Below, in pieces: positions 1-64,000 of a stretch of 64,000 nucleotides of DNA. The stretch comes from a virus. The position numbers and the translations under genes are program-made. The stretch lies in IMG/VR virus record IMGVR_UViG_3300043409_000956, positions 29,093-93,092 of that record; one strand, written 5' to 3'. Positions within the stretch are counted from its first letter, which is position 1. Every line of letters starts with the position of its first letter. The notes under the pieces were generated by a model. It had not been told where the DNA came from. It worked only from the letters and a program-made list of their open reading frames with translations, and made no database searches.

Positions 1-1
1 G

Positions 2-142
2 TCATTTTTGCTATGTGCCGCGGCATTTGTAGCAGATCTGGGGTGGGATTTGAAAGTAGACTTTCCAGTCTTTCAGGCAATGATGTATATTGTTATTGCA
101 GGGTTAGGATTTACAGCAAGCGAAAAGTTTGCAACCAAATAA
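2..142 (+). CDS. 3' part of small membrane protein (holin-like), truncated by window start
   Basis: Frame 2 reads SFLLCAAAFVADLGWDLKVDFPVFQAMMYIVIAGLGFTASEKFATK-stop; two hydrophobic stretches; not in ORF track. Confidence 0.6.
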   Translation, partial: SFLLCAAAFVADLGWDLKVDFPVFQAMMYIVIAGLGFTASEKFATK

Positions 143-152
143 GGAAATCAAT

Positions 153-356
153 ATGAAAAACTATATATTTGTAGCAGGATTATGTTTAGCGGTGGCATCG
201 ACTGTACATGCAGGTGGCGAGGAAAAGAAGGTCTGCGAAGACAAAAAAGACAAAGCCGGTAAAGTTGTTAACGGCAAAGACGGCAAGCCACAGCAGACCT
301 GTAAAACCATCAAGGTGCACAAAAAGGTTGAAGGCGAAAAAGTTCCCACCAAGTAA
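153..356 (+). CDS. small secreted/periplasmic Lys-rich protein
   Basis: AAGGA RBS before ATG 153; signal peptide MKNYIFVAGLCLAVASTVHA; two Cys. Confidence 0.7.
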   Translation: MKNYIFVAGLCLAVASTVHAGGEEKKVCEDKKDKAGKVVNGKDGKPQQTCKTIKVHKKVEGEKVPTK

Positions 357-371
357 ATTGGCACTACTCCC

Positions 372-400
372 AAACCGGACTGGTTGACTCTGTCCGGTTT
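372..400 (+). terminator. hairpin (AAACCGGAC/GTCCGGTTT), probable terminator
   Basis: 9-bp perfect inverted repeat right after stop at 356. Confidence 0.5.
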
Positions 401-412
401 CTCGTTTATAAT
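384..412 (+). promoter_or_regulatory. sigma70-type promoter for dnaJ
   Basis: TTGACT-17bp-TATAAT, 7 nt before ATG 420. Confidence 0.7.
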
Positions 413-419
413 AAGAGAT

Positions 420-1262
420 ATGACTCATTATGCCACATTAGGTGTTGCCGAAACAGCAACCGCAGACGAAATTAAACGAGCATATCGCGGTCTTGCATCT
501 AAACATCACCCCGACAAGGGTGGAGATACACAACGGTTCCAAGAGATACAGGCCGCATACGCTGTACTAGAAGACTCCAACCGGCGGGCACAGTATGATC
601 AAGAGCGTCGTAATCCTGGTGGTGGTTTTAGATTTAATGTAAATGGTCAAGATTTCGATCAAATGCCTCCAGAAATGGAAAATATATTTAGAAACTTTGG
701 ATTTCCGGGCAGTCCGTTTGGGGCACAACGCCATCCTAGAAAGAATAAAGATCTAAGAGTTGAAGTAGTAATGCCCTTGGCTGAAACACTACAAGAACAA
801 AAGAAAACATTGAGTGTACAGACCACAACAGGCCACAGGGAAACAGTAGAAGTAACAGTACCAAGGGGCATACACACAGGATCACAAATAAAATATCCCG
901 GCCTGGGGGATAACATGTTCAACACACTACCACGTGGGGATCTTTATATTGTGTTTACTGTGCCACCAGATCCCAAGTTTAAAGTAGACGGCGTTGATTT
1001 AATATCTAGAGTAGCAATTAATTGCTTAGATGCCATCACAGGTGGGGTCACAGAGATTACAGGGTTAGACGGGCGTGTGTTTGAACTACAGATACCTGTG
1101 GGAACACAACCTGGTACCCTGATGCGTGTGCGCGGAGAAGGATTGTATCATTTAAATCATACTGTTCGTGGCAATTTGTTGGTTGAAATTGTTGTTAGTG
1201 TGCCACAGAACCTGACTGAAACACAGTTAGAATTAATCCGACAAATTCAGTCTAACCAATAA
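420..1262 (+). CDS. dnaJ: DnaJ-class co-chaperone (class II/CbpA-like, no Zn finger)
   Basis: J-domain with HPD (KHHPDKGG), G/F-rich linker, DnaJ C-terminal domain (GDLY, GEG...GNL); ATG 420 preferred over TTG 384. Confidence 0.93.
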   Translation: MTHYATLGVAETATADEIKRAYRGLASKHHPDKGGDTQRFQEIQAAYAVLEDSNRRAQYDQERRNPGGGFRFNVNGQDFDQMPPEMENIFRNFGFPGSPFGAQRHPRKNKDLRVEVVMPLAETLQEQKKTLSVQTTTGHRETVEVTVPRGIHTGSQIKYPGLGDNMFNTLPRGDLYIVFTVPPDPKFKVDGVDLISRVAINCLDAITGGVTEITGLDGRVFELQIPVGTQPGTLMRVRGEGLYHLNHTVRGNLLVEIVVSVPQNLTETQLELIRQIQSNQ

Positions 1263-1326
1263 ATATTTTAAAGGTTGCGTATGTACAGGATTTGCTGTAT
1301 ACTTATATCACAACAATATCATAAAC

Positions 1327-3606
1327 ATGATGACAATCCAACCGAATCCCGAAATTGAAGTAATTGTTAACTCAGCTATTAAATCAGCTAAAGAACTTAA
1401 CCACGAATATGTAACCCTTGAGCATCTACTCAAAGCGGTTGTGTTGTACAAGCCATTTTACGAGCTTTGTCAAAATTTTGGTGCCGATATTGACAGCATG
1501 GTAATCGAGTTACATCAATATCTTGTATCACAAACATATCTGGTCAGCACAGAGAATGGCTGCGAGCCAAAGAAAACACATGCCCTGGAGCGTATGTTTA
1601 ATCGTGCCTTTACACAGGTGTTGTTCAGTGGACGCACACACATACAAGTGATTGATATCTTCCTAAGTATGTCCAACGAGGCAAATAGTCATGCCGCATA
1701 CTTCATGCTCAAATACGGTCTGGATAGACAAAAGTTAATTGAATTTTATAATGAGAATTATCAAGAGTCCAAACAAGTAAAGGCCGCTCGCAAGTTGCGG
1801 ACACATGATGTACTTGATGAGTATTGTACCAACCTCAGTGAGTCTGCCGCGGCCGGCAACATTGATCCAGTGATTGGTCGTGAATTTGAGATTAACGAAA
1901 TAGCACAGGTCCTGGCCAAACGCAACAAGTCAAATATCTTAATGGTGGGTGATCCCGGTGTGGGTAAAACAGCCATTGCAGAAGGACTGGCAAGAAACAT
2001 CTTTAATAAAGAAGTGCCCGACTACCTACATGATTACACAGTATTCAATTTGGACATTGGCAGTATCCTGGCGGGCAGTAAATACCGCGGTGAGTTTGAA
2101 GAAAAAGTCAAAGACGTTATTGAAGCATTGATTGCACGTGGCAAGTGTATCCTGTTCATAGACGAGGCACATCAAATGCAGGGCGCAGGCTCAGGCAGTC
2201 AAAGTAGTGTGGACTTTGGTAACATGATCAAACCTGCACTGAGCAAGGGACAGATCAAAGTCATTGCAAGTACCACGTGGGAAGAATACTCACAGAGCTT
2301 TGAAAAGGATCGTGCGTTGATGCGTCGATTCCATAGACTGTCAATTGATGAACCTACTCCAGCAGTGGCCAAAGATATCTTGCGTGGCTTGCGTGGATAC
2401 TTTGAAGAGTTCCATGGCGGCATTATTGATGATACAGCCATTGAAAGTGCTGTTGATCTAAGTGTACGCTATCAAACCGACAAGCGCCTGCCCGACAAAG
2501 CAATTGACTTGATAGACAGCGCCTGTGCCAGAGTCAAGTTGGTAGAAAAAGAGTGGGTTGTGGCCAAGAGTCACATCATTGACACCCTGAGCAAGTTCAC
2601 AAAGATACCTGCAGATCAAATTGGTGCAGAAACTGTGCGTAGTTTAGATAACTTAGAAGGCAACATCAAAGCCAAGTTGTATGGACAGGAACAAGTTGTT
2701 GATACAATCTTAGAACGTATATATGTCAGCCGGGCAGGACTCAAAGGCATCAACAAACCCATTGGTAGTTTTCTATTCATTGGACCCACCGGCACAGGTA
2801 AAACTGAACTTGCTAAACTCCTGGCCGAAAACCTCGGGATGAAACTATTAAGATACGATATGAGTGAGTACCAAGAACGGCATTCGGCCAGCAAACTGAT
2901 CGGTGCACCCCCGGGGTATGTAGGCTATGAAGACAGCAACTTAGGTGGTGGCATGCTGATCAGCGATCTAGAAAAGAACACCAATGCAGTCATCTTGTTT
3001 GATGAAATTGAAAAAGCACACCCAGACGTTAGCAATGTACTACTACAGTTGATGGATGAAGGTACGATTACCTCGAGCAATGGCAAAAAAGCAGATGCAC
3101 GTAATGCCATCATCATCATGACCAGTAACTTGGGAGCCGCAGACAATGAACGTAACAGCATTGGATTTAGCTCACCGGAAAAAACTGGTGAAGACGACAA
3201 GGCTGTTAAGGAATTCTTTAAGCCTGAGTTCCGTAATCGCCTGGATGGTATTTGTAAGTTTAACCGACTAGATAAGTTAAGTATTAAGAAAGTAGTTGCC
3301 AAGTTCATTAACGAAGTCAACGACTTGTTAAGTGAAAAGACTATTAAGATTCGATTGACCGAGTCCGCTGTAGACTATTTGGCTGAAGTTGGATATGATA
3401 GCAAGATGGGTGCAAGACCACTAGGTCGTAAAATTAACGATTTGATCAAAGTACCGCTAAGTAAAAAGATACTATTTGAGCGTGTATCCCCAAATAGTAG
3501 TATTACTGTGGACTGGACTGGAACTGAATTTACATTCGATAGCAGAATTTGCATTGAAGCACCCCCCACTGTGGATGAGCATGGATACATCGTACTGGAA
3601 AAATAA
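1327..3606 (+). CDS. clpA: ATP-dependent Clp protease ATP-binding subunit ClpA
   Basis: Clp N-domain, two AAA+ modules (GDPGVGKT, GPTGTGKT), GAPPGYVGY, IGF loop (NSIGF), no ClpB middle domain. Confidence 0.95.
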   Translation: MMTIQPNPEIEVIVNSAIKSAKELNHEYVTLEHLLKAVVLYKPFYELCQNFGADIDSMVIELHQYLVSQTYLVSTENGCEPKKTHALERMFNRAFTQVLFSGRTHIQVIDIFLSMSNEANSHAAYFMLKYGLDRQKLIEFYNENYQESKQVKAARKLRTHDVLDEYCTNLSESAAAGNIDPVIGREFEINEIAQVLAKRNKSNILMVGDPGVGKTAIAEGLARNIFNKEVPDYLHDYTVFNLDIGSILAGSKYRGEFEEKVKDVIEALIARGKCILFIDEAHQMQGAGSGSQSSVDFGNMIKPALSKGQIKVIASTTWEEYSQSFEKDRALMRRFHRLSIDEPTPAVAKDILRGLRGYFEEFHGGIIDDTAIESAVDLSVRYQTDKRLPDKAIDLIDSACARVKLVEKEWVVAKSHIIDTLSKFTKIPADQIGAETVRSLDNLEGNIKAKLYGQEQVVDTILERIYVSRAGLKGINKPIGSFLFIGPTGTGKTELAKLLAENLGMKLLRYDMSEYQERHSASKLIGAPPGYVGYEDSNLGGGMLISDLEKNTNAVILFDEIEKAHPDVSNVLLQLMDEGTITSSNGKKADARNAIIIMTSNLGAADNERNSIGFSSPEKTGEDDKAVKEFFKPEFRNRLDGICKFNRLDKLSIKKVVAKFINEVNDLLSEKTIKIRLTESAVDYLAEVGYDSKMGARPLGRKINDLIKVPLSKKILFERVSPNSSITVDWTGTEFTFDSRICIEAPPTVDEHGYIVLEK

Positions 3607-4291
3607 AAATCACTCGGTCAAATTTGAAGAAACTACCAAACAGTTTTTTGGAAAATACTTGTATCGATTAAAAATGTCTGTTCCTGGTGGGCGTATTATA
3701 TACGAGAATAGAGATTATGCTGAGGCAGTTGAATCAAGGCGCCATTTCCGACAGTTTAATCCTGGCGGATACTGGGGCAAAGGTACATTAAATACAGATA
3801 GTATAGATGTAGGATTACTATATGCTATTCGCGAGTTAAAAGACACTAATCCAAATATCAAAATGCGTGTGGAAGAGCCCGAGATACAGTTCTACGCTGA
3901 GTCTGAAGCGGAGTTAAAAGCTATATCCATTAAGCTAGGGGCAAAATACAATACCGCACTATTGTCAATATCTGGTCCTGCCAGTGACTCCACACAACAA
4001 CTGCTAAAAACTGGCGTAATTATACGCAAAAAAGAATTTGGGTACAAGTATAAGATTATATTGCGTGATTGTCGTTGTGAAATTGATACTAAACAACAAA
4101 TTCTCAACTACATGGAGGGCATGGGCGCAGACGAAGTCAAAGTTTCTGCGGGAACTAAACGTATGCTTGGCTCAAAGTACAACGGATTCTGGGGGATTTG
4201 GTTTTATGCCAACGACGAGAAAGTTATAACTTTTTTAGAACTAATACATCCAGGTTGTGTATTAAATATTCATCCAGTGGTCGTTGCCTAA
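3581..4291 (+). CDS. hypothetical phage protein
   Basis: Long ORF; ATG 3581 gives a short overlap with clpA end. Confidence 0.75.
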   Translation: MDTSYWKNKNHSVKFEETTKQFFGKYLYRLKMSVPGGRIIYENRDYAEAVESRRHFRQFNPGGYWGKGTLNTDSIDVGLLYAIRELKDTNPNIKMRVEEPEIQFYAESEAELKAISIKLGAKYNTALLSISGPASDSTQQLLKTGVIIRKKEFGYKYKIILRDCRCEIDTKQQILNYMEGMGADEVKVSAGTKRMLGSKYNGFWGIWFYANDEKVITFLELIHPGCVLNIHPVVVA

Positions 4292-4321
4292 ATAAATACT
4301 TGTATATTCAAGGAGAAGCCC

Positions 4322-4486
4322 ATGGCTAAGATTCAAGAAGAGATAATTGTCATTACCATCAGTAAACTAGTTAAAAACGACGATGCCGGGCATGATATTG
4401 CAAACACAGAAACTTTAACAGCATTGGCATCTGTAGCAGAAGAACTACTGGGTCAGGGCGTGGTAGTTGAAGTTAACAAAGCATAA
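4322..4486 (+). CDS. small hypothetical protein (54 aa), missed by ORF track
   Basis: TAAATA motif and AAGGAG RBS upstream; MAKIQEEIIVITISKLVK...VVVEVNKA. Confidence 0.8.
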   Translation: MAKIQEEIIVITISKLVKNDDAGHDIANTETLTALASVAEELLGQGVVVEVNKA

Positions 4487-4507
4487 ACAAACCTAAGAAA
4501 GTAATCA

Positions 4508-5407
4508 ATGAGTAAAGAAAAAAAGATTAATCAATCTGCCGCTGTAGAGTTGATCAAAAAAGCCGCGGCTGCCAGGGCGCAACAACAAACACAAGCACCT
4601 GCACAACAACCAGGTCCGGGTGTACCGTTTGACTTTAGTAAAACACATCTACACATCGGCATTCCTTGTTATGGTGGTATGGTTAGTGAACCCACCATGA
4701 CCAGCTTCTTGCGTTTTATCTTGTTGGCACAACAGGCAGGCTTAAATTGGAGCCTAGACACCATGGTCAACGAATCATTGGTTACTCGTGCTCGTAATAA
4801 CTTGATGGCCAAGATGATGACCAACACAGCGGCCACACATTTTATGTTCATCGACGCAGACATTCGCTTTGAACCAGATGCTATTCTTAAAATGATTGCC
4901 TGTGACAAGGATGTCATTGGCGGACTGTATCCCAAGAAAGCCCTGCCAGTCAACTATGTGATTAACCTGCGTCCGGAAACTAAGATCCAAGGTGATATCT
5001 TCACTGTAGACACAATGGGCACAGGCTTCTTGTTGTTCAAGCGTCATGTGTACGAGAAACTGATTGCGGCACATCCAGAGTGCAAGTATGTTGACGATGT
5101 TGGCCTGGGCAAACAGTATGAGCCAATGATGTATAGTATCTTTGATTGTAACATTGATGCCCGCGGACACTATCTAAGTGAAGATTGGTTGTTCTGCAGA
5201 CGCTGGGCGGCCATTGGTGGCGAGATTTGGGCACACGGTAAAGTGTTGTTGAACCACATCGGACACTATGAGTTTGCTGGTGACTTGAGCAAGATGCCAA
5301 AATTTGGCGATGAAGCCAGTAGTGCATTGCCAGGCGGAGCACCAGCCGCACTACGAGATGCTATCAATATGGCTGCCAAGGGCGCACCACAGGCCATCAC
5401 AACCTAA
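4508..5407 (+). CDS. GT-A fold glycosyltransferase-like protein
   Basis: IGIPCYGG, SLVTRARN, FMFIDAD (DxD), GTGFLL, SEDWLFC...GG, H-x-G motifs of phage GT2-like family. Confidence 0.8.
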   Translation: MSKEKKINQSAAVELIKKAAAARAQQQTQAPAQQPGPGVPFDFSKTHLHIGIPCYGGMVSEPTMTSFLRFILLAQQAGLNWSLDTMVNESLVTRARNNLMAKMMTNTAATHFMFIDADIRFEPDAILKMIACDKDVIGGLYPKKALPVNYVINLRPETKIQGDIFTVDTMGTGFLLFKRHVYEKLIAAHPECKYVDDVGLGKQYEPMMYSIFDCNIDARGHYLSEDWLFCRRWAAIGGEIWAHGKVLLNHIGHYEFAGDLSKMPKFGDEASSALPGGAPAALRDAINMAAKGAPQAITT

Positions 5408-5416
5408 GGAAACGAT

Positions 5417-5890
5417 ATGTCAATGGAAAAGATACACTTTAAGATCAAACTCAGTGGAACATATTGGGATAAACGACCACACTATGTTATTCTAATAGAT
5501 GATCAAGAGTGTGTCAATGCCTACATTACAAAAGATTCCGATGAAGTAGAATATGTTGAATTTGATTGTAGTGTGGAAGAAGACACCGAGCATGTTTTAC
5601 GCATACAGTTTGACAATAAAGCACAAGAAGATACAGTCACAGATGTTGCAGATCCCAATAATCATGTAATTATCAAAGACATGTTATTAAACATCATAGA
5701 CATTGAAGTTGATGATATTGAATTAGGTACCTTAACCCAGATGTTAAGCGTATTTAAATATGATGAGCCCCGTGATTGGCCCGAACCCAATAGCACAGAG
5801 TGGGCCAACTGTGTTAATCTTGGTTTTAACGGTACGTATGAGCTTAAATTTAGTAGTCCATTTTACCTCTGGCTACTAGAGAACATATAA
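5417..5890 (+). CDS. hypothetical beta-rich acidic protein
   Basis: ORF with AAGGA RBS; ends FSSPFYLWLLENI. Confidence 0.75.
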   Translation: MSMEKIHFKIKLSGTYWDKRPHYVILIDDQECVNAYITKDSDEVEYVEFDCSVEEDTEHVLRIQFDNKAQEDTVTDVADPNNHVIIKDMLLNIIDIEVDDIELGTLTQMLSVFKYDEPRDWPEPNSTEWANCVNLGFNGTYELKFSSPFYLWLLENI

Positions 5891-5893
5891 ACT

Positions 5894-5913
5894 GGCCCGC
5901 AAGGGCCTTTTTT
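5894..5913 (+). terminator. rho-independent terminator
   Basis: GGCCC-GCAA-GGGCC followed by TTTTTT. Confidence 0.85.
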
Positions 5914-5935
5914 GTTTCCTGCTAAATACAGTACT

Positions 5936-6541
5936 ATGTTTATTTTTGAACTGTTTGAAGCAAAACCAGCCGAAAAGACTGTGGTCATATTGCCCGGTGG
6001 GTTCCATCCCTTTCATCCCGGGCACCTGAGTCTGTACACTTCGGCACAGAAGATGTTTCCTGGTGCTGATATCTACTACGCGGCCACCAACGACAAGGCC
6101 AATAGACCATTTGACATTGCAGACAAAGCACGATTAGCACAAATTGCTGGTGTTCCCCCAGGACATTTTGTACAAGTTAAGAGCCCTTTCCAAGCCAAAG
6201 AAATTACCGCCAATTACGATCCAGCCACAACTGTATTAGTATTTGCCCGTAGTATCAAAGACCGAGATGAACCACCACACGCAGGTGGCGTCAAGAAGGA
6301 TGGCAATCCTGCATACTTACAACCTTACAGTAAAAACCCTGCTCCAATGAGTCAGCATGGTTATATGGCTTACTTGCCTACTGTGGAATTTGCCGCAGGT
6401 CCCAGTGGCATTACTAGTGCTACGCAAATTCGTACAATGTGGCCCAAAGCCACACCAGAACAAAAAGCCGAGATTGTCAGCGACTTGTATCCCAAGAACC
6501 CCCGGGCCGCACATCAGATTCTAGACAAATACCTAGGATAA
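5936..6541 (+). CDS. cytidyltransferase-like (HxGH) nucleotidyltransferase
   Basis: PGGFHPFHPGH and ITSATQIR motifs; preceded by CTAAATA late-promoter-like motif. Confidence 0.8.
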   Translation: MFIFELFEAKPAEKTVVILPGGFHPFHPGHLSLYTSAQKMFPGADIYYAATNDKANRPFDIADKARLAQIAGVPPGHFVQVKSPFQAKEITANYDPATTVLVFARSIKDRDEPPHAGGVKKDGNPAYLQPYSKNPAPMSQHGYMAYLPTVEFAAGPSGITSATQIRTMWPKATPEQKAEIVSDLYPKNPRAAHQILDKYLG

Positions 6542-6544
6542 TAC

Positions 6545-6826
6545 ATGTTACGACACGCCGAATTAAAATTTAATGTTCATTGTTATTACAGCGGTACCAA
6601 CCCAAGATACCGAGTGTATGTTGATAACGATTTAATTACAGAGCGCACATTTGTTTGGAGATCTGGCGAACAGTATATAGAAGAAACAGTTATCATTGAA
6701 GCACCTGCGGGAACACATCGACTACGAGTGGAAAATGTTGATCCGGCATTGGGTACATTTAGTGTAGAGAATATAAAGTTAGACGGAATCACTCCTGCTG
6801 GGAATACCGTATTCGAAATAGTATAA
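6545..6826 (+). CDS. hypothetical protein, resembles 5417-5890
   Basis: PRYRVYVDND ~ PHYVILIDDQ; HRLRVE ~ HVLRIQ. Confidence 0.7.
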   Translation: MLRHAELKFNVHCYYSGTNPRYRVYVDNDLITERTFVWRSGEQYIEETVIIEAPAGTHRLRVENVDPALGTFSVENIKLDGITPAGNTVFEIV

Positions 6827-6855
6827 CATAAATATAGCATAACCAGGATTAGGAT

Positions 6856-7344
6856 ATGAAACCAACAGATTTTATTGTAGAACACAACCCATTTATAGCA
6901 CAAGATGCCAATGAAATGCACGGCGACCACGAAGTACAAATGGCCCGAGCTGATTGTTATAATGCCGCAGACTATGCCATCAAACTACATAAGATTTTGC
7001 AAGGTATAAAAGAGACTGGACAACTAGAAGGTTGGGTCAGCGAAAAGATCACCCTGGCCAACGACTACTTGCGTACTGTTTATGAGTACTTGAGTTACGA
7101 AAATCGTGAACAAGAATCGGGCGCAATGCCTGCGTTTGCTTATGAATCTGCTGATCGTCGATTTGAAGAAGTTGTGGCAGAGTCTGCCAGTATTGGTGCC
7201 AGTGTCTCAGGTGGTATGGCCATTGGTGCAGTAGGTTCCGCAACTCCCATGCAACGCCGTGTCAAGCAAGAGTCAGCTGCCACTAAAAAGTATGGCAACG
7301 CAATGAAAACAAAACAGCCCAAGATTGGTAAAGGCGTTTATTAA
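6856..7344 (+). CDS. probable virion (internal head) protein
   Basis: TAAATA motif upstream; MKPTDFIVE leader; DHEVQMAR...LEGWVSEKITLANDYL helical module; VAES site. Confidence 0.65.
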   Translation: MKPTDFIVEHNPFIAQDANEMHGDHEVQMARADCYNAADYAIKLHKILQGIKETGQLEGWVSEKITLANDYLRTVYEYLSYENREQESGAMPAFAYESADRRFEEVVAESASIGASVSGGMAIGAVGSATPMQRRVKQESAATKKYGNAMKTKQPKIGKGVY

Positions 7345-7976
7345 TGAGTATGCGTGATCTATTAACCCAGCTGTCAGCGTTGGAAGAAGGTTCCAAGGTT
7401 CGATTTGCCGGCGAGCCCAAACAACGGCCCGGCGATCAAGTGCGTGGCACAGATCGGGCCGTGGGTAAAAAAGGTCAACATCCATTTCAAAATCGCTTGG
7501 TTGGTGGTGAAAGCATCCTGCGTGATTTAGAAGCCGCATTGCACGAAACACCTGTTAGAGACTTGATGCGTGAGTATCAAGACTTTGTCAACGAAGCTCC
7601 TGTTCCTCCCGTGCCCGCTCCAGCAGGTCAACAACAAAATCCCAATCCCAATCCCAATCAACCAAATCAAGATCCAGCAATTTTAGCCGCACAGGCCAAA
7701 CTTGCACAACAACAAAAAACCAAACAAGATGCCGCATTGCAACAAGGTATCTCTAAATTAAAATCAGCTGGTGCTGATGTTGACATGCAGACCATGAATG
7801 ACAAAAACAATGATCTAGCGCCGGTATTAGCACCCATCATGAGCAACCCACAGCTACAAGGCAAATTCCAAGAATTAATCAAACAGGCCAATGCCGAGCA
7901 AAAGAAACAACAACAAGCACAACAGACTGCCGTGCCCGCAGGTGCTGTTGGCGCACCAGTTCCAGGACAGAAATAA
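7344..7976 (+). CDS. Gln/Pro-rich probable internal head protein
   Basis: LEE/VNE sites; low-complexity Q/P/A composition. Confidence 0.6.
   Translation: MSMRDLLTQLSALEEGSKVRFAGEPKQRPGDQVRGTDRAVGKKGQHPFQNRLVGGESILRDLEAALHETPVRDLMREYQDFVNEAPVPPVPAPAGQQQNPNPNPNQPNQDPAILAAQAKLAQQQKTKQDAALQQGISKLKSAGADVDMQTMNDKNNDLAPVLAPIMSNPQLQGKFQELIKQANAEQKKQQQAQQTAVPAGAVGAPVPGQK
7638..7658 (+). repeat. (AATCCC)3.5 tandem repeat encoding NPNPNPN
   Basis: Seen directly in sequence. Confidence 0.8.
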
Positions 7977-7977
7977 T

Positions 7978-10512
7978 ATGAACTTATACGACCTATCTCA
8001 TCCTAGCAAAAAGAAAAAACAACAACTAGCCATGGAAAGCCGCCTGGCTGAATTTGCACCACCTGGTGGAGATGATGGCGGTCCCGACGAAGATGAGATA
8101 CTATTCAAACTAGCCAAACAATGGTGGCTTGGCACTGAACAAGACATGATTCGTGTGGAACGCACACTAGCATCAATGGGTTGGGAAATTGGTGAAGATG
8201 AAGGCAGTTATGACGACGGTGGTGTGTTTGTTGTACGTGCCGGTGATGTCAACGGTAAAAGTTATCAGTCATGGCCGCATGAGGAATTAGTAACGGAAGG
8301 TGCCACGGTAACAACAACCCCTGGATCCGTTGAGCCAGGTGGTGCAGTAGACAACTTTAAACAACAGATGGCCAACAATACTGAACTTGCATATCAGAAA
8401 AAACAACAAGGCATGGCCGAAGGTGACACTGTAGTCAAACACCGTATCGGCCTAACTGTCACAGACCCCAACCACCCCATGGCGAGCAAGCGCAACGAAC
8501 CCTTTCAACGGACTGTGCGTGTGCCCGGCGATGATCCTGCCAAGGCCATCAATGCGGCCATTGCACACTATCGCCGCAAAGGTTACAAAGTGCATGACCA
8601 TCACTACATGGGCACAGTGGACTATACCATAGACGAAGCGGCACCCGATTGGTTGAGACGCACAGCCGGTGCGGCCACAGGTGCATTGGCCGGTGTTGGT
8701 GCAAGTTTCCCCGGTGCGGCCATTGCAGGTCCCATTGGTGGTGCAGTGGCAGGTGCATACGGAGCCAAAGCCGGATATGATTTAGGTGCCGATGCCGCTG
8801 ACTGGGTATATGACAAAGTCACTGGCGAACGAGTTCCGGCAGACAAGACCGAGGTTGATGAAGCATTAACAATGAAGCATCAGCGAGCTCATACAACTCA
8901 AAGACGCCCCGACATCAGCAATAGCCTGGCCGATAGAGACTTTGACATGTCAGAGAAACCCAATGTTGCCAAGAGTGCAGATGGTCACCCCACAGTCAAG
9001 TGGCGTCATCATGGCCATGCCGGACATACTAGAGTTGAGCCCACACTGAACCCGACCACAGTGCAACGCAAGGACACAAGACCCATACCATCTTTCTTGA
9101 AGAAAGGCATGGCGGAAGACGCAGAAAACTTTAACGGCATTGAGTTATCAATGAAGATACAACTCCAAGATGTTGAATATGTTGATGATGAAGATTATGA
9201 TAATCAAGTAATATATGTCACTGCTAGTAGCAACGGTAGGGAACTGGGGCATGTGTTATTTTCGTTTGATGGTGAGTATTTAATGCCTCAGGATTTAGAA
9301 GTAGAAGAAAAGTATCGTGGACAGGGCATTGCTCAAACAATGTATGATTATGTAAAGAGCAAAGGATATAAAATACGCCGCAGTGGACAACAAACTGATG
9401 CAGGCGCTGGATTTTGGGACAAACATAAACCTGGAAAAAATGTCTGGGAACAAGGTGTGGCGGAAGGCTCACTAAACGAATTTGCACCAGATGGCTTTAA
9501 CGGTGATGACGATGAAGGATTCAGTCCGGAAATTGCCAAGATGGCGTATGATGCTGGTAGTGTCAAGGGCGTGAGCCTTGCTGACGGTGCTACATTAGCC
9601 AGAGCAATGGCGATAACGGAGTGGGACAAACAAGACGGTGGCATTTACACCCAGCACTTTGCAAAAGGCTTCAAAGCAGGTCGTATGAATAAAATCAATC
9701 ACCACAATAAACAATACAATCTCAACTTGAAGTTGATGAAAGATGGTAGCATTAGACGCGGTCAGCAAGGTGTGGCGGAAGGTTCATTAGAAGAAGATGA
9801 ATATGATAAAATGCTAAGAGATTTGTTGAAGGCAAGACCTGACTTAACTAAAAAATATGCCAAAGATGTTCAAAAGTCAAAAGATATTGAAAGTGGCAAA
9901 GAGTTAAACAAACTTGTTAAAAAGAATCCTGGTGTATTGAAAACATACAGTGATGCTGTAAAGAGAGATAAGAAACTAGGTGTGGCGGAAGGTGGATACC
10001 GTCAAGGTTTTGCAGATCCCAACGCACCCAGTCTAGGTGGCAGTCGTAGAAAAGATGACGAAGGCAACTCAGAGTTTGATGACCGTCAGCGTAGACAAAC
10101 CGGAATGATATTCTACAAGGTTGACGACGCCGAACTAGCACAACAACTAGGACTCAAACAAACTCGTGCAGGCAAGTGGTATTTGCGTACAGGTAACAGA
10201 CATGCACAACAGACTGCTGACCGTGCATTTGGCCTGGGACGCATTTGGTATCCAAAGAATGAAACTGTAGAGTCAGAAGAGCTCGGCGAACTCAGCAATG
10301 AGTTGTTGGGTCGTTACAAAAAAGAACTAGGTATCCGTGCTAGTGCCGCAGATCGAGCAGGCAACTTTGACAAAGGTCACGAATACTTTAAAAAAATCAA
10401 CCGAGCAACTGTTCGCCAAGGTGATAATGATGCTCGCAGACACGCAGAAAAAGAAAACGATGTAATGGAAACTCGTTTAAATATGATGCGTAAGGCAGGA
10501 TACGATCTATGA
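7978..10512 (+). CDS. mosaic multi-module polyprotein with GVAEG/GMAEG linkers, includes a GNAT acetyltransferase module
   Basis: ATG 7978 after upstream stop; five G(V/M)AE(G/D) linkers; GNAT motif A (EKYRGQGIAQTMY); Gly-zipper segment. Confidence 0.8.
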   Translation: MNLYDLSHPSKKKKQQLAMESRLAEFAPPGGDDGGPDEDEILFKLAKQWWLGTEQDMIRVERTLASMGWEIGEDEGSYDDGGVFVVRAGDVNGKSYQSWPHEELVTEGATVTTTPGSVEPGGAVDNFKQQMANNTELAYQKKQQGMAEGDTVVKHRIGLTVTDPNHPMASKRNEPFQRTVRVPGDDPAKAINAAIAHYRRKGYKVHDHHYMGTVDYTIDEAAPDWLRRTAGAATGALAGVGASFPGAAIAGPIGGAVAGAYGAKAGYDLGADAADWVYDKVTGERVPADKTEVDEALTMKHQRAHTTQRRPDISNSLADRDFDMSEKPNVAKSADGHPTVKWRHHGHAGHTRVEPTLNPTTVQRKDTRPIPSFLKKGMAEDAENFNGIELSMKIQLQDVEYVDDEDYDNQVIYVTASSNGRELGHVLFSFDGEYLMPQDLEVEEKYRGQGIAQTMYDYVKSKGYKIRRSGQQTDAGAGFWDKHKPGKNVWEQGVAEGSLNEFAPDGFNGDDDEGFSPEIAKMAYDAGSVKGVSLADGATLARAMAITEWDKQDGGIYTQHFAKGFKAGRMNKINHHNKQYNLNLKLMKDGSIRRGQQGVAEGSLEEDEYDKMLRDLLKARPDLTKKYAKDVQKSKDIESGKELNKLVKKNPGVLKTYSDAVKRDKKLGVAEGGYRQGFADPNAPSLGGSRRKDDEGNSEFDDRQRRQTGMIFYKVDDAELAQQLGLKQTRAGKWYLRTGNRHAQQTADRAFGLGRIWYPKNETVESEELGELSNELLGRYKKELGIRASAADRAGNFDKGHEYFKKINRATVRQGDNDARRHAEKENDVMETRLNMMRKAGYDL
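8407..9992 (+). repeat. dispersed linker repeat (CAA)GG(T/C)(G/A)TGGC(G/C)GAAG(G/A), 5 copies
   Basis: Copies at 8407, 9103, 9451, 9766, 9976; exact 14-mer GGTGTGGCGGAAGG at 9454, 9769, 9979. Confidence 0.85.
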
Positions 10513-10940
10513 CACTATCAGAAACTACAAAAATAGCATTTGCTAGCGAATATACCTTTTATTTGAAGGCACACAACTTTCACTGGAATGTGGAAGGTGC
10601 TGACTTCCTAGAACATCACCAGTTGTTTGGCATGATCTACGAAGAAGTATACGGTGCCATTGACGATTTTGCAGAAAAGATTCGCGGCATCGGTAGTTAT
10701 GTGCCAGCCAGCTACACCAGATTCAGTCAATTGAGTCAAATTGGTGACGAGACCAACATACTCAGCCCGGGTGCCATGTTGCATGAACTATCAGAAGACA
10801 ATGAAAAAATGTTGTTGGTACTGAAGATGGCTTATGATGCAGCCGAACAAGCCGGCGAGCATGGATTCTCAAACTTCTTAGCTGAACGGTTAGATGCACA
10901 TCGTAAACACGGTTGGATGTTGAGAGCAAGTCTAAAATAA
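10509..10940 (+). CDS. dps: Dps / ferritin-like DNA protection protein
   Basis: KAHNFHWNVEG..F...H.LF...YEE....D..AE.IR and HRKHGWML motifs. Confidence 0.93.
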   Translation: MTLSETTKIAFASEYTFYLKAHNFHWNVEGADFLEHHQLFGMIYEEVYGAIDDFAEKIRGIGSYVPASYTRFSQLSQIGDETNILSPGAMLHELSEDNEKMLLVLKMAYDAAEQAGEHGFSNFLAERLDAHRKHGWMLRASLK

Positions 10941-11641
10941 TGTTGCCCATCATAGCAACATTGGTGATGACACATATCACCATCATATGTGTCACAGTTT
11001 TCCTACACCGCGGACAAGCACATCGCGGATTGATATTTCATCCTGTACTTAGTCACTTTATGCGAGCCTGGCTTTGGCTAACAACCGGAATGGTCACTAA
11101 ACAATGGGTAGCCATACATCGTAAGCATCATAGGTTCAGTGATGTTGCGGGTGACCCACATAGCCCACACGTATATGGAATTGGACGAGTATTGTTTAAA
11201 GGAGCAATGTTATATCATGAAGCAAGCAAAGATACGGACATGGTTAATACATATGGTGCTGGTACTCCTGCTGATTGGATGGAGCTTCACGTATACCAGC
11301 CTTACTCTAGACTTGGCATTGGCATTCTCTTTGTGCTAGACGTCTTGGTGTTTGGATGGTGGGGTCCTGTAATTTGGGGCATCCAGATGATATGGATACC
11401 GTTTTGGGCAGCCGGAGTCATAAACGGCGTTGGTCATTGGATTGGGTATCGTAATGGTGAAACCAAAGATCATAGTCGTAACATCGTGCCTTGGGGCATT
11501 GTCGTTGGTGGAGAGGAGTTGCACAACAATCACCACCTGAACCCAGCAAGTCCCAGGCTCAGCAAGACCTGGTTTGAATTTGATGCAGGCTGGATGTACA
11601 TAAATATTTTTAAATCGCTTGGACTACTTAAAATTAAATGA
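10940..11641 (+). CDS. membrane fatty acid (acyl-CoA delta-9-type) desaturase
   Basis: His boxes HRGQAH, HRKHH, HNNHH; DPHSP; transmembrane segments. Confidence 0.92.
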   Translation: MLPIIATLVMTHITIICVTVFLHRGQAHRGLIFHPVLSHFMRAWLWLTTGMVTKQWVAIHRKHHRFSDVAGDPHSPHVYGIGRVLFKGAMLYHEASKDTDMVNTYGAGTPADWMELHVYQPYSRLGIGILFVLDVLVFGWWGPVIWGIQMIWIPFWAAGVINGVGHWIGYRNGETKDHSRNIVPWGIVVGGEELHNNHHLNPASPRLSKTWFEFDAGWMYINIFKSLGLLKIK

Positions 11642-12267
11642 CATTTTTCTATAAAGAATTAGACCTGCCACCCATACCAGAAGAATTACTAGCACATTTG
11701 CCCGAGATCAGCGATGAGACAACTGCAAAAGATATCGGATATGGATACAGACATTTTAAAAATGGTGTAGAGTTGCATGCCTGCACCTACTCGTGGACTG
11801 TGATCAACGAAGGAATAATGTTGCCATGGTTAAAACAAAATATACTGCCGATACAAAAACATTTAGCAAATGCCACAGTCGATATTCCAGTATACATGCA
11901 GACCGCGACTCCGAGACACCCAGAAGGTGGGGTACATATTGTGCATTCTGATTTCAAAAGAATTGCCGGACTAAATTATCATTGGGCTCTGGGCGGTGAC
12001 GCTGTTGTTAATCGATGGTACAAAGAAAAAGGCAAACCCTTACTGCGCCGTAAAACACAACGTGGGCGACAGTCGGATTCCGGGCGTGTTAAATATGATG
12101 ATTTAGAAATATTAGAAGAAGTTATTATAAAAAAGAATTGTTGGTATCTTATCAACGTGGCCTGCTTGCATGATGTACAAAACATCACCAGCACAAGACA
12201 AGGTATAACAGTTCCATTTATTTCCAACAAAGTGTTGGAGTTGGCAGGTTTTACAGAACACCCTTAG
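11638..12267 (+). CDS. putative double-stranded beta-helix (2OG-Fe(II)/cupin-like) protein
   Basis: HxD (VHSD) plus distal LHDV..R pattern. Confidence 0.5.
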   Translation: MTFFYKELDLPPIPEELLAHLPEISDETTAKDIGYGYRHFKNGVELHACTYSWTVINEGIMLPWLKQNILPIQKHLANATVDIPVYMQTATPRHPEGGVHIVHSDFKRIAGLNYHWALGGDAVVNRWYKEKGKPLLRRKTQRGRQSDSGRVKYDDLEILEEVIIKKNCWYLINVACLHDVQNITSTRQGITVPFISNKVLELAGFTEHP

Positions 12268-12360
12268 GACCGTAACTTAGGTTACGTGGGTGACCCGGCT
12301 GCTGGGTTCCAAATGTGGGAGTCGTGCCCCATCAAGCATTTGGTGAAGTGAGCACTATTT
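12262..12360 (+). ncRNA. candidate structured intergenic RNA
   Basis: GC-rich island with three consecutive hairpins followed by a T-run. Confidence 0.55.
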
Positions 12361-12389
12361 TTTTCTAAAGAATTGTGTTATAATCAATA

Positions 12390-12932
12390 ATGAAATCTGA
12401 TCAATGGGCAATTACTCTCCCGCCAAGCAAGGACACAATAATCAGTAGCGCCGATTATCGTACATTGAAATTTGTACAGCTACTTGTTAGTAAAATGATT
12501 AACATATCTGTTGCGGAATTGAAAAAAAGTCCTAAACTAATTCTGTCAGATCAAGAACAAATAATCAATCTCATTTACCAAATAGTCAATGTTGAGTTAA
12601 CTGGTATAGATACGTATAAGACTATTAGACAAGATCTTTATTATGTACACCATATTTCGGTAGATGTTACCAAAGAGTTCCTTACTATTGTCGGCGGTGT
12701 CGATACTGTCGTCGAACTTGCACATCAGTCCGAAATTAATAACTTAACTCAGTATATAGAACATTGTGATAATCATAAAAGTTTTGTTTTCAACTTGCTA
12801 TACAATACAGATTACAATAAATCTGCTGTTGAAATTTACAAATGGTTTCTCAACGAATTAACAAAATATCCGCCTGACACTAGTTATGTATCGTACAACC
12901 TGAATAAACTGTTAAGTAACATTAACCTATGA
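12390..12932 (+). CDS. hypothetical AT-rich protein
   Basis: 180-aa ORF after TATAAT; coupled to next gene. Confidence 0.65.
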   Translation: MKSDQWAITLPPSKDTIISSADYRTLKFVQLLVSKMINISVAELKKSPKLILSDQEQIINLIYQIVNVELTGIDTYKTIRQDLYYVHHISVDVTKEFLTIVGGVDTVVELAHQSEINNLTQYIEHCDNHKSFVFNLLYNTDYNKSAVEIYKWFLNELTKYPPDTSYVSYNLNKLLSNINL

Positions 12933-14110
12933 ACAGCGACGTTAATACATTAATAAAATCCAATAGCACATTAACATTGAGGCTATCTACACCTATCAAC
13001 AACATAAAAGGTAGATATTGGATTAATCTAAGAACTATGTTGTTTGGAGTCACCGACATTAGAGCCAGAGTCGGAACTTTTAGTAACCCGTGGTCAACTG
13101 AATTGTCTGACACTTACCGAGTGCCTCCGTTAATTTATATAAATGATAAACTCAAAGATATAGTTGACGCAAGAGCTGTTGAATTAAATCAGTATGCCAA
13201 AAAAACCAACAAACGAATATTAATACAATGGAGCGGTGGTATAGATTCGACGTTGGTTCTTTCTGCATTTATTAAAAACATATCAGCGGCTGATTTATTA
13301 AATGTTTCTGTTATTCTAACACTTAATTCAATCATTGAAAATTATGACTTTTACTGTACACAAATAGCAGGAAAGATATCATGTATAAATTGGTTAGATA
13401 TTGAGATAACCGACGATGTACTAAGAAATAATATCATTCTACACGGAGACCCGGCTGATTGTTTATTTGGTCCCAGTATATCAATGTACCAATCATTGAT
13501 GCACGATAATACTCATTTAGCACCATTTAAAGATAATATAAACTTAGTTGCAAGAACTATAGATCGTTCAAAACTTGATGTTGTAAACAAATATCAAATT
13601 CGAGGATTTGGTAAATGGTATGCTGAAAAAATAACTGATAATCTATTGGAGATTGCACCTGACAATATTACCAGTATTGCTGATTGGTGGTGGTGGCACT
13701 ATTTTAATTTTAAATGGCAATTTAGCCTATCAAGACCTTTCCTACGCAGAAGAACAAATGGTAACGAAGACGTTGGGTTATCTCCGGTCCTTGTTACAGA
13801 ATTTTTGGAAACAGCTTTTTTTAATACAGACCGTTTCCAGCAGTGGAGTTATAGTAACTTGCCATATCTAGTGGGAAATGATATAAAAAATCACAAACAA
13901 GAAGCCAAACAATACATTTACGAATTAGACAAGAATCAAAAATATTTAAGTTGTAAAACCAAAGTAGAGTCCATGCCGGTGTATGATCACGGGCTTGTAC
14001 TAAACTTACGTAGACCAATAATGTGGGATCAGCAATGGAAAGGCTATCATACAAACTATCCAGACTTGCTACCAACATGTGTAGAACATTTAGAAAAATA
14101 TAAAGGTTAA
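12929..14110 (+). CDS. PP-loop (adenine nucleotide alpha-hydrolase / Asn synthase-like) protein
   Basis: WSGGIDS PP-loop, HGDPADCLFG, DWWWWHYFNFKWQ. Confidence 0.7.
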   Translation: MNSDVNTLIKSNSTLTLRLSTPINNIKGRYWINLRTMLFGVTDIRARVGTFSNPWSTELSDTYRVPPLIYINDKLKDIVDARAVELNQYAKKTNKRILIQWSGGIDSTLVLSAFIKNISAADLLNVSVILTLNSIIENYDFYCTQIAGKISCINWLDIEITDDVLRNNIILHGDPADCLFGPSISMYQSLMHDNTHLAPFKDNINLVARTIDRSKLDVVNKYQIRGFGKWYAEKITDNLLEIAPDNITSIADWWWWHYFNFKWQFSLSRPFLRRRTNGNEDVGLSPVLVTEFLETAFFNTDRFQQWSYSNLPYLVGNDIKNHKQEAKQYIYELDKNQKYLSCKTKVESMPVYDHGLVLNLRRPIMWDQQWKGYHTNYPDLLPTCVEHLEKYKG

Positions 14111-14169
14111 ATTTCTATTTGCTTTTTCCAATAAGTTAGTGTAAAATACATTTTTAACTAGGAGACACT

Positions 14170-14436
14170 ATGTCACAAGGACCACGCATGTTCAGCGGCG
14201 AACAAAAAGCCAAACTCACACAACTCATCAACGAAGGCATGCAAGTCATGATGGAAGTTGATACCTTAAATGAAGGCTTGGCTGATACAGTTAAAGCCAT
14301 TGCAGAAGAACTTGAAGTCAAACCTGCTGTGCTTAAAAAAGCAATTCGAATTGCACACAAAGCCGCGCTGGGACAAACCAATGCAGATCACGAAGAACTA
14401 AACACTATTTTAGAGACTGTTGGTAAAACTCTGTAA
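14170..14436 (+). CDS. small dsDNA-binding protein (T4 DsbA/GapR-like)
   Basis: KAIAEELEVKPAVLKKAIRIAHK helical pattern; GGAG RBS. Confidence 0.65.
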   Translation: MSQGPRMFSGEQKAKLTQLINEGMQVMMEVDTLNEGLADTVKAIAEELEVKPAVLKKAIRIAHKAALGQTNADHEELNTILETVGKTL

Positions 14437-14726
14437 TGAATGACATCCTCAGTGGAACCTCTAACTGGATCAAAGAAGATTATAAAAGCGATAGACTTCG
14501 TTTTTGTTTTGAGGTTTTGGCTTGGGCTATATCTATTGGCTGTAGTATCACTATGGCCCTCACCGTGCCTAATCCTCCCCTTCTCACCATGTACCCAATT
14601 TGGATTACAGGTTGTGCTATATATGCTTGGTGCGCTTATAGTCGTCGTTCCTTTGGTATGCTGGCTAATTATATCCTGCTGGTCACTATCGACACCGTTG
14701 GACTCGTGCGTATGCTCATCCAATGA
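14436..14726 (+). CDS. small membrane protein
   Basis: Three hydrophobic segments; translationally coupled. Confidence 0.7.
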   Translation: MNDILSGTSNWIKEDYKSDRLRFCFEVLAWAISIGCSITMALTVPNPPLLTMYPIWITGCAIYAWCAYSRRSFGMLANYILLVTIDTVGLVRMLIQ

Positions 14727-14743
14727 AGATAAATATTATCACT

Positions 14744-14797
14744 AGTCTCGCCGGACTTGAAACGGCATGAAGAGTTGTGTAAGCTCAAAGTTACGCA
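14744..14797 (+). promoter_or_regulatory. tandem H-type pseudoknots in DNA polymerase leader
   Basis: AGTC/GACT + GCCG/CGGC; GAGT/GCTC + TGTGTAA/TTACGCA; directly before the RBS. Confidence 0.5.
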
Positions 14798-14809
14798 AAG
14801 GACAGATGA

Positions 14810-17473
14810 ATGAGTTATGTAGACGCTCTCTTTGATAGAGCAAAAGATAAGATACACATAGTTGAGCGAGTCAACGGAGAACGAGTATATCGTGAATATC
14901 CTGCAGACTATATCTTTTACTATGATGATCCCCGCGGCAAGTTTCGCACCATATACGACACCCCGGTTGGCAGGTTCAGTAGTCGCAACAGCAAAGAATA
15001 TCACAAAGAACTAAAAGCCAACTCAGGTAAGCGACTATGGGAAAGTGACATCAATCCCATCTTCCGATGTCTTGAGACCAATTACCTTGGTGTACCTAGT
15101 CCCAAATTACACACAGCCTTTTTCGATATTGAGGTGGACTTTGATCCCTTGCGAGGCTTTAGTAAACCCGAAGATCCCTTTAATCCTATCACTGCTATTT
15201 CAGTTTACCTAGACTGGATGGATAAACTAGTCACGCTGGTTATTCCTCCCAAAAGTTATTCGTGGGAAACTGCACAGGAAATTTGTAACAGGTATGATAA
15301 CTGTTTCTTGTTTGAACGAGAAGCAGACATGTTGGACACATTTCTTGACTTGATTGATGACGCAGATATTTTAAGTGGATGGAACAGTGAAGGCTTTGAT
15401 ATTCCCTACACTGTCATGCGTATTCAACGTGTACTAAGCAAGGATGATACAAGACGCTTTTGTCTATGGGGACAACTGCCCAAGCAAAGAACTTTTGAAC
15501 GCTTCGGTGCTGAAAATTTGACCTTTGACTTGATTGGTCGTGTGCATATGGACTATATGCAACTGTACCGCAAGTACACCTATGAGGAACGACACAGTTA
15601 TAGTCTAGACGCAATTGGTGAATATGAAGAATGTGGCAGTAAGGTTGCTTACGAAGGCACATTGGATCAACTTTACAATAAAGATTTCCCGACGTTTATT
15701 GAATATAACCGACAAGATACCATGCTAATTGCTAAGTTTGATAAGAAGCTCCGCTTCTTGGATCTAGCAAACGAACTTGCTCATGACAACACGGTGTTGT
15801 TACCAACCACAATGGGTGCGGTTGCAGTAACAGAGCAGGCTATCATTAATGAAGCTCATCAGCGTGGTATGATTGTTCCTAATAGAAAGAGCAAAGATGA
15901 CCCAAGAGAAACGCAAGCCGCAGGTGCCTATGTTGCTTACCCCAAAAGGGGAGTACACGAATACATCGGTGCGATCGACATCAACAGTCTCTACCCCTCG
16001 GCTATTAGAGCCCTTAACATGGGCCCAGAAACAATCGTTGGGCAACTCCGGACCACAATGACCGACCACTACATCAAGGAAAAGATGACAGCAGGTTCGT
16101 CTTTTGCTGATGCGTGGGAAAATATGTTTGGTAGTTTGGAATATCAGGCAGTCATGAACAACGAGCTTGGTACTGAGATTACCATCGACTGGGCCAGTGG
16201 TGAAGAAACTGTACACAGTGCGGCTGAAGTCTGGCGATTAATATTCAACGGTAACCAACCGTGGACACTCAGTGCCAATGGCACTATATTTAGATATGAC
16301 ATGAAGGGTATTATTCCCGGCTTGTTGGAAAGGTGGTATGCAGAACGTAAAGAAATGCAAGCAAAAAAGAAGACCGCAGAAACTGCTGAAGACACGGCGT
16401 TCTGGGATAAACGCCAACTCGTTAAAAAAATTAACCTTAATTCGCTCTATGGGGCTATCCTCAACCCACATTGCAGGTTCTTTGACCAAAGAATTGGCCA
16501 AAGTACGACACTTACTGGTAGGATCATTGCCAAACACATGGACGCCACAGTTAACCAAGCAATTACAGGCGACTACGACCACGTTGGTTCGAGCATTATC
16601 TATGGCGACACGGACTCGGTATACTTTACAGCGTGGCCCGCGGTCAAAGCGGAAGTAGAATCCGGTGCAATGGAATGGAACAAAGACATTGCTGTACAAC
16701 TGTATGATACCATTGCCGATGGTGTAAATGAATCGTTCCCAGGGTTTATGGAACGGGCCTGTCATTGCCCTAGAGAAATGGGTGAGATCATCATGGGTGG
16801 TCGAGAGCTTGTGGCTCGCAAAGGTTTGTTTATTAAGAAGAAGCGTTATGCTGTGTTGATTTACGATATGGAAAATCATCGATTAGATGTAAACGGTAAG
16901 CCAGGCAAAGTAAAAGCCATGGGTCTAGACTTGAAGCGTAGTGATACTCCCAAAATTGTACAAGAGTTCTTGAGTGAAATACTTATGGATGTACTAACCA
17001 CAGACGATGCTAGAGAAGTAGTCATCGACAAAGTACGTGAATTTAAACTTGAATTTCAGAAACGTCCGGCTTGGGAAAAGGGCACTCCCAAGCGTGTGAA
17101 CAACTTGACCAAGTATACCGCAGAAGAAGCCAGACTAGGCAAAGCCAACATGCCGGGACATGTACGAGCCGCAATGAATTGGAACAATCTAAAGCGTATG
17201 CATGGTGACAACTATTCAACCAGTATTGTTGATGGTATGAAGACCATTGTTTGTAAATTACGAGATAATCCCTTGGGATATACCAGTGTTGGTTATCCCA
17301 CAGACGAAACACATATACCACAGTGGTTCAAAGATCTTCCGTTTGATCAAGACAGTATGGAAACAGGCATTGTGGATCAAAAGGTAGAAAACTTGTTGGG
17401 TGTACTAGAATGGCAAATTGCCGACAGTACAGACATCAAGTCAACATTTGACTCATTGTTTACTTGGGAATAA
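14810..17473 (+). CDS. polB: family B DNA polymerase (T4 gp43-like)
   Basis: Exo motifs FDIE, GWNSEGFD, YNRQD; Pol motifs DINSLYPS, KINLNSLYG, YGDTDS, KKRY. Confidence 0.97.
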   Translation: MSYVDALFDRAKDKIHIVERVNGERVYREYPADYIFYYDDPRGKFRTIYDTPVGRFSSRNSKEYHKELKANSGKRLWESDINPIFRCLETNYLGVPSPKLHTAFFDIEVDFDPLRGFSKPEDPFNPITAISVYLDWMDKLVTLVIPPKSYSWETAQEICNRYDNCFLFEREADMLDTFLDLIDDADILSGWNSEGFDIPYTVMRIQRVLSKDDTRRFCLWGQLPKQRTFERFGAENLTFDLIGRVHMDYMQLYRKYTYEERHSYSLDAIGEYEECGSKVAYEGTLDQLYNKDFPTFIEYNRQDTMLIAKFDKKLRFLDLANELAHDNTVLLPTTMGAVAVTEQAIINEAHQRGMIVPNRKSKDDPRETQAAGAYVAYPKRGVHEYIGAIDINSLYPSAIRALNMGPETIVGQLRTTMTDHYIKEKMTAGSSFADAWENMFGSLEYQAVMNNELGTEITIDWASGEETVHSAAEVWRLIFNGNQPWTLSANGTIFRYDMKGIIPGLLERWYAERKEMQAKKKTAETAEDTAFWDKRQLVKKINLNSLYGAILNPHCRFFDQRIGQSTTLTGRIIAKHMDATVNQAITGDYDHVGSSIIYGDTDSVYFTAWPAVKAEVESGAMEWNKDIAVQLYDTIADGVNESFPGFMERACHCPREMGEIIMGGRELVARKGLFIKKKRYAVLIYDMENHRLDVNGKPGKVKAMGLDLKRSDTPKIVQEFLSEILMDVLTTDDAREVVIDKVREFKLEFQKRPAWEKGTPKRVNNLTKYTAEEARLGKANMPGHVRAAMNWNNLKRMHGDNYSTSIVDGMKTIVCKLRDNPLGYTSVGYPTDETHIPQWFKDLPFDQDSMETGIVDQKVENLLGVLEWQIADSTDIKSTFDSLFTWE

Positions 17474-17475
17474 TT

Positions 17476-18408
17476 ATGAAACTAAGTGAACTTGTTGACC
17501 TAAGAGAAAGACTTAAAAAAGCATTTTATCTTGATCCGGTGTTGGCCAGTATTGATAACTTGCGATTAAATCTTAGCCTGGTAAATCAAAACGTAGATGA
17601 GAATTACAGCGAGCAACTAGATCTACTGATCAAAGATTATAGAGACATTCGCACAGAAGTACACAAGCCCAGCGAGCGTGTGCAGGAAATCATTGATGCA
17701 ATCAACAAAGAAATATCATCTAAGAGCAGTCATTTCTTTTTGAACAATTACGAAGATGAATTAAATTACGAAGATCCCAATAACATCCGTCGAGTTCGTG
17801 TGATGTACATTCCAGTGCAAGTACAACAAGAAATTGAATCTCGTATTGGGTTATATTCAAATTGGAAGTACCCCGGATTGGAACTGGGATGTAGGGATGG
17901 TGAATGGACAAAATTCCTAGTGGCCAGTGACCCGTTGTACATTGCTGATGCACATCAGGATTTTTTAGATAGTGCAATCAAAGAATATGCTCCGGAATTT
18001 CAACGTCGGGTCCGTCCTTACTTGATTCGAAACAACGAGTACGGTGTTCTGCCACAAAGTCAATTTAGCTTTGTTTTTAGTTGGAATCATTTCAATTACA
18101 AAACATTAGAGACCACCAAACAGACGCTAAAGCAAGTGTATAACTTACTTCGTCCCGGTGGTGTGTGTATGTTTAGTTATAACAATGGCGATATACCAGC
18201 TGGTGCGGCTTATGCAGAAACCTACTTCATGAGTTACATGCCAAAGAGTTTGTTGCTACCCATGTGCCAAAGTCTAGGATACGAAGTTGTTTATCAACAA
18301 GATCATGAGCCAGCGGTGAGTTGGCTAGAACTACGCAGGCCTGGTGAGCTGAGTACAATAAAAGGACATCAGGCTCTGGGCATAATCAAAGAAAAAACTG
18401 TCGAATAA
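17476..18408 (+). CDS. class I SAM-dependent methyltransferase-like protein with N-terminal coiled coil
   Basis: GLELGCRDGEW (motif I), LLRPGGVCMF. Confidence 0.75.
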   Translation: MKLSELVDLRERLKKAFYLDPVLASIDNLRLNLSLVNQNVDENYSEQLDLLIKDYRDIRTEVHKPSERVQEIIDAINKEISSKSSHFFLNNYEDELNYEDPNNIRRVRVMYIPVQVQQEIESRIGLYSNWKYPGLELGCRDGEWTKFLVASDPLYIADAHQDFLDSAIKEYAPEFQRRVRPYLIRNNEYGVLPQSQFSFVFSWNHFNYKTLETTKQTLKQVYNLLRPGGVCMFSYNNGDIPAGAAYAETYFMSYMPKSLLLPMCQSLGYEVVYQQDHEPAVSWLELRRPGELSTIKGHQALGIIKEKTVE

Positions 18409-18409
18409 G

Positions 18410-18439
18410 TTGACAGGTCTAAATACAATCATCTATAAT
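18410..18439 (+). promoter_or_regulatory. sigma70 promoter with nested TAAATA late-type motif
   Basis: TTGACA-18bp-TATAAT; CTAAATA inside the spacer. Confidence 0.6.
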
Positions 18440-18461
18440 ACACATTAACAGGAGAAACTCA

Positions 18462-19193
18462 ATGCAAGACTATTTGAAAGACATTGTACAGCACACACAC
18501 GGACTAGGCACCATTGACTTGGTCAAGGTCACAGGCACAGATACCGAAACTCGGGTTATTGCTCTAGCCGAAGACAAAACAGCAGTGGTAGACGCAGTAT
18601 TTAAAAGCGCACACCCAGACTTCATTGGCACATTTGGTATGCCAAACTTGGCCAAGTTGAACACCATATTGGGTATTCCGGAATACAAGGAAGATGCCAA
18701 ACTGTCAATTACCAAGCAAGATCGCAATGGCGAGTCAGTTCCAGTTGGTATCCACTTTGAAAACAAAGCCGGCGACTTTAAAAACGATTATCGTTTCATG
18801 ACTGCCGAAATCATCAACGACAAGTTGAAGAATCAAAAGATGCGGCCAGTTAAATGGAATGTGGACTTTGCACCCACTGTACAAAACATTCAGCGCCTGC
18901 GTTTTCAAGCCAGTGCCAACAGTGACGAAACCACCTTTACTGCTCGAACAGAAAACGGCGACTTGAAGTTCTTCTTTGGTGACCATGCCAGCCACGCAGG
19001 TAACTTTGTATTCCAAGCCGGAGTCACAGGCACACTGAGCAAGGCATGGTCATGGCCAGTTGCGGCTGTGATGGCTATCTTGGCCCTGCCCGGAGACAAG
19101 GCATTCAGAATCAGTGATGAAGGTGCCGCACAGATCACAGTGGACTCGGGCGTTGCTGTTTGGAACTACACACTACCAGCACAGACCAAGTAA
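18462..19193 (+). CDS. DNA polymerase sliding clamp (gp45-like)
   Basis: 243 aa, alternating beta/alpha clamp-like pattern, next to polymerase; AGGAG RBS. Confidence 0.7.
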   Translation: MQDYLKDIVQHTHGLGTIDLVKVTGTDTETRVIALAEDKTAVVDAVFKSAHPDFIGTFGMPNLAKLNTILGIPEYKEDAKLSITKQDRNGESVPVGIHFENKAGDFKNDYRFMTAEIINDKLKNQKMRPVKWNVDFAPTVQNIQRLRFQASANSDETTFTARTENGDLKFFFGDHASHAGNFVFQAGVTGTLSKAWSWPVAAVMAILALPGDKAFRISDEGAAQITVDSGVAVWNYTLPAQTK

Positions 19194-19837
19194 TGTCATT
19201 TTCCTTCCACCAATACTGGGAACCAAAAGGTCATGTGTTTGGTACTTGCATGAGCAAGCCGGATCTTGACCTTATGTATGTCAACATACCCAAGAATGCC
19301 AGTTCGTGGACCAAACCCAACTTGTTGGATCAACACTGGGAATTTTATAACTACCACCTTGATCATATCAGACATAAACATGCCATGGTTGTGTTACGAG
19401 ATCCTGTGGAGCGTTGGCTCAGTGGTATATGCGAATACTTTACATTGTACCATCGAGATATAGACACTACTGAATTTAATTCTGCATTTTACGATCTGCT
19501 GATGGAACAAATTACATTTGACGATCATACAGAAAAACAAGCGTACTTTATCAATGGTCTAAATCCCAATAGGATAACTTTCTTTTGGTGTGATGCAGAT
19601 TATCGCTTGTACTTTAGTCAGTTCTTGCGTAACCAAGGCATTCCCGAAGCCGCTAGATATGCAAATTATGACTTTCAACATACCACAGAAGATCGCCAGG
19701 ATGGCGATACTCGCAGACTTAAATTTAAAAATATATTCAAGCACCTACTAGACAATCCTGTGTATCTTGAACGAATCAAACAGCATTATGCTCCAGACTA
19801 CGAATTAATAAATAAAGTGAAATTTTGGCGTGGATGA
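19193..19837 (+). CDS. sulfotransferase family protein
   Basis: 5'-PSB IPKNASSW and 3'-PB LRDPVERWLSG; C-terminal Y..DY. Confidence 0.8.
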   Translation: MSFSFHQYWEPKGHVFGTCMSKPDLDLMYVNIPKNASSWTKPNLLDQHWEFYNYHLDHIRHKHAMVVLRDPVERWLSGICEYFTLYHRDIDTTEFNSAFYDLLMEQITFDDHTEKQAYFINGLNPNRITFFWCDADYRLYFSQFLRNQGIPEAARYANYDFQHTTEDRQDGDTRRLKFKNIFKHLLDNPVYLERIKQHYAPDYELINKVKFWRG

Positions 19838-21371
19838 TTTAACCAGTAAACAAAAAGACTATGCAGTATTCCTGCCTGCTATCAGTGGCTTCTATGCTAC
19901 CTTTGTGGGCAAGCAAAGAGATACTGCCAGTGTGCCGTATGTAGACCCTGCACGTTTTCCGCAGGGCTTAACTGATATGGAGCAACTCAACTGGTTAAAC
20001 AGCCAGAAAGCGTTGTTCCCATATAAATGGTCGCTTTACTCCGGCGGCCATGCTAACCTCGATCTAAACAAACAAGATTGGAGCGAGGACATGGTTCGAA
20101 ATCGTGATCCCAACACACTGGTCTTAGGCGACTCTGGCGGATTCCAGATTGCTAAAGGACTATGGGAAGGCGATTGGAAAGCCAACTCAGGATGCCTGAA
20201 GGCCCAGAAAAAACGTGAACAAGTTTTGGCTTGGCTGGACGGCATTGCTGATTATGGAATGATTTTAGATATACCAACCTGGGTTGTAAATGATCCACAC
20301 GCCAGTTCAAAGTGTCAAATCACCACACATCAACAGGCAGTTGATGCCACCAAGTTCAACAACGAATACTTTATGCGTAATCGCAAAGGCAAGAACAATG
20401 GTGGTGCCAAGTTCTTAAATGTGTTACAGGGTGCCACACACACAGAAGCAGAAGATTGGTATCAAACCATGAAACATTACTGTGACCCTGCTGTGTATCC
20501 AGACACACACTTTGACGGTTGGAGCATGGGTGGTCAAAACATGTGTGATGTACACTTGGTATTAAAACGCCTGGTGGCCTTGCGCTATGATAACTTGTTA
20601 CAAGAAGGAGTTCATGATTGGATGCACTTCTTGGGTACTAGTAAACTAGAGTGGGCTGTTTTATTAACTGTAATTCAACGTGCCATTAGAAAATATGTTA
20701 ACCCCTCCTTTACCATCAGTTTTGATTGTGCCAGTCCGTTCCTTGCAACAGCCAATGGTCAGGTCTACTTTGAAAATGTGTTTGAACACGATAGCAAATG
20801 GAGTTACCGGATGGCTCCCAGTGCAGACGATAAAAAATACGCCACAGACACCCGTAAATGGAGTACCGGAGTAGTTGCTGATGGAATCTATCCACGATGG
20901 GAAGATAGCCCATTGAGCGACTTGTTTAAGATGAAAGATATTTGCATCTACAAACCCGGCGACCTAAATAAGAATGGCAAAGAAGGCAAAACATCGTGGG
21001 ATAGTTTTAGTTACGCATTGCTAATGGGCCATAATGTTTGGATGCACTTGACTGCGGTTCAAGAAGCCAACAGACGTTTTGATGCTGGCGAACATCCTGC
21101 TATGATGCAACGTTCGGGCGGAGACTATGCCAGATTTGAAGACATCGTAGAAGCAATCTTTGCGGCTCCCACCAAACAAGATGCATTGGACATTATTGAG
21201 CTGTATGATACATATTGGATGGAAATTATTGGAACTCGTGGTGCCAAAGGTAAGAAAGCTAAAAACTCAAACACCATGTTTAAATCCTTATTTGAAGTTG
21301 ACGAGCCTGAAAGCAATGACGACTCGGTTGAATTAGATCAAACAGCATTGGACAACTTGGAAGGATCATGA
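19830..21371 (+). CDS. dpdA: tRNA-guanine transglycosylase-like DNA 7-deazaguanine insertase (DpdA family)
   Basis: LGDSGGFQI, ILDIP, NVLQG, HFLG, SFDCASP TGT-fold motifs; co-occurs with folE/queD/queE. Confidence 0.8.
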   Translation: MDDLTSKQKDYAVFLPAISGFYATFVGKQRDTASVPYVDPARFPQGLTDMEQLNWLNSQKALFPYKWSLYSGGHANLDLNKQDWSEDMVRNRDPNTLVLGDSGGFQIAKGLWEGDWKANSGCLKAQKKREQVLAWLDGIADYGMILDIPTWVVNDPHASSKCQITTHQQAVDATKFNNEYFMRNRKGKNNGGAKFLNVLQGATHTEAEDWYQTMKHYCDPAVYPDTHFDGWSMGGQNMCDVHLVLKRLVALRYDNLLQEGVHDWMHFLGTSKLEWAVLLTVIQRAIRKYVNPSFTISFDCASPFLATANGQVYFENVFEHDSKWSYRMAPSADDKKYATDTRKWSTGVVADGIYPRWEDSPLSDLFKMKDICIYKPGDLNKNGKEGKTSWDSFSYALLMGHNVWMHLTAVQEANRRFDAGEHPAMMQRSGGDYARFEDIVEAIFAAPTKQDALDIIELYDTYWMEIIGTRGAKGKKAKNSNTMFKSLFEVDEPESNDDSVELDQTALDNLEGS

Positions 21372-21556
21372 TGATTAAAAATCGAATTGCACATTTAGAA
21401 CAACAACACCATGCACTAGACAAGCAAGTTGATCAAATGGAACGCACTGGAAACTTTTCGGACAAACAGATTGCCGAATTAAAGAAAAAGAGGTTGCACT
21501 TTAAAGATGAAATTGCTAAACTAAAGCAACAACTCCGGGATGAATTGAATGATTAG
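21368..21556 (+). CDS. DUF465/YdcH-like coiled-coil protein
   Basis: HHALDKQV...LKKKRLHFKDEI pattern. Confidence 0.75.
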   Translation: MMIKNRIAHLEQQHHALDKQVDQMERTGNFSDKQIAELKKKRLHFKDEIAKLKQQLRDELND

Positions 21557-22085
21557 AGAAGGGCATGAAGAAACGAAATTCTTCGTAGGCACAGAAGTAG
21601 AACATACTCCTGCGTTTGGTAAGACAACTTTGTTTGTTGTTGGCATCCAGGATGCGAAAGATATACAGTCAATAATTGACGAGCGATCCTGTTTGCTTGA
21701 CGAATCAAAACACATCAAGCATATCTATTTTGGTGCTAATCACAGTTTCCCCAACCTGGCAGTTAACGATGGTGCTGACTGGGCCAAGTGGGAAAAGATG
21801 ATTTACAACTTCCTGGACCGAGATTACTTATGCACATTGGATATTGATGTGGCCTGTGTCGAAGGATTACTAGAAGCCGGCTTTGTTGAATACCATAACT
21901 TTATCCCTATGATTTCAGTTAAATTGCCCTATGTATTACAACTGGGGTATAATGCTGTCGTTAAACTTGATGACAAAGACTTCAATGCCACAACACCCGG
22001 AGTTTGGTGCCATCAATTACACAACCTATTAGACCGTAAGGTATTCACTGAGTGGTCTAAATATACCAAAGACGAAACATTATGA
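21549..22085 (+). CDS. hypothetical protein between dpdA and dpdL-like gene
   Basis: Coupled ORF; GTEVEHTP, HIYFGANHSF, GVWCH. Confidence 0.75.
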   Translation: MIREGHEETKFFVGTEVEHTPAFGKTTLFVVGIQDAKDIQSIIDERSCLLDESKHIKHIYFGANHSFPNLAVNDGADWAKWEKMIYNFLDRDYLCTLDIDVACVEGLLEAGFVEYHNFIPMISVKLPYVLQLGYNAVVKLDDKDFNATTPGVWCHQLHNLLDRKVFTEWSKYTKDETL

Positions 22086-22522
22086 CACAAGAAGAACGCG
22101 AACAAGTTGAACGAATTAAACAACGTGCAGATCGTAAGATCTGGGTCACATTCCGTAAAGAAGGTATACATTGCTATCCTGCGGCGGCCACTGATCCTGC
22201 ACTGGCCACAGGCGATGAATATGATGTGAGTTTCTTGGGATCTCCACATCGTCACATATTCCACTTTAGAGTGTGGATTGATGTGTTGCACAACGATCGT
22301 GACATTGAGTTTATTCAATTCAAACGTTGGTTAGAAAATTTGTACAAAGACGGCATCTTGCAACTGGACTACAAGAGTTGTGAAATGATGTCAGATGATT
22401 TGTATTTGCAAATTGCCAATCGTTATCCCAACCGTGCTATCTGGATTGAAGTTTCTGAAGATGGTGAGAATGGCGCACTAATTAAGTATGAGACCTTTCG
22501 GCCACAACTTATTAGTGTGTGA
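22082..22522 (+). CDS. dpdL: QueD-paralog T-fold protein (DpdL-like)
   Basis: LGSPHRHIF matches the LxxxHRHxF signature I recall for DpdL; SCEM and IEVSEDGENG T-fold ends. Confidence 0.65.
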   Translation: MTQEEREQVERIKQRADRKIWVTFRKEGIHCYPAAATDPALATGDEYDVSFLGSPHRHIFHFRVWIDVLHNDRDIEFIQFKRWLENLYKDGILQLDYKSCEMMSDDLYLQIANRYPNRAIWIEVSEDGENGALIKYETFRPQLISV

Positions 22523-23331
22523 TGTTAACGTTTGATGTAAGTTCCCCCAATCTTGTGTTGGTGCAGTATCCGGGTGGCGGATATGGGAATTTACTACATC
22601 ATTTGTTGACTGAATTTCTCGAAGATACAGTAAAAGTAAATAACGACCAGTTTGCTGTCAGTGGTACTGGTAATAGCCACAACACCGTTAAGTACACCGC
22701 CAAACACGAAACTCCGTTTGATCGAGAATACGTACCCGAAGTGTTTTTTCAATCAGCGCATGATCAAATAGCACAAGGTCGAAAGTTTTTAGTTTTATGT
22801 GACCCAACTCCGGTTGCAGATAATCGTAAACAATTATTAGCACAGTTTCCGAATGCCCACATGGTTCGGGTATATACTGATACCTTTATCGACAGGTTAG
22901 TGATGTTAACTAATCTAATGACCAAGTCCTACACCGATAATACCAAACAAGAATTATACAAAAATTCCCTACTAGGACACGATACTGTTGCTGGACTAAC
23001 TGACGAACAAATTGTTGATATGTTGGTGTTGACCTTTAGACAAAAGTTCAATGCATATGGTATGATGTTTAATAAGCCATTGAGTAATGATCGCATATAT
23101 AACTTTAACTTTAGATCCTTTACTAATTTTGATTCATTACTAAAAGAGTTACAGGGTGTTGCAACTTTTCTAAATACATCTATAACAGATGTAGAACAGT
23201 TGAGGTGTTTCTTTAGTGAATGGAAAATGACCCAGTCATCACATCAATACTATGACTATACCGCAGATACTGTAACCAACTCAAACGATTTAACGGGCAA
23301 GGCATTGGTTAAATTTTATGCGACACTTTAA
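22519..23331 (+). CDS. hypothetical protein (possible degenerate P-loop/sulfotransferase-like fold)
   Basis: VQYPGGGYGNLL N-terminal motif. Confidence 0.6.
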   Translation: MMLTFDVSSPNLVLVQYPGGGYGNLLHHLLTEFLEDTVKVNNDQFAVSGTGNSHNTVKYTAKHETPFDREYVPEVFFQSAHDQIAQGRKFLVLCDPTPVADNRKQLLAQFPNAHMVRVYTDTFIDRLVMLTNLMTKSYTDNTKQELYKNSLLGHDTVAGLTDEQIVDMLVLTFRQKFNAYGMMFNKPLSNDRIYNFNFRSFTNFDSLLKELQGVATFLNTSITDVEQLRCFFSEWKMTQSSHQYYDYTADTVTNSNDLTGKALVKFYATL

Positions 23332-23824
23332 TACATATACTCAACTACAATGTAAATGCAATCCCAGCATGGCTCCCACTTTGCAGGACCAAGAGTTTAC
23401 GGACTGGTTGTCCACAGTACCACACAATAACTTGTTAGACCTAACAGACAAACACGAACAAGATAAATCAGACTACTATTCTTTTAAAAAACACCAGCAA
23501 GGGCAAGCGCCCTGGGACGTTGTCACTTATACCAATACCACTCGGGTTGTAGACTTGACACAATTACTCGGCAGAATAGATCAATTGGCAAACCAGATTA
23601 ACAGCAATGGGTATTTTTATCTTGCACTAAACAAATGGACAACAACAGTATCTAATCCGGATTCAGACTTTGCAAAATTAAGTTACGACCAGGCCATCGA
23701 GCAGTATGTGGCAAAATACATTAAAAATTATTCCTGTGTAGATTACAAATACATAGACAATGATCGTGGTGGACTTGGTAACTTTGTACACGGAAACAAT
23801 AGATGTTGGCTACAGAAGCTATGA
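23318..23824 (+). CDS. hypothetical protein
   Basis: Coupled ORF; ends GNFVHGNNRCWL. Confidence 0.6.
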   Translation: MRHFNTYTQLQCKCNPSMAPTLQDQEFTDWLSTVPHNNLLDLTDKHEQDKSDYYSFKKHQQGQAPWDVVTYTNTTRVVDLTQLLGRIDQLANQINSNGYFYLALNKWTTTVSNPDSDFAKLSYDQAIEQYVAKYIKNYSCVDYKYIDNDRGGLGNFVHGNNRCWLQKL

Positions 23825-24384
23825 GTATCTATAATATAATGACCAAAAAGAACATGCGGTCGTTGATGATACATTTCAACCAACTGTACCAACATTATCG
23901 ATCAACACCCGATGTGTTAGTACCAACTGACAAAATAACTGTTAAATTGTTAAAGCCTGGAAGTACGTTAGTATGGAACTCATATGGTTATCGTTTTGTC
24001 AATCACATACAGGATCTGCACATATATGATGATTTTCAAAAGTCTAACATAAGTTTAGACAGGACATTTGATAACATTGTGATTGTTAATCCAATGGTAC
24101 TACGTTATACAACAACCACAGAGTTATCAGAAAGATTACTTCCGTTAATTACCAAAATCAATGAAGGTGGTAGACTTCAATTGAGCTTTAATAGTCAATT
24201 TCTACTTTGGAATCGTGTTAGTTCACCAATTGGTCCTGAAATAGAACTTTTGGTTAACAAACTAGAGCAACAAGGCTTGCAATTAATCTTTAAAGATGTT
24301 AAACTACTACAAACAACAATTACAGGAGACTGTAAGTTTTTGTTTGACAAATCTAAACAACTTGACATACATAAGGAACTATAA
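23821..24384 (+). CDS. hypothetical protein (possible degenerate methyltransferase fold)
   Basis: FDNIVIVN...INEGGRL pattern; ATG 23821. Confidence 0.55.
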   Translation: MSIYNIMTKKNMRSLMIHFNQLYQHYRSTPDVLVPTDKITVKLLKPGSTLVWNSYGYRFVNHIQDLHIYDDFQKSNISLDRTFDNIVIVNPMVLRYTTTTELSERLLPLITKINEGGRLQLSFNSQFLLWNRVSSPIGPEIELLVNKLEQQGLQLIFKDVKLLQTTITGDCKFLFDKSKQLDIHKEL

Positions 24385-24651
24385 ATGTCGCAAGATTGGC
24401 TTAAAAAATATCTTCGTATGAAACCCGAAGTTGACTTTCTCTTTAACGAGCTCGACGAGTATCTAGAGTTCTGTAAAAAGCAGGGTTATGTATACGATGA
24501 ATGTCATCTAGGTAACGAAAAGACTCCGTGGGGTGAATGGCAACGAGTCAAGGCAGGAAAGATTCCTAAAAACAATTGGAGTCCTTATCCCAAAGAACCA
24601 CGTCGAGAGTGGAAACCACGTGATACCAATTCCAATTGGAAGTATCGTTAA
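24385..24651 (+). CDS. hypothetical protein
   Basis: AAGGA RBS; LDEYLEFCKKQGYVYDE. Confidence 0.75.
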   Translation: MSQDWLKKYLRMKPEVDFLFNELDEYLEFCKKQGYVYDECHLGNEKTPWGEWQRVKAGKIPKNNWSPYPKEPRREWKPRDTNSNWKYR

Positions 24652-25847
24652 TGCGTAAGTTGTTCTACATGGGACTAGAGCCCTACAAGGCCAGATATAC
24701 TCTACAGTTGCAAGACTGGAACGAAGCAGTCTTTCGGCGTCGTGGCATTGACTATGTGTTGGTGCCTGGTGATACATTAAGTAATGATCAGGCCATAGTG
24801 ACAGGACAAGTTCTAGATGCACATGGACGCACATACTTTGGCATGAGCCAACTTATGAATTTGGTCAAGATGATGAAGGCTGGAGAAGTCACAAATGAAG
24901 ATGTTGTGTACTTTGAAGACATGTTTCAGCCCGGAATTGAATCATTACCGTACATCATCAATCAAGTTCCAGAACATCTTAGGCCTAGGATTTATGTTCG
25001 TTGTCTTGCTCAGAGCATTGATCCTGATGATTTTGTTCATGTATGGGGTATGGGTAAATGGATGGGCTTGTATGAAAAAATGGTAGACAGTTTTGTTACT
25101 GGTGTATTGGCCAGTAACGAAGAAATGGTCATGCACATGAAAATTGCAGGCTGGGAAGCCCCTGTATACAACATCTCCGGACTAGCGTTCGGTCGAGATG
25201 AAGTCCGTGCAAGAGTACCAGGTGAATTGAAACCATTTGATCAACGTAAAATGCGTGTGGGCTTTGCGGCTAGATGGGATCAAGAAAAGCAACCAGACTT
25301 CTACATGGACTTGATTGAAGAATGGAATCGGAGACATGATGCCATGGGACTTGATCCCACGAATCGTGTGGAGTTTGCCATCTTCTCAGGTGCCGCACTA
25401 AAGAGCAATAACGACAGTTATATGGCCCGTACAAGAGACCTACAGGCTCGCGGACTGTTGACATTGTATGAGGATTTAGATAAAAATGACTATTATGCTT
25501 TGCTTGACGATACTAGGGTTTTATTTAATTGTGCTTTACAAGATTGGGTCTCAAACACTGTATCTGAGGCTGATACTCTGGGCTGTAATGTGCTTTACCC
25601 TGCTTATCGCAGTTTCCCCGAAACCTTTGCTAATGATCCTGACCGACTTTATGTCCCTTGGAGCATAGACGATGCTATCCGCAAGTTGATGGTGTTGCTG
25701 GCCAAGCCGCATGCCAACCTAGGTCGTATCAGCGCCTGGACTGACGGCACTATTGATCGCGTCTGCGATATTATGGAAGGCAAAGGCGAGTCTTGGCGGC
25801 GTATGAGTACAGACTATCGCCGGCACACACATGAATCAAAATTTTAA
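24651..25847 (+). CDS. GT-B fold glycosyltransferase
   Basis: FAARWDQEKQP and ALQDWVSNTVSEA...GC..LYP..SFPE GT4-like motifs. Confidence 0.8.
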   Translation: MRKLFYMGLEPYKARYTLQLQDWNEAVFRRRGIDYVLVPGDTLSNDQAIVTGQVLDAHGRTYFGMSQLMNLVKMMKAGEVTNEDVVYFEDMFQPGIESLPYIINQVPEHLRPRIYVRCLAQSIDPDDFVHVWGMGKWMGLYEKMVDSFVTGVLASNEEMVMHMKIAGWEAPVYNISGLAFGRDEVRARVPGELKPFDQRKMRVGFAARWDQEKQPDFYMDLIEEWNRRHDAMGLDPTNRVEFAIFSGAALKSNNDSYMARTRDLQARGLLTLYEDLDKNDYYALLDDTRVLFNCALQDWVSNTVSEADTLGCNVLYPAYRSFPETFANDPDRLYVPWSIDDAIRKLMVLLAKPHANLGRISAWTDGTIDRVCDIMEGKGESWRRMSTDYRRHTHESKF

Positions 25848-25859
25848 CAAAGGAAAAAT

Positions 25860-26309
25860 ATGTCTATTACTATTAAAAACTTAGAGGCGGCGTTTGCCGG
25901 TGAGTCACAGGCTCACACTAAATATCGCTATTTTGCAAAACTGGCTCGTGCCGAAGGATTTGAAGATGTTGCAAAACACTTTGAACATACAGCAGATCAA
26001 GAACTGCTACACGCATGGGGCCATTTAGAATTGATCATTGGCAAGCCAACAACTCGCGAATGTTTGGAAAAGGCTATCGAAGGTGAGACCTATGAGTTCA
26101 CCACAATGTATCCAGAGATGAAACATCAAGCCATTGTTGAAGGTGACGAACATGCTGTGCTTGAAGCAGACATGCAAATTGGCGAAAGTAAAGAACACGC
26201 AGAGCAATTTGCCGCTATTCTAGCCAAGGCAGAAAAGCGTTTTTCCGCTCTACAACGAGTAGAGCAACATCATGCAAATCTTTACAAACAAAAATTGGAG
26301 GCACTATAA
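25860..26309 (+). CDS. rbr: rubrerythrin (ferritin-like diiron)
   Basis: NLEAAFAGESQA, E..HA, GETYE...MYP, E..HA. Confidence 0.9.
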   Translation: MSITIKNLEAAFAGESQAHTKYRYFAKLARAEGFEDVAKHFEHTADQELLHAWGHLELIIGKPTTRECLEKAIEGETYEFTTMYPEMKHQAIVEGDEHAVLEADMQIGESKEHAEQFAAILAKAEKRFSALQRVEQHHANLYKQKLEAL

Positions 26310-26310
26310 T

Positions 26311-26439
26311 ATGGAACATGTATGTGTAATTTGTGGTCATGTACACGACGAAGAAACAGAAGGCAAATGGGAAGATCTTCCTGAGGACTTTCCTTGTCCT
26401 GAATGCGGTGGGTTCAAAGCAGACTACGAGTCTATTTAA
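26311..26439 (+). CDS. rubredoxin (42 aa), missed by ORF track
   Basis: MEHVCVICGHVHDE...WEDLPEDFPCPECG; GGAGG RBS. Confidence 0.9.
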   Translation: MEHVCVICGHVHDEETEGKWEDLPEDFPCPECGGFKADYESI

Positions 26440-26441
26440 AA

Positions 26442-27665
26442 ATGTCTAAGAAGAAATCTGAACAAGCGGAAGCAGTCAACGCCGAGTACGAGCAGTTAAT
26501 GGCGACTCTCAAGTTCACTCCACGTACCTATAAAATCTCCATGTGGGGCTATGGTGGTGAAATAGTCATGGGTACCGTGGATAAAAAAGTCTGGAACTAC
26601 TGCATGAAAAACTCAGTAGATCTGCAAGAAATAGCCTGGAGCGATGAAGACACTGTGCAAGATGAAATGGGATTAGATTTAGATCAGTTACCGTTTACAC
26701 CAGGGTCCTGGTATGAATGTGATAGCATGGCACATGTGAATGGGGTCAGTCGCGACTCGGGACACATCCAGATTGAAGATGAAAAAGGCAACACAGTATT
26801 TGAAAAAAGCCTAGATGACTGCGACGGTTGCGAAGACAGTCCGCAGTGGTCGGGGCAAGATGAAGTCTGGGTGGGCAGTCGCAAAAAAGGCGAAGTGGTA
26901 TTCATTGGTAGAAGCAACGAAAAAGGCACATTCTTCGACGGTGAGATTGAACTGCGAGCCCCGTTTGATATTGAAAAACTAGAACTCTACTACGATGAAG
27001 TGGACGGAGAAGAGATTGTGAACTCCGTGATGTATGACGGTGAAGAAATCGACAACAACGGTGGCAGCACTGACGGCAAGAGTTCAGACATGATCATGGT
27101 TCGGCTCACTGACAACAAGGGAAACTTTGAACGCTATGCACCCGAAGAGAAAGATTGGGGTCATCCTCCACATGGTTCAAGTCCCAGCACCTGGGAAAAG
27201 TCTAAAACATTTAAGTTTACAAAAGTCCAACCCACACTGCCTGGGTATTACAGTTGTACCTGGAAGCACTATGGCACAACATATGGCACAGCATACTGGG
27301 ATGGCACACAGTTTGGCGAATGGGAATACGGCAAGTTCAATCCTATTACAGGAGAGATTGTGACTTGGTCGGGCTATAACTGGGACACTGGTTCATGGGT
27401 CAACCAACCACCAGAACCTGTAGATATTGCGTGTGACAATAAAAAATGCGGTTGGGTAGGCAAGAGTGAGGATCGTCGCACTGACGATGACTACAACGAT
27501 CACTGCCCCGAATGTGATGGCACAGAGTTTACTTGGATTGACTATGATCCAGACTCAGCAGTTGGACGCAAGAATCGTGCTAAGTACTGTCGAGAGTGGG
27601 ATCCTGCAATTGCCATGGATCGTATTGTTGCTACTGCAACAGAACAAAGTTTAGAAGAAAAGTAA
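26442..27665 (+). CDS. acidic hypothetical protein with C-terminal Zn-ribbon
   Basis: ATG 26442; CDNKKCGW...HCPECD. Confidence 0.75.
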   Translation: MSKKKSEQAEAVNAEYEQLMATLKFTPRTYKISMWGYGGEIVMGTVDKKVWNYCMKNSVDLQEIAWSDEDTVQDEMGLDLDQLPFTPGSWYECDSMAHVNGVSRDSGHIQIEDEKGNTVFEKSLDDCDGCEDSPQWSGQDEVWVGSRKKGEVVFIGRSNEKGTFFDGEIELRAPFDIEKLELYYDEVDGEEIVNSVMYDGEEIDNNGGSTDGKSSDMIMVRLTDNKGNFERYAPEEKDWGHPPHGSSPSTWEKSKTFKFTKVQPTLPGYYSCTWKHYGTTYGTAYWDGTQFGEWEYGKFNPITGEIVTWSGYNWDTGSWVNQPPEPVDIACDNKKCGWVGKSEDRRTDDDYNDHCPECDGTEFTWIDYDPDSAVGRKNRAKYCREWDPAIAMDRIVATATEQSLEEK

Positions 27666-27689
27666 TCATTTAACATAAAGGAAAATAAA

Positions 27690-27872
27690 ATGACTGATTT
27701 AAAAGCACCGTTTGAAGCATACTTGGCTGAGAACGAAAAATTCGAAGGTGGTAACAATGCCGCAGGTACCCGTGCTCGCAAAGCATTGGCCGAACTAGGT
27801 AAAGCAGTCAAGGCACGCCGTAACGAAATTACCGAAACTAAAAATGCGAGAGTTGCCGCTAAAGCAAAATAA
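27690..27872 (+). CDS. histone H1-like (Hc1 family) small basic protein
   Basis: KFEGGNNAAGTRARKAL.EL.K..K.RR.EI. Confidence 0.8.
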   Translation: MTDLKAPFEAYLAENEKFEGGNNAAGTRARKALAELGKAVKARRNEITETKNARVAAKAK

Positions 27873-28843
27873 TGAACAGAACTGTTGTTGTAACAGGTGG
27901 ATGTGGCTACATAGGTAGCCATGTTGCTCGTGCATTTAAACAAAACAATGATACTGTACACATCATTGATCAAGTCAACCGCGAGCATACTCTCAAAGAC
28001 ATTGATGGATATCTGATTGCCGACTTTGCCAGTGACGAAGCCCTGGCTATGATAGTTAACCTAGCACCCGATGTTGTTGTACATTGTGCTGGCACCAGCT
28101 TGGTTGGGCCCAGCATAACTGACCCCGCCGAATACTACACAAACAACATAGTCAAGACCATTGCCTTGTTGAATGTTGTTAGACACATGTCCAAACGGCC
28201 TGTGATACTGTTTAGCAGTAGTGCCAGTGTGTACGGCGTACCTGATACTTGGCCCACCGATGAAGGCAGTGACATACAACCCATCAGTCCCTACGGTGCT
28301 ACCAAGGCCATGACTGAACGCATACTAGATGACTATTTCAAAGCATACGACATTCATAGTATGTGTTTTAGATATTTTAATGCGGCAGGTGCCGAGCCTT
28401 TTAATTCGGATCTTGGGCAAGAACCTGGTGCAACACATATTGTTGCTCGTGCATTAGAAGCCAGCATTGCTAATCGTGCATTTACAATCAACGGTGACGA
28501 CTACGATACCGACGATGGTACTTGTGTTCGAGACTATGTGCATGTATGGGATTTAGCTCAGGCACATATACTAGGTGTCAACTACCTGCTAGATGACTAT
28601 CCGCAACCAGGTGCTTATGTTTTAAATCTTGGCACTCGAGAGGGAATAAGTAATAAACAAATCGTTGATTATGTGTTTAACAAATACGGATTACCATTTG
28701 TTAACTACGGACCAAAGCGGCCGGGCGACCCAGATATACTCGTAGCCGATGCTACACAAGCAAAGAACCTATTGGGATGGGTGCCCAAGTACAGCAACAT
28801 TGAAACTATTATCAACTCAGCACACAAATGGTATACTAAATGA
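27872..28843 (+). CDS. galE: UDP-glucose 4-epimerase
   Basis: TGGCGYIGSH, FSSSASVYG, YGATK, RYFNAAGA, DGTCVRDYVHV. Confidence 0.92.
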   Translation: MNRTVVVTGGCGYIGSHVARAFKQNNDTVHIIDQVNREHTLKDIDGYLIADFASDEALAMIVNLAPDVVVHCAGTSLVGPSITDPAEYYTNNIVKTIALLNVVRHMSKRPVILFSSSASVYGVPDTWPTDEGSDIQPISPYGATKAMTERILDDYFKAYDIHSMCFRYFNAAGAEPFNSDLGQEPGATHIVARALEASIANRAFTINGDDYDTDDGTCVRDYVHVWDLAQAHILGVNYLLDDYPQPGAYVLNLGTREGISNKQIVDYVFNKYGLPFVNYGPKRPGDPDILVADATQAKNLLGWVPKYSNIETIINSAHKWYTK

Positions 28844-29199
28844 CAAGACTATACGGACAAGTAGAAAAAGGGTGGGGTTCAGAAGAAATCTGGGCCAGCA
28901 ACGACCGATACTGCGGTAAGTTAATGAACTTTAATACCGGTGCAAAATTCAGTATGCATTTCCATGCAGAAAAAGATGAGAGCTGGTATGTGCTCAGTGG
29001 AAAGTTCAGTGTACACTACATCGACACCGTAGATGCCAGTCTACGTACAGCAGAACTGAATCCTGGAGACACATGGCATAACCTACCATTGTTGCCACAT
29101 CAATTAGAGTGTGTTGAAGCTGGTACTGTAATCGAAGTTAGTACACCAGACAGCGTAGAAGACAACTATCGTGTGGGTAAAGGTGATAGTCAACGATGA
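28840..29199 (+). CDS. cupin sugar isomerase-like protein
   Basis: KGWG.E, SMHFH..KDE.WYV, PHQL, EVST. Confidence 0.8.
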   Translation: MTRLYGQVEKGWGSEEIWASNDRYCGKLMNFNTGAKFSMHFHAEKDESWYVLSGKFSVHYIDTVDASLRTAELNPGDTWHNLPLLPHQLECVEAGTVIEVSTPDSVEDNYRVGKGDSQR

Positions 29200-29606
29200 C
29201 TCGAGTATTTGTTAACGGCACCTTTGATATTATGCATCGAGGTCATCTCGAAATGCTCGAATATGCTCGTAGCCTTGGTGATGAAGTATTGGTTGCCATA
29301 GATTCTGACAGACGTGTTCGAGAACTAAAAGGCGGTGGCCGACCTATCAATAACCAAATAGATAGACAATTTATGCTAGAAAGTTTAAAATACGTTGACA
29401 GAGTTTGCATTTTTGATTCTGACGCGGAATTAATCAACACAATCAAACAGTATGATGTTGACGTTATGGTCAAGGGCAGTGACTATAAAGGTTATCCTAT
29501 AATTGGACAAGAGTACTGTAAACACATTGAATTTTTTAAATTAATAAATGAATACTCAACAACCAAAGCAATTCAACATATTGCTGATCGGCGACGACTG
29601 CATTGA
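29196..29606 (+). CDS. hldC: heptose-1-phosphate adenylyltransferase-like (RfaE domain II)
   Basis: NGTFDIMHRGH, DSD..V..LKG..RP, VKGSDY, YSTT. Confidence 0.85.
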   Translation: MTRVFVNGTFDIMHRGHLEMLEYARSLGDEVLVAIDSDRRVRELKGGGRPINNQIDRQFMLESLKYVDRVCIFDSDAELINTIKQYDVDVMVKGSDYKGYPIIGQEYCKHIEFFKLINEYSTTKAIQHIADRRRLH

Positions 29607-30294
29607 TGTATACCAATTTGGCACTGTAGATCGCATCAGTCCCGAAGCTCCTGTACCTGTATTTGAATGCACCCATAAGGATACCAAACCCGGCATGGCC
29701 GGCAATGTGGCCAAGAACTTGGAAGCACTGGGTTGTCGGGTCACATACCTACACAACGAAACATCAACCAAGACCAGACTAATTGATGTTCGTAGTAAGC
29801 AACAAATTGTACGCATAGACAGCGACAGTCGATGCACACCGTTAACATTTGATACTGTTATCCCACCAGGGTATGATGCTATTGTTGTCAGTGATTATAA
29901 CAAGGGTACAGTAACATATGAATTACTTACGGAGTTACGTGAAGGTTTTGCAGGTCCCATCTTTGTTGACACAAAGAAAACAGATCTGGCACAACTGGAA
30001 GGTTGTATTGTAAAGATTAATCAACTTGAGTCGAGTCGTATTACCAGTCGGTGTACAGACTTGATTGTAACACAAGGTGACAAGGGTGCGGTCTGGAGTG
30101 ACATACATTTTACTGCCAGACGTGTAGAAGTTGCTGATGTGTGTGGTGCTGGGGATACATTCCTAGCCGCACTAACTTACAAATATCTAACAGAAGACAA
30201 CATGCCGCCTGCTATAAACTTTGCTATCCGTGCCAGTGCTGTTACTGTACAGCACATCGGTAACTATGCACCCACTGTAGAGGAAATTGCATGA
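29548..30294 (+). CDS. hldA: heptose-7-phosphate kinase-like (RfaE domain I, PfkB)
   Basis: RISPEAPVPV, GMAGNVA.NL, SDYNKG, DVCGAGDTF. Confidence 0.88.
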   Translation: MNTQQPKQFNILLIGDDCIDVYQFGTVDRISPEAPVPVFECTHKDTKPGMAGNVAKNLEALGCRVTYLHNETSTKTRLIDVRSKQQIVRIDSDSRCTPLTFDTVIPPGYDAIVVSDYNKGTVTYELLTELREGFAGPIFVDTKKTDLAQLEGCIVKINQLESSRITSRCTDLIVTQGDKGAVWSDIHFTARRVEVADVCGAGDTFLAALTYKYLTEDNMPPAINFAIRASAVTVQHIGNYAPTVEEIA

Positions 30295-31136
30295 AAGTAA
30301 TGGTCACAGGTAGTCGAGGTTTTATTGGACAAAACTTAATCGCCTACTTAAAACTACACACTGACTGGCATGTGGATGGTTGGAATATCACAGACAACCC
30401 AGATCTATTGTTCAACGACTATGACTGGATCATTCACTTGGGCGCAAACTCAAGTACTGTGGAGCGTGATGTTGACAGCATAATGCGTACCAATTATGAT
30501 TTTAGTCGTTGGCTATATCAACGCTGTTGCGAAGAGGGTATCAACTTACAATACGCCAGTAGTGCCAGTGTTTACGGCGTTGTATCAGATTTCAAAGAAA
30601 CTAGCCCACCAGATCCACGTAATCCCTATGCTTGGAGCAAGTACTTGTTTGATCGACATGTGGAACAAAATCCCACAGACCGAATCGTTGTGCAGGGATT
30701 TAGATACTTTAATGTATACGGTCACTATGAAGAACACAAAGGTGGACAAGCAAGCCCTGTTACGCAATTCAGACGGCAGGCCGAGTCTACAGGTGTTATC
30801 AAACTATTCCACGACAGCGACAAGTATCTGCGTGATTTTATCTGTGTGGAAGATGTTGCTTGGACACACTTACAGTTCGCACAACGAGTGCCCAAGTCCG
30901 GTGTTTGGAATGTGGGCACTGGAAATGCTGTTAGTTTTAAATACGTTGCTGATCAAATCGTAATGGTAACTCATGCCGACATTGAATACATAGACATGCC
31001 CGAAGTATTAAAGGGCAACTATCAAGCATATACCCGCGCCGATATTGCCAAGTTGTACGAAGCAATAGGTCCACAAAATTGGATGACCGTTAGAGAATGG
31101 ATCAAGGTAAACCCCGATGTTCGACGATTTATATAA
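30291..31136 (+). CDS. hldD: ADP-L-glycero-D-manno-heptose 6-epimerase
   Basis: TGSRGFIG, HLGA.SST, YASSASVYG, YAWSK, FRYFNVYG..E.HKG..AS, YQAYT.AD. Confidence 0.88.
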   Translation: MKVMVTGSRGFIGQNLIAYLKLHTDWHVDGWNITDNPDLLFNDYDWIIHLGANSSTVERDVDSIMRTNYDFSRWLYQRCCEEGINLQYASSASVYGVVSDFKETSPPDPRNPYAWSKYLFDRHVEQNPTDRIVVQGFRYFNVYGHYEEHKGGQASPVTQFRRQAESTGVIKLFHDSDKYLRDFICVEDVAWTHLQFAQRVPKSGVWNVGTGNAVSFKYVADQIVMVTHADIEYIDMPEVLKGNYQAYTRADIAKLYEAIGPQNWMTVREWIKVNPDVRRFI

Positions 31137-31701
31137 ATTTGAATCTGCATTAGCAAAGTATACCGGAGCTCCGTATGTGGTGGTTACAGATGGATGCACC
31201 CATGCCATAGAGTTATGCTTTAGGTTCAACCGTATTACCGCCTGTGAGTTCTCTGCATTTACCTATATCAGTATCCCACAATTAATGCGACAACTGGGTG
31301 TACACTATACCTTAAGGTCGGACTATTGGAACACCATTGGTGAATACAATTTTATAGGTACTAATATTTGGGATAGTGCCAGGCTATTACGTAGAGGCAT
31401 GTACAAGCCAGGCCAGATCCAATGTCTCAGCTTTGGTCACGGCAAGCCACTAAGTGTTGGCAAGGCTGGTGCTATCTTAACAGACTCTTACGCACAGTAT
31501 AGAGAACTGAGCCTAATGCGTAGTGATGGAAGAGATCTTTTAGTTACACCCTGGGAACGTCAACAGACATTCGGTGAGGGCTATCACTACTGTCCAACAC
31601 TAGAAACTTGTAGAATGGGTTTAGATTTATTGGATATGGTTAGTCAAGAACCTAAATATCATCAATATCCGGACTTGAGAACCATTGACTTTACAAGTTA
31701 A
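31117..31701 (+). CDS. short DegT/DnrJ-like PLP protein
   Basis: FE..LA.Y.G....V..D.CT.A and CLSFGHGKPL..G.AGAIL; only 194 aa. Confidence 0.7.
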   Translation: MFDDLYKFESALAKYTGAPYVVVTDGCTHAIELCFRFNRITACEFSAFTYISIPQLMRQLGVHYTLRSDYWNTIGEYNFIGTNIWDSARLLRRGMYKPGQIQCLSFGHGKPLSVGKAGAILTDSYAQYRELSLMRSDGRDLLVTPWERQQTFGEGYHYCPTLETCRMGLDLLDMVSQEPKYHQYPDLRTIDFTS

Positions 31702-31713
31702 AGATATTACAAT
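31685..31713 (+). promoter_or_regulatory. sigma70 promoter for folE
   Basis: TTGACT-17bp-TACAAT. Confidence 0.6.
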
Positions 31714-31719
31714 ACAACA

Positions 31720-31747
31720 AAGACATCCTCGTCTTAATAACTCGGAG
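31720..31747 (+). promoter_or_regulatory. folE leader hairpin/pseudoknot pairing with the SD
   Basis: AAGAC/GTCTT stem; loop TCC complementary to GGA of GGAG. Confidence 0.4.
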
Positions 31748-31754
31748 AACTAAA

Positions 31755-32489
31755 TTGAACGAAAATTGGATTGACACCATAGACGACAAGGGCTATGAAG
31801 AAGGTTACTTAGGCAACGCTATTCGCTTTCGAATGAAGCGTGACGGCAAAAGGTTTTGGGCCGGCGACAACATCAGTGACTATGTCAGCGAAGCAGATAA
31901 AGAACAACTAATCGACGATGCCGCAGAAGCATTTGAAGGTGTACTTGATGCACTACTAATTGATCGAGAAACTGATCCCAACAGTCAAGGTACAGCACGA
32001 CGACTGGCCAAAATGTACTTTAATGAAGTAATGGCTGGACGTTATGAACCAAGTCCCAATGCCACAGCCTTTCCTAACGATACCGACGGCAAATACGAAG
32101 GCATGTTGGTAGTACGCAGTGAGCTCAAATCAATGTGTAGTCATCATCACCAGCCGGTGTCGGGTGTGGCATACATTGGTATTATTGCAGGACCAAAACT
32201 AATCGGACTTAGCAAGTATACTCGTATTGCACAATGGTGTGCCCGTAGAGGTACCTTACAAGAAGAATTGTGTATGGATATTGCCCGCGAAATTGAATAT
32301 GCAACAGGATCGCCAGACGTGGGTGTTTACATACAGGCCACCCACGGTTGTTGTGAGAATCGTGGTATTATGGCTCACAGTAGTTTGACACAAACTACGG
32401 TATTGCATGGCGCCTTCCAAGCTGACCAAAGCACAAAGAAGGAATTCTTTGACAACATCAAACTACAACAAGACTTTGCACCCCGCTAA
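31755..32489 (+). CDS. folE: GTP cyclohydrolase I
   Basis: TARRLAKMY, SMCSHHH, GLSKY.RI, LQEEL, HGCCENRG. Confidence 0.95.
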   Translation: MNENWIDTIDDKGYEEGYLGNAIRFRMKRDGKRFWAGDNISDYVSEADKEQLIDDAAEAFEGVLDALLIDRETDPNSQGTARRLAKMYFNEVMAGRYEPSPNATAFPNDTDGKYEGMLVVRSELKSMCSHHHQPVSGVAYIGIIAGPKLIGLSKYTRIAQWCARRGTLQEELCMDIAREIEYATGSPDVGVYIQATHGCCENRGIMAHSSLTQTTVLHGAFQADQSTKKEFFDNIKLQQDFAPR

Positions 32490-32525
32490 TTTGGCACAAA
32501 CGGCGATCTTTGTTACAATGCTTGC

Positions 32526-33320
32526 ATGAACCTAATAAATTTACTTAAAACCGGCTTTGTAATACTTTTGTACACCCTGTGTAACATGGGGAATTGTAAC
32601 AGTTTACAATTTATAGATGCGCCTAAACGTTTTTTTGGCAGTAAAGATCCCACTACCATTTACACTTTTAGTAACTCAAATGCTCGGGCTACAATAATAT
32701 TCTTTCCTGGTGGTGACGGTAGTTTTAAAATAAACGAAAACATAAAGAATCACAAAGGCCTGCCGCGGATGCTACAAATGATTGCTGATGCAGGTTATAA
32801 TGTAGTGTTTGTAGATAGTCCGTATCCGTTATTGGACTCTGGATCGGGCGGGTATCCCGCAATGCGAGATTCCGGCGATCATCTAGATAGAATGGATTCT
32901 GTATTAAAGCATCATCAAGGGCAAAATTTACCAATCTGGCTAATGGGTCATAGCAACGGGTCGTTTACTGTAAGTTCCTTTTTTTATCGCTTGCAAAAAG
33001 AACATAGAACAAAAGAAATCAGCGGAATAATTCTGTCAGGCACACGCAATGTTGCAAAGTTTCAAGATTCAATGGATACTAATGTTATATTTGTGCATCA
33101 TGAAAAAGATGGATGTTTTAACACATTATATCGAGATGCTGTAAACAATTACAACAAAGTAAAATCGTTTAACCAAGGACCAACTACGTTTATAACTATC
33201 ACCGGTGGCACTAGCGGTAGTATCCCCGGTGGTCCCAGCGGCCCCTGCTATTCGGGATACCATATGTATTATGATGCTCATACCGAAACTGTGCAAAATA
33301 TTTTATCTAAATTACCGTAA
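32526..33320 (+). CDS. alpha/beta hydrolase, probably secreted
   Basis: FPGGDG oxyanion loop, GHSNG nucleophile elbow, HH..DGC, distal His. Confidence 0.8.
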   Translation: MNLINLLKTGFVILLYTLCNMGNCNSLQFIDAPKRFFGSKDPTTIYTFSNSNARATIIFFPGGDGSFKINENIKNHKGLPRMLQMIADAGYNVVFVDSPYPLLDSGSGGYPAMRDSGDHLDRMDSVLKHHQGQNLPIWLMGHSNGSFTVSSFFYRLQKEHRTKEISGIILSGTRNVAKFQDSMDTNVIFVHHEKDGCFNTLYRDAVNNYNKVKSFNQGPTTFITITGGTSGSIPGGPSGPCYSGYHMYYDAHTETVQNILSKLP

Positions 33321-33329
33321 GGAGATGTA

Positions 33330-33788
33330 ATGAAGTGGTTACTTGACTTTTTAGAAAAGCATGGTCGCAAACGCATAGTCATGGATCGTGTCAATAACGA
33401 GCCATACTTAGAACGCTACTATCTTTTCTTAAAGGATCGTAAGCGTTTTCCCTTTAATGTGTTTTTACACAAATTCTTAAAATCAGATCCAGATGATGTG
33501 CATGACCATCCTTGGCCCTATGCCACAGTTATTCTCAAAGGTGGGTATTGGGAATGGACCCCACAGTTTGACAGCTCGGGTAAAAAGATTAATGAAATTG
33601 CCAATTGGCGTGGTGCTGGACACTTTCGCGTTTGCAGTGCCAACAGTTATCACCGCATCGAACTTGATCCTACTGTAGAGTGTTGGACCTTGTTCATGCC
33701 TGGACCACAGACTCAAGATTGGGGATTTCTAACTCGCACGGGTTGGGTACAACATGAACAATATTTAGATGCTAGGGCTGGCAAATGA
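33330..33788 (+). CDS. cupin-fold hypothetical protein
   Basis: LHKFLKSD, HDHPW, GGYWE, HRIEL, WTLF..GP...WGF. Confidence 0.75.
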   Translation: MKWLLDFLEKHGRKRIVMDRVNNEPYLERYYLFLKDRKRFPFNVFLHKFLKSDPDDVHDHPWPYATVILKGGYWEWTPQFDSSGKKINEIANWRGAGHFRVCSANSYHRIELDPTVECWTLFMPGPQTQDWGFLTRTGWVQHEQYLDARAGK

Positions 33789-34105
33789 TGCAACTGCCGC
33801 CAGGTGTTACAGTCAACTACTTTATTGCCATTGAGATTGATCGATTAACTGAAGAAATGGTCGACTGGTTTGAGATGATAGGCGGCCAAGTTGGCAAAGA
33901 AATCAAATGGACCAGGCGCGGTAGTACTATCAATTTGCCCGTTGTGCAATATGGCCAAGGCAAGCCCAGTTACTACAGACAAGATGGATCAGGCAGTGTG
34001 CGTCTAAATTTCCACGGTGATGATGCCAGTGCGGCCAGTATGTTTATATTGAAATTCATGGAACATGTTCAACAACACAATTTGAAAGAGGTACACTTTG
34101 CATAA
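33785..34105 (+). CDS. hypothetical protein
   Basis: Coupled ORF. Confidence 0.7.
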   Translation: MMQLPPGVTVNYFIAIEIDRLTEEMVDWFEMIGGQVGKEIKWTRRGSTINLPVVQYGQGKPSYYRQDGSGSVRLNFHGDDASAASMFILKFMEHVQQHNLKEVHFA

Positions 34106-34610
34106 AGTATATTATACACCAGACGATGTTCGGTATTGGTTACACAACATCATCAGAGACATGACCGCACACAACTGGCGACCCGACTACATTGTGGGCA
34201 TTGGTCGAGGTGGATTGATTCCTGCTACCATGTTGAGTCATTATATGAATGTGCCCATGCAAACACTTGATGTTAGCCTGCGTGACAGCACAGTTGGACC
34301 AACCAGTAACTGCGGCATGGCCGAAGATGCATATGGTGGCGGCCGTGTGTTTCACCGTAAAAATATATTGGTTGTAGATGACATCAACGACTCAGGTGCC
34401 ACACTTGAATGGATCAAAAACGATTGGCCAGCTTCGTGTATGCCCAACGATACTGCGTGGCAAGACATTTGGCACAGCAATGTTCGCTTTGCTGTGATGG
34501 TCAATAATCAGACTAGTGCGTTCAAAGATGCTGACTATGTGGGTGCTCATATTAACAAACTAGAGCAAGATATTTGGTGTGTTTTTCCCTGGGAAGAATG
34601 GTGGAGATAA
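34098..34610 (+). CDS. purine phosphoribosyltransferase (Gpt/Hpt-like)
   Basis: GIGRGGLIPA, ILVVDDINDSGAT PRPP loop, WCVFPWE. Confidence 0.9.
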   Translation: MHKVYYTPDDVRYWLHNIIRDMTAHNWRPDYIVGIGRGGLIPATMLSHYMNVPMQTLDVSLRDSTVGPTSNCGMAEDAYGGGRVFHRKNILVVDDINDSGATLEWIKNDWPASCMPNDTAWQDIWHSNVRFAVMVNNQTSAFKDADYVGAHINKLEQDIWCVFPWEEWWR

Positions 34611-34613
34611 TAC

Positions 34614-35453
34614 ATGGCCGGACATAACGATTGGTACGATGTCAAGTTAGAAAAATTAAGTGACCACAATGAGTTTACTATAAACTTCAATGTGGATAAG
34701 CCAACACAACTAATGTCTTTTCAAGATGCAACTGATTATACTGCCAATTTAATATACCAGCAGAGTAAAAATATCTTTTTGGGACTAAGCGGCGGATTAG
34801 ATAGTGAATTTGTTGCCAATGTATTTGTTAGAAATAATATTCCATTTACTCCTATTATATTAACATTCAATAAAACCAAAGAACATTACTATGCATTAGA
34901 ATGGTGTGAAGTTAATAATATTATTCCAACCATAGTTGATGTGTCCGAAGACGATAAAGATTTTGTTAAGTATGCCAATTGGTTATCCAATTTTACTTCC
35001 ACCCAAGTTCATTCAATGTCTATGACTTGTTACATGTCAAGGATTGTAAAAAAACACGGAGGGAAACTAATACATGCAGATCCAACTTTGGTAAAAATTA
35101 CCAATGGATTTTATGATCCGGTGACTGACCAATTGGAAATCTCTTGGTACGAATTTCTATTAGAACTGGTCTATCCAGCAGAACATGTAGGTGGTTTCTT
35201 TTTCCATACGCCGGAGTTGGCACTTGCGTATGCAACAGAATTAGATACTTCGTTAAGCAACAATAGAGCAAAAACTAAGTTATATAAAAATGTTGCTTAT
35301 CGTCCTAAAAATTGGCCGCCGGTTGTTCCCATCAACGATATGTTAAAACGTAAAATTAAATTTCAGTATCACAAACCGTTGGTCACAGTCAATTGTGAAT
35401 GGACAAAAGAAAAATTCATTATGCTCTTGACAGACCTAAATAATAATGTATAA
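34614..35453 (+). CDS. PP-loop (SGGxDS) protein
   Basis: LGLSGGLDSE; no QueC Zn-cysteine cluster. Confidence 0.65.
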   Translation: MAGHNDWYDVKLEKLSDHNEFTINFNVDKPTQLMSFQDATDYTANLIYQQSKNIFLGLSGGLDSEFVANVFVRNNIPFTPIILTFNKTKEHYYALEWCEVNNIIPTIVDVSEDDKDFVKYANWLSNFTSTQVHSMSMTCYMSRIVKKHGGKLIHADPTLVKITNGFYDPVTDQLEISWYEFLLELVYPAEHVGGFFFHTPELALAYATELDTSLSNNRAKTKLYKNVAYRPKNWPPVVPINDMLKRKIKFQYHKPLVTVNCEWTKEKFIMLLTDLNNNV

Positions 35454-35459
35454 TAAATA
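35427..35459 (+). promoter_or_regulatory. sigma70 promoter plus TAAATA motifs upstream of queD
   Basis: TTGACA-16bp-TATAAT, CTAAATA in spacer, TAAATA at 35454. Confidence 0.65.
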
Positions 35460-35526
35460 CATAGCGGTCTTGGACATCATTCCCGCTTTACAAACTCTGC
35501 TGTCTATGCTAAAATTAACATAGGAG
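35460..35526 (+). ncRNA. preQ1-I-like riboswitch candidate
   Basis: P1 AGCGG/CCGCT, loop UC...C, UUACAAAC tail, SD-sequestering hairpin CTATG/CATAG; upstream of queD. Confidence 0.6.
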
Positions 35527-35533
35527 AAACAGC

Positions 35534-36040
35534 ATGACAACATCGAATCCCGTAGTTTACAAGTACACCAGTACCAAAGAGTATCACGACGCATTTCCGT
35601 GCGCCTACAGACAGTGGAGGAGCGATAGCCATTGTAATTTAATACACGGATATTCATTCAGTATGAAGTTCTATTTTGGAACCGACGAACTGGATGTGCG
35701 TAACTGGGCCGCCGATTATGGTGGACTCAAAGAACTCAAGAAGACCTTAGAAGATCAATTCGATCACACACTTATTGTGGCAGCGGATGATCCTGAAATG
35801 GCAACATTCAAACTGTTACAAGAGCGCAACATGGCCAAGGTTGTTGTGTTACCCCGACTGGGCTGTGAAGGACTCAGTGACATGCTGTACAAGTATGTGA
35901 ATGGTGTTTACATTCCCGAAATGTGGGGTCCAGGTGAAGCCGCACGTTTATGGTGCTATCGTGTGGAAGTACGTGAGACACAAGCCAACATGGCTTTCCG
36001 TGAAGGTCACCGTGAATGGAATGAAGACCTATTTGCATAA
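35534..36040 (+). CDS. queD: 6-carboxy-5,6,7,8-tetrahydropterin synthase
   Basis: HCNLIHGYS, DYGGLK..K..L...FDH, GCE, VEVRET. Confidence 0.9.
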   Translation: MTTSNPVVYKYTSTKEYHDAFPCAYRQWRSDSHCNLIHGYSFSMKFYFGTDELDVRNWAADYGGLKELKKTLEDQFDHTLIVAADDPEMATFKLLQERNMAKVVVLPRLGCEGLSDMLYKYVNGVYIPEMWGPGEAARLWCYRVEVRETQANMAFREGHREWNEDLFA

Positions 36041-36194
36041 ATTTTGGCGCCTTTGGGCTAAAGCATTAGGTGAAAAAGCAGGCAGTTCGGACGCAGAAGC
36101 GGACCGTATTGCTTGCATTCGTACTGTGATTGTGTTAACATACGTTGTAACCAATTGCTTTATCATTGCAGGGGTTATTAGACATTGGAACTAA
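36021..36194 (+). CDS. small membrane protein
   Basis: WRLWAKALGEK...AD.IA.IRT..+TM+IIAGVIRHW; ATG 36021. Confidence 0.7.
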   Translation: MKTYLHKFWRLWAKALGEKAGSSDAEADRIACIRTVIVLTYVVTNCFIIAGVIRHWN

Positions 36195-36196
36195 AC

Positions 36197-36484
36197 ATGA
36201 ACTCAAAAGAAAATGAAATTCTGCTAATTACCCAAGAGGAATGTGCAGAAGTAACGCAAGCCATTAGCAAATGCTATCGCTTTGGACTTGACAATTTCAA
36301 GCCCGGAAAACCCAAAACAAATAGAGATCACTTAGCAGAAGAACTAGGCGATCTGCAGGCCATGATTGATTTATGTATTCAGTTTAATCTTGTAACAGGT
36401 GAGCAAATACAAGATGCCGCAGACAACAAAATTGCCAAACTACATCAATGGTCAAGTATTTTTAAAGAAGAAGTAAATGAGTAA
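36197..36484 (+). CDS. MazG-like NTP pyrophosphohydrolase
   Basis: QEECAEV.QAISK...EELGDL. Confidence 0.8.
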   Translation: MNSKENEILLITQEECAEVTQAISKCYRFGLDNFKPGKPKTNRDHLAEELGDLQAMIDLCIQFNLVTGEQIQDAADNKIAKLHQWSSIFKEEVNE

Positions 36485-37328
36485 ACTCAAAGTAGCAGAA
36501 TTATTTTATTCAATACAAGGCGAAGGACGCTACATGGGTGTGCCCAGTGTGTTCTTGCGTGTGTTTGGATGTAACTTTAAATGTGCCGGATTTGGCATGC
36601 CTCAAGGAGAACTCAGCAATGAAGCTATCAATATTGACCCTACTGACTACACCGACTACAAATCCCTTCCTCTTGTGTCTACAGGTTGTGACAGTTACGC
36701 TAGTTGGGATCCTCGCTTTAAGCATCTATCTCCCGTTATTGATACTGATGCGATTGCCCTTGCTATTGTGGATACGCTACCGCACAAGGAATGGCGCGAC
36801 GAACATTTAGTTATTACTGGAGGTGAGCCACTACTAGGTTGGCAACGAGCTTATCCTGATTTATTAGATCATCCCAAGATGGCAGGACTAAAAGAGATTA
36901 CATTTGAGACAAACGGCACTCAACCCTTTGATCCAAAGTTTAGACAGTATCTGTTGAACTGGAGTTTGGGTAATAAGGAGCGTGGACGCAATGCATTAAC
37001 ATTCAGTGTAAGTGCCAAACTTCCTTGTAGTGGCGAGCGGTGGGAAGAAGCAATATGCCCAGAAGTAGTGTGTTCATACGAAGAAGTTGGTTATACTTAC
37101 TTGAAACTGGTGGTGGCAACAGAACAGGATATAACAGATGCAGAACGAGCAGTTGAAGAATATCGTACAGCAGGGTTTATGGGTCCTGTGTATGTCATGC
37201 CTGTTGGTGGTGTTGAGCGGGTGTATACCCTTAACAATCGTGCAGTAGCAGAAATGGCAATGCGAAAAGGTTGGCGGTACAGTGATAGACTACAAGTGCC
37301 ACTCTTTAAAAACGAATGGGGAACCTGA
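36477..37328 (+). CDS. queE: 7-carboxy-7-deazaguanine synthase (radical SAM)
   Basis: ELFYSIQGEG, FLR..GCNFKC...GCDS, ITGGEP, FETNGT, RLQV. Confidence 0.9.
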   Translation: MSKLKVAELFYSIQGEGRYMGVPSVFLRVFGCNFKCAGFGMPQGELSNEAINIDPTDYTDYKSLPLVSTGCDSYASWDPRFKHLSPVIDTDAIALAIVDTLPHKEWRDEHLVITGGEPLLGWQRAYPDLLDHPKMAGLKEITFETNGTQPFDPKFRQYLLNWSLGNKERGRNALTFSVSAKLPCSGERWEEAICPEVVCSYEEVGYTYLKLVVATEQDITDAERAVEEYRTAGFMGPVYVMPVGGVERVYTLNNRAVAEMAMRKGWRYSDRLQVPLFKNEWGT

Positions 37329-37580
37329 GTGATGGGCTCGGGTTATTACGGTAAACTAGCAATGTCCTGGAACCGCGACGATTGGTTTTATCGCAAATGC
37401 ATTGGATGGCGGCTAAGTTTTGCTGTTTGGCCCAGACGTTGCGATATCACCAACCGTGTTATATGGCTCAAGTTTGGATATCGTGGTACTGCTGTATTAA
37501 CAGGGCCCGGAGATAGTATAGTAGAACATCGTTGGCATGATAAGATGGAACATCTTATTTGGAAAATTAAAGGCTATTAA
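37329..37580 (+). CDS. hypothetical protein
   Basis: Trp-rich small ORF in operon; start uncertain. Confidence 0.6.
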   Translation: MMGSGYYGKLAMSWNRDDWFYRKCIGWRLSFAVWPRRCDITNRVIWLKFGYRGTAVLTGPGDSIVEHRWHDKMEHLIWKIKGY

Positions 37581-37581
37581 T

Positions 37582-38145
37582 ATGATTTATCATAAACCAA
37601 TTCATCTCAATGGCTGGGAAGAAGCTAATAAATCATTTATGGAATATGTTTCTGCTAACACAAAGTTCATGAAAACCGACTACTTTTGGAATATTATAAG
37701 GCCTGAGTTGCATAAACCTTGTTACGATTTGTATTCTCCTATTTTTAAAGAAGCTGGATTTAATCTACTAAGAATATCATTACTAATAGTCAACAAAAGA
37801 ACCAGATCAAACATACATCAAGACGAAGATTATATCAACGGATACCCTACTAGAATGTCTAGAATAAATATCCCAATTCTTAATTGTGACTCTTCAGTGA
37901 CGAAATTTTATAGTTCGATTAAATGGAATCCTATTATAAAAACTCACATAAACGGTATTAAATACACATATCACCATCCAGATGATTGCAAACTTGAATC
38001 TAGTGTTACCTTATCAAGCCCAATGATATTACGTGTAAGAGAACTACACAATGTATCCATGCTAAAGGGTGTATATCCGAGACTTGCTATATCGTGCGCT
38101 GTGGATCCAGATCCAATATATCTATTAGAGGAACAACATGACTGA
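37582..38145 (+). CDS. putative 2OG-Fe(II)/cupin-like protein, resembles 11638-12267
   Basis: IHQD, RINIPILN, LHNV....R. Confidence 0.55.
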   Translation: MIYHKPIHLNGWEEANKSFMEYVSANTKFMKTDYFWNIIRPELHKPCYDLYSPIFKEAGFNLLRISLLIVNKRTRSNIHQDEDYINGYPTRMSRINIPILNCDSSVTKFYSSIKWNPIIKTHINGIKYTYHHPDDCKLESSVTLSSPMILRVRELHNVSMLKGVYPRLAISCAVDPDPIYLLEEQHD

Positions 38146-38524
38146 AAAGAAAACACCGGTAAAGAAAACAGTGGCAAAAAAACCTGCTGAAACAAAATTA
38201 CGAGTTACTGCCAAAGGTAAGACACCCAAAGACGTTGCCACAGAACGAGGTGAACCTTGGGTCAGTGTGTTGAATGTAGAACTTGATCCCGACAACATCG
38301 GCAATGGTGCATTTGAACTAGATTGGAATGACAAGTTTATTGCCAATTTGGTACGTGCAGGTTACCAAGGTAAAACAGACAGTGACATGGTAGACCAATG
38401 GTTCCAAAGTGTTTGTCGTAATATTCTAGCAGAAAACTATGAACAATGGGCGGCCAATCAACCCAATGGTGGACGTACTGTACAACAACAAGATCTAGGC
38501 AACGGCAAAACTTCAGTGAGTTAA
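38138..38524 (+). CDS. hypothetical phage protein
   Basis: GEPWVSVL...GAFELDWND.F...L..AGY; GAGG RBS. Confidence 0.75.
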   Translation: MTEKKTPVKKTVAKKPAETKLRVTAKGKTPKDVATERGEPWVSVLNVELDPDNIGNGAFELDWNDKFIANLVRAGYQGKTDSDMVDQWFQSVCRNILAENYEQWAANQPNGGRTVQQQDLGNGKTSVS

Positions 38525-38992
38525 ATGACCGACGAACTGAACAGCGCCAAAGGTCGAGACAGCTTTGACATTGTTACTGGCAATACTGTAGTTAACTTTT
38601 TCAATAGAAATATAACACCCTATGCCACCAGTACACTGGGTCCTAAGTTTGATCTTGTACCTGTAGAAAAGCAAAAAGATCTAATGATCAATCATGCTAG
38701 GATGTATGCCCAGCAAGAGTATGATCGTATCATGGAACTTGTGTCGGTGTTACAACGACAGGCAGACGATATCAAACGCAGATTAGATGTTGCAGATGCT
38801 GTGCATGCCGCTGAGTATCAGTTCCAAGTTGTAATGGGCAACCTATACTGGTTGGTATGGGACGTTAGGAAACAAAAAACACTGCTGGTCATGACTGGCC
38901 CCGCAGACTGGAACACCGGAGCTCCAGACAGTTACGAATACTTAATGCAGGTCAAGTACATGGGCGACCACACTTGGATGGAAATCAAATGA
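38525..38992 (+). CDS. DUF2452-like protein
   Basis: Coiled coil then VHAAEYQFQVVMGNLYWL...D.TW. Confidence 0.65.
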   Translation: MTDELNSAKGRDSFDIVTGNTVVNFFNRNITPYATSTLGPKFDLVPVEKQKDLMINHARMYAQQEYDRIMELVSVLQRQADDIKRRLDVADAVHAAEYQFQVVMGNLYWLVWDVRKQKTLLVMTGPADWNTGAPDSYEYLMQVKYMGDHTWMEIK

Positions 38993-39726
38993 TCTTGTAC
39001 ATCAATGGTGACAGTCACAGCACAGGTGCCGATGCTGTAGTTCCTTATAGTTTTGCTAACGATAGCGATCGTCATTATGCTACACCACATAGGCATGCCC
39101 ATGCACAAAATTTAGCGGCTTCATTTGGTGTTGTTGCCGCGCATCAATTGGGTTGGTCGTGGATCAACCAGGCTGAAAGTGGTGGGTGCAATGATCGTAT
39201 CATACGCACCACAGAAATCTTTTTAGAAACATCTAAAATTGAAGATTTGTTTATCCTGATAGGTTGGACAACTTGGGAACGAGAAGAATGGTTGCACAAT
39301 GATATTTACTATCAAGTAAATGCCAGCGGCAGGGACCAGGTTCCCCCGGAATTACGGGATAAATATAAACAGTGGGTTGTAGCCCAGGATGATTTCGAAA
39401 GAGAACGTAAGATGCTGGCCTGGCATGAACGTATACACCAATTCCATATGAGCCTTAGGTCTCGTGGTATTAGGCATTTATTTTTCAACACCTACTCAGA
39501 TTTTGCACCAATTGGTCGTAACCAAATTACCACCAATCAGGGTAATCCGGGCCCATTTGATTGGCACAACTGCTACATAGATCCGTATGACCAGGATCAA
39601 ACCTACTACTACTGGCTTCGAAATGCAGGATTCCAACCGGTATCAGACGGAAACTATCATTATGGTAAGGAAGCTCATGCAAAATGGGCAGAATACTTGG
39701 TTACACATTTGACTCAATTAGAATAA
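38989..39726 (+). CDS. SGNH/GDSL-like hydrolase-fold protein
   Basis: NGDSHSTG, GGCN.RI.R, IGWT...R.E, HYG..AH..WA. Confidence 0.7.
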   Translation: MILYINGDSHSTGADAVVPYSFANDSDRHYATPHRHAHAQNLAASFGVVAAHQLGWSWINQAESGGCNDRIIRTTEIFLETSKIEDLFILIGWTTWEREEWLHNDIYYQVNASGRDQVPPELRDKYKQWVVAQDDFERERKMLAWHERIHQFHMSLRSRGIRHLFFNTYSDFAPIGRNQITTNQGNPGPFDWHNCYIDPYDQDQTYYYWLRNAGFQPVSDGNYHYGKEAHAKWAEYLVTHLTQLE

Positions 39727-39737
39727 TATGCTATTAT
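39709..39737 (+). promoter_or_regulatory. sigma70-type promoter for rnh
   Basis: TTGACT-17bp-TATTAT. Confidence 0.5.
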
Positions 39738-39743
39738 AACTAC

Positions 39744-40733
39744 ATGAAATATCTTATCGTAGACACCGCAAATACTTTCTTCCGTGCTCGTCATGCGGCA
39801 CATCGGCAGAGTGACACTTGGGATAGACTTGGGTTTGCAATCCATGTCACACTGAGTAGTGTGGCAAAAGCATTTCGCGATCAGCGGGCTGATCATGTCA
39901 TATTCTGTTTAGAAGGTCGTTCATGGCGTAAGGATTATTATGAGCCGTACAAGAAAAACCGAGCAGTCGCCCGTGCGGCGCTCACAGAAAAAGAGCAAGA
40001 AGAAGATCAACTATTTTGGGACGCTTTTGATGAACTCAAAACGTTCCTGTACGAAAAGTCCAATTGTACTGTTCTCCAGCACAGTCAACTCGAAGCGGAT
40101 GACTTGGTGGCAGGATGGATTCAAGCACACCCTGGAGATGAACATATAATTGTGAGTTCAGACACAGATTTCTATCAACTGCTGGCCAACAATGTTAAAC
40201 AATACAACGGAATATCAGATGAGCTCCATACCACCAAGGGCATCTTTGACAAGAAAGGTGCCCCAGTCAAAGATAAAAAAACTAAAGAAGCAAAAACTAT
40301 TCCAGACCCTAAATGGATACTGTTCGAAAAGTGTATGCGTGGAGACCCCACTGACAACATCTTCTCGGCATTCCCTGGTGTCCGCACTAAGGGCTCTTCG
40401 AAAAGAATTGGACTCGAGGAAGCCTTCCAAGACCGTGAAAATAAAGGTTTCTCTTGGAACAATATGATGTTGCAACGTTGGGTAGACCACAATGGTGCAG
40501 AACATCGTGTGTTGGATGATTATGAACGCAATCGTGTGTTGGTGGATCTCTCTGCACAGCCCGATGCCATCAAACAGATCATTGCAGAAACCATTGCCAC
40601 AAATAGTGTAGTAAAGGCGATACCGCAGATTGGTACTCTGTTCTTAAAGTTCTGTGGCAAGTATGATTTGAAACGCATCAGCGAACAGGCACAGACGCAT
40701 GTGGACTTTTTGTCTAGGAGTTATCCCGAATGA
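39744..40733 (+). CDS. rnh: RNase H / 5'-3' flap exonuclease (T4 Rnh-like)
   Basis: IVDTAN, SWRK..Y..YK.NR, EADD, SSDTDF.QL, GD.TDNI. Confidence 0.92.
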   Translation: MKYLIVDTANTFFRARHAAHRQSDTWDRLGFAIHVTLSSVAKAFRDQRADHVIFCLEGRSWRKDYYEPYKKNRAVARAALTEKEQEEDQLFWDAFDELKTFLYEKSNCTVLQHSQLEADDLVAGWIQAHPGDEHIIVSSDTDFYQLLANNVKQYNGISDELHTTKGIFDKKGAPVKDKKTKEAKTIPDPKWILFEKCMRGDPTDNIFSAFPGVRTKGSSKRIGLEEAFQDRENKGFSWNNMMLQRWVDHNGAEHRVLDDYERNRVLVDLSAQPDAIKQIIAETIATNSVVKAIPQIGTLFLKFCGKYDLKRISEQAQTHVDFLSRSYPE

Positions 40734-40948
40734 ACGAGCGTGTACAAGCTCTTGCTGACCTGGCCAAACAAAGTGTGCCACAAGGTATACTTGATGTAGA
40801 CAAATGGATTGAAACTTATAACAAAGAGTTTGCTAGATTGATTGTGTTGGAATGTGCAGATGTTGCCTACAAGTTTGATGAGTTGACTTTAGGGCAAGGA
40901 TATACAGTTGCCAAACATATCAAGAAACATTTCGGAGTTGACGAATGA
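40730..40948 (+). CDS. hypothetical phage protein
   Basis: MNER...EFARLIV.EC...IKKHFGV. Confidence 0.7.
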   Translation: MNERVQALADLAKQSVPQGILDVDKWIETYNKEFARLIVLECADVAYKFDELTLGQGYTVAKHIKKHFGVDE

Positions 40949-41439
40949 AACAAGAACTAGACGAACTACTTTGTACTAAGTATCCCAAGATGATGGTAAA
41001 TCGCAACAAGGATATGAAAGAAACTTGTATGTGCTGGGGCTTTGAATGTGGAGATGGTTGGTTCAATATTATTGATCAACTCATGGGCAATATACAACAT
41101 CACATTGATTGGAAAGAAAAAAAACGTGATTGGGCTATTAGATTTAACAGTACTGCCGCACCAGAAGATATGCGACCAGTCCCAGACTCCATTCATCAAG
41201 TTACCTTAGACCAAGTCAAAGAGAAGTTTGGTACGCTAAGGTTCTACTACACAGGTGGTGACGAATACATCAGCGGACTTGTTAGCATGGCAGAAAGCAT
41301 GAGTGGTATCACTTGTGAATCGTGTGGTAACCCCGGTAAGAGTACGGGTGGTGGTTGGATTACTACCTTGTGCAAAGAACATGCAGAAGCTCGTAGGATT
41401 TATATTGGCAATGAAGAAGATGAAACTGTCAAAGATTAG
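40945..41439 (+). CDS. hypothetical phage protein with C-terminal Zn-binding motif
   Basis: ECGDGW, QVKEKFGTLRFY, CESCG.PG...GWI.TLC..H. Confidence 0.8.
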   Translation: MKQELDELLCTKYPKMMVNRNKDMKETCMCWGFECGDGWFNIIDQLMGNIQHHIDWKEKKRDWAIRFNSTAAPEDMRPVPDSIHQVTLDQVKEKFGTLRFYYTGGDEYISGLVSMAESMSGITCESCGNPGKSTGGGWITTLCKEHAEARRIYIGNEEDETVKD

Positions 41440-41479
41440 ATAGAGAAATAAAATAACAACTAACATAGAAAGTATATAC

Positions 41480-42511
41480 ATGACACAAAAAATATTTAAT
41501 TCCAAATATCCGATTCTAGAAGCTTGTATGAATCGTGGTTCGACTTTAGAATTAGCTCTGGCAGTACATCGCGCTGGTGCATACCCGAGCTTATGTTCTT
41601 GGACTTATCTGGAAGTTCCCAGACATGTTTCCGAAAATATGCAGGCGTTAAAAAATGATCTCGTTTCTTTTATTGAAATAACTAAATCAAATAATATACA
41701 CATAAGTTTTGAGTTAGACGAATTTGCCCTTGACCCTAATTTAGGTGCATTCGATCGAGAGTTATTCAGAAGAAACATTAGAATTTGCCATGACATGATC
41801 AGGGAGTTTGCAATCCCCACCGTGGAAATAATATACGGAAACTCAAATTCTCCCAGACCATATCGACAGATTCGTCCGGATACCGCAGGGCGTTTGATAG
41901 AATTAACACAGCCGTTGCATGAAATGGGCACCAAAGTTTTTAACAGAACATACGATCCTGTGGACGAAGAAACTAGAAAAAAATATTTCTTCGACGGCTT
42001 CTGCGTCAAAGGCATTGACTCGTCGGGATTCGGCGGAACAAAACACACAGTAAAAGAATTATTCTTATTACAAAAAGAACTAACTCCTGATGCGTTGATT
42101 ATTCCATACGGCGGTATTGGTACAGCGGCACAGGTCAAAGAATATTTTGATCTAGGAGCAGATATGGTGGGGGTGGGCAGTGTATTGGCTTTTAGTAAAG
42201 AAAGCACTATCGGCGACGCAACCAAGCAATCAGTGGTTTCTTCAACTAAAGATAAATTACAAAAATTTGAACATACATTTAGGATTGGCAATAATATAGT
42301 CAAACGCAAACAATCTATGTTACCATTGGAAAATCAATATCAAGGCCCTGATGATTTTAATCATACAAAAAGCCTTATAACTGGTTTGTATAATCCATCC
42401 GATGATAATACTGGCCATGTGTATATAGGACATGCCATTGATCATATCAACGAAGTACTTCCAGTTGATGAAATTATTCAAAATTTAATGTCGGACATGG
42501 TTGACAAATAA
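41480..42511 (+). CDS. nitronate monooxygenase / FMN TIM-barrel oxidoreductase-like
   Basis: KYPILEACM, LALAV..AGA, KG..S.G..G, IPYGGIGT, LGADMVGVGS, IGHAI..I.E. Confidence 0.75.
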   Translation: MTQKIFNSKYPILEACMNRGSTLELALAVHRAGAYPSLCSWTYLEVPRHVSENMQALKNDLVSFIEITKSNNIHISFELDEFALDPNLGAFDRELFRRNIRICHDMIREFAIPTVEIIYGNSNSPRPYRQIRPDTAGRLIELTQPLHEMGTKVFNRTYDPVDEETRKKYFFDGFCVKGIDSSGFGGTKHTVKELFLLQKELTPDALIIPYGGIGTAAQVKEYFDLGADMVGVGSVLAFSKESTIGDATKQSVVSSTKDKLQKFEHTFRIGNNIVKRKQSMLPLENQYQGPDDFNHTKSLITGLYNPSDDNTGHVYIGHAIDHINEVLPVDEIIQNLMSDMVDK

Positions 42512-42596
42512 TCCTGGTAAGAGTACAGGTGGTGGTTGGATTAAAACAGTATGTGAAGCCCATAGTGGCAGAAAGAACAATGATGAAAACAGTTAA
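42510..42596 (+). pseudogene. orphan duplicate 3' end of gene 40945-41439
   Basis: NPGKSTGGGWIKTVCEAH..., 32/35 nt identical to 41328-41362. Confidence 0.75.
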
Positions 42597-42744
42597 AGAA
42601 ATATTATCAATTGCTATTTTAATAATGTCTACAATTATGGTTGTAGCAACTTGGGATCAGCTAGGTAACACAGGATGGCTAATTGCTGTAGTGGGATGGC
42701 TTGAAATTGTAGTAAATCAACGCAAGGAAACAAACAAACAATGA
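42580..42744 (+). CDS. small two-TM membrane protein
   Basis: Hydrophobic segments; ATG 42580/42583. Confidence 0.55.
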   Translation: MMKTVKEILSIAILIMSTIMVVATWDQLGNTGWLIAVVGWLEIVVNQRKETNKQ

Positions 42745-43304
42745 TCTCTCTTAAACAATTTATGGAAACTGTCAACTACCGGATTACCGAAGGTAGTGAG
42801 TATGGATGGCAATGCTACGGATCTAGTGCCTATATGTTGGATTCATGGAATGGTGAGCCAGATGGTCACAGTTTTACCATTGTATTTGATACTGGTACAC
42901 AGACCGTATGCGAAGTGCAAGCACACGACTACCTACATCAACGAGCATATCGTTTGATCAATGCAGACTATGCCAAAGCCAACAAAAAAGAAGCCAAGCG
43001 TCGTGGTGTTAGTCGTCGAGAAGCATGGGACGATGTTGACTATGTTGATCTAGAAACAGATGCGGACTGGTTGGACAAAGCCCAGGCCATTGCTCGTGGA
43101 GAGGACTACGATAGTCGTGTAGATGTTCCATTGGATTTAGAGGATGAGTTGGTGTTTGAAATGATGAAGCAAGCACATGACCGCGACATCACTCTTAACC
43201 AATATGTTGAACTGATACTAAAACAAGCAATGGATAAACCACAAGACACAGACAGCGTTGAAGAGCGTCTATGGAAACAGTCCTTGGAAAAAATCGACAA
43301 CTAA
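42741..43304 (+). CDS. hypothetical phage protein with C-terminal ribbon-helix-helix-like segment
   Basis: YRITEGSEYGW.CYG; AHDRDITLNQYVE.IL. Confidence 0.75.
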   Translation: MISLKQFMETVNYRITEGSEYGWQCYGSSAYMLDSWNGEPDGHSFTIVFDTGTQTVCEVQAHDYLHQRAYRLINADYAKANKKEAKRRGVSRREAWDDVDYVDLETDADWLDKAQAIARGEDYDSRVDVPLDLEDELVFEMMKQAHDRDITLNQYVELILKQAMDKPQDTDSVEERLWKQSLEKIDN

Positions 43305-43310
43305 TCTTGT

Positions 43311-43676
43311 ATGATTAAAAACATATACGCCAATGGACCTTTCTTACAGGTTGAGGGAACCGGCACAAGTTACAATACTCCATATATTCCTGCCACCATG
43401 CCCAGTGCTGGTATAGTACGCTACAATAACGGACACCTTGAAGTCTACGATGGAACCACTTGGCATGATATTGGTGGCAATGGTCAGGCCATGGTCAGTA
43501 TGACCAGCAATGCTGTTACTGCCATCATGTGGGCCGAAGAAAAAATGCACGAAGAGTTGCGTCTTAAAGAGTTGGCCGAAAAGCATCCTGCTGTTGCCGA
43601 TGCTGTGGCACATTTACAACAAGCTGAGGATCAACTACAAGTTGTTGCCGCTTTGGTAGAGGAAGAAAAATCATGA
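43311..43676 (+). CDS. hypothetical phage protein
   Basis: G.VRYN...LEVYDG..W; LAEKHPAVADA. Confidence 0.75.
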   Translation: MIKNIYANGPFLQVEGTGTSYNTPYIPATMPSAGIVRYNNGHLEVYDGTTWHDIGGNGQAMVSMTSNAVTAIMWAEEKMHEELRLKELAEKHPAVADAVAHLQQAEDQLQVVAALVEEEKS

Positions 43677-43834
43677 TGGCGGATTGGGATTTTGTCGTAA
43701 TGGTTATTGTGGTCACTATATTTCTTGTAGGGCTGTATTTTTATGCTCGCAATATCGAGCCCGGTTGTTCAGGTAATTGTCAACAGGGACGATTGCCTTG
43801 TGATTGTGTTCTAAACAAAAAGGATCAAGTATGA
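43673..43834 (+). CDS. small membrane-anchored Cys-rich protein (53 aa), missed by ORF track
   Basis: TM then CSGNCQQGRLPCDC; ATGA overlaps at both ends. Confidence 0.7.
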   Translation: MMADWDFVVMVIVVTIFLVGLYFYARNIEPGCSGNCQQGRLPCDCVLNKKDQV

Positions 43835-44097
43835 GTTTTAGGAATTGGTTTAGAAATTGGTTGCACAATGATGATGAAATAAAAATCTCCCGCGATAGCA
43901 TGACTGTAGCAACTAGTGAGTTTGATACACCCATCAGACTCAGTATCACTCCTGCTCGTGGTGGTGTTGTGGTCACCACAAGGAATTATGATCGACAAAA
44001 GGATCGTAACAATGAGATTGTGCATGTGATACACGATGACGAAGATGTTGCTCGTCGCATTGGAGAAATTGTAGCCATGGAATTAATGAAAGCATGA
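43831..44097 (+). CDS. hypothetical protein
   Basis: AAGGA RBS; A.GG.VV...YD...DR...VI. Confidence 0.7.
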   Translation: MSFRNWFRNWLHNDDEIKISRDSMTVATSEFDTPIRLSITPARGGVVVTTRNYDRQKDRNNEIVHVIHDDEDVARRIGEIVAMELMKA

Positions 44098-44399
44098 GTA
44101 GCGGCAACTATGTATACACAGGCCAAGGCATGCAAAGCGGTTACGGCGCCGTTCCCATAGGCGGACTTACATTCAACTCAACAAATAAAATGAACTTACC
44201 AGGTATAACATTCAAAATCACATCAGCCAATGGTGGCAGCATCATCACTGTCACCGATGACAGTCGCAGAGAAAATCAAATCACAATAAGTGGTTACGAG
44301 CGTGAAGAGCTCTACATTATCCCCGACGGTGTAGAAGACTTTGACAAAGAGTTGGGTAAAATTATTACAATGCATAGGATGAAACAACAACATGAGTGA
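44094..44399 (+). CDS. hypothetical protein, tandem paralog of 43831-44097
   Basis: ITSANGGSII ~ ITPARGGVVV; LYII.D..DF.KELGKII ~ VHVI.D..DV.RRIGEIV. Confidence 0.7.
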   Translation: MSSGNYVYTGQGMQSGYGAVPIGGLTFNSTNKMNLPGITFKITSANGGSIITVTDDSRRENQITISGYEREELYIIPDGVEDFDKELGKIITMHRMKQQHE

Positions 44400-44850
44400 A
44401 ACAATCGCAAGACCTGTGGTCAAAAACAAATACTGGATTGTGGAAAATTCCGGCAACAAGGTAGCCACCATACAGGCTATTGACGAAGGTGGCTACGCTT
44501 ACGTACACAACGACCAACGTGAACGATTTGCCAGTATCAAATTGATCAGCAAAAAATACAACATTGAATTTGCCAAGCCTGCCCGGGACCGGTCTATTAA
44601 AAATGATGACGTGTACGGATATCCTTGTAACTCAAAGAGTCATAACGAAATTTATGATGTGGCACGTCGACTGCCCATATACAGCAAGAGTGCCAAGAGT
44701 CGTAGTTTCTTTTGCGCCGGTCATTACATGATCAAGTACAACCAAACTTGGATACATGAGTTGTGTCCAAAGTTGATTACATTAAATAGATACGAGTACC
44801 AAGGACCGTTCAAAAGCGAGTCTGAAGCCAAAGGAAAACAAAATGGATAA
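44392..44850 (+). CDS. hypothetical phage protein
   Basis: AKSRSFFCAGHY, CPKLITL.RY.Y.GPFK. Confidence 0.75.
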   Translation: MSETIARPVVKNKYWIVENSGNKVATIQAIDEGGYAYVHNDQRERFASIKLISKKYNIEFAKPARDRSIKNDDVYGYPCNSKSHNEIYDVARRLPIYSKSAKSRSFFCAGHYMIKYNQTWIHELCPKLITLNRYEYQGPFKSESEAKGKQNG

Positions 44851-45061
44851 TGTAAGCATTCACATCAAAAATTTTAACGACAGAGTTAAGGCCATGAACC
44901 AAACTCACAGTCGTGAGTTGACACTGTCTGCACAAGATGCACGTAGCCTACACTCAGATATCTTTGCTGTACTGGCACTGGTAACTGAAATCTCTGCCAA
45001 ATTAGAAAATATGGGAGATAATATTATCCAATTGGGTGTGGACGGTGGTGGTTTCAAATAA
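44843..45061 (+). CDS. hypothetical protein
   Basis: AAGGA RBS; ends DGGGFK. Confidence 0.7.
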   Translation: MDNVSIHIKNFNDRVKAMNQTHSRELTLSAQDARSLHSDIFAVLALVTEISAKLENMGDNIIQLGVDGGGFK

Positions 45062-45108
45062 ACTACACAGTTATTGAGATAAATAATAGTATCAAGGAAA
45101 ACTGAAAA

Positions 45109-45396
45109 ATGTCGAGACCCAAACCAACTGTGCTCGTGGAGCATGTTAACAAAACAACATATAAAGCAGATCAAGTGTTGGCCAGCGACGGAATATGGGC
45201 AGTTCATTTTGAAGGTAAGCCTATCAATTTAAAGACACACAATATACTGGTGTCTTATCCCGGTCCCAAGTACAAAAAAGTCAGTTTCTCTAATTCAGGC
45301 CATGCCATCAACCTGTGTAAAAAACTCAACACCTTATTCAAGACCGACAAATTCACCGTTGTGTTGTTGACAGCAGGTGAACGCATCTACCCATAA
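45109..45396 (+). CDS. hypothetical phage protein
   Basis: TAAATA upstream; MSRPKP, GPKYKKVSFSN.GHA.NL. Confidence 0.75.
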   Translation: MSRPKPTVLVEHVNKTTYKADQVLASDGIWAVHFEGKPINLKTHNILVSYPGPKYKKVSFSNSGHAINLCKKLNTLFKTDKFTVVLLTAGERIYP

Positions 45397-45748
45397 ACAA
45401 CAAGAATTCCAAGAGCGATTCATCATCGCGGCTGGATATCCTGCGGAGCGTTTTACCGGAGTAGAGTTCACATGGTGGTTCAATCCCACCAATCACAACA
45501 GCATGAGGTTGACCCGTACCGGTTATGCTTGGACTATAAAACATAGTCAATGGAAGTATCACGAAATAAAGTTATCACATAAGATTAGTTCTAAGCATCT
45601 GTTACAATTGGAACGACAACTCCACCAACCGTATTTTGTAAAAGATTTGACACATCTGATAGTTTCGAGCGAAACTGATGCTGTTATGCTACAGTTACAC
45701 GCAGGAAATTTATCACAATATCTTGACAACTTACAAAATATATGTTAA
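45377..45748 (+). CDS. hypothetical protein
   Basis: WW.NP....MRLT..G; coupled ORF. Confidence 0.65.
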   Translation: MNASTHKQQEFQERFIIAAGYPAERFTGVEFTWWFNPTNHNSMRLTRTGYAWTIKHSQWKYHEIKLSHKISSKHLLQLERQLHQPYFVKDLTHLIVSSETDAVMLQLHAGNLSQYLDNLQNIC

Positions 45749-45751
45749 ACT
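45723..45751 (+). promoter_or_regulatory. sigma70-type promoter
   Basis: TTGACA-17bp-TAAACT. Confidence 0.55.
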
Positions 45752-45757
45752 ATATTC

Positions 45758-46528
45758 ATGAATAACAAAGAACACCGCGCATTAGATTGCGAACTACAAA
45801 GACAACGCTACGCCGAAAATTCTGAACTGTTAAAAGGTTTGGGCTTTAATACTGACGTTATGAATATCAGACGTGTAGGCAGGGAATTAGCAACAGTTGA
45901 TACTTGGCGCTACATGGAAGACAAGGACCTTGAAGACCTCAAGGATTGTGTAACTGACTATGACTTGTATGAGTGGGTAGTTAACACCCAACTTGATCCT
46001 GCATTGTTAAAAACAGGATTGGTGCTTGAGTTTGGTACTGCAACTGGTCGTACATTGAATCAGTTTGCTTACTGGTTGCCAAACAAAACTATCCATGGAT
46101 TTGATAGTTGGCAAGGATTGCCTGAGAAGTTCAACGACTTGCCAGCAGGCCACTTTGCACAGGAACTGCCTAAGGTGTTGCCAAACTGCGAATTGGTACA
46201 AGGTTGGTTTGGAACTAGACCTCCACAAGATCAATCCAACATTGCAGAAAATATGGCACTGGCATTTGCCACCACTACACAGGAATCTATTGCACTTTTA
46301 CATCTGGATGCGGATTTGTACTCCAGTACAAAAACAGTCCTAAGTGCGTTTGCTAAACATATTGTTCCCGGCACTGTGATTTTGTTTAACGAGTATTGGA
46401 ACCATCCAACTTGGAAGAAACATGAATACCGGGCCTGGCAAGAACATTGTAAAATGCATAGCATTAAATACGAATACATTGGATATGCCAGTGATCATCA
46501 AGAAGTGGCAATTCGAGTAATCAAGTAG
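45758..46528 (+). CDS. TylF/MycF-like class I O-methyltransferase
   Basis: LEFGTATG, GFDSWQGLPE, VQGWF, LHLDADLYSST. Confidence 0.85.
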   Translation: MNNKEHRALDCELQRQRYAENSELLKGLGFNTDVMNIRRVGRELATVDTWRYMEDKDLEDLKDCVTDYDLYEWVVNTQLDPALLKTGLVLEFGTATGRTLNQFAYWLPNKTIHGFDSWQGLPEKFNDLPAGHFAQELPKVLPNCELVQGWFGTRPPQDQSNIAENMALAFATTTQESIALLHLDADLYSSTKTVLSAFAKHIVPGTVILFNEYWNHPTWKKHEYRAWQEHCKMHSIKYEYIGYASDHQEVAIRVIK

Positions 46529-46557
46529 TTGACACAAAAAGATTTCTAGTGTAAACT
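46529..46557 (+). promoter_or_regulatory. early sigma70 promoter (repeated family)
   Basis: TTGACA-caaaaagatttctagtg-TAAACT. Confidence 0.65.
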
Positions 46558-46652
46558 AGAGACATGGTAGTGAATCCTACCTGCTAACCGATAAACAACA
46601 CGGCAACATGGGGTTGCTGAGTTGTAATGGTTACGAACTAAAGGAAAATATC

Positions 46653-47840
46653 ATGGCTACTGCCACGCAATCTTATGCGGCTACAAAAAACGCCGTCTTT
46701 CTTAACTCTTCTTCCAACCTTGTTGATCTTGTCAAGCGTCTAAACGACACCATTGCCGCAATGCCCATCCAGGCACAACGCAATTGGCAGGCAAAACTTG
46801 CCAAAGCACTGGCAACATTTAAAAAGAACCACCCCGGCTTGACGAGTATAAACGATCCCAAACGATTCCGTTTGTGTAAGAGCCTGGTGGGCAAACTCCG
46901 AGACATTGTAATTGATACCACAATGCAACGGGAACCCAATTTGCAATGGATCCTTACCATCATTGAAAACTTCCGTGCATATCAGGCACAACCTATTCAA
47001 GTGTATGCCACTGGTGAGCAGTGGGGTGGGTGGGATGGTCAACACACCTCGATAGCCTTGTACTTGATTGCTGTACACGGACTTGGCGAAAACTTTGACG
47101 ATGTTGAAGTACCTATCAATGTGTACGATATTTCAAGTCGTGGCGAACTTCGCAGTAATTTCATTAACAACAACACCACAGTGGGCAAAAACGCAGGCAA
47201 AAAGCCTCTGGACATTATCGACATCTTTATGCAAAAGATTTACGGTGTTGAAGTTGATGGTGTTAACGAACCCGAGTGGGTTGAAGCACACCATAAATGG
47301 AAATACATTGCCGCGGCAGACATGTTCCTAACAGCAGAAAAGTTCAATGACACTGACCAAGCAGGTGCTATTAGTCGTCTCAATGAATTGGATGCGGCCA
47401 CAGTGGCGGTGGTGCGACAATTTGCTGTGTATGGCCGATATGTTGTTGCATCTCAACAACGCCCGATTAACACAAAAGAAATTCCTATCATTATTGAATT
47501 CCTAAACTTGTGTGAACAACAAGATATCACGTATACCGATGCCGAACTTGAAGACCTGGCACAACATTGTATTGACTTGTTTAACGCAAACTTTGATGCC
47601 AAAGGTCCATACTGGGACCAAGTGCATCAAGCCAACATGAATGCATGGACCAAGCACAATCGGAATCGTCCCAAGACTGATTGGAGTGATCCACCACGCA
47701 ACAGCAAGAACACACCACAAGGTACGGCATTCTTTTGGCATCAACTAAACAATAGTTGGGTTCCTGCACAGCCCACAGGCTTTAAATTTCCCAAGATGCC
47801 GTTTAGTGCATACACACCCGACGCAAAGGACTTGTTTTAA
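46653..47840 (+). CDS. ParB/DUF262-like (DGQH) domain protein
   Basis: IDTTMQR...W and WDGQHT motifs, F...N; AAGGA RBS before ATG 46653. Confidence 0.65.
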   Translation: MATATQSYAATKNAVFLNSSSNLVDLVKRLNDTIAAMPIQAQRNWQAKLAKALATFKKNHPGLTSINDPKRFRLCKSLVGKLRDIVIDTTMQREPNLQWILTIIENFRAYQAQPIQVYATGEQWGGWDGQHTSIALYLIAVHGLGENFDDVEVPINVYDISSRGELRSNFINNNTTVGKNAGKKPLDIIDIFMQKIYGVEVDGVNEPEWVEAHHKWKYIAAADMFLTAEKFNDTDQAGAISRLNELDAATVAVVRQFAVYGRYVVASQQRPINTKEIPIIIEFLNLCEQQDITYTDAELEDLAQHCIDLFNANFDAKGPYWDQVHQANMNAWTKHNRNRPKTDWSDPPRNSKNTPQGTAFFWHQLNNSWVPAQPTGFKFPKMPFSAYTPDAKDLF

Positions 47841-47841
47841 T

Positions 47842-48321
47842 ATGAGTCACTTTTTATACATTCATCCCTGTATGGCAGGTACATCTGACGTATGGAAGAT
47901 TGGAGTTACCAAAACACCTTATTCGGCTGTGCGTGGTCGCCAAAAATACACCTGGGCCAAGTTTGGCCTTACACATTTGTATTTTGGAGAACCCAACGAT
48001 GTGTTGTGGTTAGAGCAACGAATCAAAGACATCTACCAGAACTTGTCGGGCAAGGCCATACAGGGTTACGGAACTGAGTTGTTCAAGATTGCAATAAAAC
48101 AACTATGTGCTGAGATCAATGGCCTTATCGAAAAATGCAATCTCAAAGTGATTGCAGTCAGTCTCAAAGAACCCTATACTGCAAGTTCAAGTGGCAAATG
48201 TCCTTTTGGTATTCCCAGTGAAATCTATGCTGATTTCTTTCTTGAATCTGTAGCAGATGAAGTTTTTAGTCAACCAACTTGGCCTAAGACTTTAGGCAAA
48301 CAAGTATTTTTAAAGAGTTAA
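47842..48321 (+). CDS. GIY-YIG/T5orf172-like nuclease-fold protein
   Basis: FLYI...VWKIGVT......R...LE..I....TELF. Confidence 0.55.
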   Translation: MSHFLYIHPCMAGTSDVWKIGVTKTPYSAVRGRQKYTWAKFGLTHLYFGEPNDVLWLEQRIKDIYQNLSGKAIQGYGTELFKIAIKQLCAEINGLIEKCNLKVIAVSLKEPYTASSSGKCPFGIPSEIYADFFLESVADEVFSQPTWPKTLGKQVFLKS

Positions 48322-48325
48322 TATA

Positions 48326-48895
48326 ATGAAACCCCTAATTGAACGTGTCACTGGGTTTGCACAAAAGAAACCCACACCTGTAAAACGTGGCGGTGCCAGT
48401 TACGACTCCACATATAAATTTTGTGTGCGTGGATTGAAACTGTGTGTTTGGATGTATCGACGTCTTAAGGTTGAGGACCAAACTGCACGTTTGATTAGGG
48501 ACGTCATGGACTTCTTGTTGCGTAGGTATCATGGGTACGCCATCAAGGAAAACATTGGAGCCCATTATTACGAAAAAGGTTTGCCACACGGAACCAAAAC
48601 TGAATTTGAACATGTGATACCTGCAAGTGTGGCACGAGACATGTTGTTGTATGATCGCCTTACCATTGACGAGGCTTTGAATATCCCAACTTGTAAGTTA
48701 AGCAAGAGCAAACACAAGAAGTTGAACTCAACTAAATTAGGTTCAACCACTCCGGACATTTATAACTTTTGGCAACGCTACCAAAGCCTCAACATCAGTG
48801 TGGAAACACATGATGGCACGGCAGTTGATTTAAAAACTTGGAATTTGGACACGCACTATCAAAAGTTTTTAGGCTCAAAATTGCTTAAATTTTAA
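48326..48895 (+). CDS. HNH-like (EHVIP) nuclease-fold protein
   Basis: EFEHVIP...PTC.LS...H..LN. Confidence 0.5.
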   Translation: MKPLIERVTGFAQKKPTPVKRGGASYDSTYKFCVRGLKLCVWMYRRLKVEDQTARLIRDVMDFLLRRYHGYAIKENIGAHYYEKGLPHGTKTEFEHVIPASVARDMLLYDRLTIDEALNIPTCKLSKSKHKKLNSTKLGSTTPDIYNFWQRYQSLNISVETHDGTAVDLKTWNLDTHYQKFLGSKLLKF

Positions 48896-48963
48896 GCAGA
48901 AAAAGGTAATACTCTAGTACTACTTTTTTGTTGTACTAAAACAACACCCGATTTGCCCGAAAT

Positions 48964-48992
48964 TTGACCCCGAATGGTATCTATTATATAAT
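48964..48992 (+). promoter_or_regulatory. early sigma70 promoter
   Basis: TTGACC-17bp-TATAAT then ACTTGTAT. Confidence 0.75.
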
Positions 48993-49021
48993 ACTTGTAT
49001 GGTGTTTAAAAAGGAGCTAAA

Positions 49022-49297
49022 ATGTTGAAATTTGCAAACGTCGCTAAAGTTGGAGATACAATCCGTGCATACGATTTCAAGCCCATGAAGGGCCGTGAAG
49101 ATTGTTTTGTAGAAGGTGTTGTTAAACGAATTGACAATAAATTATATGATGCTTTTGTAATTGAAGTCACATATGATTCTTGGGACGAGGACACCGAGGG
49201 TAAACAAATACACGGTCGTGTTGGCAAAGAAATTTTGGTTCCATTTGAAGTCAGCTTCATGGAATTTGACGCCCGTGTTATGAACTTGAGCCGCTAA
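49022..49297 (+). CDS. small early protein (SH3/KOW-like beta barrel)
   Basis: AAGGAG RBS; KVGDTIRAYDF..EG.V. Confidence 0.75.
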   Translation: MLKFANVAKVGDTIRAYDFKPMKGREDCFVEGVVKRIDNKLYDAFVIEVTYDSWDEDTEGKQIHGRVGKEILVPFEVSFMEFDARVMNLSR

Positions 49298-49303
49298 TAA
49301 CGG

Positions 49304-49332
49304 TTGACCCGAAAAGGCATCTTTTGTATAAT
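49304..49332 (+). promoter_or_regulatory. early sigma70 promoter
   Basis: TTGACC-17bp-TATAAT then ACTTGTAT. Confidence 0.75.
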
Positions 49333-49362
49333 ACTTGTATAGAAACTAAAAAGGGGTTAGAA

Positions 49363-49590
49363 ATGTCAGAAGTAAATGCAGTTCCGTATTTTGGTATGTT
49401 TACAGATGCCGGCAATGTAGAAGTTTCCGTTATTGTAGAACATGCCAAGTCCAACAGCCTCAATTGGCCCCAAACGTATAAACTGTTGGAACAATTGGCA
49501 AAGGTCCCGGGCTATGGCGAAGTGTTGGACACCATGGTTCGTGAAATTGTGTATGATGCTTTGAGCTTTGAAACTACTTTTTACATTTAA
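49363..49590 (+). CDS. small early hypothetical protein
   Basis: AAGGGG RBS; FGMFTDAGN..V...DT.VRE.VY. Confidence 0.75.
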   Translation: MSEVNAVPYFGMFTDAGNVEVSVIVEHAKSNSLNWPQTYKLLEQLAKVPGYGEVLDTMVREIVYDALSFETTFYI

Positions 49591-49614
49591 TTTTTAACAA
49601 TCGGAGAACTTAAA

Positions 49615-49839
49615 ATGACTTCAAACAAAACCGCACTAACTGCAATAGTTGAATGGGTGAACTTTCGCAAGAGCCTTGGTGTTTCATCAGTCAAACGGGT
49701 TGAACTGCAAGTTGCCGCAGAAATGTCTAACAATTTAGAACTTATTGTTTTAGATAAAGAAACATTAGAAGAAGTTGCACGCCTAACAGGCGGTACATAT
49801 ATTACTAGTACTGGTGCCAAATCAAAAATCGTATTTTAA
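49615..49839 (+). CDS. small hypothetical protein
   Basis: GGAG RBS. Confidence 0.65.
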   Translation: MTSNKTALTAIVEWVNFRKSLGVSSVKRVELQVAAEMSNNLELIVLDKETLEEVARLTGGTYITSTGAKSKIVF

Positions 49840-49840
49840 T

Positions 49841-49869
49841 TTGACAGTAAAAGACATCTTTAGTAAACT
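49841..49869 (+). promoter_or_regulatory. early sigma70 promoter
   Basis: TTGACA-gtaaaagacatctttag-TAAACT. Confidence 0.65.
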
Positions 49870-49912
49870 AGATTCTGTGTTAGTAACAAAGACATTTTTT
49901 AAGGAGTAAGTA

Positions 49913-51013
49913 ATGTCCGTGACCGAAAACCGTAGTGTAACCCCCAATGAATGCCGTAGCCGTGTGCTTCGTGCATTTAAAAACAAACGCCCTGTGTTCT
50001 TATGGGGTCCTCCTGGAATTGGTAAGTCAGAATTGATTGCTGGCATTACTGAAGACTTGGGTGGACACATGATTGACCTGCGCCTGGGTCAGATGGAACC
50101 CACAGACATTCGTGGTATCCCGTTCTTTAACAAGAACAAAGAAGTCATGGATTGGGCTCCTCCTATCGACTTGCCTGATGCAGAGATGGCCAAGCAATTT
50201 CCTATTATTGTGCTATTCCTAGACGAAATGAATAGTGCGGCTCCGGCTGTACAGGCCGCGGGTTATCAACTTATTTTGAACCGTCGTGTTGGTAAGTACC
50301 ATTTGCCAGACAATGTTGTAATTGTTGCGGCAGGTAATCGCGAAAGCGACAAGGGTGTTACTTATCGTATGCCTAGTCCGCTGGCAAATCGCTTTGTTCA
50401 CTTGGAAGTGCGTCCGGACTTTGAGAGTTGGCAACAATGGGCTGTGGGACAAAAAATCCACAAGGATGTTGTGGGTTACATCTCCTTTGCCAAACAAGAC
50501 ATGTTTGACTTTGATCCAAAGAGCGCAAGTCGTGCATTTGCCACCCCACGTACCTGGACCTTTGTGAGCCAGTTCTTGTATGACGAGGATGCAACCGACG
50601 CTGAATTGGCTGACTTGATTGCAGGTACAGTAGGCGAAGGCCTGGCTCTTAAGTTTATGGCACACCGCAAGGTTGCAAGTCAAATGCCTAATCCAACAGA
50701 AATTTTAAGTGGCAAGGTCAAGGACTTGAAGGTCAAAGAAATCAGTGCCATGTACAGTTTGACAATTAGCCTGTGTTATGAACTTCAAGACAGTTTCAAG
50801 AAACTGGGCAAGGATAAACTTGCAGACTGGCATGCCCAAGCAGACAACTTCCTTGGCTTTATGATGGCTAATTTTACTACCGAGTTGGTTGTTATGGGTG
50901 CTCGTGTTGCACTTACCACATACAACCTGCCCATGGTACCGGGCAAGATGAAGAACTTTGACGAGTTCCATAAGCGTTTCGGTAAGTACATTATTGCGGC
51001 GTCAGGCAAATAA
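49913..51013 (+). CDS. MoxR-like AAA+ ATPase
   Basis: WGPPGIGKS, DIRGIP, LFLDEMN, AAGNR, PLANRF, TPRTW. Confidence 0.9.
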   Translation: MSVTENRSVTPNECRSRVLRAFKNKRPVFLWGPPGIGKSELIAGITEDLGGHMIDLRLGQMEPTDIRGIPFFNKNKEVMDWAPPIDLPDAEMAKQFPIIVLFLDEMNSAAPAVQAAGYQLILNRRVGKYHLPDNVVIVAAGNRESDKGVTYRMPSPLANRFVHLEVRPDFESWQQWAVGQKIHKDVVGYISFAKQDMFDFDPKSASRAFATPRTWTFVSQFLYDEDATDAELADLIAGTVGEGLALKFMAHRKVASQMPNPTEILSGKVKDLKVKEISAMYSLTISLCYELQDSFKKLGKDKLADWHAQADNFLGFMMANFTTELVVMGARVALTTYNLPMVPGKMKNFDEFHKRFGKYIIAASGK

Positions 51014-51077
51014 GTTCCGTTGGTCGCGGGTGGGGGCAGATGTAAATCGTAAGTCCCCCTTATTAAGGATTGGTAAA

Positions 51078-51515
51078 ATGGAATTTGTTGTCCCAGAAGA
51101 TTTTGTAGAAATTAATCCGCTACCACCTGTGTTGCGTATGCTGGGTCCTTTTTATATTAAACGGGTAGATGGACAACCAACACAAATTGGATATCGTACA
51201 ACGGCCCAACATCAGCGTACCCCACAGGGCCATGTTGGTGGTGGTATCTTACTTAACCTATGCGATTTTGCCATTGGCTATGTGGTTGGAATTGAACACT
51301 TTGGTTCAATGAAAGGTGTGCATAATATTGCCACCATCAGTTTGAGTACAGACTTTATTGCCAGTCCAAAGATAAACGAATGGTTGGTGACCGAAGTAGA
51401 AGTGCTCCGTGTGGGCAATAGGGTTGGGTTTGGTCAATGTATTGTTAAATCAGACAACCGTATTGTTTGTCGTGCAAGTGCCAACTTTGCTATAATTGAG
51501 CTTAAACCTGTTTGA
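51078..51515 (+). CDS. PaaI-family hot-dog thioesterase
   Basis: GH..GG.L..LCD, TISLSTDFI.S....WL, RVG.RVGF, RASA.F. Confidence 0.75.
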   Translation: MEFVVPEDFVEINPLPPVLRMLGPFYIKRVDGQPTQIGYRTTAQHQRTPQGHVGGGILLNLCDFAIGYVVGIEHFGSMKGVHNIATISLSTDFIASPKINEWLVTEVEVLRVGNRVGFGQCIVKSDNRIVCRASANFAIIELKPV

Positions 51516-51540
51516 CCCAAAAAGACATCAATTGTATAAT
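51512..51540 (+). promoter_or_regulatory. early sigma70 promoter
   Basis: TTGACC-caaaaagacatcaattg-TATAAT. Confidence 0.75.
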
Positions 51541-51566
51541 TACATTATAGAAATCAAGGAGTTTGT

Positions 51567-52820
51567 ATGTCAGATGTAGTAGAAAAAGAAAAAGTAGTAA
51601 CAGTTACCAATCCAAAAACTGATGCCGCAGTTCGTGAAAAATTAATCACTGCTCGCATTGGACTCTTGCTCAAGGCTCCGTTCTTTGGTAATCTTGCAAC
51701 CCGCATGACCTTGGTCAATGCAGATGACTGGTGCCCCACTGCCGCAACAGACGGCCGCAAATTTTATTATAATTCAGAATTTGTAAACAAAATGCCACTC
51801 AAGCAGGTGGAATTCTTAGTGGGACACGAAGTGCTACATGCGGTGTATGACCATATGGGTCGTACCGGAGATCGCGATCGCAAAATTATGAACATTGCGG
51901 CAGACTATTGTGTTAATGCTGACTTGATTGAGCAACGCATTGGTGAGAAGATCACTGTATGTGGTATGTTGTACGATCCCAAGTACAAAGGCTGGAGCAT
52001 GGAAGAAGTCTATGATGACTTGATGAAGAATGCCAACAAAATTGATATTGGCAAACTGGCCCAAATGGTCTTGGACGAGCACTTGGATGGTGAAGGCGAG
52101 GGAGAAGGCGACAGTAAAGACGGCAAGGGTCGCCCTAAACTAAGCGAAGCTGAACGCAAGGCCATCAAAGACGAGATCAAAGAGGCTGTACTACAAGCCG
52201 CTCAGGCCGCTGGTGCTGGTAACTTGCCCGGTGGTGTTAGACGCATGATCAAGGACTTGACAGAACCCATGATTGGTTGGAAAGAATTGTTGGAGCAACA
52301 AATTCAAAGTACTATCAAGAACGACTTTACATTTGCTCGCCCTAGTCGTAAAGGTTGGCACATGGATGCCATCATGCCTGGCATGAAGCCTGGAGAAACT
52401 ATCGATATCTTTATTGGCATTGACACATCTGGTAGTATCGGTCCAGAAGATTTAAAAATCTTCTTTAGCGAGATCAAAGGTATCATGGATAGTTATACTG
52501 AGTACAAGATACATGTTGTAGGTTGGGATACTGAGATTGGTGGTGTTGGTGAGTTTACTAGCGACAACATGGCAGACATTACCGAGTTTGACCCTTTGGG
52601 TGGTGGTGGCACTGATCCCATGTGCGTGTGGCAGTACCTGCGTGAAAACAACATAGAACCCAAGAAGTTGATCATGTTCACTGACTATTGTTTCTTTGGA
52701 TGGGAGCCTAGTACAGTTGAAAACTATTGCGATACAGTTTGGATTATCAAAGGTAACCCCAGTGCTGAACCTGAGTTTGGTGTGTGGGCACACTACGAAG
52801 AAGCCGCAAAAGGAAAATAA
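51567..52820 (+). CDS. metallopeptidase-VWA domain protein (DUF2201-like)
   Basis: TAATDG, HEVLH (HExxH), NIAADY, MIDAS DTSGS, GGGGTD, FTD. Confidence 0.88.
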   Translation: MSDVVEKEKVVTVTNPKTDAAVREKLITARIGLLLKAPFFGNLATRMTLVNADDWCPTAATDGRKFYYNSEFVNKMPLKQVEFLVGHEVLHAVYDHMGRTGDRDRKIMNIAADYCVNADLIEQRIGEKITVCGMLYDPKYKGWSMEEVYDDLMKNANKIDIGKLAQMVLDEHLDGEGEGEGDSKDGKGRPKLSEAERKAIKDEIKEAVLQAAQAAGAGNLPGGVRRMIKDLTEPMIGWKELLEQQIQSTIKNDFTFARPSRKGWHMDAIMPGMKPGETIDIFIGIDTSGSIGPEDLKIFFSEIKGIMDSYTEYKIHVVGWDTEIGGVGEFTSDNMADITEFDPLGGGGTDPMCVWQYLRENNIEPKKLIMFTDYCFFGWEPSTVENYCDTVWIIKGNPSAEPEFGVWAHYEEAAKGK

Positions 52821-52821
52821 A

Positions 52822-62021: not shown

Positions 62022-63998
62022 AAATGCCACAGCCTTGTTGATATCTTCTCGTGTGAACCGTTTCAATTCACCGCGCTGTACCAACTGTTGAATATCTGCT
62101 AGATCAAGGTCTGCGTATTGGGTTTCAAAGCCGCCTGTGACATCTTCACCCACCAGGGCTTCTTCACTGTCAAATCGACCGCGGCAGTCATATGCTGACC
62201 CATCTGAGGCAACCGTGTACACATGATCCACTCGATATTCATCATCTTCGGCCGTATCGTCTTCCCACCCCACATGAGCACGGATCTGCCACGCAGGGTG
62301 CAACATCTTCAGTGCAATGGCCATCACATGACAATGCCCGGCCATGTAGTCTTGGTCTTCGTTTACATTTTTTTTGACTTGTCTCAATGTGTATGTGACC
62401 TGGCCGGTGCGGTGATGTTGCCGAACCTGGTAACCCATGGCGCTGGCATAACGATTGACCATTCTATCATACAGTTTGGCACGACTTTCAGGATTTATAT
62501 TGGTACCGTATGGCGCCATGTCCACTTGGGGATCTTTACTGGCTGAGAATTCAATTGATTCAGGATTGTGTGCGTGAACAAATTGTCGAATAGCCGACAG
62601 CACTGTGGCAAACACTTCTTGTGCATTGCCTGCACCTGTGACTTCTTGGCTGTTGCCTCTCCAGAAGCTGACTGACCAGTCTGTGGGTGAGTCATTTGTC
62701 CAGGCCTCGGGCTCAAACATCACACTTAGTGCGGTGCCGTCTGACAATCGGGCAATGGCGTCAACTGCTTCACTTTCTTCACTTTGTTCCCAGTCAATAC
62801 CTCTGGGTTGATCAAAGGCTTCTGTTATGCCTGTGCTCCGGCGTACCCCAAATTCAAAATTTTCATCGCCGGGGTTGTATCCTTTAATGAACTTGTAATA
62901 ATATTCTTCTGCCTGTGCAGGTGTGTTGGCTTCGAAACGATCAATGACACGAGCAGGATTATTGACATCATATATTTCATAATTCTTGTTCAGGCGTTCA
63001 CGAGCTTGACTCATGCGGTCCAATCTGCGACTGATTTGACGGTCTGATCGACTTAGATAATTTTGCAGTAACCGGTCACTGATTTCGTTCAGCTCTTCGC
63101 CCATGGTCTTTTGAACCGGCCGCCAGTGGAACACAGTCATGCCCATGTTGGGATATTCTTCGTGCGCCCACTTTGCGCCTAATATGTCCTGTATCACCGG
63201 AACAAAATACTTGCGATACAAGCCGGCACGATTATCTTCCTTGGCTGTAAATGATATGCCGGGAGGACGAGATTTTTTAATATATTCTGGTAATCGTTGT
63301 TTGACCACATTGAGAACTGTGCTCAATATTTTGACAGTACTCTTGCTGGCACTTGTGGGCCGACTAGGTGTGTCATAGTTGCCATTCACAGTGAATGTAA
63401 TGTGTAAGGTGTCGTTAAACTCACTGCGGTCAAAGAACACATCTACCCACTGATTGTCCACTGTGGCATGAAACAGGCTATTTTTTCTTTTGCGATTGGC
63501 TTTGTAGTCAGCAGGTGCGTTGCCTAGTTCGTTGATCTGATCTTCTGCCACAGCAGGTTCTTGCTTGGGTTGTTTGACTGGTTTCTGTATTTGTGTCAGC
63601 GTATAGGTTGCGCCACCAGGATAATCTTGTCTTGTCAAATTGTAACCGGTGCCGCTGATATAGCGTTGAATCATTCTATCATACAGTCGAGCTCTACTGC
63701 CTGTGGGGTCGTCTTCTTTTTCTGCGCTAAAATTCAACATTGCTGGTTTACGCTTGGCAATAAATTGCCGCATGGCCGTCAGCACAGTGGCAAACACTCG
63801 CTGGGCATCGCCTTCTCCGGTGATCTCCATGTTTTCATCACGCTCAAATTCCACCATCCACTGGTTGTCGCCTTGAGACATGAACAGCACAATTAACTCA
63901 CTGCCGTCATCTAAATCGGCTGTGGCATGCCAGTCACCATTTGTTTTGGTCCATTGTATAGCGTAAGGTTGATCAAAGGCTTCGGACAGCTCTGTTTC
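62001..63998 (-). CDS. multi-module polyprotein, 5' end outside window; three related domains plus a Cys-His-Asp module
   Basis: Frame stays open to the window edge (ETELSEAFDQPY...); repeated EAFDQP...TG.G.AQ.VFATVL...FSA.K...SRA.LYDRM. Confidence 0.8.
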   Translation of the reverse strand, partial: ETELSEAFDQPYAIQWTKTNGDWHATADLDDGSELIVLFMSQGDNQWMVEFERDENMEITGEGDAQRVFATVLTAMRQFIAKRKPAMLNFSAEKEDDPTGSRARLYDRMIQRYISGTGYNLTRQDYPGGATYTLTQIQKPVKQPKQEPAVAEDQINELGNAPADYKANRKRKNSLFHATVDNQWVDVFFDRSEFNDTLHITFTVNGNYDTPSRPTSASKSTVKILSTVLNVVKQRLPEYIKKSRPPGISFTAKEDNRAGLYRKYFVPVIQDILGAKWAHEEYPNMGMTVFHWRPVQKTMGEELNEISDRLLQNYLSRSDRQISRRLDRMSQARERLNKNYEIYDVNNPARVIDRFEANTPAQAEEYYYKFIKGYNPGDENFEFGVRRSTGITEAFDQPRGIDWEQSEESEAVDAIARLSDGTALSVMFEPEAWTNDSPTDWSVSFWRGNSQEVTGAGNAQEVFATVLSAIRQFVHAHNPESIEFSASKDPQVDMAPYGTNINPESRAKLYDRMVNRYASAMGYQVRQHHRTGQVTYTLRQVKKNVNEDQDYMAGHCHVMAIALKMLHPAWQIRAHVGWEDDTAEDDEYRVDHVYTVASDGSAYDCRGRFDSEEALVGEDVTGGFETQYADLDLADIQQLVQRGELKRFTREDINKAVAFAKRIQQ

Positions 63999-64000
63999 TC

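Follow-up and report, generated by a model that had tools for sequence, protein, structure and literature searches.

The 844-aa open reading frame at 7978..10512 (+ strand) of the window, i.e., the whole 64-kb stretch of DNA that was analyzed, has a mosaic structure with breakpoints at short repeated joints. The gene stems from an uncultured freshwater phage, and its product (P0001, 93.7 kDa), the whole of which is a polyprotein, is probably a capsid cargo of a T4-superfamily jumbo phage that would be loaded into the head, cut, and delivered with the DNA. We rate the chances as about even that the joint of 15–21 nt combines two roles, namely that of a protease cut site as peptide and that of an exchange patch as DNA, which would make the gene an in-frame effector array from which kits are injected. 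No description of this gene family was found in the searchable literature.

The reading frame is open from 7891, and the ATG at 7978 starts 1 nt past the stop codon of the upstream gene (7344–7976). The polyprotein consists of a 25-aa leader and ten modules of 41–116 aa each:

7978..8052, + strand: leader MNLYDLSHPSKKKKQQLAMESRLAE, aa 1–25; pLDDT low at residues 1–9 and 21–33
8053..8298, + strand: M1, aa 26–107; acidic, 9.1 kDa; predicted alpha/beta domain, pLDDT 86–95
8299..8421, + strand: M2, aa 108–148; short, predicted disordered/helical; terminal joint QQGMAE/G
8422..8637, + strand: M3, aa 149–220; confidently predicted beta-alpha-beta domain
8638..8862, + strand: M4, aa 221–295; Gly/Ala-rich, glycine-zipper-like; low model confidence
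8863..9117, + strand: M5, aa 296–380; basic, pI 10.3; predicted disordered; terminal joint KKGMAE/D
9118..9465, + strand: M6, aa 381–496; putative minimal GNAT-like acetyltransferase with RGQGIA motif
9466..9780, + strand: M7, aa 497–601; "NEFAPDG" module
9781..9990, + strand: M8, aa 602–671; Lys-rich, helical
9991..10278, + strand: M9, aa 672 to ~767; GGYRQGFADPNAP module with a confident alpha/beta core at 707–759; 3' boundary approximate (aa 758–767)
10279..10509, + strand: M10, aa 768–844; predicted helical hairpin, matching phrog_26930

The initial annotation had proposed about ten unrelated modules that do not make up one fold. Both parts were borne out, the second as a prediction: the ten modules show no mutual relatedness, every pairwise BLASTP E-value being >0.1, and the AlphaFold2 model (pTM 0.29) is not one unit; it comprises confidently modelled islands, and all joints lie where pLDDT is <50. 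The model thus suggests beads on a string with disordered joints. Foldseek comparison of the whole model with the PDB returned weak GNAT rows only, and VIA-align pointed to HAT1 for the GNAT part and to a generic helical hairpin for residues 763–843. A sequence search of the PDB gave no match, and neither did a megablast search of 7000–12000 against cultured phages. When the whole protein was compared with cultured phages by tblastn, only one short module match, to Synechococcus phage BUCT-ZZ01, was obtained; a 38% identical copy of M3 lies within a 613-aa protein of this phage.

M6 is the commonest cassette of the family, its 87 copies having 46 different left and 52 different right neighbours. 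Its Pfam matches are under the curated cut-offs (20.6 versus 27 bits, and 19.7 versus 20.7 bits), and its fold matches, which extend over about 55–115 residues, are weak (Foldseek E-values of 0.05–0.2 at a probability of 0.99; VIA Z of 8.5 to HAT1); the homologous cassettes in relatives exceed the Pfam cut-offs for GNAT. M7 was counted 42 times, with 34 neighbours on the left and 38 on the right; it can also form a gene of its own after a leader. An almost identical copy of M8 is part of a 499-aa protein of the complete relative G001. Of the 32 family members having the joint-bounded segment of residues 672–844, which ends in M10, 30 carry it at the C-terminus; for this segment, the ESM Atlas gave no feature score ≥0.9 and no structural match with TM >0.34. 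M4 and M5, both predicted to be disordered, may represent spacers rather than effectors.

The GC content amounts to 0.57–0.63 at 8400–8850, 0.35–0.41 at 9075–9450, and 0.32–0.37 at 9675–9975. The differences in base composition that had been called consistent with separate origins of the modules are real; because GC follows amino-acid content (Gly/Ala-rich versus Lys/Asp/Asn-rich modules), they are on their own no proof of separate origins, and their use as a sign of foreign origin was set aside.

Every recurring Glu site listed in the initial annotation was found in the ORF:

aa 23–28: LAE/FAP
aa 105–108: VTE/G
aa 145–149: GMAE/G
aa 218–221: IDE/A
aa 293–296: VDE/A
aa 377–381: GMAE/D
aa 493–505: GVAE/GSLNE/FAP
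aa 598–606: GVAE/GSLEE
aa 668–672: GVAE/G
aa 769–775: LGE/LSNE

Both reported copies of an identical 12-mer, GAATTTGCACCA, coding for E-F-A-P, are likewise present:

8050..8061, + strand: copy 1
9478..9489, + strand: copy 2, at the start of M7

Since MRLREFAP exists as an N-terminus in the family, the EFAP sequence may be left over from a targeting leader instead of being a cut site.

Five joints in the ORF read G[V/M]AE followed by G or D, as compared to 0.05 expected from the composition of the ORF:

8410..8422, + strand: joint 1, GGCATGGCCGAAG (G-M-A-E/G)
9106..9118, + strand: joint 2, GGCATGGCGGAAG (G-M-A-E/D); DNA identity with the orthologous locus L008 ends at 9118, and an X6 contig diverges at 9116
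9454..9466, + strand: joint 3, GGTGTGGCGGAAG (G-V-A-E/G); loose ends of contigs at 9449–9452
9769..9781, + strand: joint 4, GGTGTGGCGGAAG (G-V-A-E/G); contigs diverge just past the joint, at 9779–9783
9979..9991, + strand: joint 5, GGTGTGGCGGAAG (G-V-A-E/G); DNA identity with L008 restarts at 9974

At the DNA level, the motif GGYRTGGCSGAAG occurs five times in the ORF and seven times in the window, while shuffled sequences gave an expectation of 0.15 with ≤1 mismatch allowed; all seven exact copies in the window are in frame as G-V/M-A-E, inside an open frame. In 238 family proteins, 599 G[VMLI]AE motifs were counted versus 15 expected. The codons of the joint are fixed, with GTG making up 90% of Val (background 20%), GCG 78% of Ala (background 7%), and GGT 83% of Gly (background 45%), and the joint DNA, CAA GGT GTG GCG GAA GGC, consists of codons which are rare elsewhere in the same genes. 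The joint 12-mer is present in 56 exact copies in 656 kb. Its one-mismatch variants (n = 34) comprise 23 silent third-position and 4 Val-to-Met changes; therefore, the joint peptide is selected as well as the DNA. Conserved at both levels, the joint probably doubles as a recombination site; given the strong codon fixation, it could even be kept mainly as a DNA site. Neither G-M-A-E at 34314, in a phosphoribosyltransferase-like gene, nor GVAE at 441, in the J-domain, looks like a joint; both resemble ordinary protein sequence.

The fixation of otherwise rare codons, the number of exact 12-mers, and the position of DNA breakpoints on the motif would all fit a joint that is purely a DNA recombination site, be it a homology patch or a recombinase target, with the peptide as a passenger devoid of a proteolytic role; shuffling at conserved motifs, namely PeSLs (PMC2839356) and the glycine-rich motifs of gp38 (PMC3157838), is known from T4-type phages. 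However, the seven exact copies in the window all read G-V/M-A-E in frame, the one-mismatch variants are overwhelmingly silent or Val-to-Met, and stand-alone cassettes, which are preceded by different DNA (that of the leader), have the same final Glu, so that we consider an exclusive DNA-level role improbable. It is very improbable that each joint is an internal translation start (GTG/ATG after GAG-CAA-GG), in which case one mRNA would yield the cassettes as individual proteins. The P3 codon is indeed GTG or ATG in 91% of the joints, GTG accounting for only 20% of Val elsewhere, and the P6 Glu, three codons upstream of the Val/Met, is coded by GAG above background. Nevertheless, AAGG is located 1 nt from the presumed start codon, too close for a Shine-Dalgarno sequence; the fixed GCG-GAA-GG, the invariant Glu, and the long stop-free frame would be left unexplained; and the separate cassette genes of the window (61246 and 62004) possess an overlapping GTGA and a full leader.

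A word-index search yielded 608 matches, each to parts of the query only, and at least 1785 clusters (50% identity) match parts of the query. The partial homologues, found in lake and freshwater metagenomes from many studies, are 50–97% identical and belong to proteins of 132–1460 aa, whose Pfam domains vary (GNAT, dCMP deaminase, NUDIX, Zeta toxin, HD, GH19 plus LysM, cytidylyltransferase, methyltransferase). In 119 relatives, the homology breakpoints cluster at aa 20–23, 104–105, 140–149, 214–215, 374–380, 491–500, 596–605, 668–673, and 759–768. Of all boundaries, VDE/A is the least pronounced, few HSP ends falling at 286–297; an independent contig diverges exactly at nt 8863, i.e., at this boundary, where M5 starts. 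Family-wide, 46% of the internal HSP ends fall within 6 aa of the Glu of G[VMLI]AE, versus 6.4% for random positions. Segmentation of the 238 family proteins resulted in 820 segments forming 433 clusters, and 219 of the proteins have distinct architectures.

The syntenic orthologous locus L008, which has the same flanking genes, codes for a polyprotein of 1129 aa. Its shared cassettes are 92% identical to those of the query, as compared to 78% for the flanks; the blocks of DNA identity stop at 9118 and resume at 9974, both on joints, and an extra 83-aa cassette is flanked by a 23-nt repeat starting at 8050, the GAATTTGCACCA site. In independent freshwater runs, contigs part from the query sequence at 8863, 9116, 9449–9452, and 9779–9783, and contigs from several independent runs carry other upstream cassettes attached at joint 3. 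Joins of 9470 to 9764 and of 9471 to 9763 were excluded since one side comprised only 19–20 letters, explicable by two identical joints; uncovered bins in X2, X6, and X20 were not taken as evidence, and contigs from RNA libraries are no proof of transcription. The initial suggestion that cassettes are gained or swapped thus holds for the orthologous locus and for hundreds of relatives, which gain, lose, and replace modules precisely at joints; the relatives are mosaics rather than collinear, invariant proteins. As joints are repeated within and between phages of the same samples, one might suspect an assembly chimera made at these repeats, but such an origin of the architecture is hardly credible. 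The exact repeats of ~17 nt are shorter than assembler k-mers, the frame is open across 844 codons, several relatives have long collinear multi-cassette stretches in common (90–94% identity), and a second assembly, a Logan contig of 15.9 kb which possibly stems from the same sample, spans 7300–11000 unbroken with 1 mismatch.

The polyprotein gene belongs to a group of clustered genes that encode leaders and follow NTAAATA motifs:

5936..6541, + strand: HxGH nucleotidyltransferase with leader MFIFELFE/A; terminator-like hairpin and CTAAATA on its 5' side
6856..7344, + strand: 162-aa protein with leader MKPTDFIVE/H; ATAAATA 20 nt upstream
7344..7976, + strand: 210-aa two-part protein starting MSMRDLL..ALEE/G, directly upstream of the polyprotein

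The last of these genes contains internally, at nt 7566, a complete T4-like leader, MREYQDFVNE/A, which is kept in L008 and looks like the fossil of a gene fusion. The leader of the polyprotein itself, MNLYDLSHP...RLAE, occurs as the same variant in 8 relatives and falls into the family class M-x-hydrophobic-x-D/E-L/F (MNLFDLFEG, MRATEFITE). The N-termini MRATEFITE, MRAQEFIAE, MRAKEFITE, and MNLFDLFEG of family members resemble in sequence MKTYQEFIAE/A of T4 IPII/IPIII (T4 leaders taken from NC_000866). The T4 MKTYQEFIAE-type peptide is a capsid-targeting sequence (CTS), which is removed by gp21 at L/I-x-E (PMC9026906). The query leader is less T4-like than MRAKEFITE, and its 25 aa exceed the 10–19 aa of T4 CTSs. 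The start of the GNAT cassette is preceded either by MRAKEFITE/GQEN-FNG or by QGVAE/GQEN-FNG, with the Glu in the same register, in 100 copies.

The window's own record, a 93-kb fragment that is 26% complete, gave no match to PF03420 and PF07068, and protease, scaffold, or MCP genes were not found in it, from which, in such a fragment, no absence follows; the same search of five further fragments revealed one more MCP. The complete relatives G001 (367 kb), whose PolB is 59% identical to that of the window, and G002 (374 kb) show the T4 gene order of portal, core, S77 protease, scaffold, and gp23 MCP. LLAE/S, MLAE/N, and YLSE/S in the MCPs of G001, G002, and G009 align with FLTE65/A of T4, and the scaffolds of G001 and G002 contain KLVAEG and KFVAES; the G-V/M-A-E/G joints match the type of these predicted sites. 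At P3, the joints have Val or Met, the MCP site of the relatives has Leu, and T4 gp21 prefers Leu/Ile. The core protein of G001 starts with MDNKKFEKLIDLIINE, like the family leaders MTNKSIRDYINLIEN. The suggestion of the initial annotation that a packaged precursor would be cut by a T4-type prohead protease agrees with all of these indirect tests, namely those of the CTS-like leaders, of the Glu register, and of the MCP and scaffold sites in complete relatives having an S77 protease.

Proteins with 2–15 conflict domains are common in phages (PMC5512222), and the gene product might be such an uncleaved multidomain "polyvalent" protein, acting or delivered as one polypeptide, with the joints as flexible linkers and convenient recombination patches. 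Joint disorder in the model and codon fixation, which suggests a DNA-level role, would be compatible with this alternative, which we nonetheless regard as unlikely. Flexible linkers need no invariant G-V/M-A-E with peptide selection; stand-alone copies of the same cassette have CTS-like leaders whose final Glu takes exactly the place of the joint Glu; MCPs and scaffolds of relatives carry sites matching the motif; and P0001, unlike typical polyvalent proteins, lacks an embedded peptidase, no peptidase family having been detected by Pfam (E ≤1), PHROGs, or fold searches. Alternatively, a different protease of phage or host might cut the joints in the cytoplasm; the precursor would then be an unpackaged polyprotein of the early or middle phase. 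Consistent with this, the gene is surrounded by replication and DNA-modification genes (PolB, a Dps-like protein, a ClpA/B-like ATPase) rather than located in the head module, and the canonical late promoter TATAAATA has 0 matches in the window; upstream of 5936 and 6856 there are only NTAAATA variants, which are weak evidence on timing. However, the T4 IP genes likewise lie outside the head module, the leaders are of the capsid-targeting type, the joints correspond to MCP and scaffold sites, and a PHROGs scan of the neighbours (384–21371) detected no site-specific protease gene, rendering cytoplasmic processing quite improbable.

For the favored capsid-cargo polyprotein, we propose that the N-terminal leader of the T4-CTS type brings the 94-kDa precursor into the prohead scaffolding core, where a T4-type (S77) prohead protease would cut past the Glu of each hydrophobic-x-Glu joint, the main site being (E/K/Q)-Q-G-(V/M)-A-E/(G/A/D/N). 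About ten unrelated proteins of 4–13 kDa, in the size range of T4 IPI–IPIII and including the putative minimal GNAT acetyltransferase, would be freed; kept inside the head, they would reach the host together with the DNA and act there as early effectors. Because the joint is also conserved as DNA, with codons rare elsewhere, it may serve as a short in-frame homology patch through which phages lose and gain cassettes, or trade them with one another, at the observed breakpoints. The outcome would be an integron-like yet in-frame array, with a different kit in nearly every phage.

Provided that cutting at the joints takes place in the prohead, these phages would have developed the T4 internal-protein principle into a system of combinatorial delivery. 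A single leader would bring in the whole cargo string, the maturation protease would free the units, and the nucleotide-fixed joint would permit in-frame swaps between phages, which would account for the diversification of the first-minute arsenal of giant phages. Leader and G-V/M-A-E joint would then provide a handle to mine thousands of small, mostly unannotated candidate effectors and anti-defence proteins from metagenomes, the 433 clusters in only 238 proteins being an indexed catalogue of candidates for host takeover and anti-defence, and the polyprotein would offer a natural design for loading multiple proteins into T4-type capsids.

Among known systems, the polyprotein is probably best seen as a variant both of the T4 internal-protein cargo and of the polyvalent proteins. 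The IP genes of T-even phages are a hyperplastic, host-range-related locus. With T4 IPI, IPII, IPIII, and Alt, the family shares the leader pattern (MKTYQEFIAE/A versus MRAQEFIAE/S and MRAKEFITE/G, and MREYQDFVNE/A in the upstream gene) ending in hydrophobic-x-Glu, a small and highly diverse (putative) cargo, and a gene location outside the head module; relatives of the query phage have the T4-type protease, scaffold, and MCP. However, the T4 proteins are encoded by separate genes and cut once each, whereas the family, known from sequence, fuses up to ten or more putative cargo units in frame, many cassettes of other family members being enzymes, and separates them by an internal, predicted cut-site repeat that is fixed in nucleotides and marks the breakpoints.

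Polyvalent proteins of phages and conjugative elements (Iyer et al., 2017; PMC5512222) resemble the query in combining many unrelated conflict-type domains in one polypeptide predicted to be delivered with DNA, and in overlapping domains (GNAT, Zeta toxin, NUDIX-like, HD/RelA-SpoT-like, lysozyme, ParB); the polyprotein analogy holds for both. They are thought to be freed by embedded MPTase or papain-like peptidase domains (PMC5512222), whereas for the query, which is devoid of such a domain, the head-maturation protease would have to act in trans, on a conserved joint of 4–6 residues. Besides, the query has much smaller modules, a T4-type leader, and a joint conserved as DNA. The inner-body and ejection proteins of phiKZ, 201phi2-1, and SPN3US are cut at S/A-x-E by gp175-type proteases, and propeptides of this group act as targeting signals (PMC5694885, PMC9026906). 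These too are giant phages with many head-internal proteins cut after Glu, some at several sites; their proteins, however, are not mosaics of exchangeable cassettes and lack a nucleotide-fixed joint, and the query phage is of another lineage, with a T4-type PolB and with relatives that have a gp23-type MCP.

As regards exchange, both PeSLs (PMC2839356) and gp38 adhesins (PMC3157838) have short conserved motifs which flank variable segments and mark exchange sites, in gp38 even in frame inside one ORF. PeSLs, however, are intergenic elements of ~100 bp that comprise a sigma70-type promoter and a stem-loop and flank an ORFan (PMC2839356), and the query joints, being 15–21 nt of coding sequence within one ORF, are no members of the PeSL family. 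The gp38 motifs form one folded core presenting loops, whereas the query joint separates independent domains and, unlike either motif type, also resembles a protease site. Unlike integrons, the query has one reading frame and neither integrase nor attC, and exchange presumably proceeds by general homologous recombination; the operational analogy lies in open-ended arrays of unrelated, exchangeable cassettes that are bounded by a repeated site.

The reading frame of the polyprotein gene is open from 7891, and its ATG at 7978 starts 1 nt past the stop codon of the upstream gene; its product, P0001, comprises 844 aa (93.7 kDa). The initial annotation had described this protein as a string of unrelated modules separated by recurring Glu sites. 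All the sites it named are found in P0001, and ten modules of 41–116 aa can be delimited, with all pairwise E-values >0.1. G[MV]AE, termed joint here, occurs five times, as compared to 0.05 expected from composition, and the ORF contains five copies of the underlying DNA motif GGYRTGGCSGAAG, as compared to 0.15 expected (≤1 mismatch, whole shuffled window). The 12-mer GAATTTGCACCA, reported as duplicated, is present at 8050 and 9478. The only family signal in P0001 is a minimal GNAT-like domain (aa 398–466). Fold searches recognized this domain, weakly, together with a helical hairpin of generic type, but nothing more. The AlphaFold2 model of the full-length protein (pTM 0.29, mean pLDDT 56) shows confident islands at aa 34–106, 152–215, 381–464, 707–759, and 774–840, with all proposed joints in stretches of pLDDT <50, and the pTM of the ESM Atlas model is 0.21; the claim that P0001 is not one fold is consistent with the AlphaFold2 prediction, which does not support folding as one unit. 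Base composition does differ between modules, as had been noted, with GC contents between 0.63 and 0.32, but the separate origins it was considered consistent with are not backed by these values, because the swing tracks Gly/Ala-rich versus Lys/Asp/Asn-rich composition; it is not counted as evidence here.

A word-indexed search retrieved 608 proteins of 468–1460 aa, which have varying Pfam domains and cover just 9–45% of P0001, often at 70–94% identity; at least 1785 clusters (50% identity), including proteins of 132–250 aa with one or two modules, were obtained in an exhaustive HMMER search. The ends of the HSPs cluster on P0001 at aa 20–23, 104–105, 140–149, 214–215, 374–380, 491–500, 596–605, 668–673, and 759–768, coinciding with the linkers of the initial annotation. 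Among 238 members of this family of proteins sharing parts of P0001, 46% of the internal homology ends lie ≤6 aa from the Glu of G[VMLI]AE, as compared to 6.4% for random positions. Cutting these proteins at G[VMLI]AE yields 820 segments, which fall into 433 clusters and form 219 architectures. The 87 copies of the GNAT cassette adjoin 46 different cassettes on the left and 52 on the right. The joint-bounded last segment (aa 672–844, modules M9–M10) is C-terminal in 30 of its 32 carriers. Among the partner cassettes of relatives are dCMP/cytidine deaminase, NUDIX, Zeta-toxin kinase, Pol-beta nucleotidyltransferase, HD/HD_4, GH19 plus LysM, cytidylyltransferase, methyltransferase, GP88, and several DUFs. 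It is nearly certain that the architecture is one of cassettes which are exchanged at the joints. The polyprotein family has many members and is widespread in freshwater. The cultured freshwater T4-like cyanophage Synechococcus phage BUCT-ZZ01 encodes, two genes downstream of its large terminase gene, a 613-aa "hypothetical protein" (ON615601.1, 33658–35496) with copies of M3 (aa 149–220 of P0001) and of the C-terminal cassette M10, and with other segments and Glu-rich junctions between them; this phage is a possible experimental entry point.

Gain and swapping of payloads as cassettes at the linkers, as proposed initially, can be followed at a syntenic locus of another phage, L008 (IMGVR_UViG_3300032245_000578), whose gene order (glycosyltransferase-like, 157-aa, HxGH nucleotidyltransferase, 94-aa, 162-aa, 227-aa, polyprotein, Dps-like, 242-aa, 209-aa) matches that of the window. 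Its polyprotein has 1129 aa, as compared to 844 aa in the window. DNA identity between the two loci runs up to the last base of joint 2 (9118) and restarts at 9974, 5 bases before joint 5, the sole match in between being 34 nt on joint 3. In L008, an extra 83-aa cassette is located behind the leader, between copies of a 23-nt repeat which opens with GAATTTGCACCA. The cassettes in common (8050–9118) are 92% identical and the flanks (4002–6180, 10278–12368) about 78%, which suggests that blocks of cassettes have recently been exchanged laterally or that the cassettes are more strongly constrained. Contigs from independent freshwater and lake metagenomes depart from the locus at 8057, 8863, 9116, 9449–9452, and 9779–9783, and one carries 152 other letters in place of 8302–9446. 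Relatives therefore clearly do not have a collinear, invariant protein.

In the family, the joint reads (K/W/G)-(E/K/Q)-Q-G-(V 87%, M 9%)-A-E↓(G 62%, A, D, N), where the arrow marks the proposed cut, and has 599 copies, as compared to 15 expected. It is also conserved as DNA, with the consensus CAA GGT GTG GCG GAA GGC: in 116 joints of 30 ORFs, GTG accounts for 90% of the Val codons (20% in the rest of those ORFs), GCG for 78% of the Ala codons (7%), and GGT for 83% of the Gly codons (45%). Since the P3 codons are GTG or ATG in 91% of joints, the joints might be regarded as internal translation starts; however, the purine run does not lie at the distance expected of a Shine-Dalgarno sequence, and the fixed downstream codons of the joint would be left unexplained, making such a role very improbable. 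Related loci totalling 656 kb contain 56 exact copies of the 12-mer GGTGTGGCGGAA. Of its one-mismatch variants, 23/34 are silent third-position changes and 4/34 change Val to Met, so the joint peptide is itself under selection, beyond the fixation of its codons. Homologous exchange requires a patch that is short, identical, and in frame, as present at every cassette border. T4-type phages are known to shuffle at conserved motifs, either between genes (PeSLs, PMC2839356) or in frame (glycine-rich motifs of gp38, PMC3157838). The phosphoribosyltransferase-like gene at 34098–34610 (...ILVVDDINDSGATL...) also contains the exact joint DNA motif GGCATGGCCGAAG, read C-G-M-A-E-D; within an otherwise ordinary-looking sequence, it may be a coincidence or a trace of exchange.

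Joints as prohead-protease sites are the best reading. The N-terminus of T4 IPII/IPIII, MKTYQEFIAE↓A (read from NC_000866), is a capsid-targeting sequence in which residues 4 and 7 target and residues 8 and 10 govern processing, gp21 cutting after L/I-x-E (PMC9026906). Family N-termini share its pattern (MRATEFITE, MRAQEFIAE, MRAKEFIVE, MNLFDLFEG; MNLYDLSHP... in P0001 and eight relatives). In T4, Asp at P1 prevents processing and leaves targeting intact. The start of the GNAT cassette, x-x-E-N/H-FNG (100 copies), is preceded by a leader (MRAKEFITE↓GQEN-FNG) or by a joint (QGVAE↓GQEN-FNG), with the Glu four residues ahead of FNG in either case; joint and leader end thus occupy equivalent positions. 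MRLREFAP was found as a family N-terminus, and E↓FAP, one of the Glu sites named initially, may be a leader relic rather than a cut site.

The polyprotein gene is the last of a cluster of leader-bearing genes, and a second cluster of such cargo genes is located at 59516–63890 on the minus strand:

5936, HxGH nucleotidyltransferase gene, leader MFIFELFE↓A
6856, upstream cluster gene, leader MKPTDFIVE↓H
7344–7976, upstream cluster gene, leader MSMRDLL...ALEE↓G
61246–59516, minus strand, cargo gene, 576 aa, MKIKDIIVE↓S, internal PGVAE↓G joint, basic NFADGKNPGRKGLAKRSG... tail
62004–61243, minus strand, cargo gene, 253 aa, MKIKDIIVE↓S, ParB-like ...VLDGHHRFWAY... motif
63890–62001, minus strand, cargo gene, 629 aa, PAVAE↓D

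The gene at 7344–7976 contains a complete internal T4-like leader, MREYQDFVNE↓A, Met included, at 7566, 74 codons into the frame, which is kept in L008 as MREYKNFIKE↓A. It looks like the trace of a recent fusion of two leader-bearing genes, a possible route to polyproteins. NTAAATA motifs (CTAAATA, ATAAATA variants) occur upstream of 5936 and 6856; neither strand of the 64-kb window has the canonical octamer of T4 late promoters, TATAAATA (0 found, 3.3 expected). Overlapping GTGA junctions mark the starts of both MKIKDIIVE genes, and their upstream DNA is near-identical (GCCAAAAGGAnTCAGCA-GTGAAAATCAAA); here, the cassette logic is seen without fusion, the genes being coupled through translation. 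The basic NFADGKNPGRKGLAKRSG... tail also terminates several family members. A Dps/ferritin-like DNA-binding protein gene (10509–10940; phrog_3636, E 6e-27), syntenic in L008, shares an ATGA overlap with the polyprotein stop codon. Upstream of the cargo cluster, 1327–3606 encodes a 759-aa protein with two ClpA/ClpB-type AAA+ modules (phrog_4871 "ATP-dependent protease", E 4e-237).

The phage is a member of the jumbo T4 superfamily, and its PolB (14810–17473) shares 41–51% identity with that of Sinorhizobium phage Phosso, Agrobacterium phage Atu_ph07, and Rak2-like phages. No head genes were found in its own 93-kb IMG/VR virus record, which is 26% complete by CheckV, and two complete relatives, G001 (367 kb) and G002 (374 kb), were examined. 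G001 has similar local synteny, with 59% identity in PolB and 55% in the ClpA-like protein, the latter in a matching neighbourhood. It has at least five leader-bearing genes (254503–256002, 187357–190894, 346231; all minus strand), four of which start MRA(S/T/N)EFI(T/S)E (181, 528, and 649 aa near 187–191 kb; 134 aa at 346231); its 499-aa polyprotein starts MRAHELEES and has three joints, a near-identical copy of M8 (aa 602–671 of P0001), and a C-terminal zincin-like HELTHH motif. In both relatives, the genes for portal, acidic core protein, S77 protease (62183–62818 in G001), gp22-like scaffold, and gp23-type major capsid protein follow one another as in T4. The 65-residue propeptide of T4 gp23 ends FLTE↓A (PMC9026906); in the aligned column, the capsid proteins of G001, G002, and a further relative, G009, have the predicted sites LLAE↓S, MLAE↓N, and YLSE↓S. 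The scaffolds contain KLVAEG in G001 and G002 and additionally KFVAES in G001, whose core protein start MDNKKFEKLIDLIINE resembles the family leaders MTNKSIRDYINLIEN. Judging from these alignments, the specificity of the relatives' protease would match the joints, although P3 is Val/Met in the joints and Leu at the capsid protein site.

The leader would carry the precursor as cargo, and the prohead protease would trim it at the joints in trans, releasing predicted products of 4–13 kDa, the size range of T4 internal proteins. P0001 is probably packaged and cut; processing of the packaged precursor by the prohead protease is well motivated by the leaders, the register, the capsid protein and scaffold sites, the predicted structure, and the gene context. 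Linker-delimited cargo polyproteins were not found described in the literature searched, which does not span all journals. T4 internal proteins and Alt are cargo which a leader targets and the prohead protease trims, a scheme which the polyprotein would multiply in frame. Polyvalent proteins (PMC5512222) likewise string conflict-type domains together for delivery, but are defined by an embedded peptidase, whereas no peptidase family was found in P0001 and processing would occur in trans. Inner-body proteins of the phiKZ type share the multi-site cutting after Glu proposed for P0001, but differ in lineage, and P0001 is mosaic. The exchange logic is similar to that of PeSLs and gp38 motifs, while the likeness to integrons is operational.

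Follow-up and report, generated by a model that had tools for sequence, protein, structure and literature searches.

[quoted passage not shown] In polyvalent proteins of phages and conjugative elements, many unrelated effector-type domains are strung together in one polypeptide with extensive mosaicism; these proteins are thought to enter the host together with the DNA, and their release is described as the work of embedded peptidase domains (Iyer, Burroughs, Anand, de Souza, Aravind 2017, PMC5512222). Shuffling at short conserved DNA motifs that flank hypervariable segments is known in T4-type phages, where exchanges occur in or near the motifs by general recombination and not through an integrase. 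The PeSL cassettes (PMC2839356, PMC4122927) are intergenic promoter-terminator units, consisting of an early promoter and a stem-loop terminator, which move whole genes and can form mini-circles, and the glycine-rich motifs (GRMs) of gp38, treated along with conserved motifs of tail fibres (PMC3157838; Tetart et al. 1996, 1998, as cited there), belong to the structure of a single adhesin domain. Integrons (IntI, attI, attC) hold arrays of exchangeable cassettes that are promoterless genes bounded by a repeated site. In polymorphic toxin, CDI and Rhs systems, a conserved junction peptide and its DNA mark the exchange of variable modules by homologous recombination, and each protein carries one variable C-terminal toxin, accompanied by immunity genes and orphan cassettes. 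An analogy with cassette systems of the polymorphic toxin type has been drawn in the work on polyvalent proteins (PMC5512222).

The stretch of DNA analysed here (the window, 64,000 nucleotides) belongs to an uncultured freshwater T4-type jumbo phage of ~350 kb from lake metagenomes, and its record (93 kb) represents ~26% of the phage genome. Close relatives are syntenic and carry a polB 83% identical to that of the window, and the locus had no blastn match in the phage GenBank collection. The window encodes polyproteins whose modules are joined by short linkers, and a 14-mer found in four of these, GGTGTGGCGGAAGG, is on balance probably the core of a dual-role linker that would serve both as a putative head-protease cut site and as a point of module exchange through short homology. 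The features are as follows, with an arrow at each putative cut.

6856..7976, + strand: upstream gene pair carrying motifs like the T4 CTS, MKPTDFIVE↓H (6856) and MREYQDFVNE↓A (7566), the latter within ORF 7344-7976
7978..10512, + strand: polyprotein 1, 844 aa from the ATG at 7978, with ~8 unrelated modules, a GNAT acetyltransferase included
8044-8064, + strand: R-L-A-E↓F-A-P-P, linker of a second type with the EFAP motif
8290..8301, + strand: L-V-T-E↓G junction, hydrophobic-x-Glu of another type, with BLASTP HSP ends at residue 104
8410..8424, + strand: Q-GMAEG variant linker in polyprotein 1 (with the preceding codon, 8407-8424, CAA GGC ATG GCC GAA GGT, read QGMAEG)
9106..9120, + strand: K-GMAED variant linker preceding the GNAT module (with the preceding codon, 9103-9120, AAA GGC ATG GCG GAA GAC, read KGMAED)
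9118..9453, + strand: GNAT acetyltransferase module, whose neighbours on each side differ in almost every relative
9454..9468, + strand: Q-GVAEG linker with exact 14-mer core, joining the GNAT module to module 5
9469..9489, + strand: S-L-N-E↓F-A-P, linker of the second type (L-x-E↓FAP) with the EFAP motif
9769..9783, + strand: Q-GVAEG linker with exact 14-mer core, joining module 5 to module 6
9979..9993, + strand: L-GVAEG linker with exact 14-mer core, preceding the C-terminal module of polyprotein 1
59516..61246, - strand: polyprotein 2, 576 aa, beginning with the leader (M)KIKDIIVE↓S
60002..60016, - strand: P-GVAEG linker with exact 14-mer core, 50 kb from the other three copies
60218..60232, - strand: Q-GMTEG variant linker (GGC ATG ACG GAA GGC) in polyprotein 2, where 60218-60235 reads QGMTEG with the rare codon ACG (5% of Thr codons)
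61243..62004, - strand: two-module gene with the leader (M)KIKDIIVE↓S, an uncharacterised module, K-L-T-E↓G and ParB_N
62001..64000, - strand: polyprotein 3, with DUF6934 repeats, continuing past the contig end
62817-62831, - strand: junction G-I-T-E↓A-F-D-Q-P in polyprotein 3
63540-63554, - strand: junction A-V-A-E↓D in polyprotein 3 (63540-63557 reads PAVAED, with 6 of 18 bases differing from the consensus)

The 14-mer had been noticed in a sequence-only reading of the window, and all the exact copies given there are present, at 9454-9467, 9769-9782 and 9979-9992 on the + strand and at 60003-60016 on the - strand, each in frame and read G-V-A-E-G (4/4). The 93-kb record as a whole contains no other exact copy. 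When up to 2 mismatches were allowed, 6 matches were obtained against 0.26 expected, a number reached by none of 100 shuffles, and no identity was found in the DNA flanking the copies. The variants that the same reading had placed at 8407, 9103, 60219-60235 and 63541-63557 were also recovered, the last two as 60218-60235 and 63540-63557, whereas its degenerate copy at 61257-61273 was rejected as a linker; it reads D-V-A-K-R and is part of a repeat upstream of the MKIKDIIVES leader.

The longest ORF of polyprotein 1 begins at 7891 and overlaps the upstream gene. GNAT is the sole family that Pfam finds in this polyprotein, and at E <= 0.01 Pfam sequence profiles detected no peptidase family in any of the three polyproteins of the window. 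Its 608 relatives each share single modules with it at 60-94% identity, in company with differing partner domains, and the ends of the BLASTP HSPs cluster at linkers. Among the closest protein matches (P0002-P0011), P0004 is a clean deletion form. The partner domains of recurring modules are GNAT, dCMP deaminase, NUDIX, cytidylyltransferase, RelA/SpoT-HD, chitinase-LysM and DUF6934. Polyprotein 2 consists, in this order, of the leader, a large module, Q-GMTEG, a small module, P-GVAEG, an acidic module and a basic C-terminal tail, and this tail (residues 515-576) also stands at the C-terminal end of numerous unrelated polyproteins, with 73-95%, mostly 84-95%, identity. Both modules of the gene at 61243..62004 occur within polyproteins of other phages, and the N-terminal parts of the two genes at 6856..7976 head other polyproteins elsewhere.

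Module content differs between relatives at the linker, to the nucleotide, in agreement with the earlier suggestion of a crossover point. The nearest relative (L025) shows 92% DNA identity to the window up to 9118, inside the linker at 9106-9120, is unrelated from there to about 9974-9979, again at a linker, and is then 84-86% identical. Among 51 polyprotein ORFs, 44% of the internal right-hand blastn ends lie <=15 nt from a linker cut (5.7% expected). When the 466 unique sites were paired, 336 linker pairs had a common neighbouring module, 170 sharing only the left one, 160 only the right one and 6 the two together. At the nucleotide level, linkage with the left module stops at -1, and that with the right module begins at +12/13. 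Silent-site identity of the linker could be compared with that of its flanks, where both neighbours are common, in just 3 usable pairs, and the rarity of such pairs is itself counted as a result on exchange. Lake-metagenome contigs of several studies, which are assembled from mixed communities, have only the linker in common with the window or show different joins across it; among these contigs no recombination event inside a single population was seen. Contigs of four lake runs match the window only over 9450-9471, with loose ends at 9449-9452; three lake runs have loose ends at 9779-9783, in the linker at 9769..9783; and one contig (run X3) follows the window to 8301, continues with 152 other letters and rejoins it at 9447. 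Of 99 motif copies, 98 are in frame within long ORFs and none is non-coding. Exchange of modules at the linker is shown by the comparisons above. Because selection alone would also leave surviving breakpoints between domains, the mapping of breakpoints is by itself no proof of a homology-guided mechanism.

The linker also resembles a protease site, as the sequence-only reading had proposed. The junctions V-A-E↓G, M-A-E↓G, M-T-E↓G, L-T-E↓G and I-T-E↓A in the window fit hydrophobic-x-Glu, and the leaders, (M)KIKDIIVE↓S (twice), MKPTDFIVE↓H and MREYQDFVNE↓A (once each), resemble at the level of sequence MKTYQEFIAE↓A of T4 IPII/IPIII (read from AF158101); polyprotein 1 begins MNLYDL, and its R-L-A-E↓F stands at residue 25. 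Close relatives encode a gp21-type prohead protease: Peptidase_S77/gp21 (PF03420) was detected in three of them (G001, at C1:16876-17325, G002 and G004; E 1e-26 to 1e-29). The gp23 capsid protein is also present in relatives (E 7e-99), its propeptide contains M-L-A-E↓N, and a scaffold-like neighbour of the capsid gene is rich in [LIVM]-x-E sites. Neither PF03420 nor gp23 was found in the window's own record, an absence which is uninformative about the phage because the record is just 26% complete; with neither the protease nor the capsid gene on this fragment, their presence in this phage is inferred from the relatives. By its resemblance to such sites, the linker is a probable head-protease cut site.

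The DNA of the linker is conserved beyond what the peptide requires. The four GVAEG sites in the record all use GGT GTG GCG GAA, yet the background usage of these codons is 0.42, 0.24, 0.09 and 0.75, respectively, so that the codon claim of the earlier reading stands; the probability of four GVAE sites sharing any single codon set is 9e-6. At 105 unique GVAE sites from loci of relatives fetched by protein similarity, the same 12-mer occurs 68 times (0.5% expected, P ~1e-127). Codon choice at linkers differs from the background also in the codon count over 106 sites, where GGT, GTG and GCG reach 0.94, 0.88 and 0.85, against 0.43, 0.22 and 0.07 outside the linkers of the same ORFs. Conservation at the GVAE sites of relatives drops sharply at -6 and +14, giving a conserved stretch of ~20 nt, and the 17-mer CAAGGTGTGGCGGAAGG occurs in at least 120 IMG/VR contigs. 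Codon-pair bias was rejected, as Ala before Glu is GCG in 6% of cases elsewhere (n=829) and Val before Ala is GTG in 31%. Internal translation starts at GTG or ATG in the linker were likewise rejected, with no Shine-Dalgarno sequence at a usable spacing and GTA at ~10% of sites, and so was concerted evolution within genomes, since identical-linker pairs are not in excess within loci (0.43, and 0.44 between loci). The linker consensus is therefore global and not lineage-specific, which fits a shared exchange pool, and direct selection on DNA or RNA fits equally.

In the dual-role explanation, a standard linker (E/K/Q)-Q-G-V-A-E↓G would chain unrelated small cargo modules across a clade of T4-type jumbo phages from fresh water. 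The polyprotein would enter the prohead by means of T4-CTS-like leaders or leader modules, V-A-E↓G would be cut by a gp21-type prohead protease according to the hydrophobic-x-Glu rule, and the packaged polyprotein, once divided into separate modules, might be ejected with the DNA as a set of host-takeover or counter-defence effectors. Crossovers inside the 12-base core would add, remove or replace modules between genes and between phages, and because they fall within this core, all the products would be in frame and keep the cut site. The likeliest route would be short-homology recombination, that is, annealing, template switching or a UvsX/RecA-type system during co-infection. The codon lock may then both enable constant exchange and result from it: junctions would mostly be young recombinants derived from the shared linker, and any linker once drifted would leave the exchanging pool. 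A bolder version, which can be entertained only tentatively, regards the linker as an evolved 'assembly standard', one dual-coded word common to a giant-phage community, into which any module might be plugged. Its identity would be kept because co-infecting phages can plug in each other's cargo modules; each insertion would preserve the frame and bring a protease release site with it, perhaps assisted by a motif-specific nicking enzyme or by a recombination hotspot of the host. If this were true, effectors would be shuffled combinatorially inside genes, in a functional counterpart of the integron with a different mechanism.

A different account holds that the silent positions are fixed by selection on mRNA or translation, either through a pause at rare codons or at a Shine-Dalgarno-like AAGGUG, which would let the upstream module fold, or through an RNA-processing signal; swaps would appear at linkers since other recombinants would be non-functional. 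GCG and ACG are indeed rare codons, AGGTG within the consensus CAAGGTGTGG is able to base-pair with the 3' end of the 16S rRNA, and one consensus across lineages with no excess within loci is what direct selection predicts. This account is nevertheless unlikely, because the common codons GGT and CAA are locked as tightly as the rare ones, a codon bias dependent on dipeptide context is not found elsewhere, and conserved flanks able to form a structure are absent. The EFAP linkers, moreover, have their own DNA consensus, GAATTTGCaCC, and fix Ala as the common GCA (79%), so that there is no general rare-Ala-codon rule for linkers. The limits of exchange, sharp to a single base within the 12-nt core, are also unpredicted by the filtering of random breaks.

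An enzyme dedicated to the motif, whether a site-specific recombinase, a nicking or homing endonuclease, or a host Chi-like hotspot, would account for a word of ~17-20 nt kept in so many viral contigs and for exchange being confined to this word, and T4-type phages carry many homing endonucleases. Such an origin is very unlikely, however, since neither tyrosine (PF00589) nor serine (PF00239) recombinases were found in the window's record, in the relative that is 98% complete or in two partial ones (60% and 43%), and no gene of this sort is conserved beside the polyprotein loci examined. The motif is short, it has neither dyad symmetry nor attC-like or other conserved flanks, conservation being confined to -6..+14, and its ~4-10 copies per genome are all in frame in polyprotein genes. 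The integron-like, site-specific mechanism envisaged in the sequence-only reading is therefore not supported; of that reading, the DNA conservation, the exchange point and the fit to a protease site stand, and neither of the two refuting outcomes that it named was obtained, since linker codons depart from the background and junction variation maps to the motif. A dedicated site-specific enzyme is less likely than short-homology recombination; a RecA/UvsX-like protein is encoded in two relatives, the 98%-complete one included, and an identity of 12-20 nt is short for efficient exchange of the RecA/UvsX type.

Recent copying of a single ancestral linker, carried along with duplicated modules and with no role for the identity of its DNA, is highly improbable as an explanation. 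In keeping with common descent, the variants GMAEG, GMAED and GMTEG are 1-3 bases off the consensus and keep the rare NCG codon, which makes the linkers homologous as DNA, but the flanking modules are mutually unrelated, and where modules are common to different sites their protein identity has fallen to 65-90% and their silent sites are saturated, yet the linker has stayed identical. The weaker form of this account, in which the mosaics are metagenome assembly chimeras, is likewise improbable, since the frames remain open, the same mosaicism appears in contigs of many studies, and a repeat of ~14-20 nt, below the assembler k-mers (presumably 31-mers in Logan), cannot seed chimeras.

If the dual-role reading is true, the linker would give giant T4-type phages a compact way to make new mixtures of injected effectors, in which any module can stand beside any other with frame and release site intact, and it would explain why head-cargo repertoires turn over so quickly as phages and host defences compete. 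One short sequence would then be a clear case of joint constraint at the protein and DNA levels. The hundreds of small, mostly uncharacterised folds, their boundaries marked by the linker, would form a catalogue of candidate anti-defence and takeover proteins, and linker and leader together point to a natural way of loading T4-type capsids with several proteins.

No description of this linker system was found in the literature on the motif and on polyproteins cut by prohead proteases, and the term 'linker' is absent from the main text of PMC5512222, so that no standard DNA-conserved linker was found described in that part of the source. The likeness to T4 IPI/IPII/IPIII and Alt lies in the head module of the relatives, with gp21-type protease, gp22-like scaffold and gp23, and in the short N-terminal leaders with a putative cut after Glu in hydrophobic-x-Glu; unlike the separate T4 genes, up to ~10 unrelated modules appear here in one frame, joined by a repeated, DNA-fixed linker that is a putative internal cut site. 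With polyvalent proteins the locus shares the joining of many effector-type domains (GNAT, deaminase, NUDIX, ParB-like and others), but the window polyproteins would be released by a trans-acting head protease in place of an embedded peptidase. As in the known shuffling of T4-type phages, variable segments are bounded here by a short conserved DNA motif at which relatives exchange them; in contrast to PeSLs and GRMs, the motif is a coding, in-frame, inter-domain linker resembling a protease site, one word across many genes and phages. A conserved junction peptide at the point of exchange is shared with polymorphic toxin, CDI and Rhs systems, but here each protein carries a series of many cassettes, immunity genes were not seen, and all motif copies lie in an expressed frame. 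Finally, the array bounded by a repeated site recalls integrons, whereas here there is no integrase and no attC-like folded site, and the cassettes are translated in frame.

The 14-base linker DNA (GGTGTGGCGGAAGG) is found exactly at 9454, 9769 and 9979 (+) and at 60003-60016 (−), as the sequence-only reading had listed, and a search of the whole 93-kb IMG/VR virus record, of which the window is the final 64 kb, returned no exact 14-mer beyond these four. All exact copies encode an in-frame G-V-A-E-G within a long ORF and have no common sequence outside the motif; with up to two mismatches, 6 matches are found against 0.26 expected. The variants named by the same reading are real linkers at 8407, 9103 and 60218, being 3-4 bases off the 18-base consensus and keeping the rare NCG codon (GCG or ACG) in two of the three; PAVAED at 63540 (−) is a weaker copy, and the 'copy' at 61257 is not a linker.

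Junctions, leaders and other features of the window (arrows mark the putative cut after Glu)
1327-3606 (+): ClpB-like double AAA+ chaperone
6856-6885 (+): MKPTDFIVE↓H, heading the ORF at 6856
7566-7598 (+): MREYQDFVNE↓A, in ORF 7344-7976, ending a leader module of about 81-84 residues
8044-8064 and 9469-9489 (+): second junction type, L-x-E↓F-A-P(P/D)G, with its own uniform DNA, GAATTTGCaCC
8407 (+): linker variant QGMAEG, Ala codon GCC
8640-8780 (+): module 3, hydrophobic stretch rich in Gly/Ala (GAATGALAGVGASFPGAAIAGPIGGAVAGAYGAKAG) that may be a membrane-active or glycine-zipper segment
9103 (+): linker variant KGMAED, rare codon GCG kept
10509-11641 (+): Dps/ferritin-like protein, then a likely fatty-acid desaturase (His-box motifs, by eye)
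51567-52820 (+): DUF2201 metallopeptidase-VWA protein
59516-61246 and 62001 to contig end (−): two more loci with the same and related junctions
59519-59704 (−): basic 60-residue C-terminal tail (FADGKNPGRKGL...KARKK)
60218 (−): linker variant QGMTEG, rare codon ACG kept
61218-62021 (−): (M)KIKDIIVE↓S, heading two adjoining genes
61243-62004 (−): 'ParB' gene, two modules with a K-L-T-E↓G joint

The silent positions of the linker are fixed against codon background, as had been claimed. From the codon fractions in 121 ORFs of the record (GGT 0.42, GTG 0.24, GCG 0.09, GAA 0.75), the probability of any one codon set being common to the four GVAE sites is 9e-6. When GVAE sites were collected from loci that had been retrieved through their protein similarity with three separate modules, without use of the motif, 68 of 105 unique sites were GGTGTGGCGGAA, and the codon fractions inside linkers (106 sites; GGT 0.94, GTG 0.88, GCG 0.85, GAA 0.83) stood against 0.43, 0.22, 0.07 and 0.80, respectively, outside linkers in the same ORFs (P about 1e-127). 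Most sites have CAA as their preceding codon, and information content reaches background level at −7 and +15. Dipeptide context does not account for the lock, because outside linkers Ala preceding Glu is GCG in 6% (n=829) and Val preceding Ala is GTG in 31%. The second junction type uses the common Ala codon GCA, so that there is no general rare-Ala-codon rule but one DNA form per linker type. In the record itself and the first 170 loci retrieved (L001-L170), 98/99 unique 14-mer copies with at most one mismatch are in frame within ORFs 150 codons or longer. At least 120 IMG/VR contigs contain the 17-mer CAAGGTGTGGCGGAAGG, frequently in several copies per few hundred bases.

Modules are exchanged at the linker, a conclusion held with high confidence, and the proposed recombination joint is thus borne out. 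The DNA of L025, the nearest relative, is 92% identical to the window from 8050 to 9118, where identity ends within the KGMAED linker, unrelated from 9118 to 9974, and 84-86% identical again from the 9979 linker onward; between these breakpoints it carries four different modules, each bounded by QGVAEG. An additional module of L025 sits between two L-x-E↓F-A-P-type sites. When 51 polyprotein ORFs were compared all against all by blastn and internal block ends were scored against linker cut sites, 109/245 right-hand ends fell within 15 nt of a cut (5.7% expected), and left-hand ends peaked at −15 to −24, the linker start. Neighbour pairs (466 unique linker sites, 211 loci) matched in the left module only in 170 cases, the right only in 160 and both in 6 (50, 36 and 3 in an unbiased subset), and flanking modules are close to linkage equilibrium. 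Excess identity linked to the left module stops at base −1 and that linked to the right begins at +12/13, so junction variation in relatives maps to the motif; since the 12-base core co-segregates with neither, it is itself the exchange zone. In four lake runs, the match of many contigs to the window is limited to 9450-9471 or to 9762-9783 and breaks off into loose ends placed exactly at 9449-9452 and 9779-9783; others pass from 8301, where an L-V-T-E codon run ends, to 9447, or from 8606 to 9451, via different sequence. Chimeric assembly is unlikely because the linker repeat should be shorter than assembler k-mers.

ORF 7978-10512 (844 aa) has a weak GNAT match as its sole Pfam hit. Its search against 5.8 billion proteins gave 608 matches, nearly all covering just 10-45% of the query at 60-94% identity within proteins of differing length, with dCMP deaminase, NUDIX, cytidylyltransferase, RelA/SpoT-HD, chitinase-LysM, methyltransferase and DUF6934 as partner domains. 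The best 120 of the 608 contain 190 GVAEG motifs, and BLASTP block boundaries cluster at query linkers, where residues 374-375 are common start points and residues 496-501, 104 and 214 common end points. Three matches (P0005, P0007, P0010) have AEGMAEG or AEGVAEG junctions that resemble a linker and a half, the product to be expected of out-of-register exchange between linkers. The basic tail at 59519-59704 recurs at 73-95% identity (most matches 84-95%), mostly at the extreme C-terminus of otherwise unrelated polyproteins, and could serve in DNA binding or packaging. Each half of the 'ParB' gene is found separately within other phages' polyproteins.

The record is 26% complete (CheckV), and the sequencing runs in which the stretch occurs come from lake and freshwater metagenomes. 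The window's family-B DNA polymerase has 83% identity to its counterpart in G001, an IMG/VR record of 354 kb (98% complete), where a polyprotein carrying four exact copies of the 14-mer lies beside the polymerase. A prohead protease of the gp21 type (Peptidase_S77; E 1e-26 to 1e-29) is encoded in G001 and in two partial relatives, adjoined by genes for a scaffold-like protein dense in [LIVM]-x-E sites and for a capsid protein of the gp23 type (E 7e-99) with M-L-A-E↓N at the end of its propeptide.

The joint had also been proposed to double as a protease site. The junctions V-A-E↓G, M-A-E↓G, M-T-E↓G, L-T-E↓G and I-T-E↓A all match a hydrophobic-x-Glu rule, and gp245, a related giant-phage protease, cleaves after A-X-E (PMC10052503); with the gp21-type protease of the relatives, this sequence evidence makes the linker a probable head-protease site. 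The leaders (M)KIKDIIVE↓S, whose two genes are preceded by a near-identical repeat including the ribosome-binding site, and MKPTDFIVE↓H resemble the capsid targeting sequence of T4 IPII and IPIII, MKTYQEFIAE↓A (read from AF158101), to which MREYQDFVNE↓A is identical at 6/11 positions with 3 conservative changes. The leader segment of ORF 7344-7976 forms the N-terminus of 355-733-aa polyproteins at other loci, once directly before KQGVAEG, and may be a long targeting propeptide. From such leaders and junctions, the polyproteins are read as putative head cargo, which the prohead protease would cut into modules to be ejected along with phage DNA.

For the exchange, short-homology recombination or template switching in co-infection would be the simplest DNA route, since there is no dyad, a recA/uvsX-like gene is present (G001 and one partial relative), and no tyrosine or serine recombinase was found in G001 or the two partial relatives. 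We also favour it, with some reserve, as the cause of the codon lock: most junctions would be young recombinants put together from the shared word, and linkers that drift would drop out of exchange, from which the lock would follow naturally. Lineage-specific linker variants are lacking (0.43 vs 0.44), which fits one shared pool and, equally, selection acting directly on the word. The silent sites could have been fixed by selection at the level of mRNA or translation, but this is unlikely, as the locked codons include common ones, the second linker type takes a common Ala codon, context bias is absent, the flanks lack conservation and the exchange-zone edges are sharp to a single base. Still less probable is an enzyme devoted to the motif (integrase, nickase or Chi-like site), no candidate for which was found in the phage sequences covered, and the integron-like mechanism once suggested is not supported. 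Mere recent ancestry or an assembly artefact is just as improbable, being at odds with the diverged flanks and the support from multiple studies.

Our literature search found no description of this linker/polyprotein system, and the word 'linker' is absent from the main text of the polyvalent-protein paper (PMC5512222). The parts of the system are the same in kind as T4 cargo targeted by the capsid targeting sequence and processed by gp21, as the polyvalent proteins of that paper, and as T4-type exchange at conserved motifs, namely PeSLs, which additionally form mini-circles (PMC2839356), and the gp38 glycine-rich motifs (PMC3157838). What appears to be new is the combination of serial in-frame cassettes, a universal dual-purpose linker with fixed silent sites, and near-random neighbours across a phage community.

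What the first reader, a model, noticed from the sequence alone, without database searches (positions are those of the whole stretch)
35460..35536. Phage preQ1-I-like riboswitch with a full expression platform, possibly sensing a different ligand
The aptamer-like part is AGCGG-UCUUGGACAUCAUUC-CCGCU-UUACAAAC, matching preQ1-I features (5-bp P1 ending GG, loop starting U and ending C, A-rich tail). Loop GACA can pair with UGUC(35501). CTATG(35504) pairs either with CATAG(35519), hiding the AGGAG SD, or with the 5' CATAG(35460), which breaks P1: two mutually exclusive states. With no QueC/QueF visible, the ligand may be CDG or 7-deazaguanine. That would be a variant riboswitch controlling DNA rather than tRNA modification.
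Basis: partly seen in the sequence, partly recalled or inferred. Interest (0 to 1): 0.8.

Follow-up and report, generated by a model that had tools for sequence, protein, structure and literature searches.

The report
Phage queD-leader pseudoknot riboswitch candidate
The 73-base leader of this uncultured lake jumbo phage's queD gene folds into a small RNA pseudoknot that hundreds of phage contigs keep through compensating base changes; no catalogued RNA family matches it, and it is wired like a new, phage-only relative of the preQ1-I riboswitch that switches translation on.

Summary
The described sequence is there. P1 (AGCGG/CCGCU), the loop-to-downstream pairing (UGGACA:UGUCUA) and the CUAUG/CAUAG hairpin are real. 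The proposed pairing with the 5' CATAG is not conserved (3 of 127 contexts) and lies partly before the predicted transcript start.

The leader is one member of a large RNA family found only on phage-like contigs, once per genome, always directly before a QueD-like gene (30-98% identity). P1 and both parts of P2 covary. New here: UCA pairs with the UG of the invariant UCUGC. In a scan that left the partner base free, all 71 UCCGC variants had UCG.

No Rfam family matches, including preQ1-I/II/III, even at E<=10. The fold resembles preQ1-I: G-C-closed 5-bp P1, an invariant C before the P1 3' strand, an A-rich L3. It fails other defining features: L1 U not conserved, L3 extended by an invariant UC, and reversed logic.

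In four platform designs, the P2 3' strand also pairs with the SD or start codon. Knot formation should therefore free the ribosome site: a predicted ON switch.

The ligand is unknown. The phages are QueC-less and carry FolE, QueD, QueE and DpdL.

This scan has found the same motif before on other DNA (238 notes), with the same reading.

The parts
35427..35454 (+). Upstream sigma70 promoter: TTGACA (35427-32), 16-nt spacer, TATAAT (35449-54). The predicted start is near A35461, 2 nt before P1.
   Evidence: 12 of 12 consensus match. In 23 of 27 relatives with a near-consensus promoter, the -10 hexamer ends 6-9 nt before P1.
35454..35459 (+). TAAATA motif, a candidate phage (late-type) promoter core that overlaps the -10 hexamer.
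   Evidence: TAAATA lies within 60 nt upstream of P1 in 69 of 128 distinct contexts, mostly ending 5-9 nt before P1. The likeness to the T4 late promoter TATAAATA is from my own knowledge.
35463..35467 (+). P1 5' strand, AGCGG.
   Evidence: Pairs with 35483-87. Pair types are AU/UA, GC/CG/UA and CG/AU/UA, with an invariant closing G-C.
35468..35470 (+). L1, UCU. The first base varies in the family (U, C or A); the C and U are invariant.
35471..35476 (+). P2a 5' strand, UGGACA, inside the P1 loop.
   Evidence: Pairs with 35501-06 (6 bp, one G.U). Covariation is shown.
35477..35479 (+). U35477 stands opposite C35500 as a conserved U.C mismatch. C35478-A35479 is the P2b 5' strand.
   Evidence: CA pairs with U35498-G35499. 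UCA/UCUGC changes to UCG/UCCGC with no mixed forms: 71 of 71 in a scan that left the base free, plus 4 in the unbiased set.
35480..35482 (+). L2, UUC. C35482 is invariant and directly precedes the P1 3' strand, so it is the candidate ligand-pairing (specificity) base.
   Evidence: The column is invariant in the unbiased alignment. L2 is UC, AC, CC or UUC. The role is inferred by analogy with C17 of preQ1-I (PMC11625349).
35483..35487 (+). P1 3' strand, CCGCU.
35488..35497 (+). L3: the A-rich UUACAAAC, with A invariant at positions 3, 5 and 7, followed by an invariant UC.
   Evidence: Invariant columns; tabulated.
35498..35506 (+). P2 3' strand: UG (P2b), C35500 (mismatch), UGUCUA (P2a).
35496..35508 (+). 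Sequestor strand. In the knot-free fold it pairs with CAUAG 35519-23 and with ACAGCA 35529-34 plus GA 35536-37, which covers part of the SD and the A of the AUG.
   Evidence: Minimum-free-energy fold of -16.9 kcal/mol. It shares 35498-35506 with P2, so the two folds exclude each other.
35504..35523 (+). P3 hairpin, CUAUG / CAUAG, the inner part of the sequestering fold. It is typical of 'type a' leaders.
35487..35515 (+). Embedded sigma70-like promoter at DNA level: TTTACA, 17 nt, TAAAAT with TG. Its transcript would lack the aptamer.
   Evidence: 10 of 12 match with TG. 52 of 57 type-a leaders have such a promoter, against 6 of 71 others. L039 has a perfect TTGACA-17-TATAAT.
35522..35536 (+). 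Shine-Dalgarno AGGAG (35522-26) and the ATG start (35534-36).
35534..36040 (+). queD-like T-fold gene (168 aa; motif CNLIHGY), the controlled gene.
   Evidence: Pfam PTPS 3.9e-15; PHROG 2389 QueD-like 7.5e-35. All 12 cultured-phage QueDs checked also have CxxxHGY.
36185..37328 (+). Downstream operon genes: MazG-like (36185-36484) and QueE-like radical SAM (36477-37328).
31755..32489 (+). folE (GTP cyclohydrolase I). It belongs to the same pathway but is not preceded by the motif.
   Evidence: The model hits the record once only.
22082..22522 (+). DpdL-like T-fold protein with LGSPHRHIF (the signature LxxxHRHxF).
   Evidence: 57% identical to a protein of Acidovorax phage ACP17. The signature and ACP17 DpdL are described in PMC10516641.
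19830..21371 (+). Candidate DpdA/TGT-like transglycosylase (513 aa). This is a lead only.
   Evidence: Silent in Pfam, PHROGs, NCBIfam and PDB. ESM Atlas feature hits reach viral TGT-like clusters (0.93) and DpdA (0.89). Kept next to the DpdL-like gene in complete relatives.

Best explanation
The leader (about 35461-35533) is a cis-acting RNA switch on the queD mRNA. Its 5' 46 nt form an H-type pseudoknot aptamer. P1 (5 bp) is closed by an invariant G-C. A loop strand pairs with a downstream strand as P2a (6 bp here), a U.C mismatch and P2b (CA:UG). L2 is 2-3 nt and ends in an invariant C. L3 is A-rich and ends in an invariant UC. The P2 3' strand can instead pair with the ribosome-binding region. 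Without the knot, the SD/start region is held in a hairpin and translation of queD is low. A small ligand, probably with a guanine-like face read by C35482 and stacked between G35467-C35483 and A35479-U35498, stabilises the knot. That withdraws the sequestor strand and frees the SD/AUG, so translation switches ON. Shown: the structure, its conservation and covariation, the exclusive link to queD, the position at the very 5' end of the mRNA, and the mutually exclusive pairings. Inferred: that a small molecule rather than a protein or nothing stabilises the knot, the pocket model, and the ligand. Candidates are a 7-deazaguanine-pathway compound or precursor (H2NTP, CPH4, CDG, 7-deazaguanine), guanine released by DNA transglycosylation, or host preQ0/preQ1.
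For: Family and covariation: QueD-guided retrieval gave the motif in 75 of 81 loci. The covariance model scores 44-67 bits and hits one true copy per locus. P1 plus P2b are 99.2% and 98.5% paired, with covariation scores of 0.21 and 0.25 against 0.04 in shuffles, 0 of 500 shuffles as high. For P2b, all 71 UCCGC variants carry UCG although the scan left that base free. For P2a, 35 distinct strands are more stable with their cognate partner than swapped in 87% of comparisons.

Gene link: scans by DNA pattern alone, blind to QueD, put 79 of 80 and 70 of 71 motifs directly before a QueD-like gene of 30-98% identity. There is one copy per genome in four (near-)complete 350-384 kb phage genomes.

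5'-end position: near-consensus promoters end 6-9 nt before P1.

Switch wiring, in four different platform designs, has the P2 3' strand complementary to the RBS:
- Type a (this window): the strand pairs with the SD flank and the start region.
- Types b and c: UGCCAU pairs with AUGGCA, and the loop strand AUGGCAU copies the start region.
- G-C class: ACACUCC pairs with GGAGU, and the loop GGUGU mimics the SD.

Across 125 and 68 distinct leaders, blocking the aptamer raises RBS accessibility in 87% and 90%. The strand pairs with the RBS region more than shuffled versions do: 0.575 against 0.388, and 0.46 against 0.33.

preQ1-I-like pocket elements are listed against PMC11625349.

Leader RNA or DNA is present in freshwater metatranscriptome contigs. 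One 167-nt contig is identical over 35479-35645.
Against: No ligand is shown, and nothing here distinguishes a small molecule from a protein effector. An ON switch on a biosynthetic gene is unusual: all known preQ1 riboswitches are OFF switches (PMC11625349). The predicted accessibility changes are moderate (0.46 to 0.59) and come from a model without pseudoknot energies. For this window the sequestered fold (about -17 kcal/mol in total) looks more stable than P2, so a ligand would need to act kinetically. Type-a leaders, this one included, carry an internal promoter that would bypass the switch. The sequences are related, so shuffle statistics overstate independence; the A-U to G-C change in P2b may represent only two to four events. 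Parts of the enlarged sets were retrieved with patterns that fix the invariant bases, so only the QueD-guided set (57 distinct) is unbiased for conservation. The metatranscriptome contigs cannot show a start site and may include DNA.
Confidence: 0.58

Rival explanations
1. The pseudoknot is a protein-dependent translational operator. A phage protein, for example a pathway enzyme or a dedicated activator, binds or stabilises the knot and so times queD translation. Two precedents, recalled from my own knowledge: the 5' pseudoknot of the T4 gene 32 mRNA, and Mu Com, which activates translation of the DNA-modification gene mom.
For: The same structural data support it. The motif is restricted to one phage group and to one gene per genome, as expected for a phage-specific factor. 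ON logic suits a timing activator. No cultured-phage or bacterial example exists that would show use independent of the phage's own proteins.
Against: Invariant bases sit at the P1/P2 junction in the same places as the preQ1-I ligand pocket: the G-C floor, the C before the P1 3' strand, and the A-rich L3. The aptamer is very small (46 nt). It is kept across QueD proteins as low as 30% identical, which would require an equally conserved protein partner.
Confidence: 0.2
2. The element is a ligand-independent structured leader. The knot and the sequestering hairpin set a fixed or temperature- or folding-rate-dependent translation level, or protect the 5' end of the mRNA. Regulation would then come from the choice between the upstream promoter (leader present) and the embedded promoter (leader absent).
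For: 52 of 57 type-a leaders have an internal sigma70-like promoter that would give a leaderless-like mRNA. The knot sits at the extreme 5' end. The predicted effect on accessibility is modest.
Against: Types b and c and the G-C class lack the internal promoter yet keep the aptamer and the strand exchange. About 13 invariant unpaired or junction bases are not needed for a mere stability element.
Confidence: 0.13
3. It is an ordinary preQ1-I riboswitch: a preQ1-sensing OFF switch that Rfam's short model simply misses.
For: The topology, the 5-bp P1 closed by G-C, UC or AC before the P1 3' strand, the A-rich L3 and the queuosine-pathway gene all resemble preQ1-I.
Against: No preQ1 family is reported even at E<=10 on 221-nt and 111-nt queries. 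The L1 U6 equivalent is not conserved. L3 is 10 nt with an invariant UC. P2 is 7-10 layers long and lies 20-35 nt upstream of the SD, acting as an anti-SD or anti-start strand rather than containing the SD. The phages lack QueC and so make no preQ0 or preQ1.
Confidence: 0.04
4. The conservation is at DNA level only (overlapping promoters) and the RNA pairings are incidental.
For: L3 plus the P3 loop read as -35 and -10 elements in type-a leaders.
Against: Compensatory changes in P1, P2a and P2b have no meaning for a promoter. Leaders without the promoter keep the motif.
Confidence: 0.02

Closest known systems
preQ1-I riboswitch (Rfam RF00522; types I-III, e.g. B. subtilis queC, T. tengcongensis, C. 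antarcticum, E. coli; reviewed in PMC11625349)
   Same: Both are small H-type pseudoknots at the start of an mRNA for a 7-deazaguanine pathway gene. Both have a 5-bp P1 closed by a conserved G-C, an invariant C immediately 5' of the P1 3' strand preceded by U or A, an A-rich L3 suited to the P1 minor groove, and a C in the 3' tail just before P2 (as in type I).
   Different: It is not detected by the Rfam model. The first L1 base is not a conserved U; C and U at L1 positions 2-3 are invariant instead. L2 is only 2-3 nt. L3 is 10 nt and ends in an invariant UC. P2 is long and interrupted by a conserved U.C mismatch. The P2 3' strand is an anti-SD or anti-start element rather than part of the SD, so the predicted logic is ON, not OFF. 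It is found only on phage-like contigs, in QueC-less phages.
Pseudoknot ON riboswitches (guanidine-III, fluoride, ZTP)
   Same: Ligand-stabilised pseudoknot formation removes a strand from a repressing structure and turns expression on (own knowledge).
   Different: There is no sequence or Rfam similarity. Those classes control detoxification or salvage genes, not a biosynthetic gene for DNA modification.
Phage translational control of modification and replication genes by 5' RNA structure (T4 gene 32 pseudoknot; Mu Com-mom)
   Same: A 5' leader structure in a phage mRNA governs translation. In Mu the target is also a DNA-modification gene and the effector activates translation by remodelling a hairpin (own knowledge).
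   Different: Those effectors are proteins. Here the junction bases resemble a small-molecule pocket, and no partner protein is known.
QueC-less 7-deazaguanine DNA modification system of Cellulophaga phage phiST (FolE, QueD, QueE, DpdL, DpdA3; PMC10516641)
   Same: The gene set is the same here: FolE, QueD (CxxxHGY), QueE-like, DpdL-like (LxxxHRHxF) and a candidate DpdA-like gene, with no QueC.
   Different: phiST and 11 other cultured phages have no leader and no motif before queD. The DNA base of the present phages is unknown.

Membership tests
preQ1-I riboswitch (RF00522) | Scores with the Rfam covariance model at or above the gathering score. | tested here: not met
   No Rfam hit in the window at gathering. 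No preQ1-I, -II or -III hit at E<=10 in 35380-35600 or in the relative L018's leader.
preQ1-I riboswitch (RF00522) | H-type pseudoknot with a short P1 closed by a conserved G-C pair, which forms the pocket floor. | tested here: met
   P1 is 5 bp. The closing G-C is invariant in 57 and 75 distinct sequences, and the other pairs covary.
preQ1-I riboswitch (RF00522) | Specificity cytosine directly 5' of the P1 3' strand, preceded by U (type I) or A (types II and III). | tested here: met
   C35482 is in an invariant column. The preceding base is U in 78, C in 17 and A in 8 of 109 A-U-class leaders, and A in 38 of 68 G-C-class leaders. The feature is defined in PMC11625349.
preQ1-I riboswitch (RF00522) | Conserved U as the first L1 nucleotide (U6), which reads N9-H of preQ1. 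| tested here: not met
   The first L1 base is U 18, C 23, A 16 in the unbiased set. The next two bases, C and U, are invariant instead.
preQ1-I riboswitch (RF00522) | A-rich L3 that runs straight into the P2 3' strand, with the last A (A30) reading the ligand. | tested here: inconclusive
   L3 is A-rich with A invariant at positions 3, 5 and 7, but two further invariant bases (UC) separate it from P2. The contacts cannot be tested without a structure.
preQ1-I riboswitch (RF00522) | The P2 3' strand contains SD bases (or feeds a terminator), so ligand binding switches expression OFF. | tested here: not met
   P2 ends 16 nt before the SD here. Its 3' strand is complementary to the SD/start region, so knot formation frees the RBS.
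preQ1-I riboswitch (RF00522) | Binds preQ1 (or preQ0) selectively. | not testable with these tools
   Needs in-line probing, ITC or SPR.
Riboswitch (general) | Conserved structured 5' UTR element with covariation and invariant unpaired bases, linked to genes of one pathway. | tested here: met
Riboswitch (general) | Expression platform with mutually exclusive pairings that share a strand with the aptamer. | tested here: met
   Four platform designs all reuse the P2 3' strand.
Riboswitch (general) | Direct binding of a small molecule with a change in gene expression. | not testable with these tools

The most novel reading that the evidence does not exclude
This is a new riboswitch class carried only by phages: a preQ1-I-like pseudoknot rewired as a translational ON switch. 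It would sense a guanine-faced metabolite of the QueC-less 7-deazaguanine pathway (or guanine released by DNA transglycosylation). The phage would thereby couple synthesis of its DNA-modifying base to metabolite supply. That would be RNA-based small-molecule control of DNA hypermodification.
Probability: 0.45. Interest if true: 0.85.

Novelty: new variant of a known kind. Interest (0 to 1): 0.75.

Why it matters
Riboswitches that belong to phages themselves, rather than being copied from hosts, are very rare, and none is known to govern a DNA-modification pathway. This motif is abundant: hundreds of contigs from lake and other aquatic viromes, once per roughly 350-kb genome. It is tiny (about 46 nt) and comes with at least four natural expression platforms. 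That makes it a ready test bed for how one aptamer fold is rewired from OFF to ON. Finding its ligand would show which metabolite limits 7-deazaguanine DNA synthesis in QueC-less phages. It could also yield a compact ON switch for synthetic biology. If it turns out to be protein-dependent, it would be a new phage translational activator system.

Tried and rejected
- Rfam at gathering and at E<=10 gave only chance-level hits (Plastid-rpoB, SCARNA3, freshwater-2 over the SD only) and no preQ1 family.
- blastn of the locus and of the aptamer against 50,697 cultured-phage records found nothing relevant.
- Twelve cultured-phage queD loci (Dinoroseobacter R5C, Acidovorax ACP17, Xanthomonas X1, Microcystis Me-ZS1, Pseudomonas Iggy and PA5oct, Stenotrophomonas Mendera, Cellulophaga phiSM and phiST, Flavobacterium immuto, Chryseobacterium MA9V-3, Synechococcus BUCT-ZZ01) have no motif; best 8.5 bits with filters off. 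Most have no intergenic leader at all.
- The pattern scan of bacterial and archaeal genomes gave mostly chance matches. The few real ones (L130, L099, L108, L125) lie on phage-like MAG contigs before QueD-like genes.
- Pairing of CAGCA at the start codon with UGCUG holds for this window but not across type-a leaders.
- A second, weaker model hit (L026:1881-1929, 28 bits) is a degenerate copy without SD or P2.
- Pfam TGT, PHROGs, NCBIfam and PDB sequence searches do not recognise the 513-aa DpdA candidate.
- Metatranscriptome contigs (X1, X2) cover only parts of the stretch. They cannot give a start site, strand or level, and uncovered parts mean nothing.
- Literature searches found no description of this motif and no 'preQ1-IV'.

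Full report
**What is in the sequence.**
- A perfect sigma70 promoter lies just upstream: TTGACA 35427-32, a 16-nt spacer, TATAAT 35449-54 (12 of 12).
- This puts the transcript start near A35461 and gives a 73-nt leader before the ATG at 35534.
- The gene is a 168-aa QueD-like T-fold protein (Pfam PTPS 3.9e-15; PHROG QueD-like 7.5e-35).
- A MazG-like gene and a QueE-like radical SAM gene follow it.
- The window is part of a 93-kb IMG/VR virus record rated 26% complete, so the phage is probably a jumbo phage of about 350 kb.

**Known RNA families.** Rfam 15 has no match in the window at gathering thresholds.
- A permissive scan of 35380-35600 at E<=10 returned only chance-level hits and no preQ1-I, -II or -III family.
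- The same was true for a relative's leader that looks most like the B. subtilis aptamer.

**The element is a large, conserved family.**
- The QueD protein found at least 594 viral-contig loci, of which the best 80 were kept. 75 of 81 loci, counting the window, carry the same leader, giving 55 distinct leaders by the pattern parse.
- A covariance model built from them (R1) finds one full-length copy per locus at 44-67 bits. It finds a single hit in the 64-kb window, at 35460-35508 (53.9 bits).
- Two further scans used DNA patterns only and were blind to the gene. In those, 79 of 80 and 70 of 71 motif instances lie directly before a QueD-like gene whose identity to the window's protein runs from 30% to 98%.
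- In four complete or nearly complete phage genomes of 353-384 kb the model hits exactly once.
- In bacterial and archaeal genome collections, the only convincing hits were on short or phage-like MAG contigs, again before QueD-like genes.
- None of 12 cultured phages with a related QueD has the motif, and most have no leader at all.

**Structure.**
- P1 (35463-67 with 35483-87) is 98-99% paired in two independently retrieved sets. It has AU/UA, GC/CG/UA and CG/AU/UA exchanges and an invariant closing G-C. The covariation scores are 0.21 and 0.25 against 0.04 for shuffles.
- The loop strand 35471-76 (UGGACA) pairs with 35501-06 (UGUCUA). Across the family this helix (P2a) has all four Watson-Crick combinations at its first pair. 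It has 35 distinct 3' strands, and cognate strands are more stable than swapped ones in 87% of 595 comparisons (-4.0 against -2.15 kcal/mol).
- A further point, which none of the earlier scan notes I retrieved mentions: P2 continues past a conserved U.C mismatch (U35477, C35500) into two more pairs, C35478-G35499 and A35479-U35498. These use the UG of the invariant UCUGC.
- In the unbiased set, four leaders change UCA to UCG and all four also change UCUGC to UCCGC. I then scanned the viral collection for UCCGC variants while leaving the partner base free. All 71 distinct hits with a valid P1 had UCG and none had UCA.
- The aptamer therefore reads: P1, L1 (N-C-U plus spacer), P2a, U, P2b, L2 (N(N)-C), P1', L3 (W-U-A-N-A-N-A-Y-U-C), P2b', C, P2a'.
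- The invariant bases cluster at the P1/P2b junction. Some invariance in the enlarged sets was imposed by my search patterns, so only the QueD-guided set is unbiased.

**Expression platform.** It is not supported: the 5' flank is variable (CATAG in 3 of 127 contexts), and the predicted start lies inside it.
- What is conserved is a three-strand exchange centred on the P2 3' strand.
- In this window the knot-free minimum-energy fold pairs 35496-35508 with CAUAG 35519-23 and with ACAGCA.GA 35529-37. That covers part of the SD and the A of the AUG.
- In leader types b and c, the strand UGCCAU(C) or UGUCAU pairs with the start region (G)AUGGCA, and the loop strand (AUGGCAU) is a copy of that start region.
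- In the UCCGC class, the strand ACACUCC is an anti-SD for GGAGU, and the loop strand GGUGU mimics the SD.
- Over 125 and 68 distinct leaders, blocking the aptamer raises predicted RBS accessibility in 87% and 90% (0.46 to 0.59, and 0.52 to 0.67).
- The P2 3' strand pairs with the RBS region more than shuffled versions of itself do: 0.575 against 0.388, and 0.46 against 0.33.
- In every known pseudoknot riboswitch the ligand stabilises the knot (own knowledge; PMC11625349 for the preQ1 family). The wiring therefore predicts an ON switch.
- The size of the effect in these simple calculations is moderate, and pseudoknot energies are not modelled.

**Comparison with preQ1-I.** The defining features come from PMC11625349.
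- Met: the H-type fold, the conserved G-C pocket floor, the invariant cytosine before the P1 3' strand (preceded by U, A or C), the A-rich L3, and the pathway link.
- Not met: the Rfam model, the conserved L1 uridine, an L3 that runs straight into P2, and an SD-containing P2 with OFF logic.
- It works like a preQ1-I aptamer in architecture but is not a member. I file it as an undescribed variant or class.
- By analogy only, I propose a pocket: a guanine-faced ligand pairs with C35482 and stacks between G35467-C35483 and A35479-U35498, with U35496/C35497 and C35469/U35470 reading its other edge.
- The natural A-U to G-C exchange of the ceiling pair suggests that this pair only stacks on the ligand.

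**Pathway context and ligand.**
- The record has folE (31755-32489), queD and queE.
- It also has a DpdL-like T-fold protein with LGSPHRHIF (22082-22522). That signature, and DpdL of phages phiST and ACP17, are described in PMC10516641. The window's protein is 57% identical to an ACP17 protein.
- A 513-aa protein is TGT/DpdA-like only by an ESM Atlas lead.
- No true QueC was found in the record, in 29 other motif-bearing records, or in the complete genomes. DpdL-like genes are in all four complete genomes.
- These phages therefore probably make CDG and 7-deazaguanine, not preQ0 or preQ1.
- An ON switch would fit a substrate or feed-forward signal (H2NTP, CPH4, GTP/guanine) or guanine released by DNA transglycosylation at least as well as an end product. 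I cannot decide between them.

**Transcription.**
- Near-consensus sigma70 promoters end 6-9 nt before P1 in 23 of 27 relatives that have one, so the aptamer starts the mRNA.
- Many other relatives have TAAATA 5-9 nt before P1.
- 52 of 57 type-a leaders, including this one (TTTACA-17-TAAAAT), also contain an embedded sigma70-like promoter made of L3 and the P3 loop. It would produce an aptamer-less mRNA.
- A freshwater metatranscriptome holds a 167-nt contig identical to 35479-35645. It crosses that internal start and so is compatible with the long leader, but contigs cannot prove transcription or ends.

**Rivals and verdict.** A protein-dependent operator or activator, or a ligand-free structural leader, remain possible. 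A canonical preQ1-I OFF switch and a purely DNA-level element are contradicted. Earlier notes of this scan reached the same reading on other genomes, and I checked the main claims independently here. The structure is real. It is not in Rfam, and I found no paper that describes it. It is most likely a new phage-specific ON riboswitch whose ligand remains to be found.

Noticed in passing
window 35487-35515, and type-a relatives (for example L039:2945-2975): An embedded sigma70-like promoter is built from riboswitch parts: L3 serves as the -35 and the P3 loop as an extended -10. It is present in 52 of 57 type-a leaders and is a perfect TTGACA-17-TGcTATAAT in L039. It would give a short, unregulated queD mRNA and suggests two-promoter timing.
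   Followed up: partly
window 35454-35459 and upstream of P1 in relatives: A TAAATA motif ends 5-9 nt before P1 in about half of all leaders. It resembles the T4 late promoter core and may be this phage group's own promoter.
   Followed up: partly
L026:1881-1929 (the same stretch as L212:5-53): A second, degenerate copy of the motif (28 bits) lies about 1 kb upstream of the real one, before an unrelated small gene. It has UUCGC instead of UCUGC, a broken P2 and no SD. It may be a decaying duplicate.
   Followed up: partly
window 35534-36040 and loci L321-L332: The phage QueD clade, including QueD of phiST, phiSM, Iggy and immuto, has CxxxHGY where the canonical QueD signature is CxxxHGH (PMC10516641). 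One presumed zinc-binding histidine is therefore replaced by tyrosine.
   Followed up: partly
window 34098-34610: A purine phosphoribosyltransferase-like gene (Pfam Pribosyltran; weak XPRT/HGPRT NCBIfam hits) lies two genes upstream of queD. Synechococcus phage BUCT-ZZ01 also has a xanthine-guanine PRTase near its queD. It could salvage guanine released by DNA transglycosylation or activate a deazapurine base.
   Followed up: no
window 36041-36194: The 144-nt gap between queD and the MazG-like gene holds a short frame ending in a hydrophobic stretch (a possible small membrane protein). A relative's metatranscriptome contig shows an ATG-started version at the same place.
   Followed up: no
window 34614-35453 and 33330-33788: A 279-aa ORF directly upstream of the promoter matches no Pfam or PHROG family. 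A cupin protein of the PHROG 'cysteine dioxygenase' family lies nearby in the same co-directional block.
   Followed up: no
L043:2511-3000: In one relative the motif precedes a first, canonical-looking small T-fold gene (protein starting MAKITATRYHDF), and the usual QueD-like gene follows. That gives two tandem T-fold genes under one leader.
   Followed up: no
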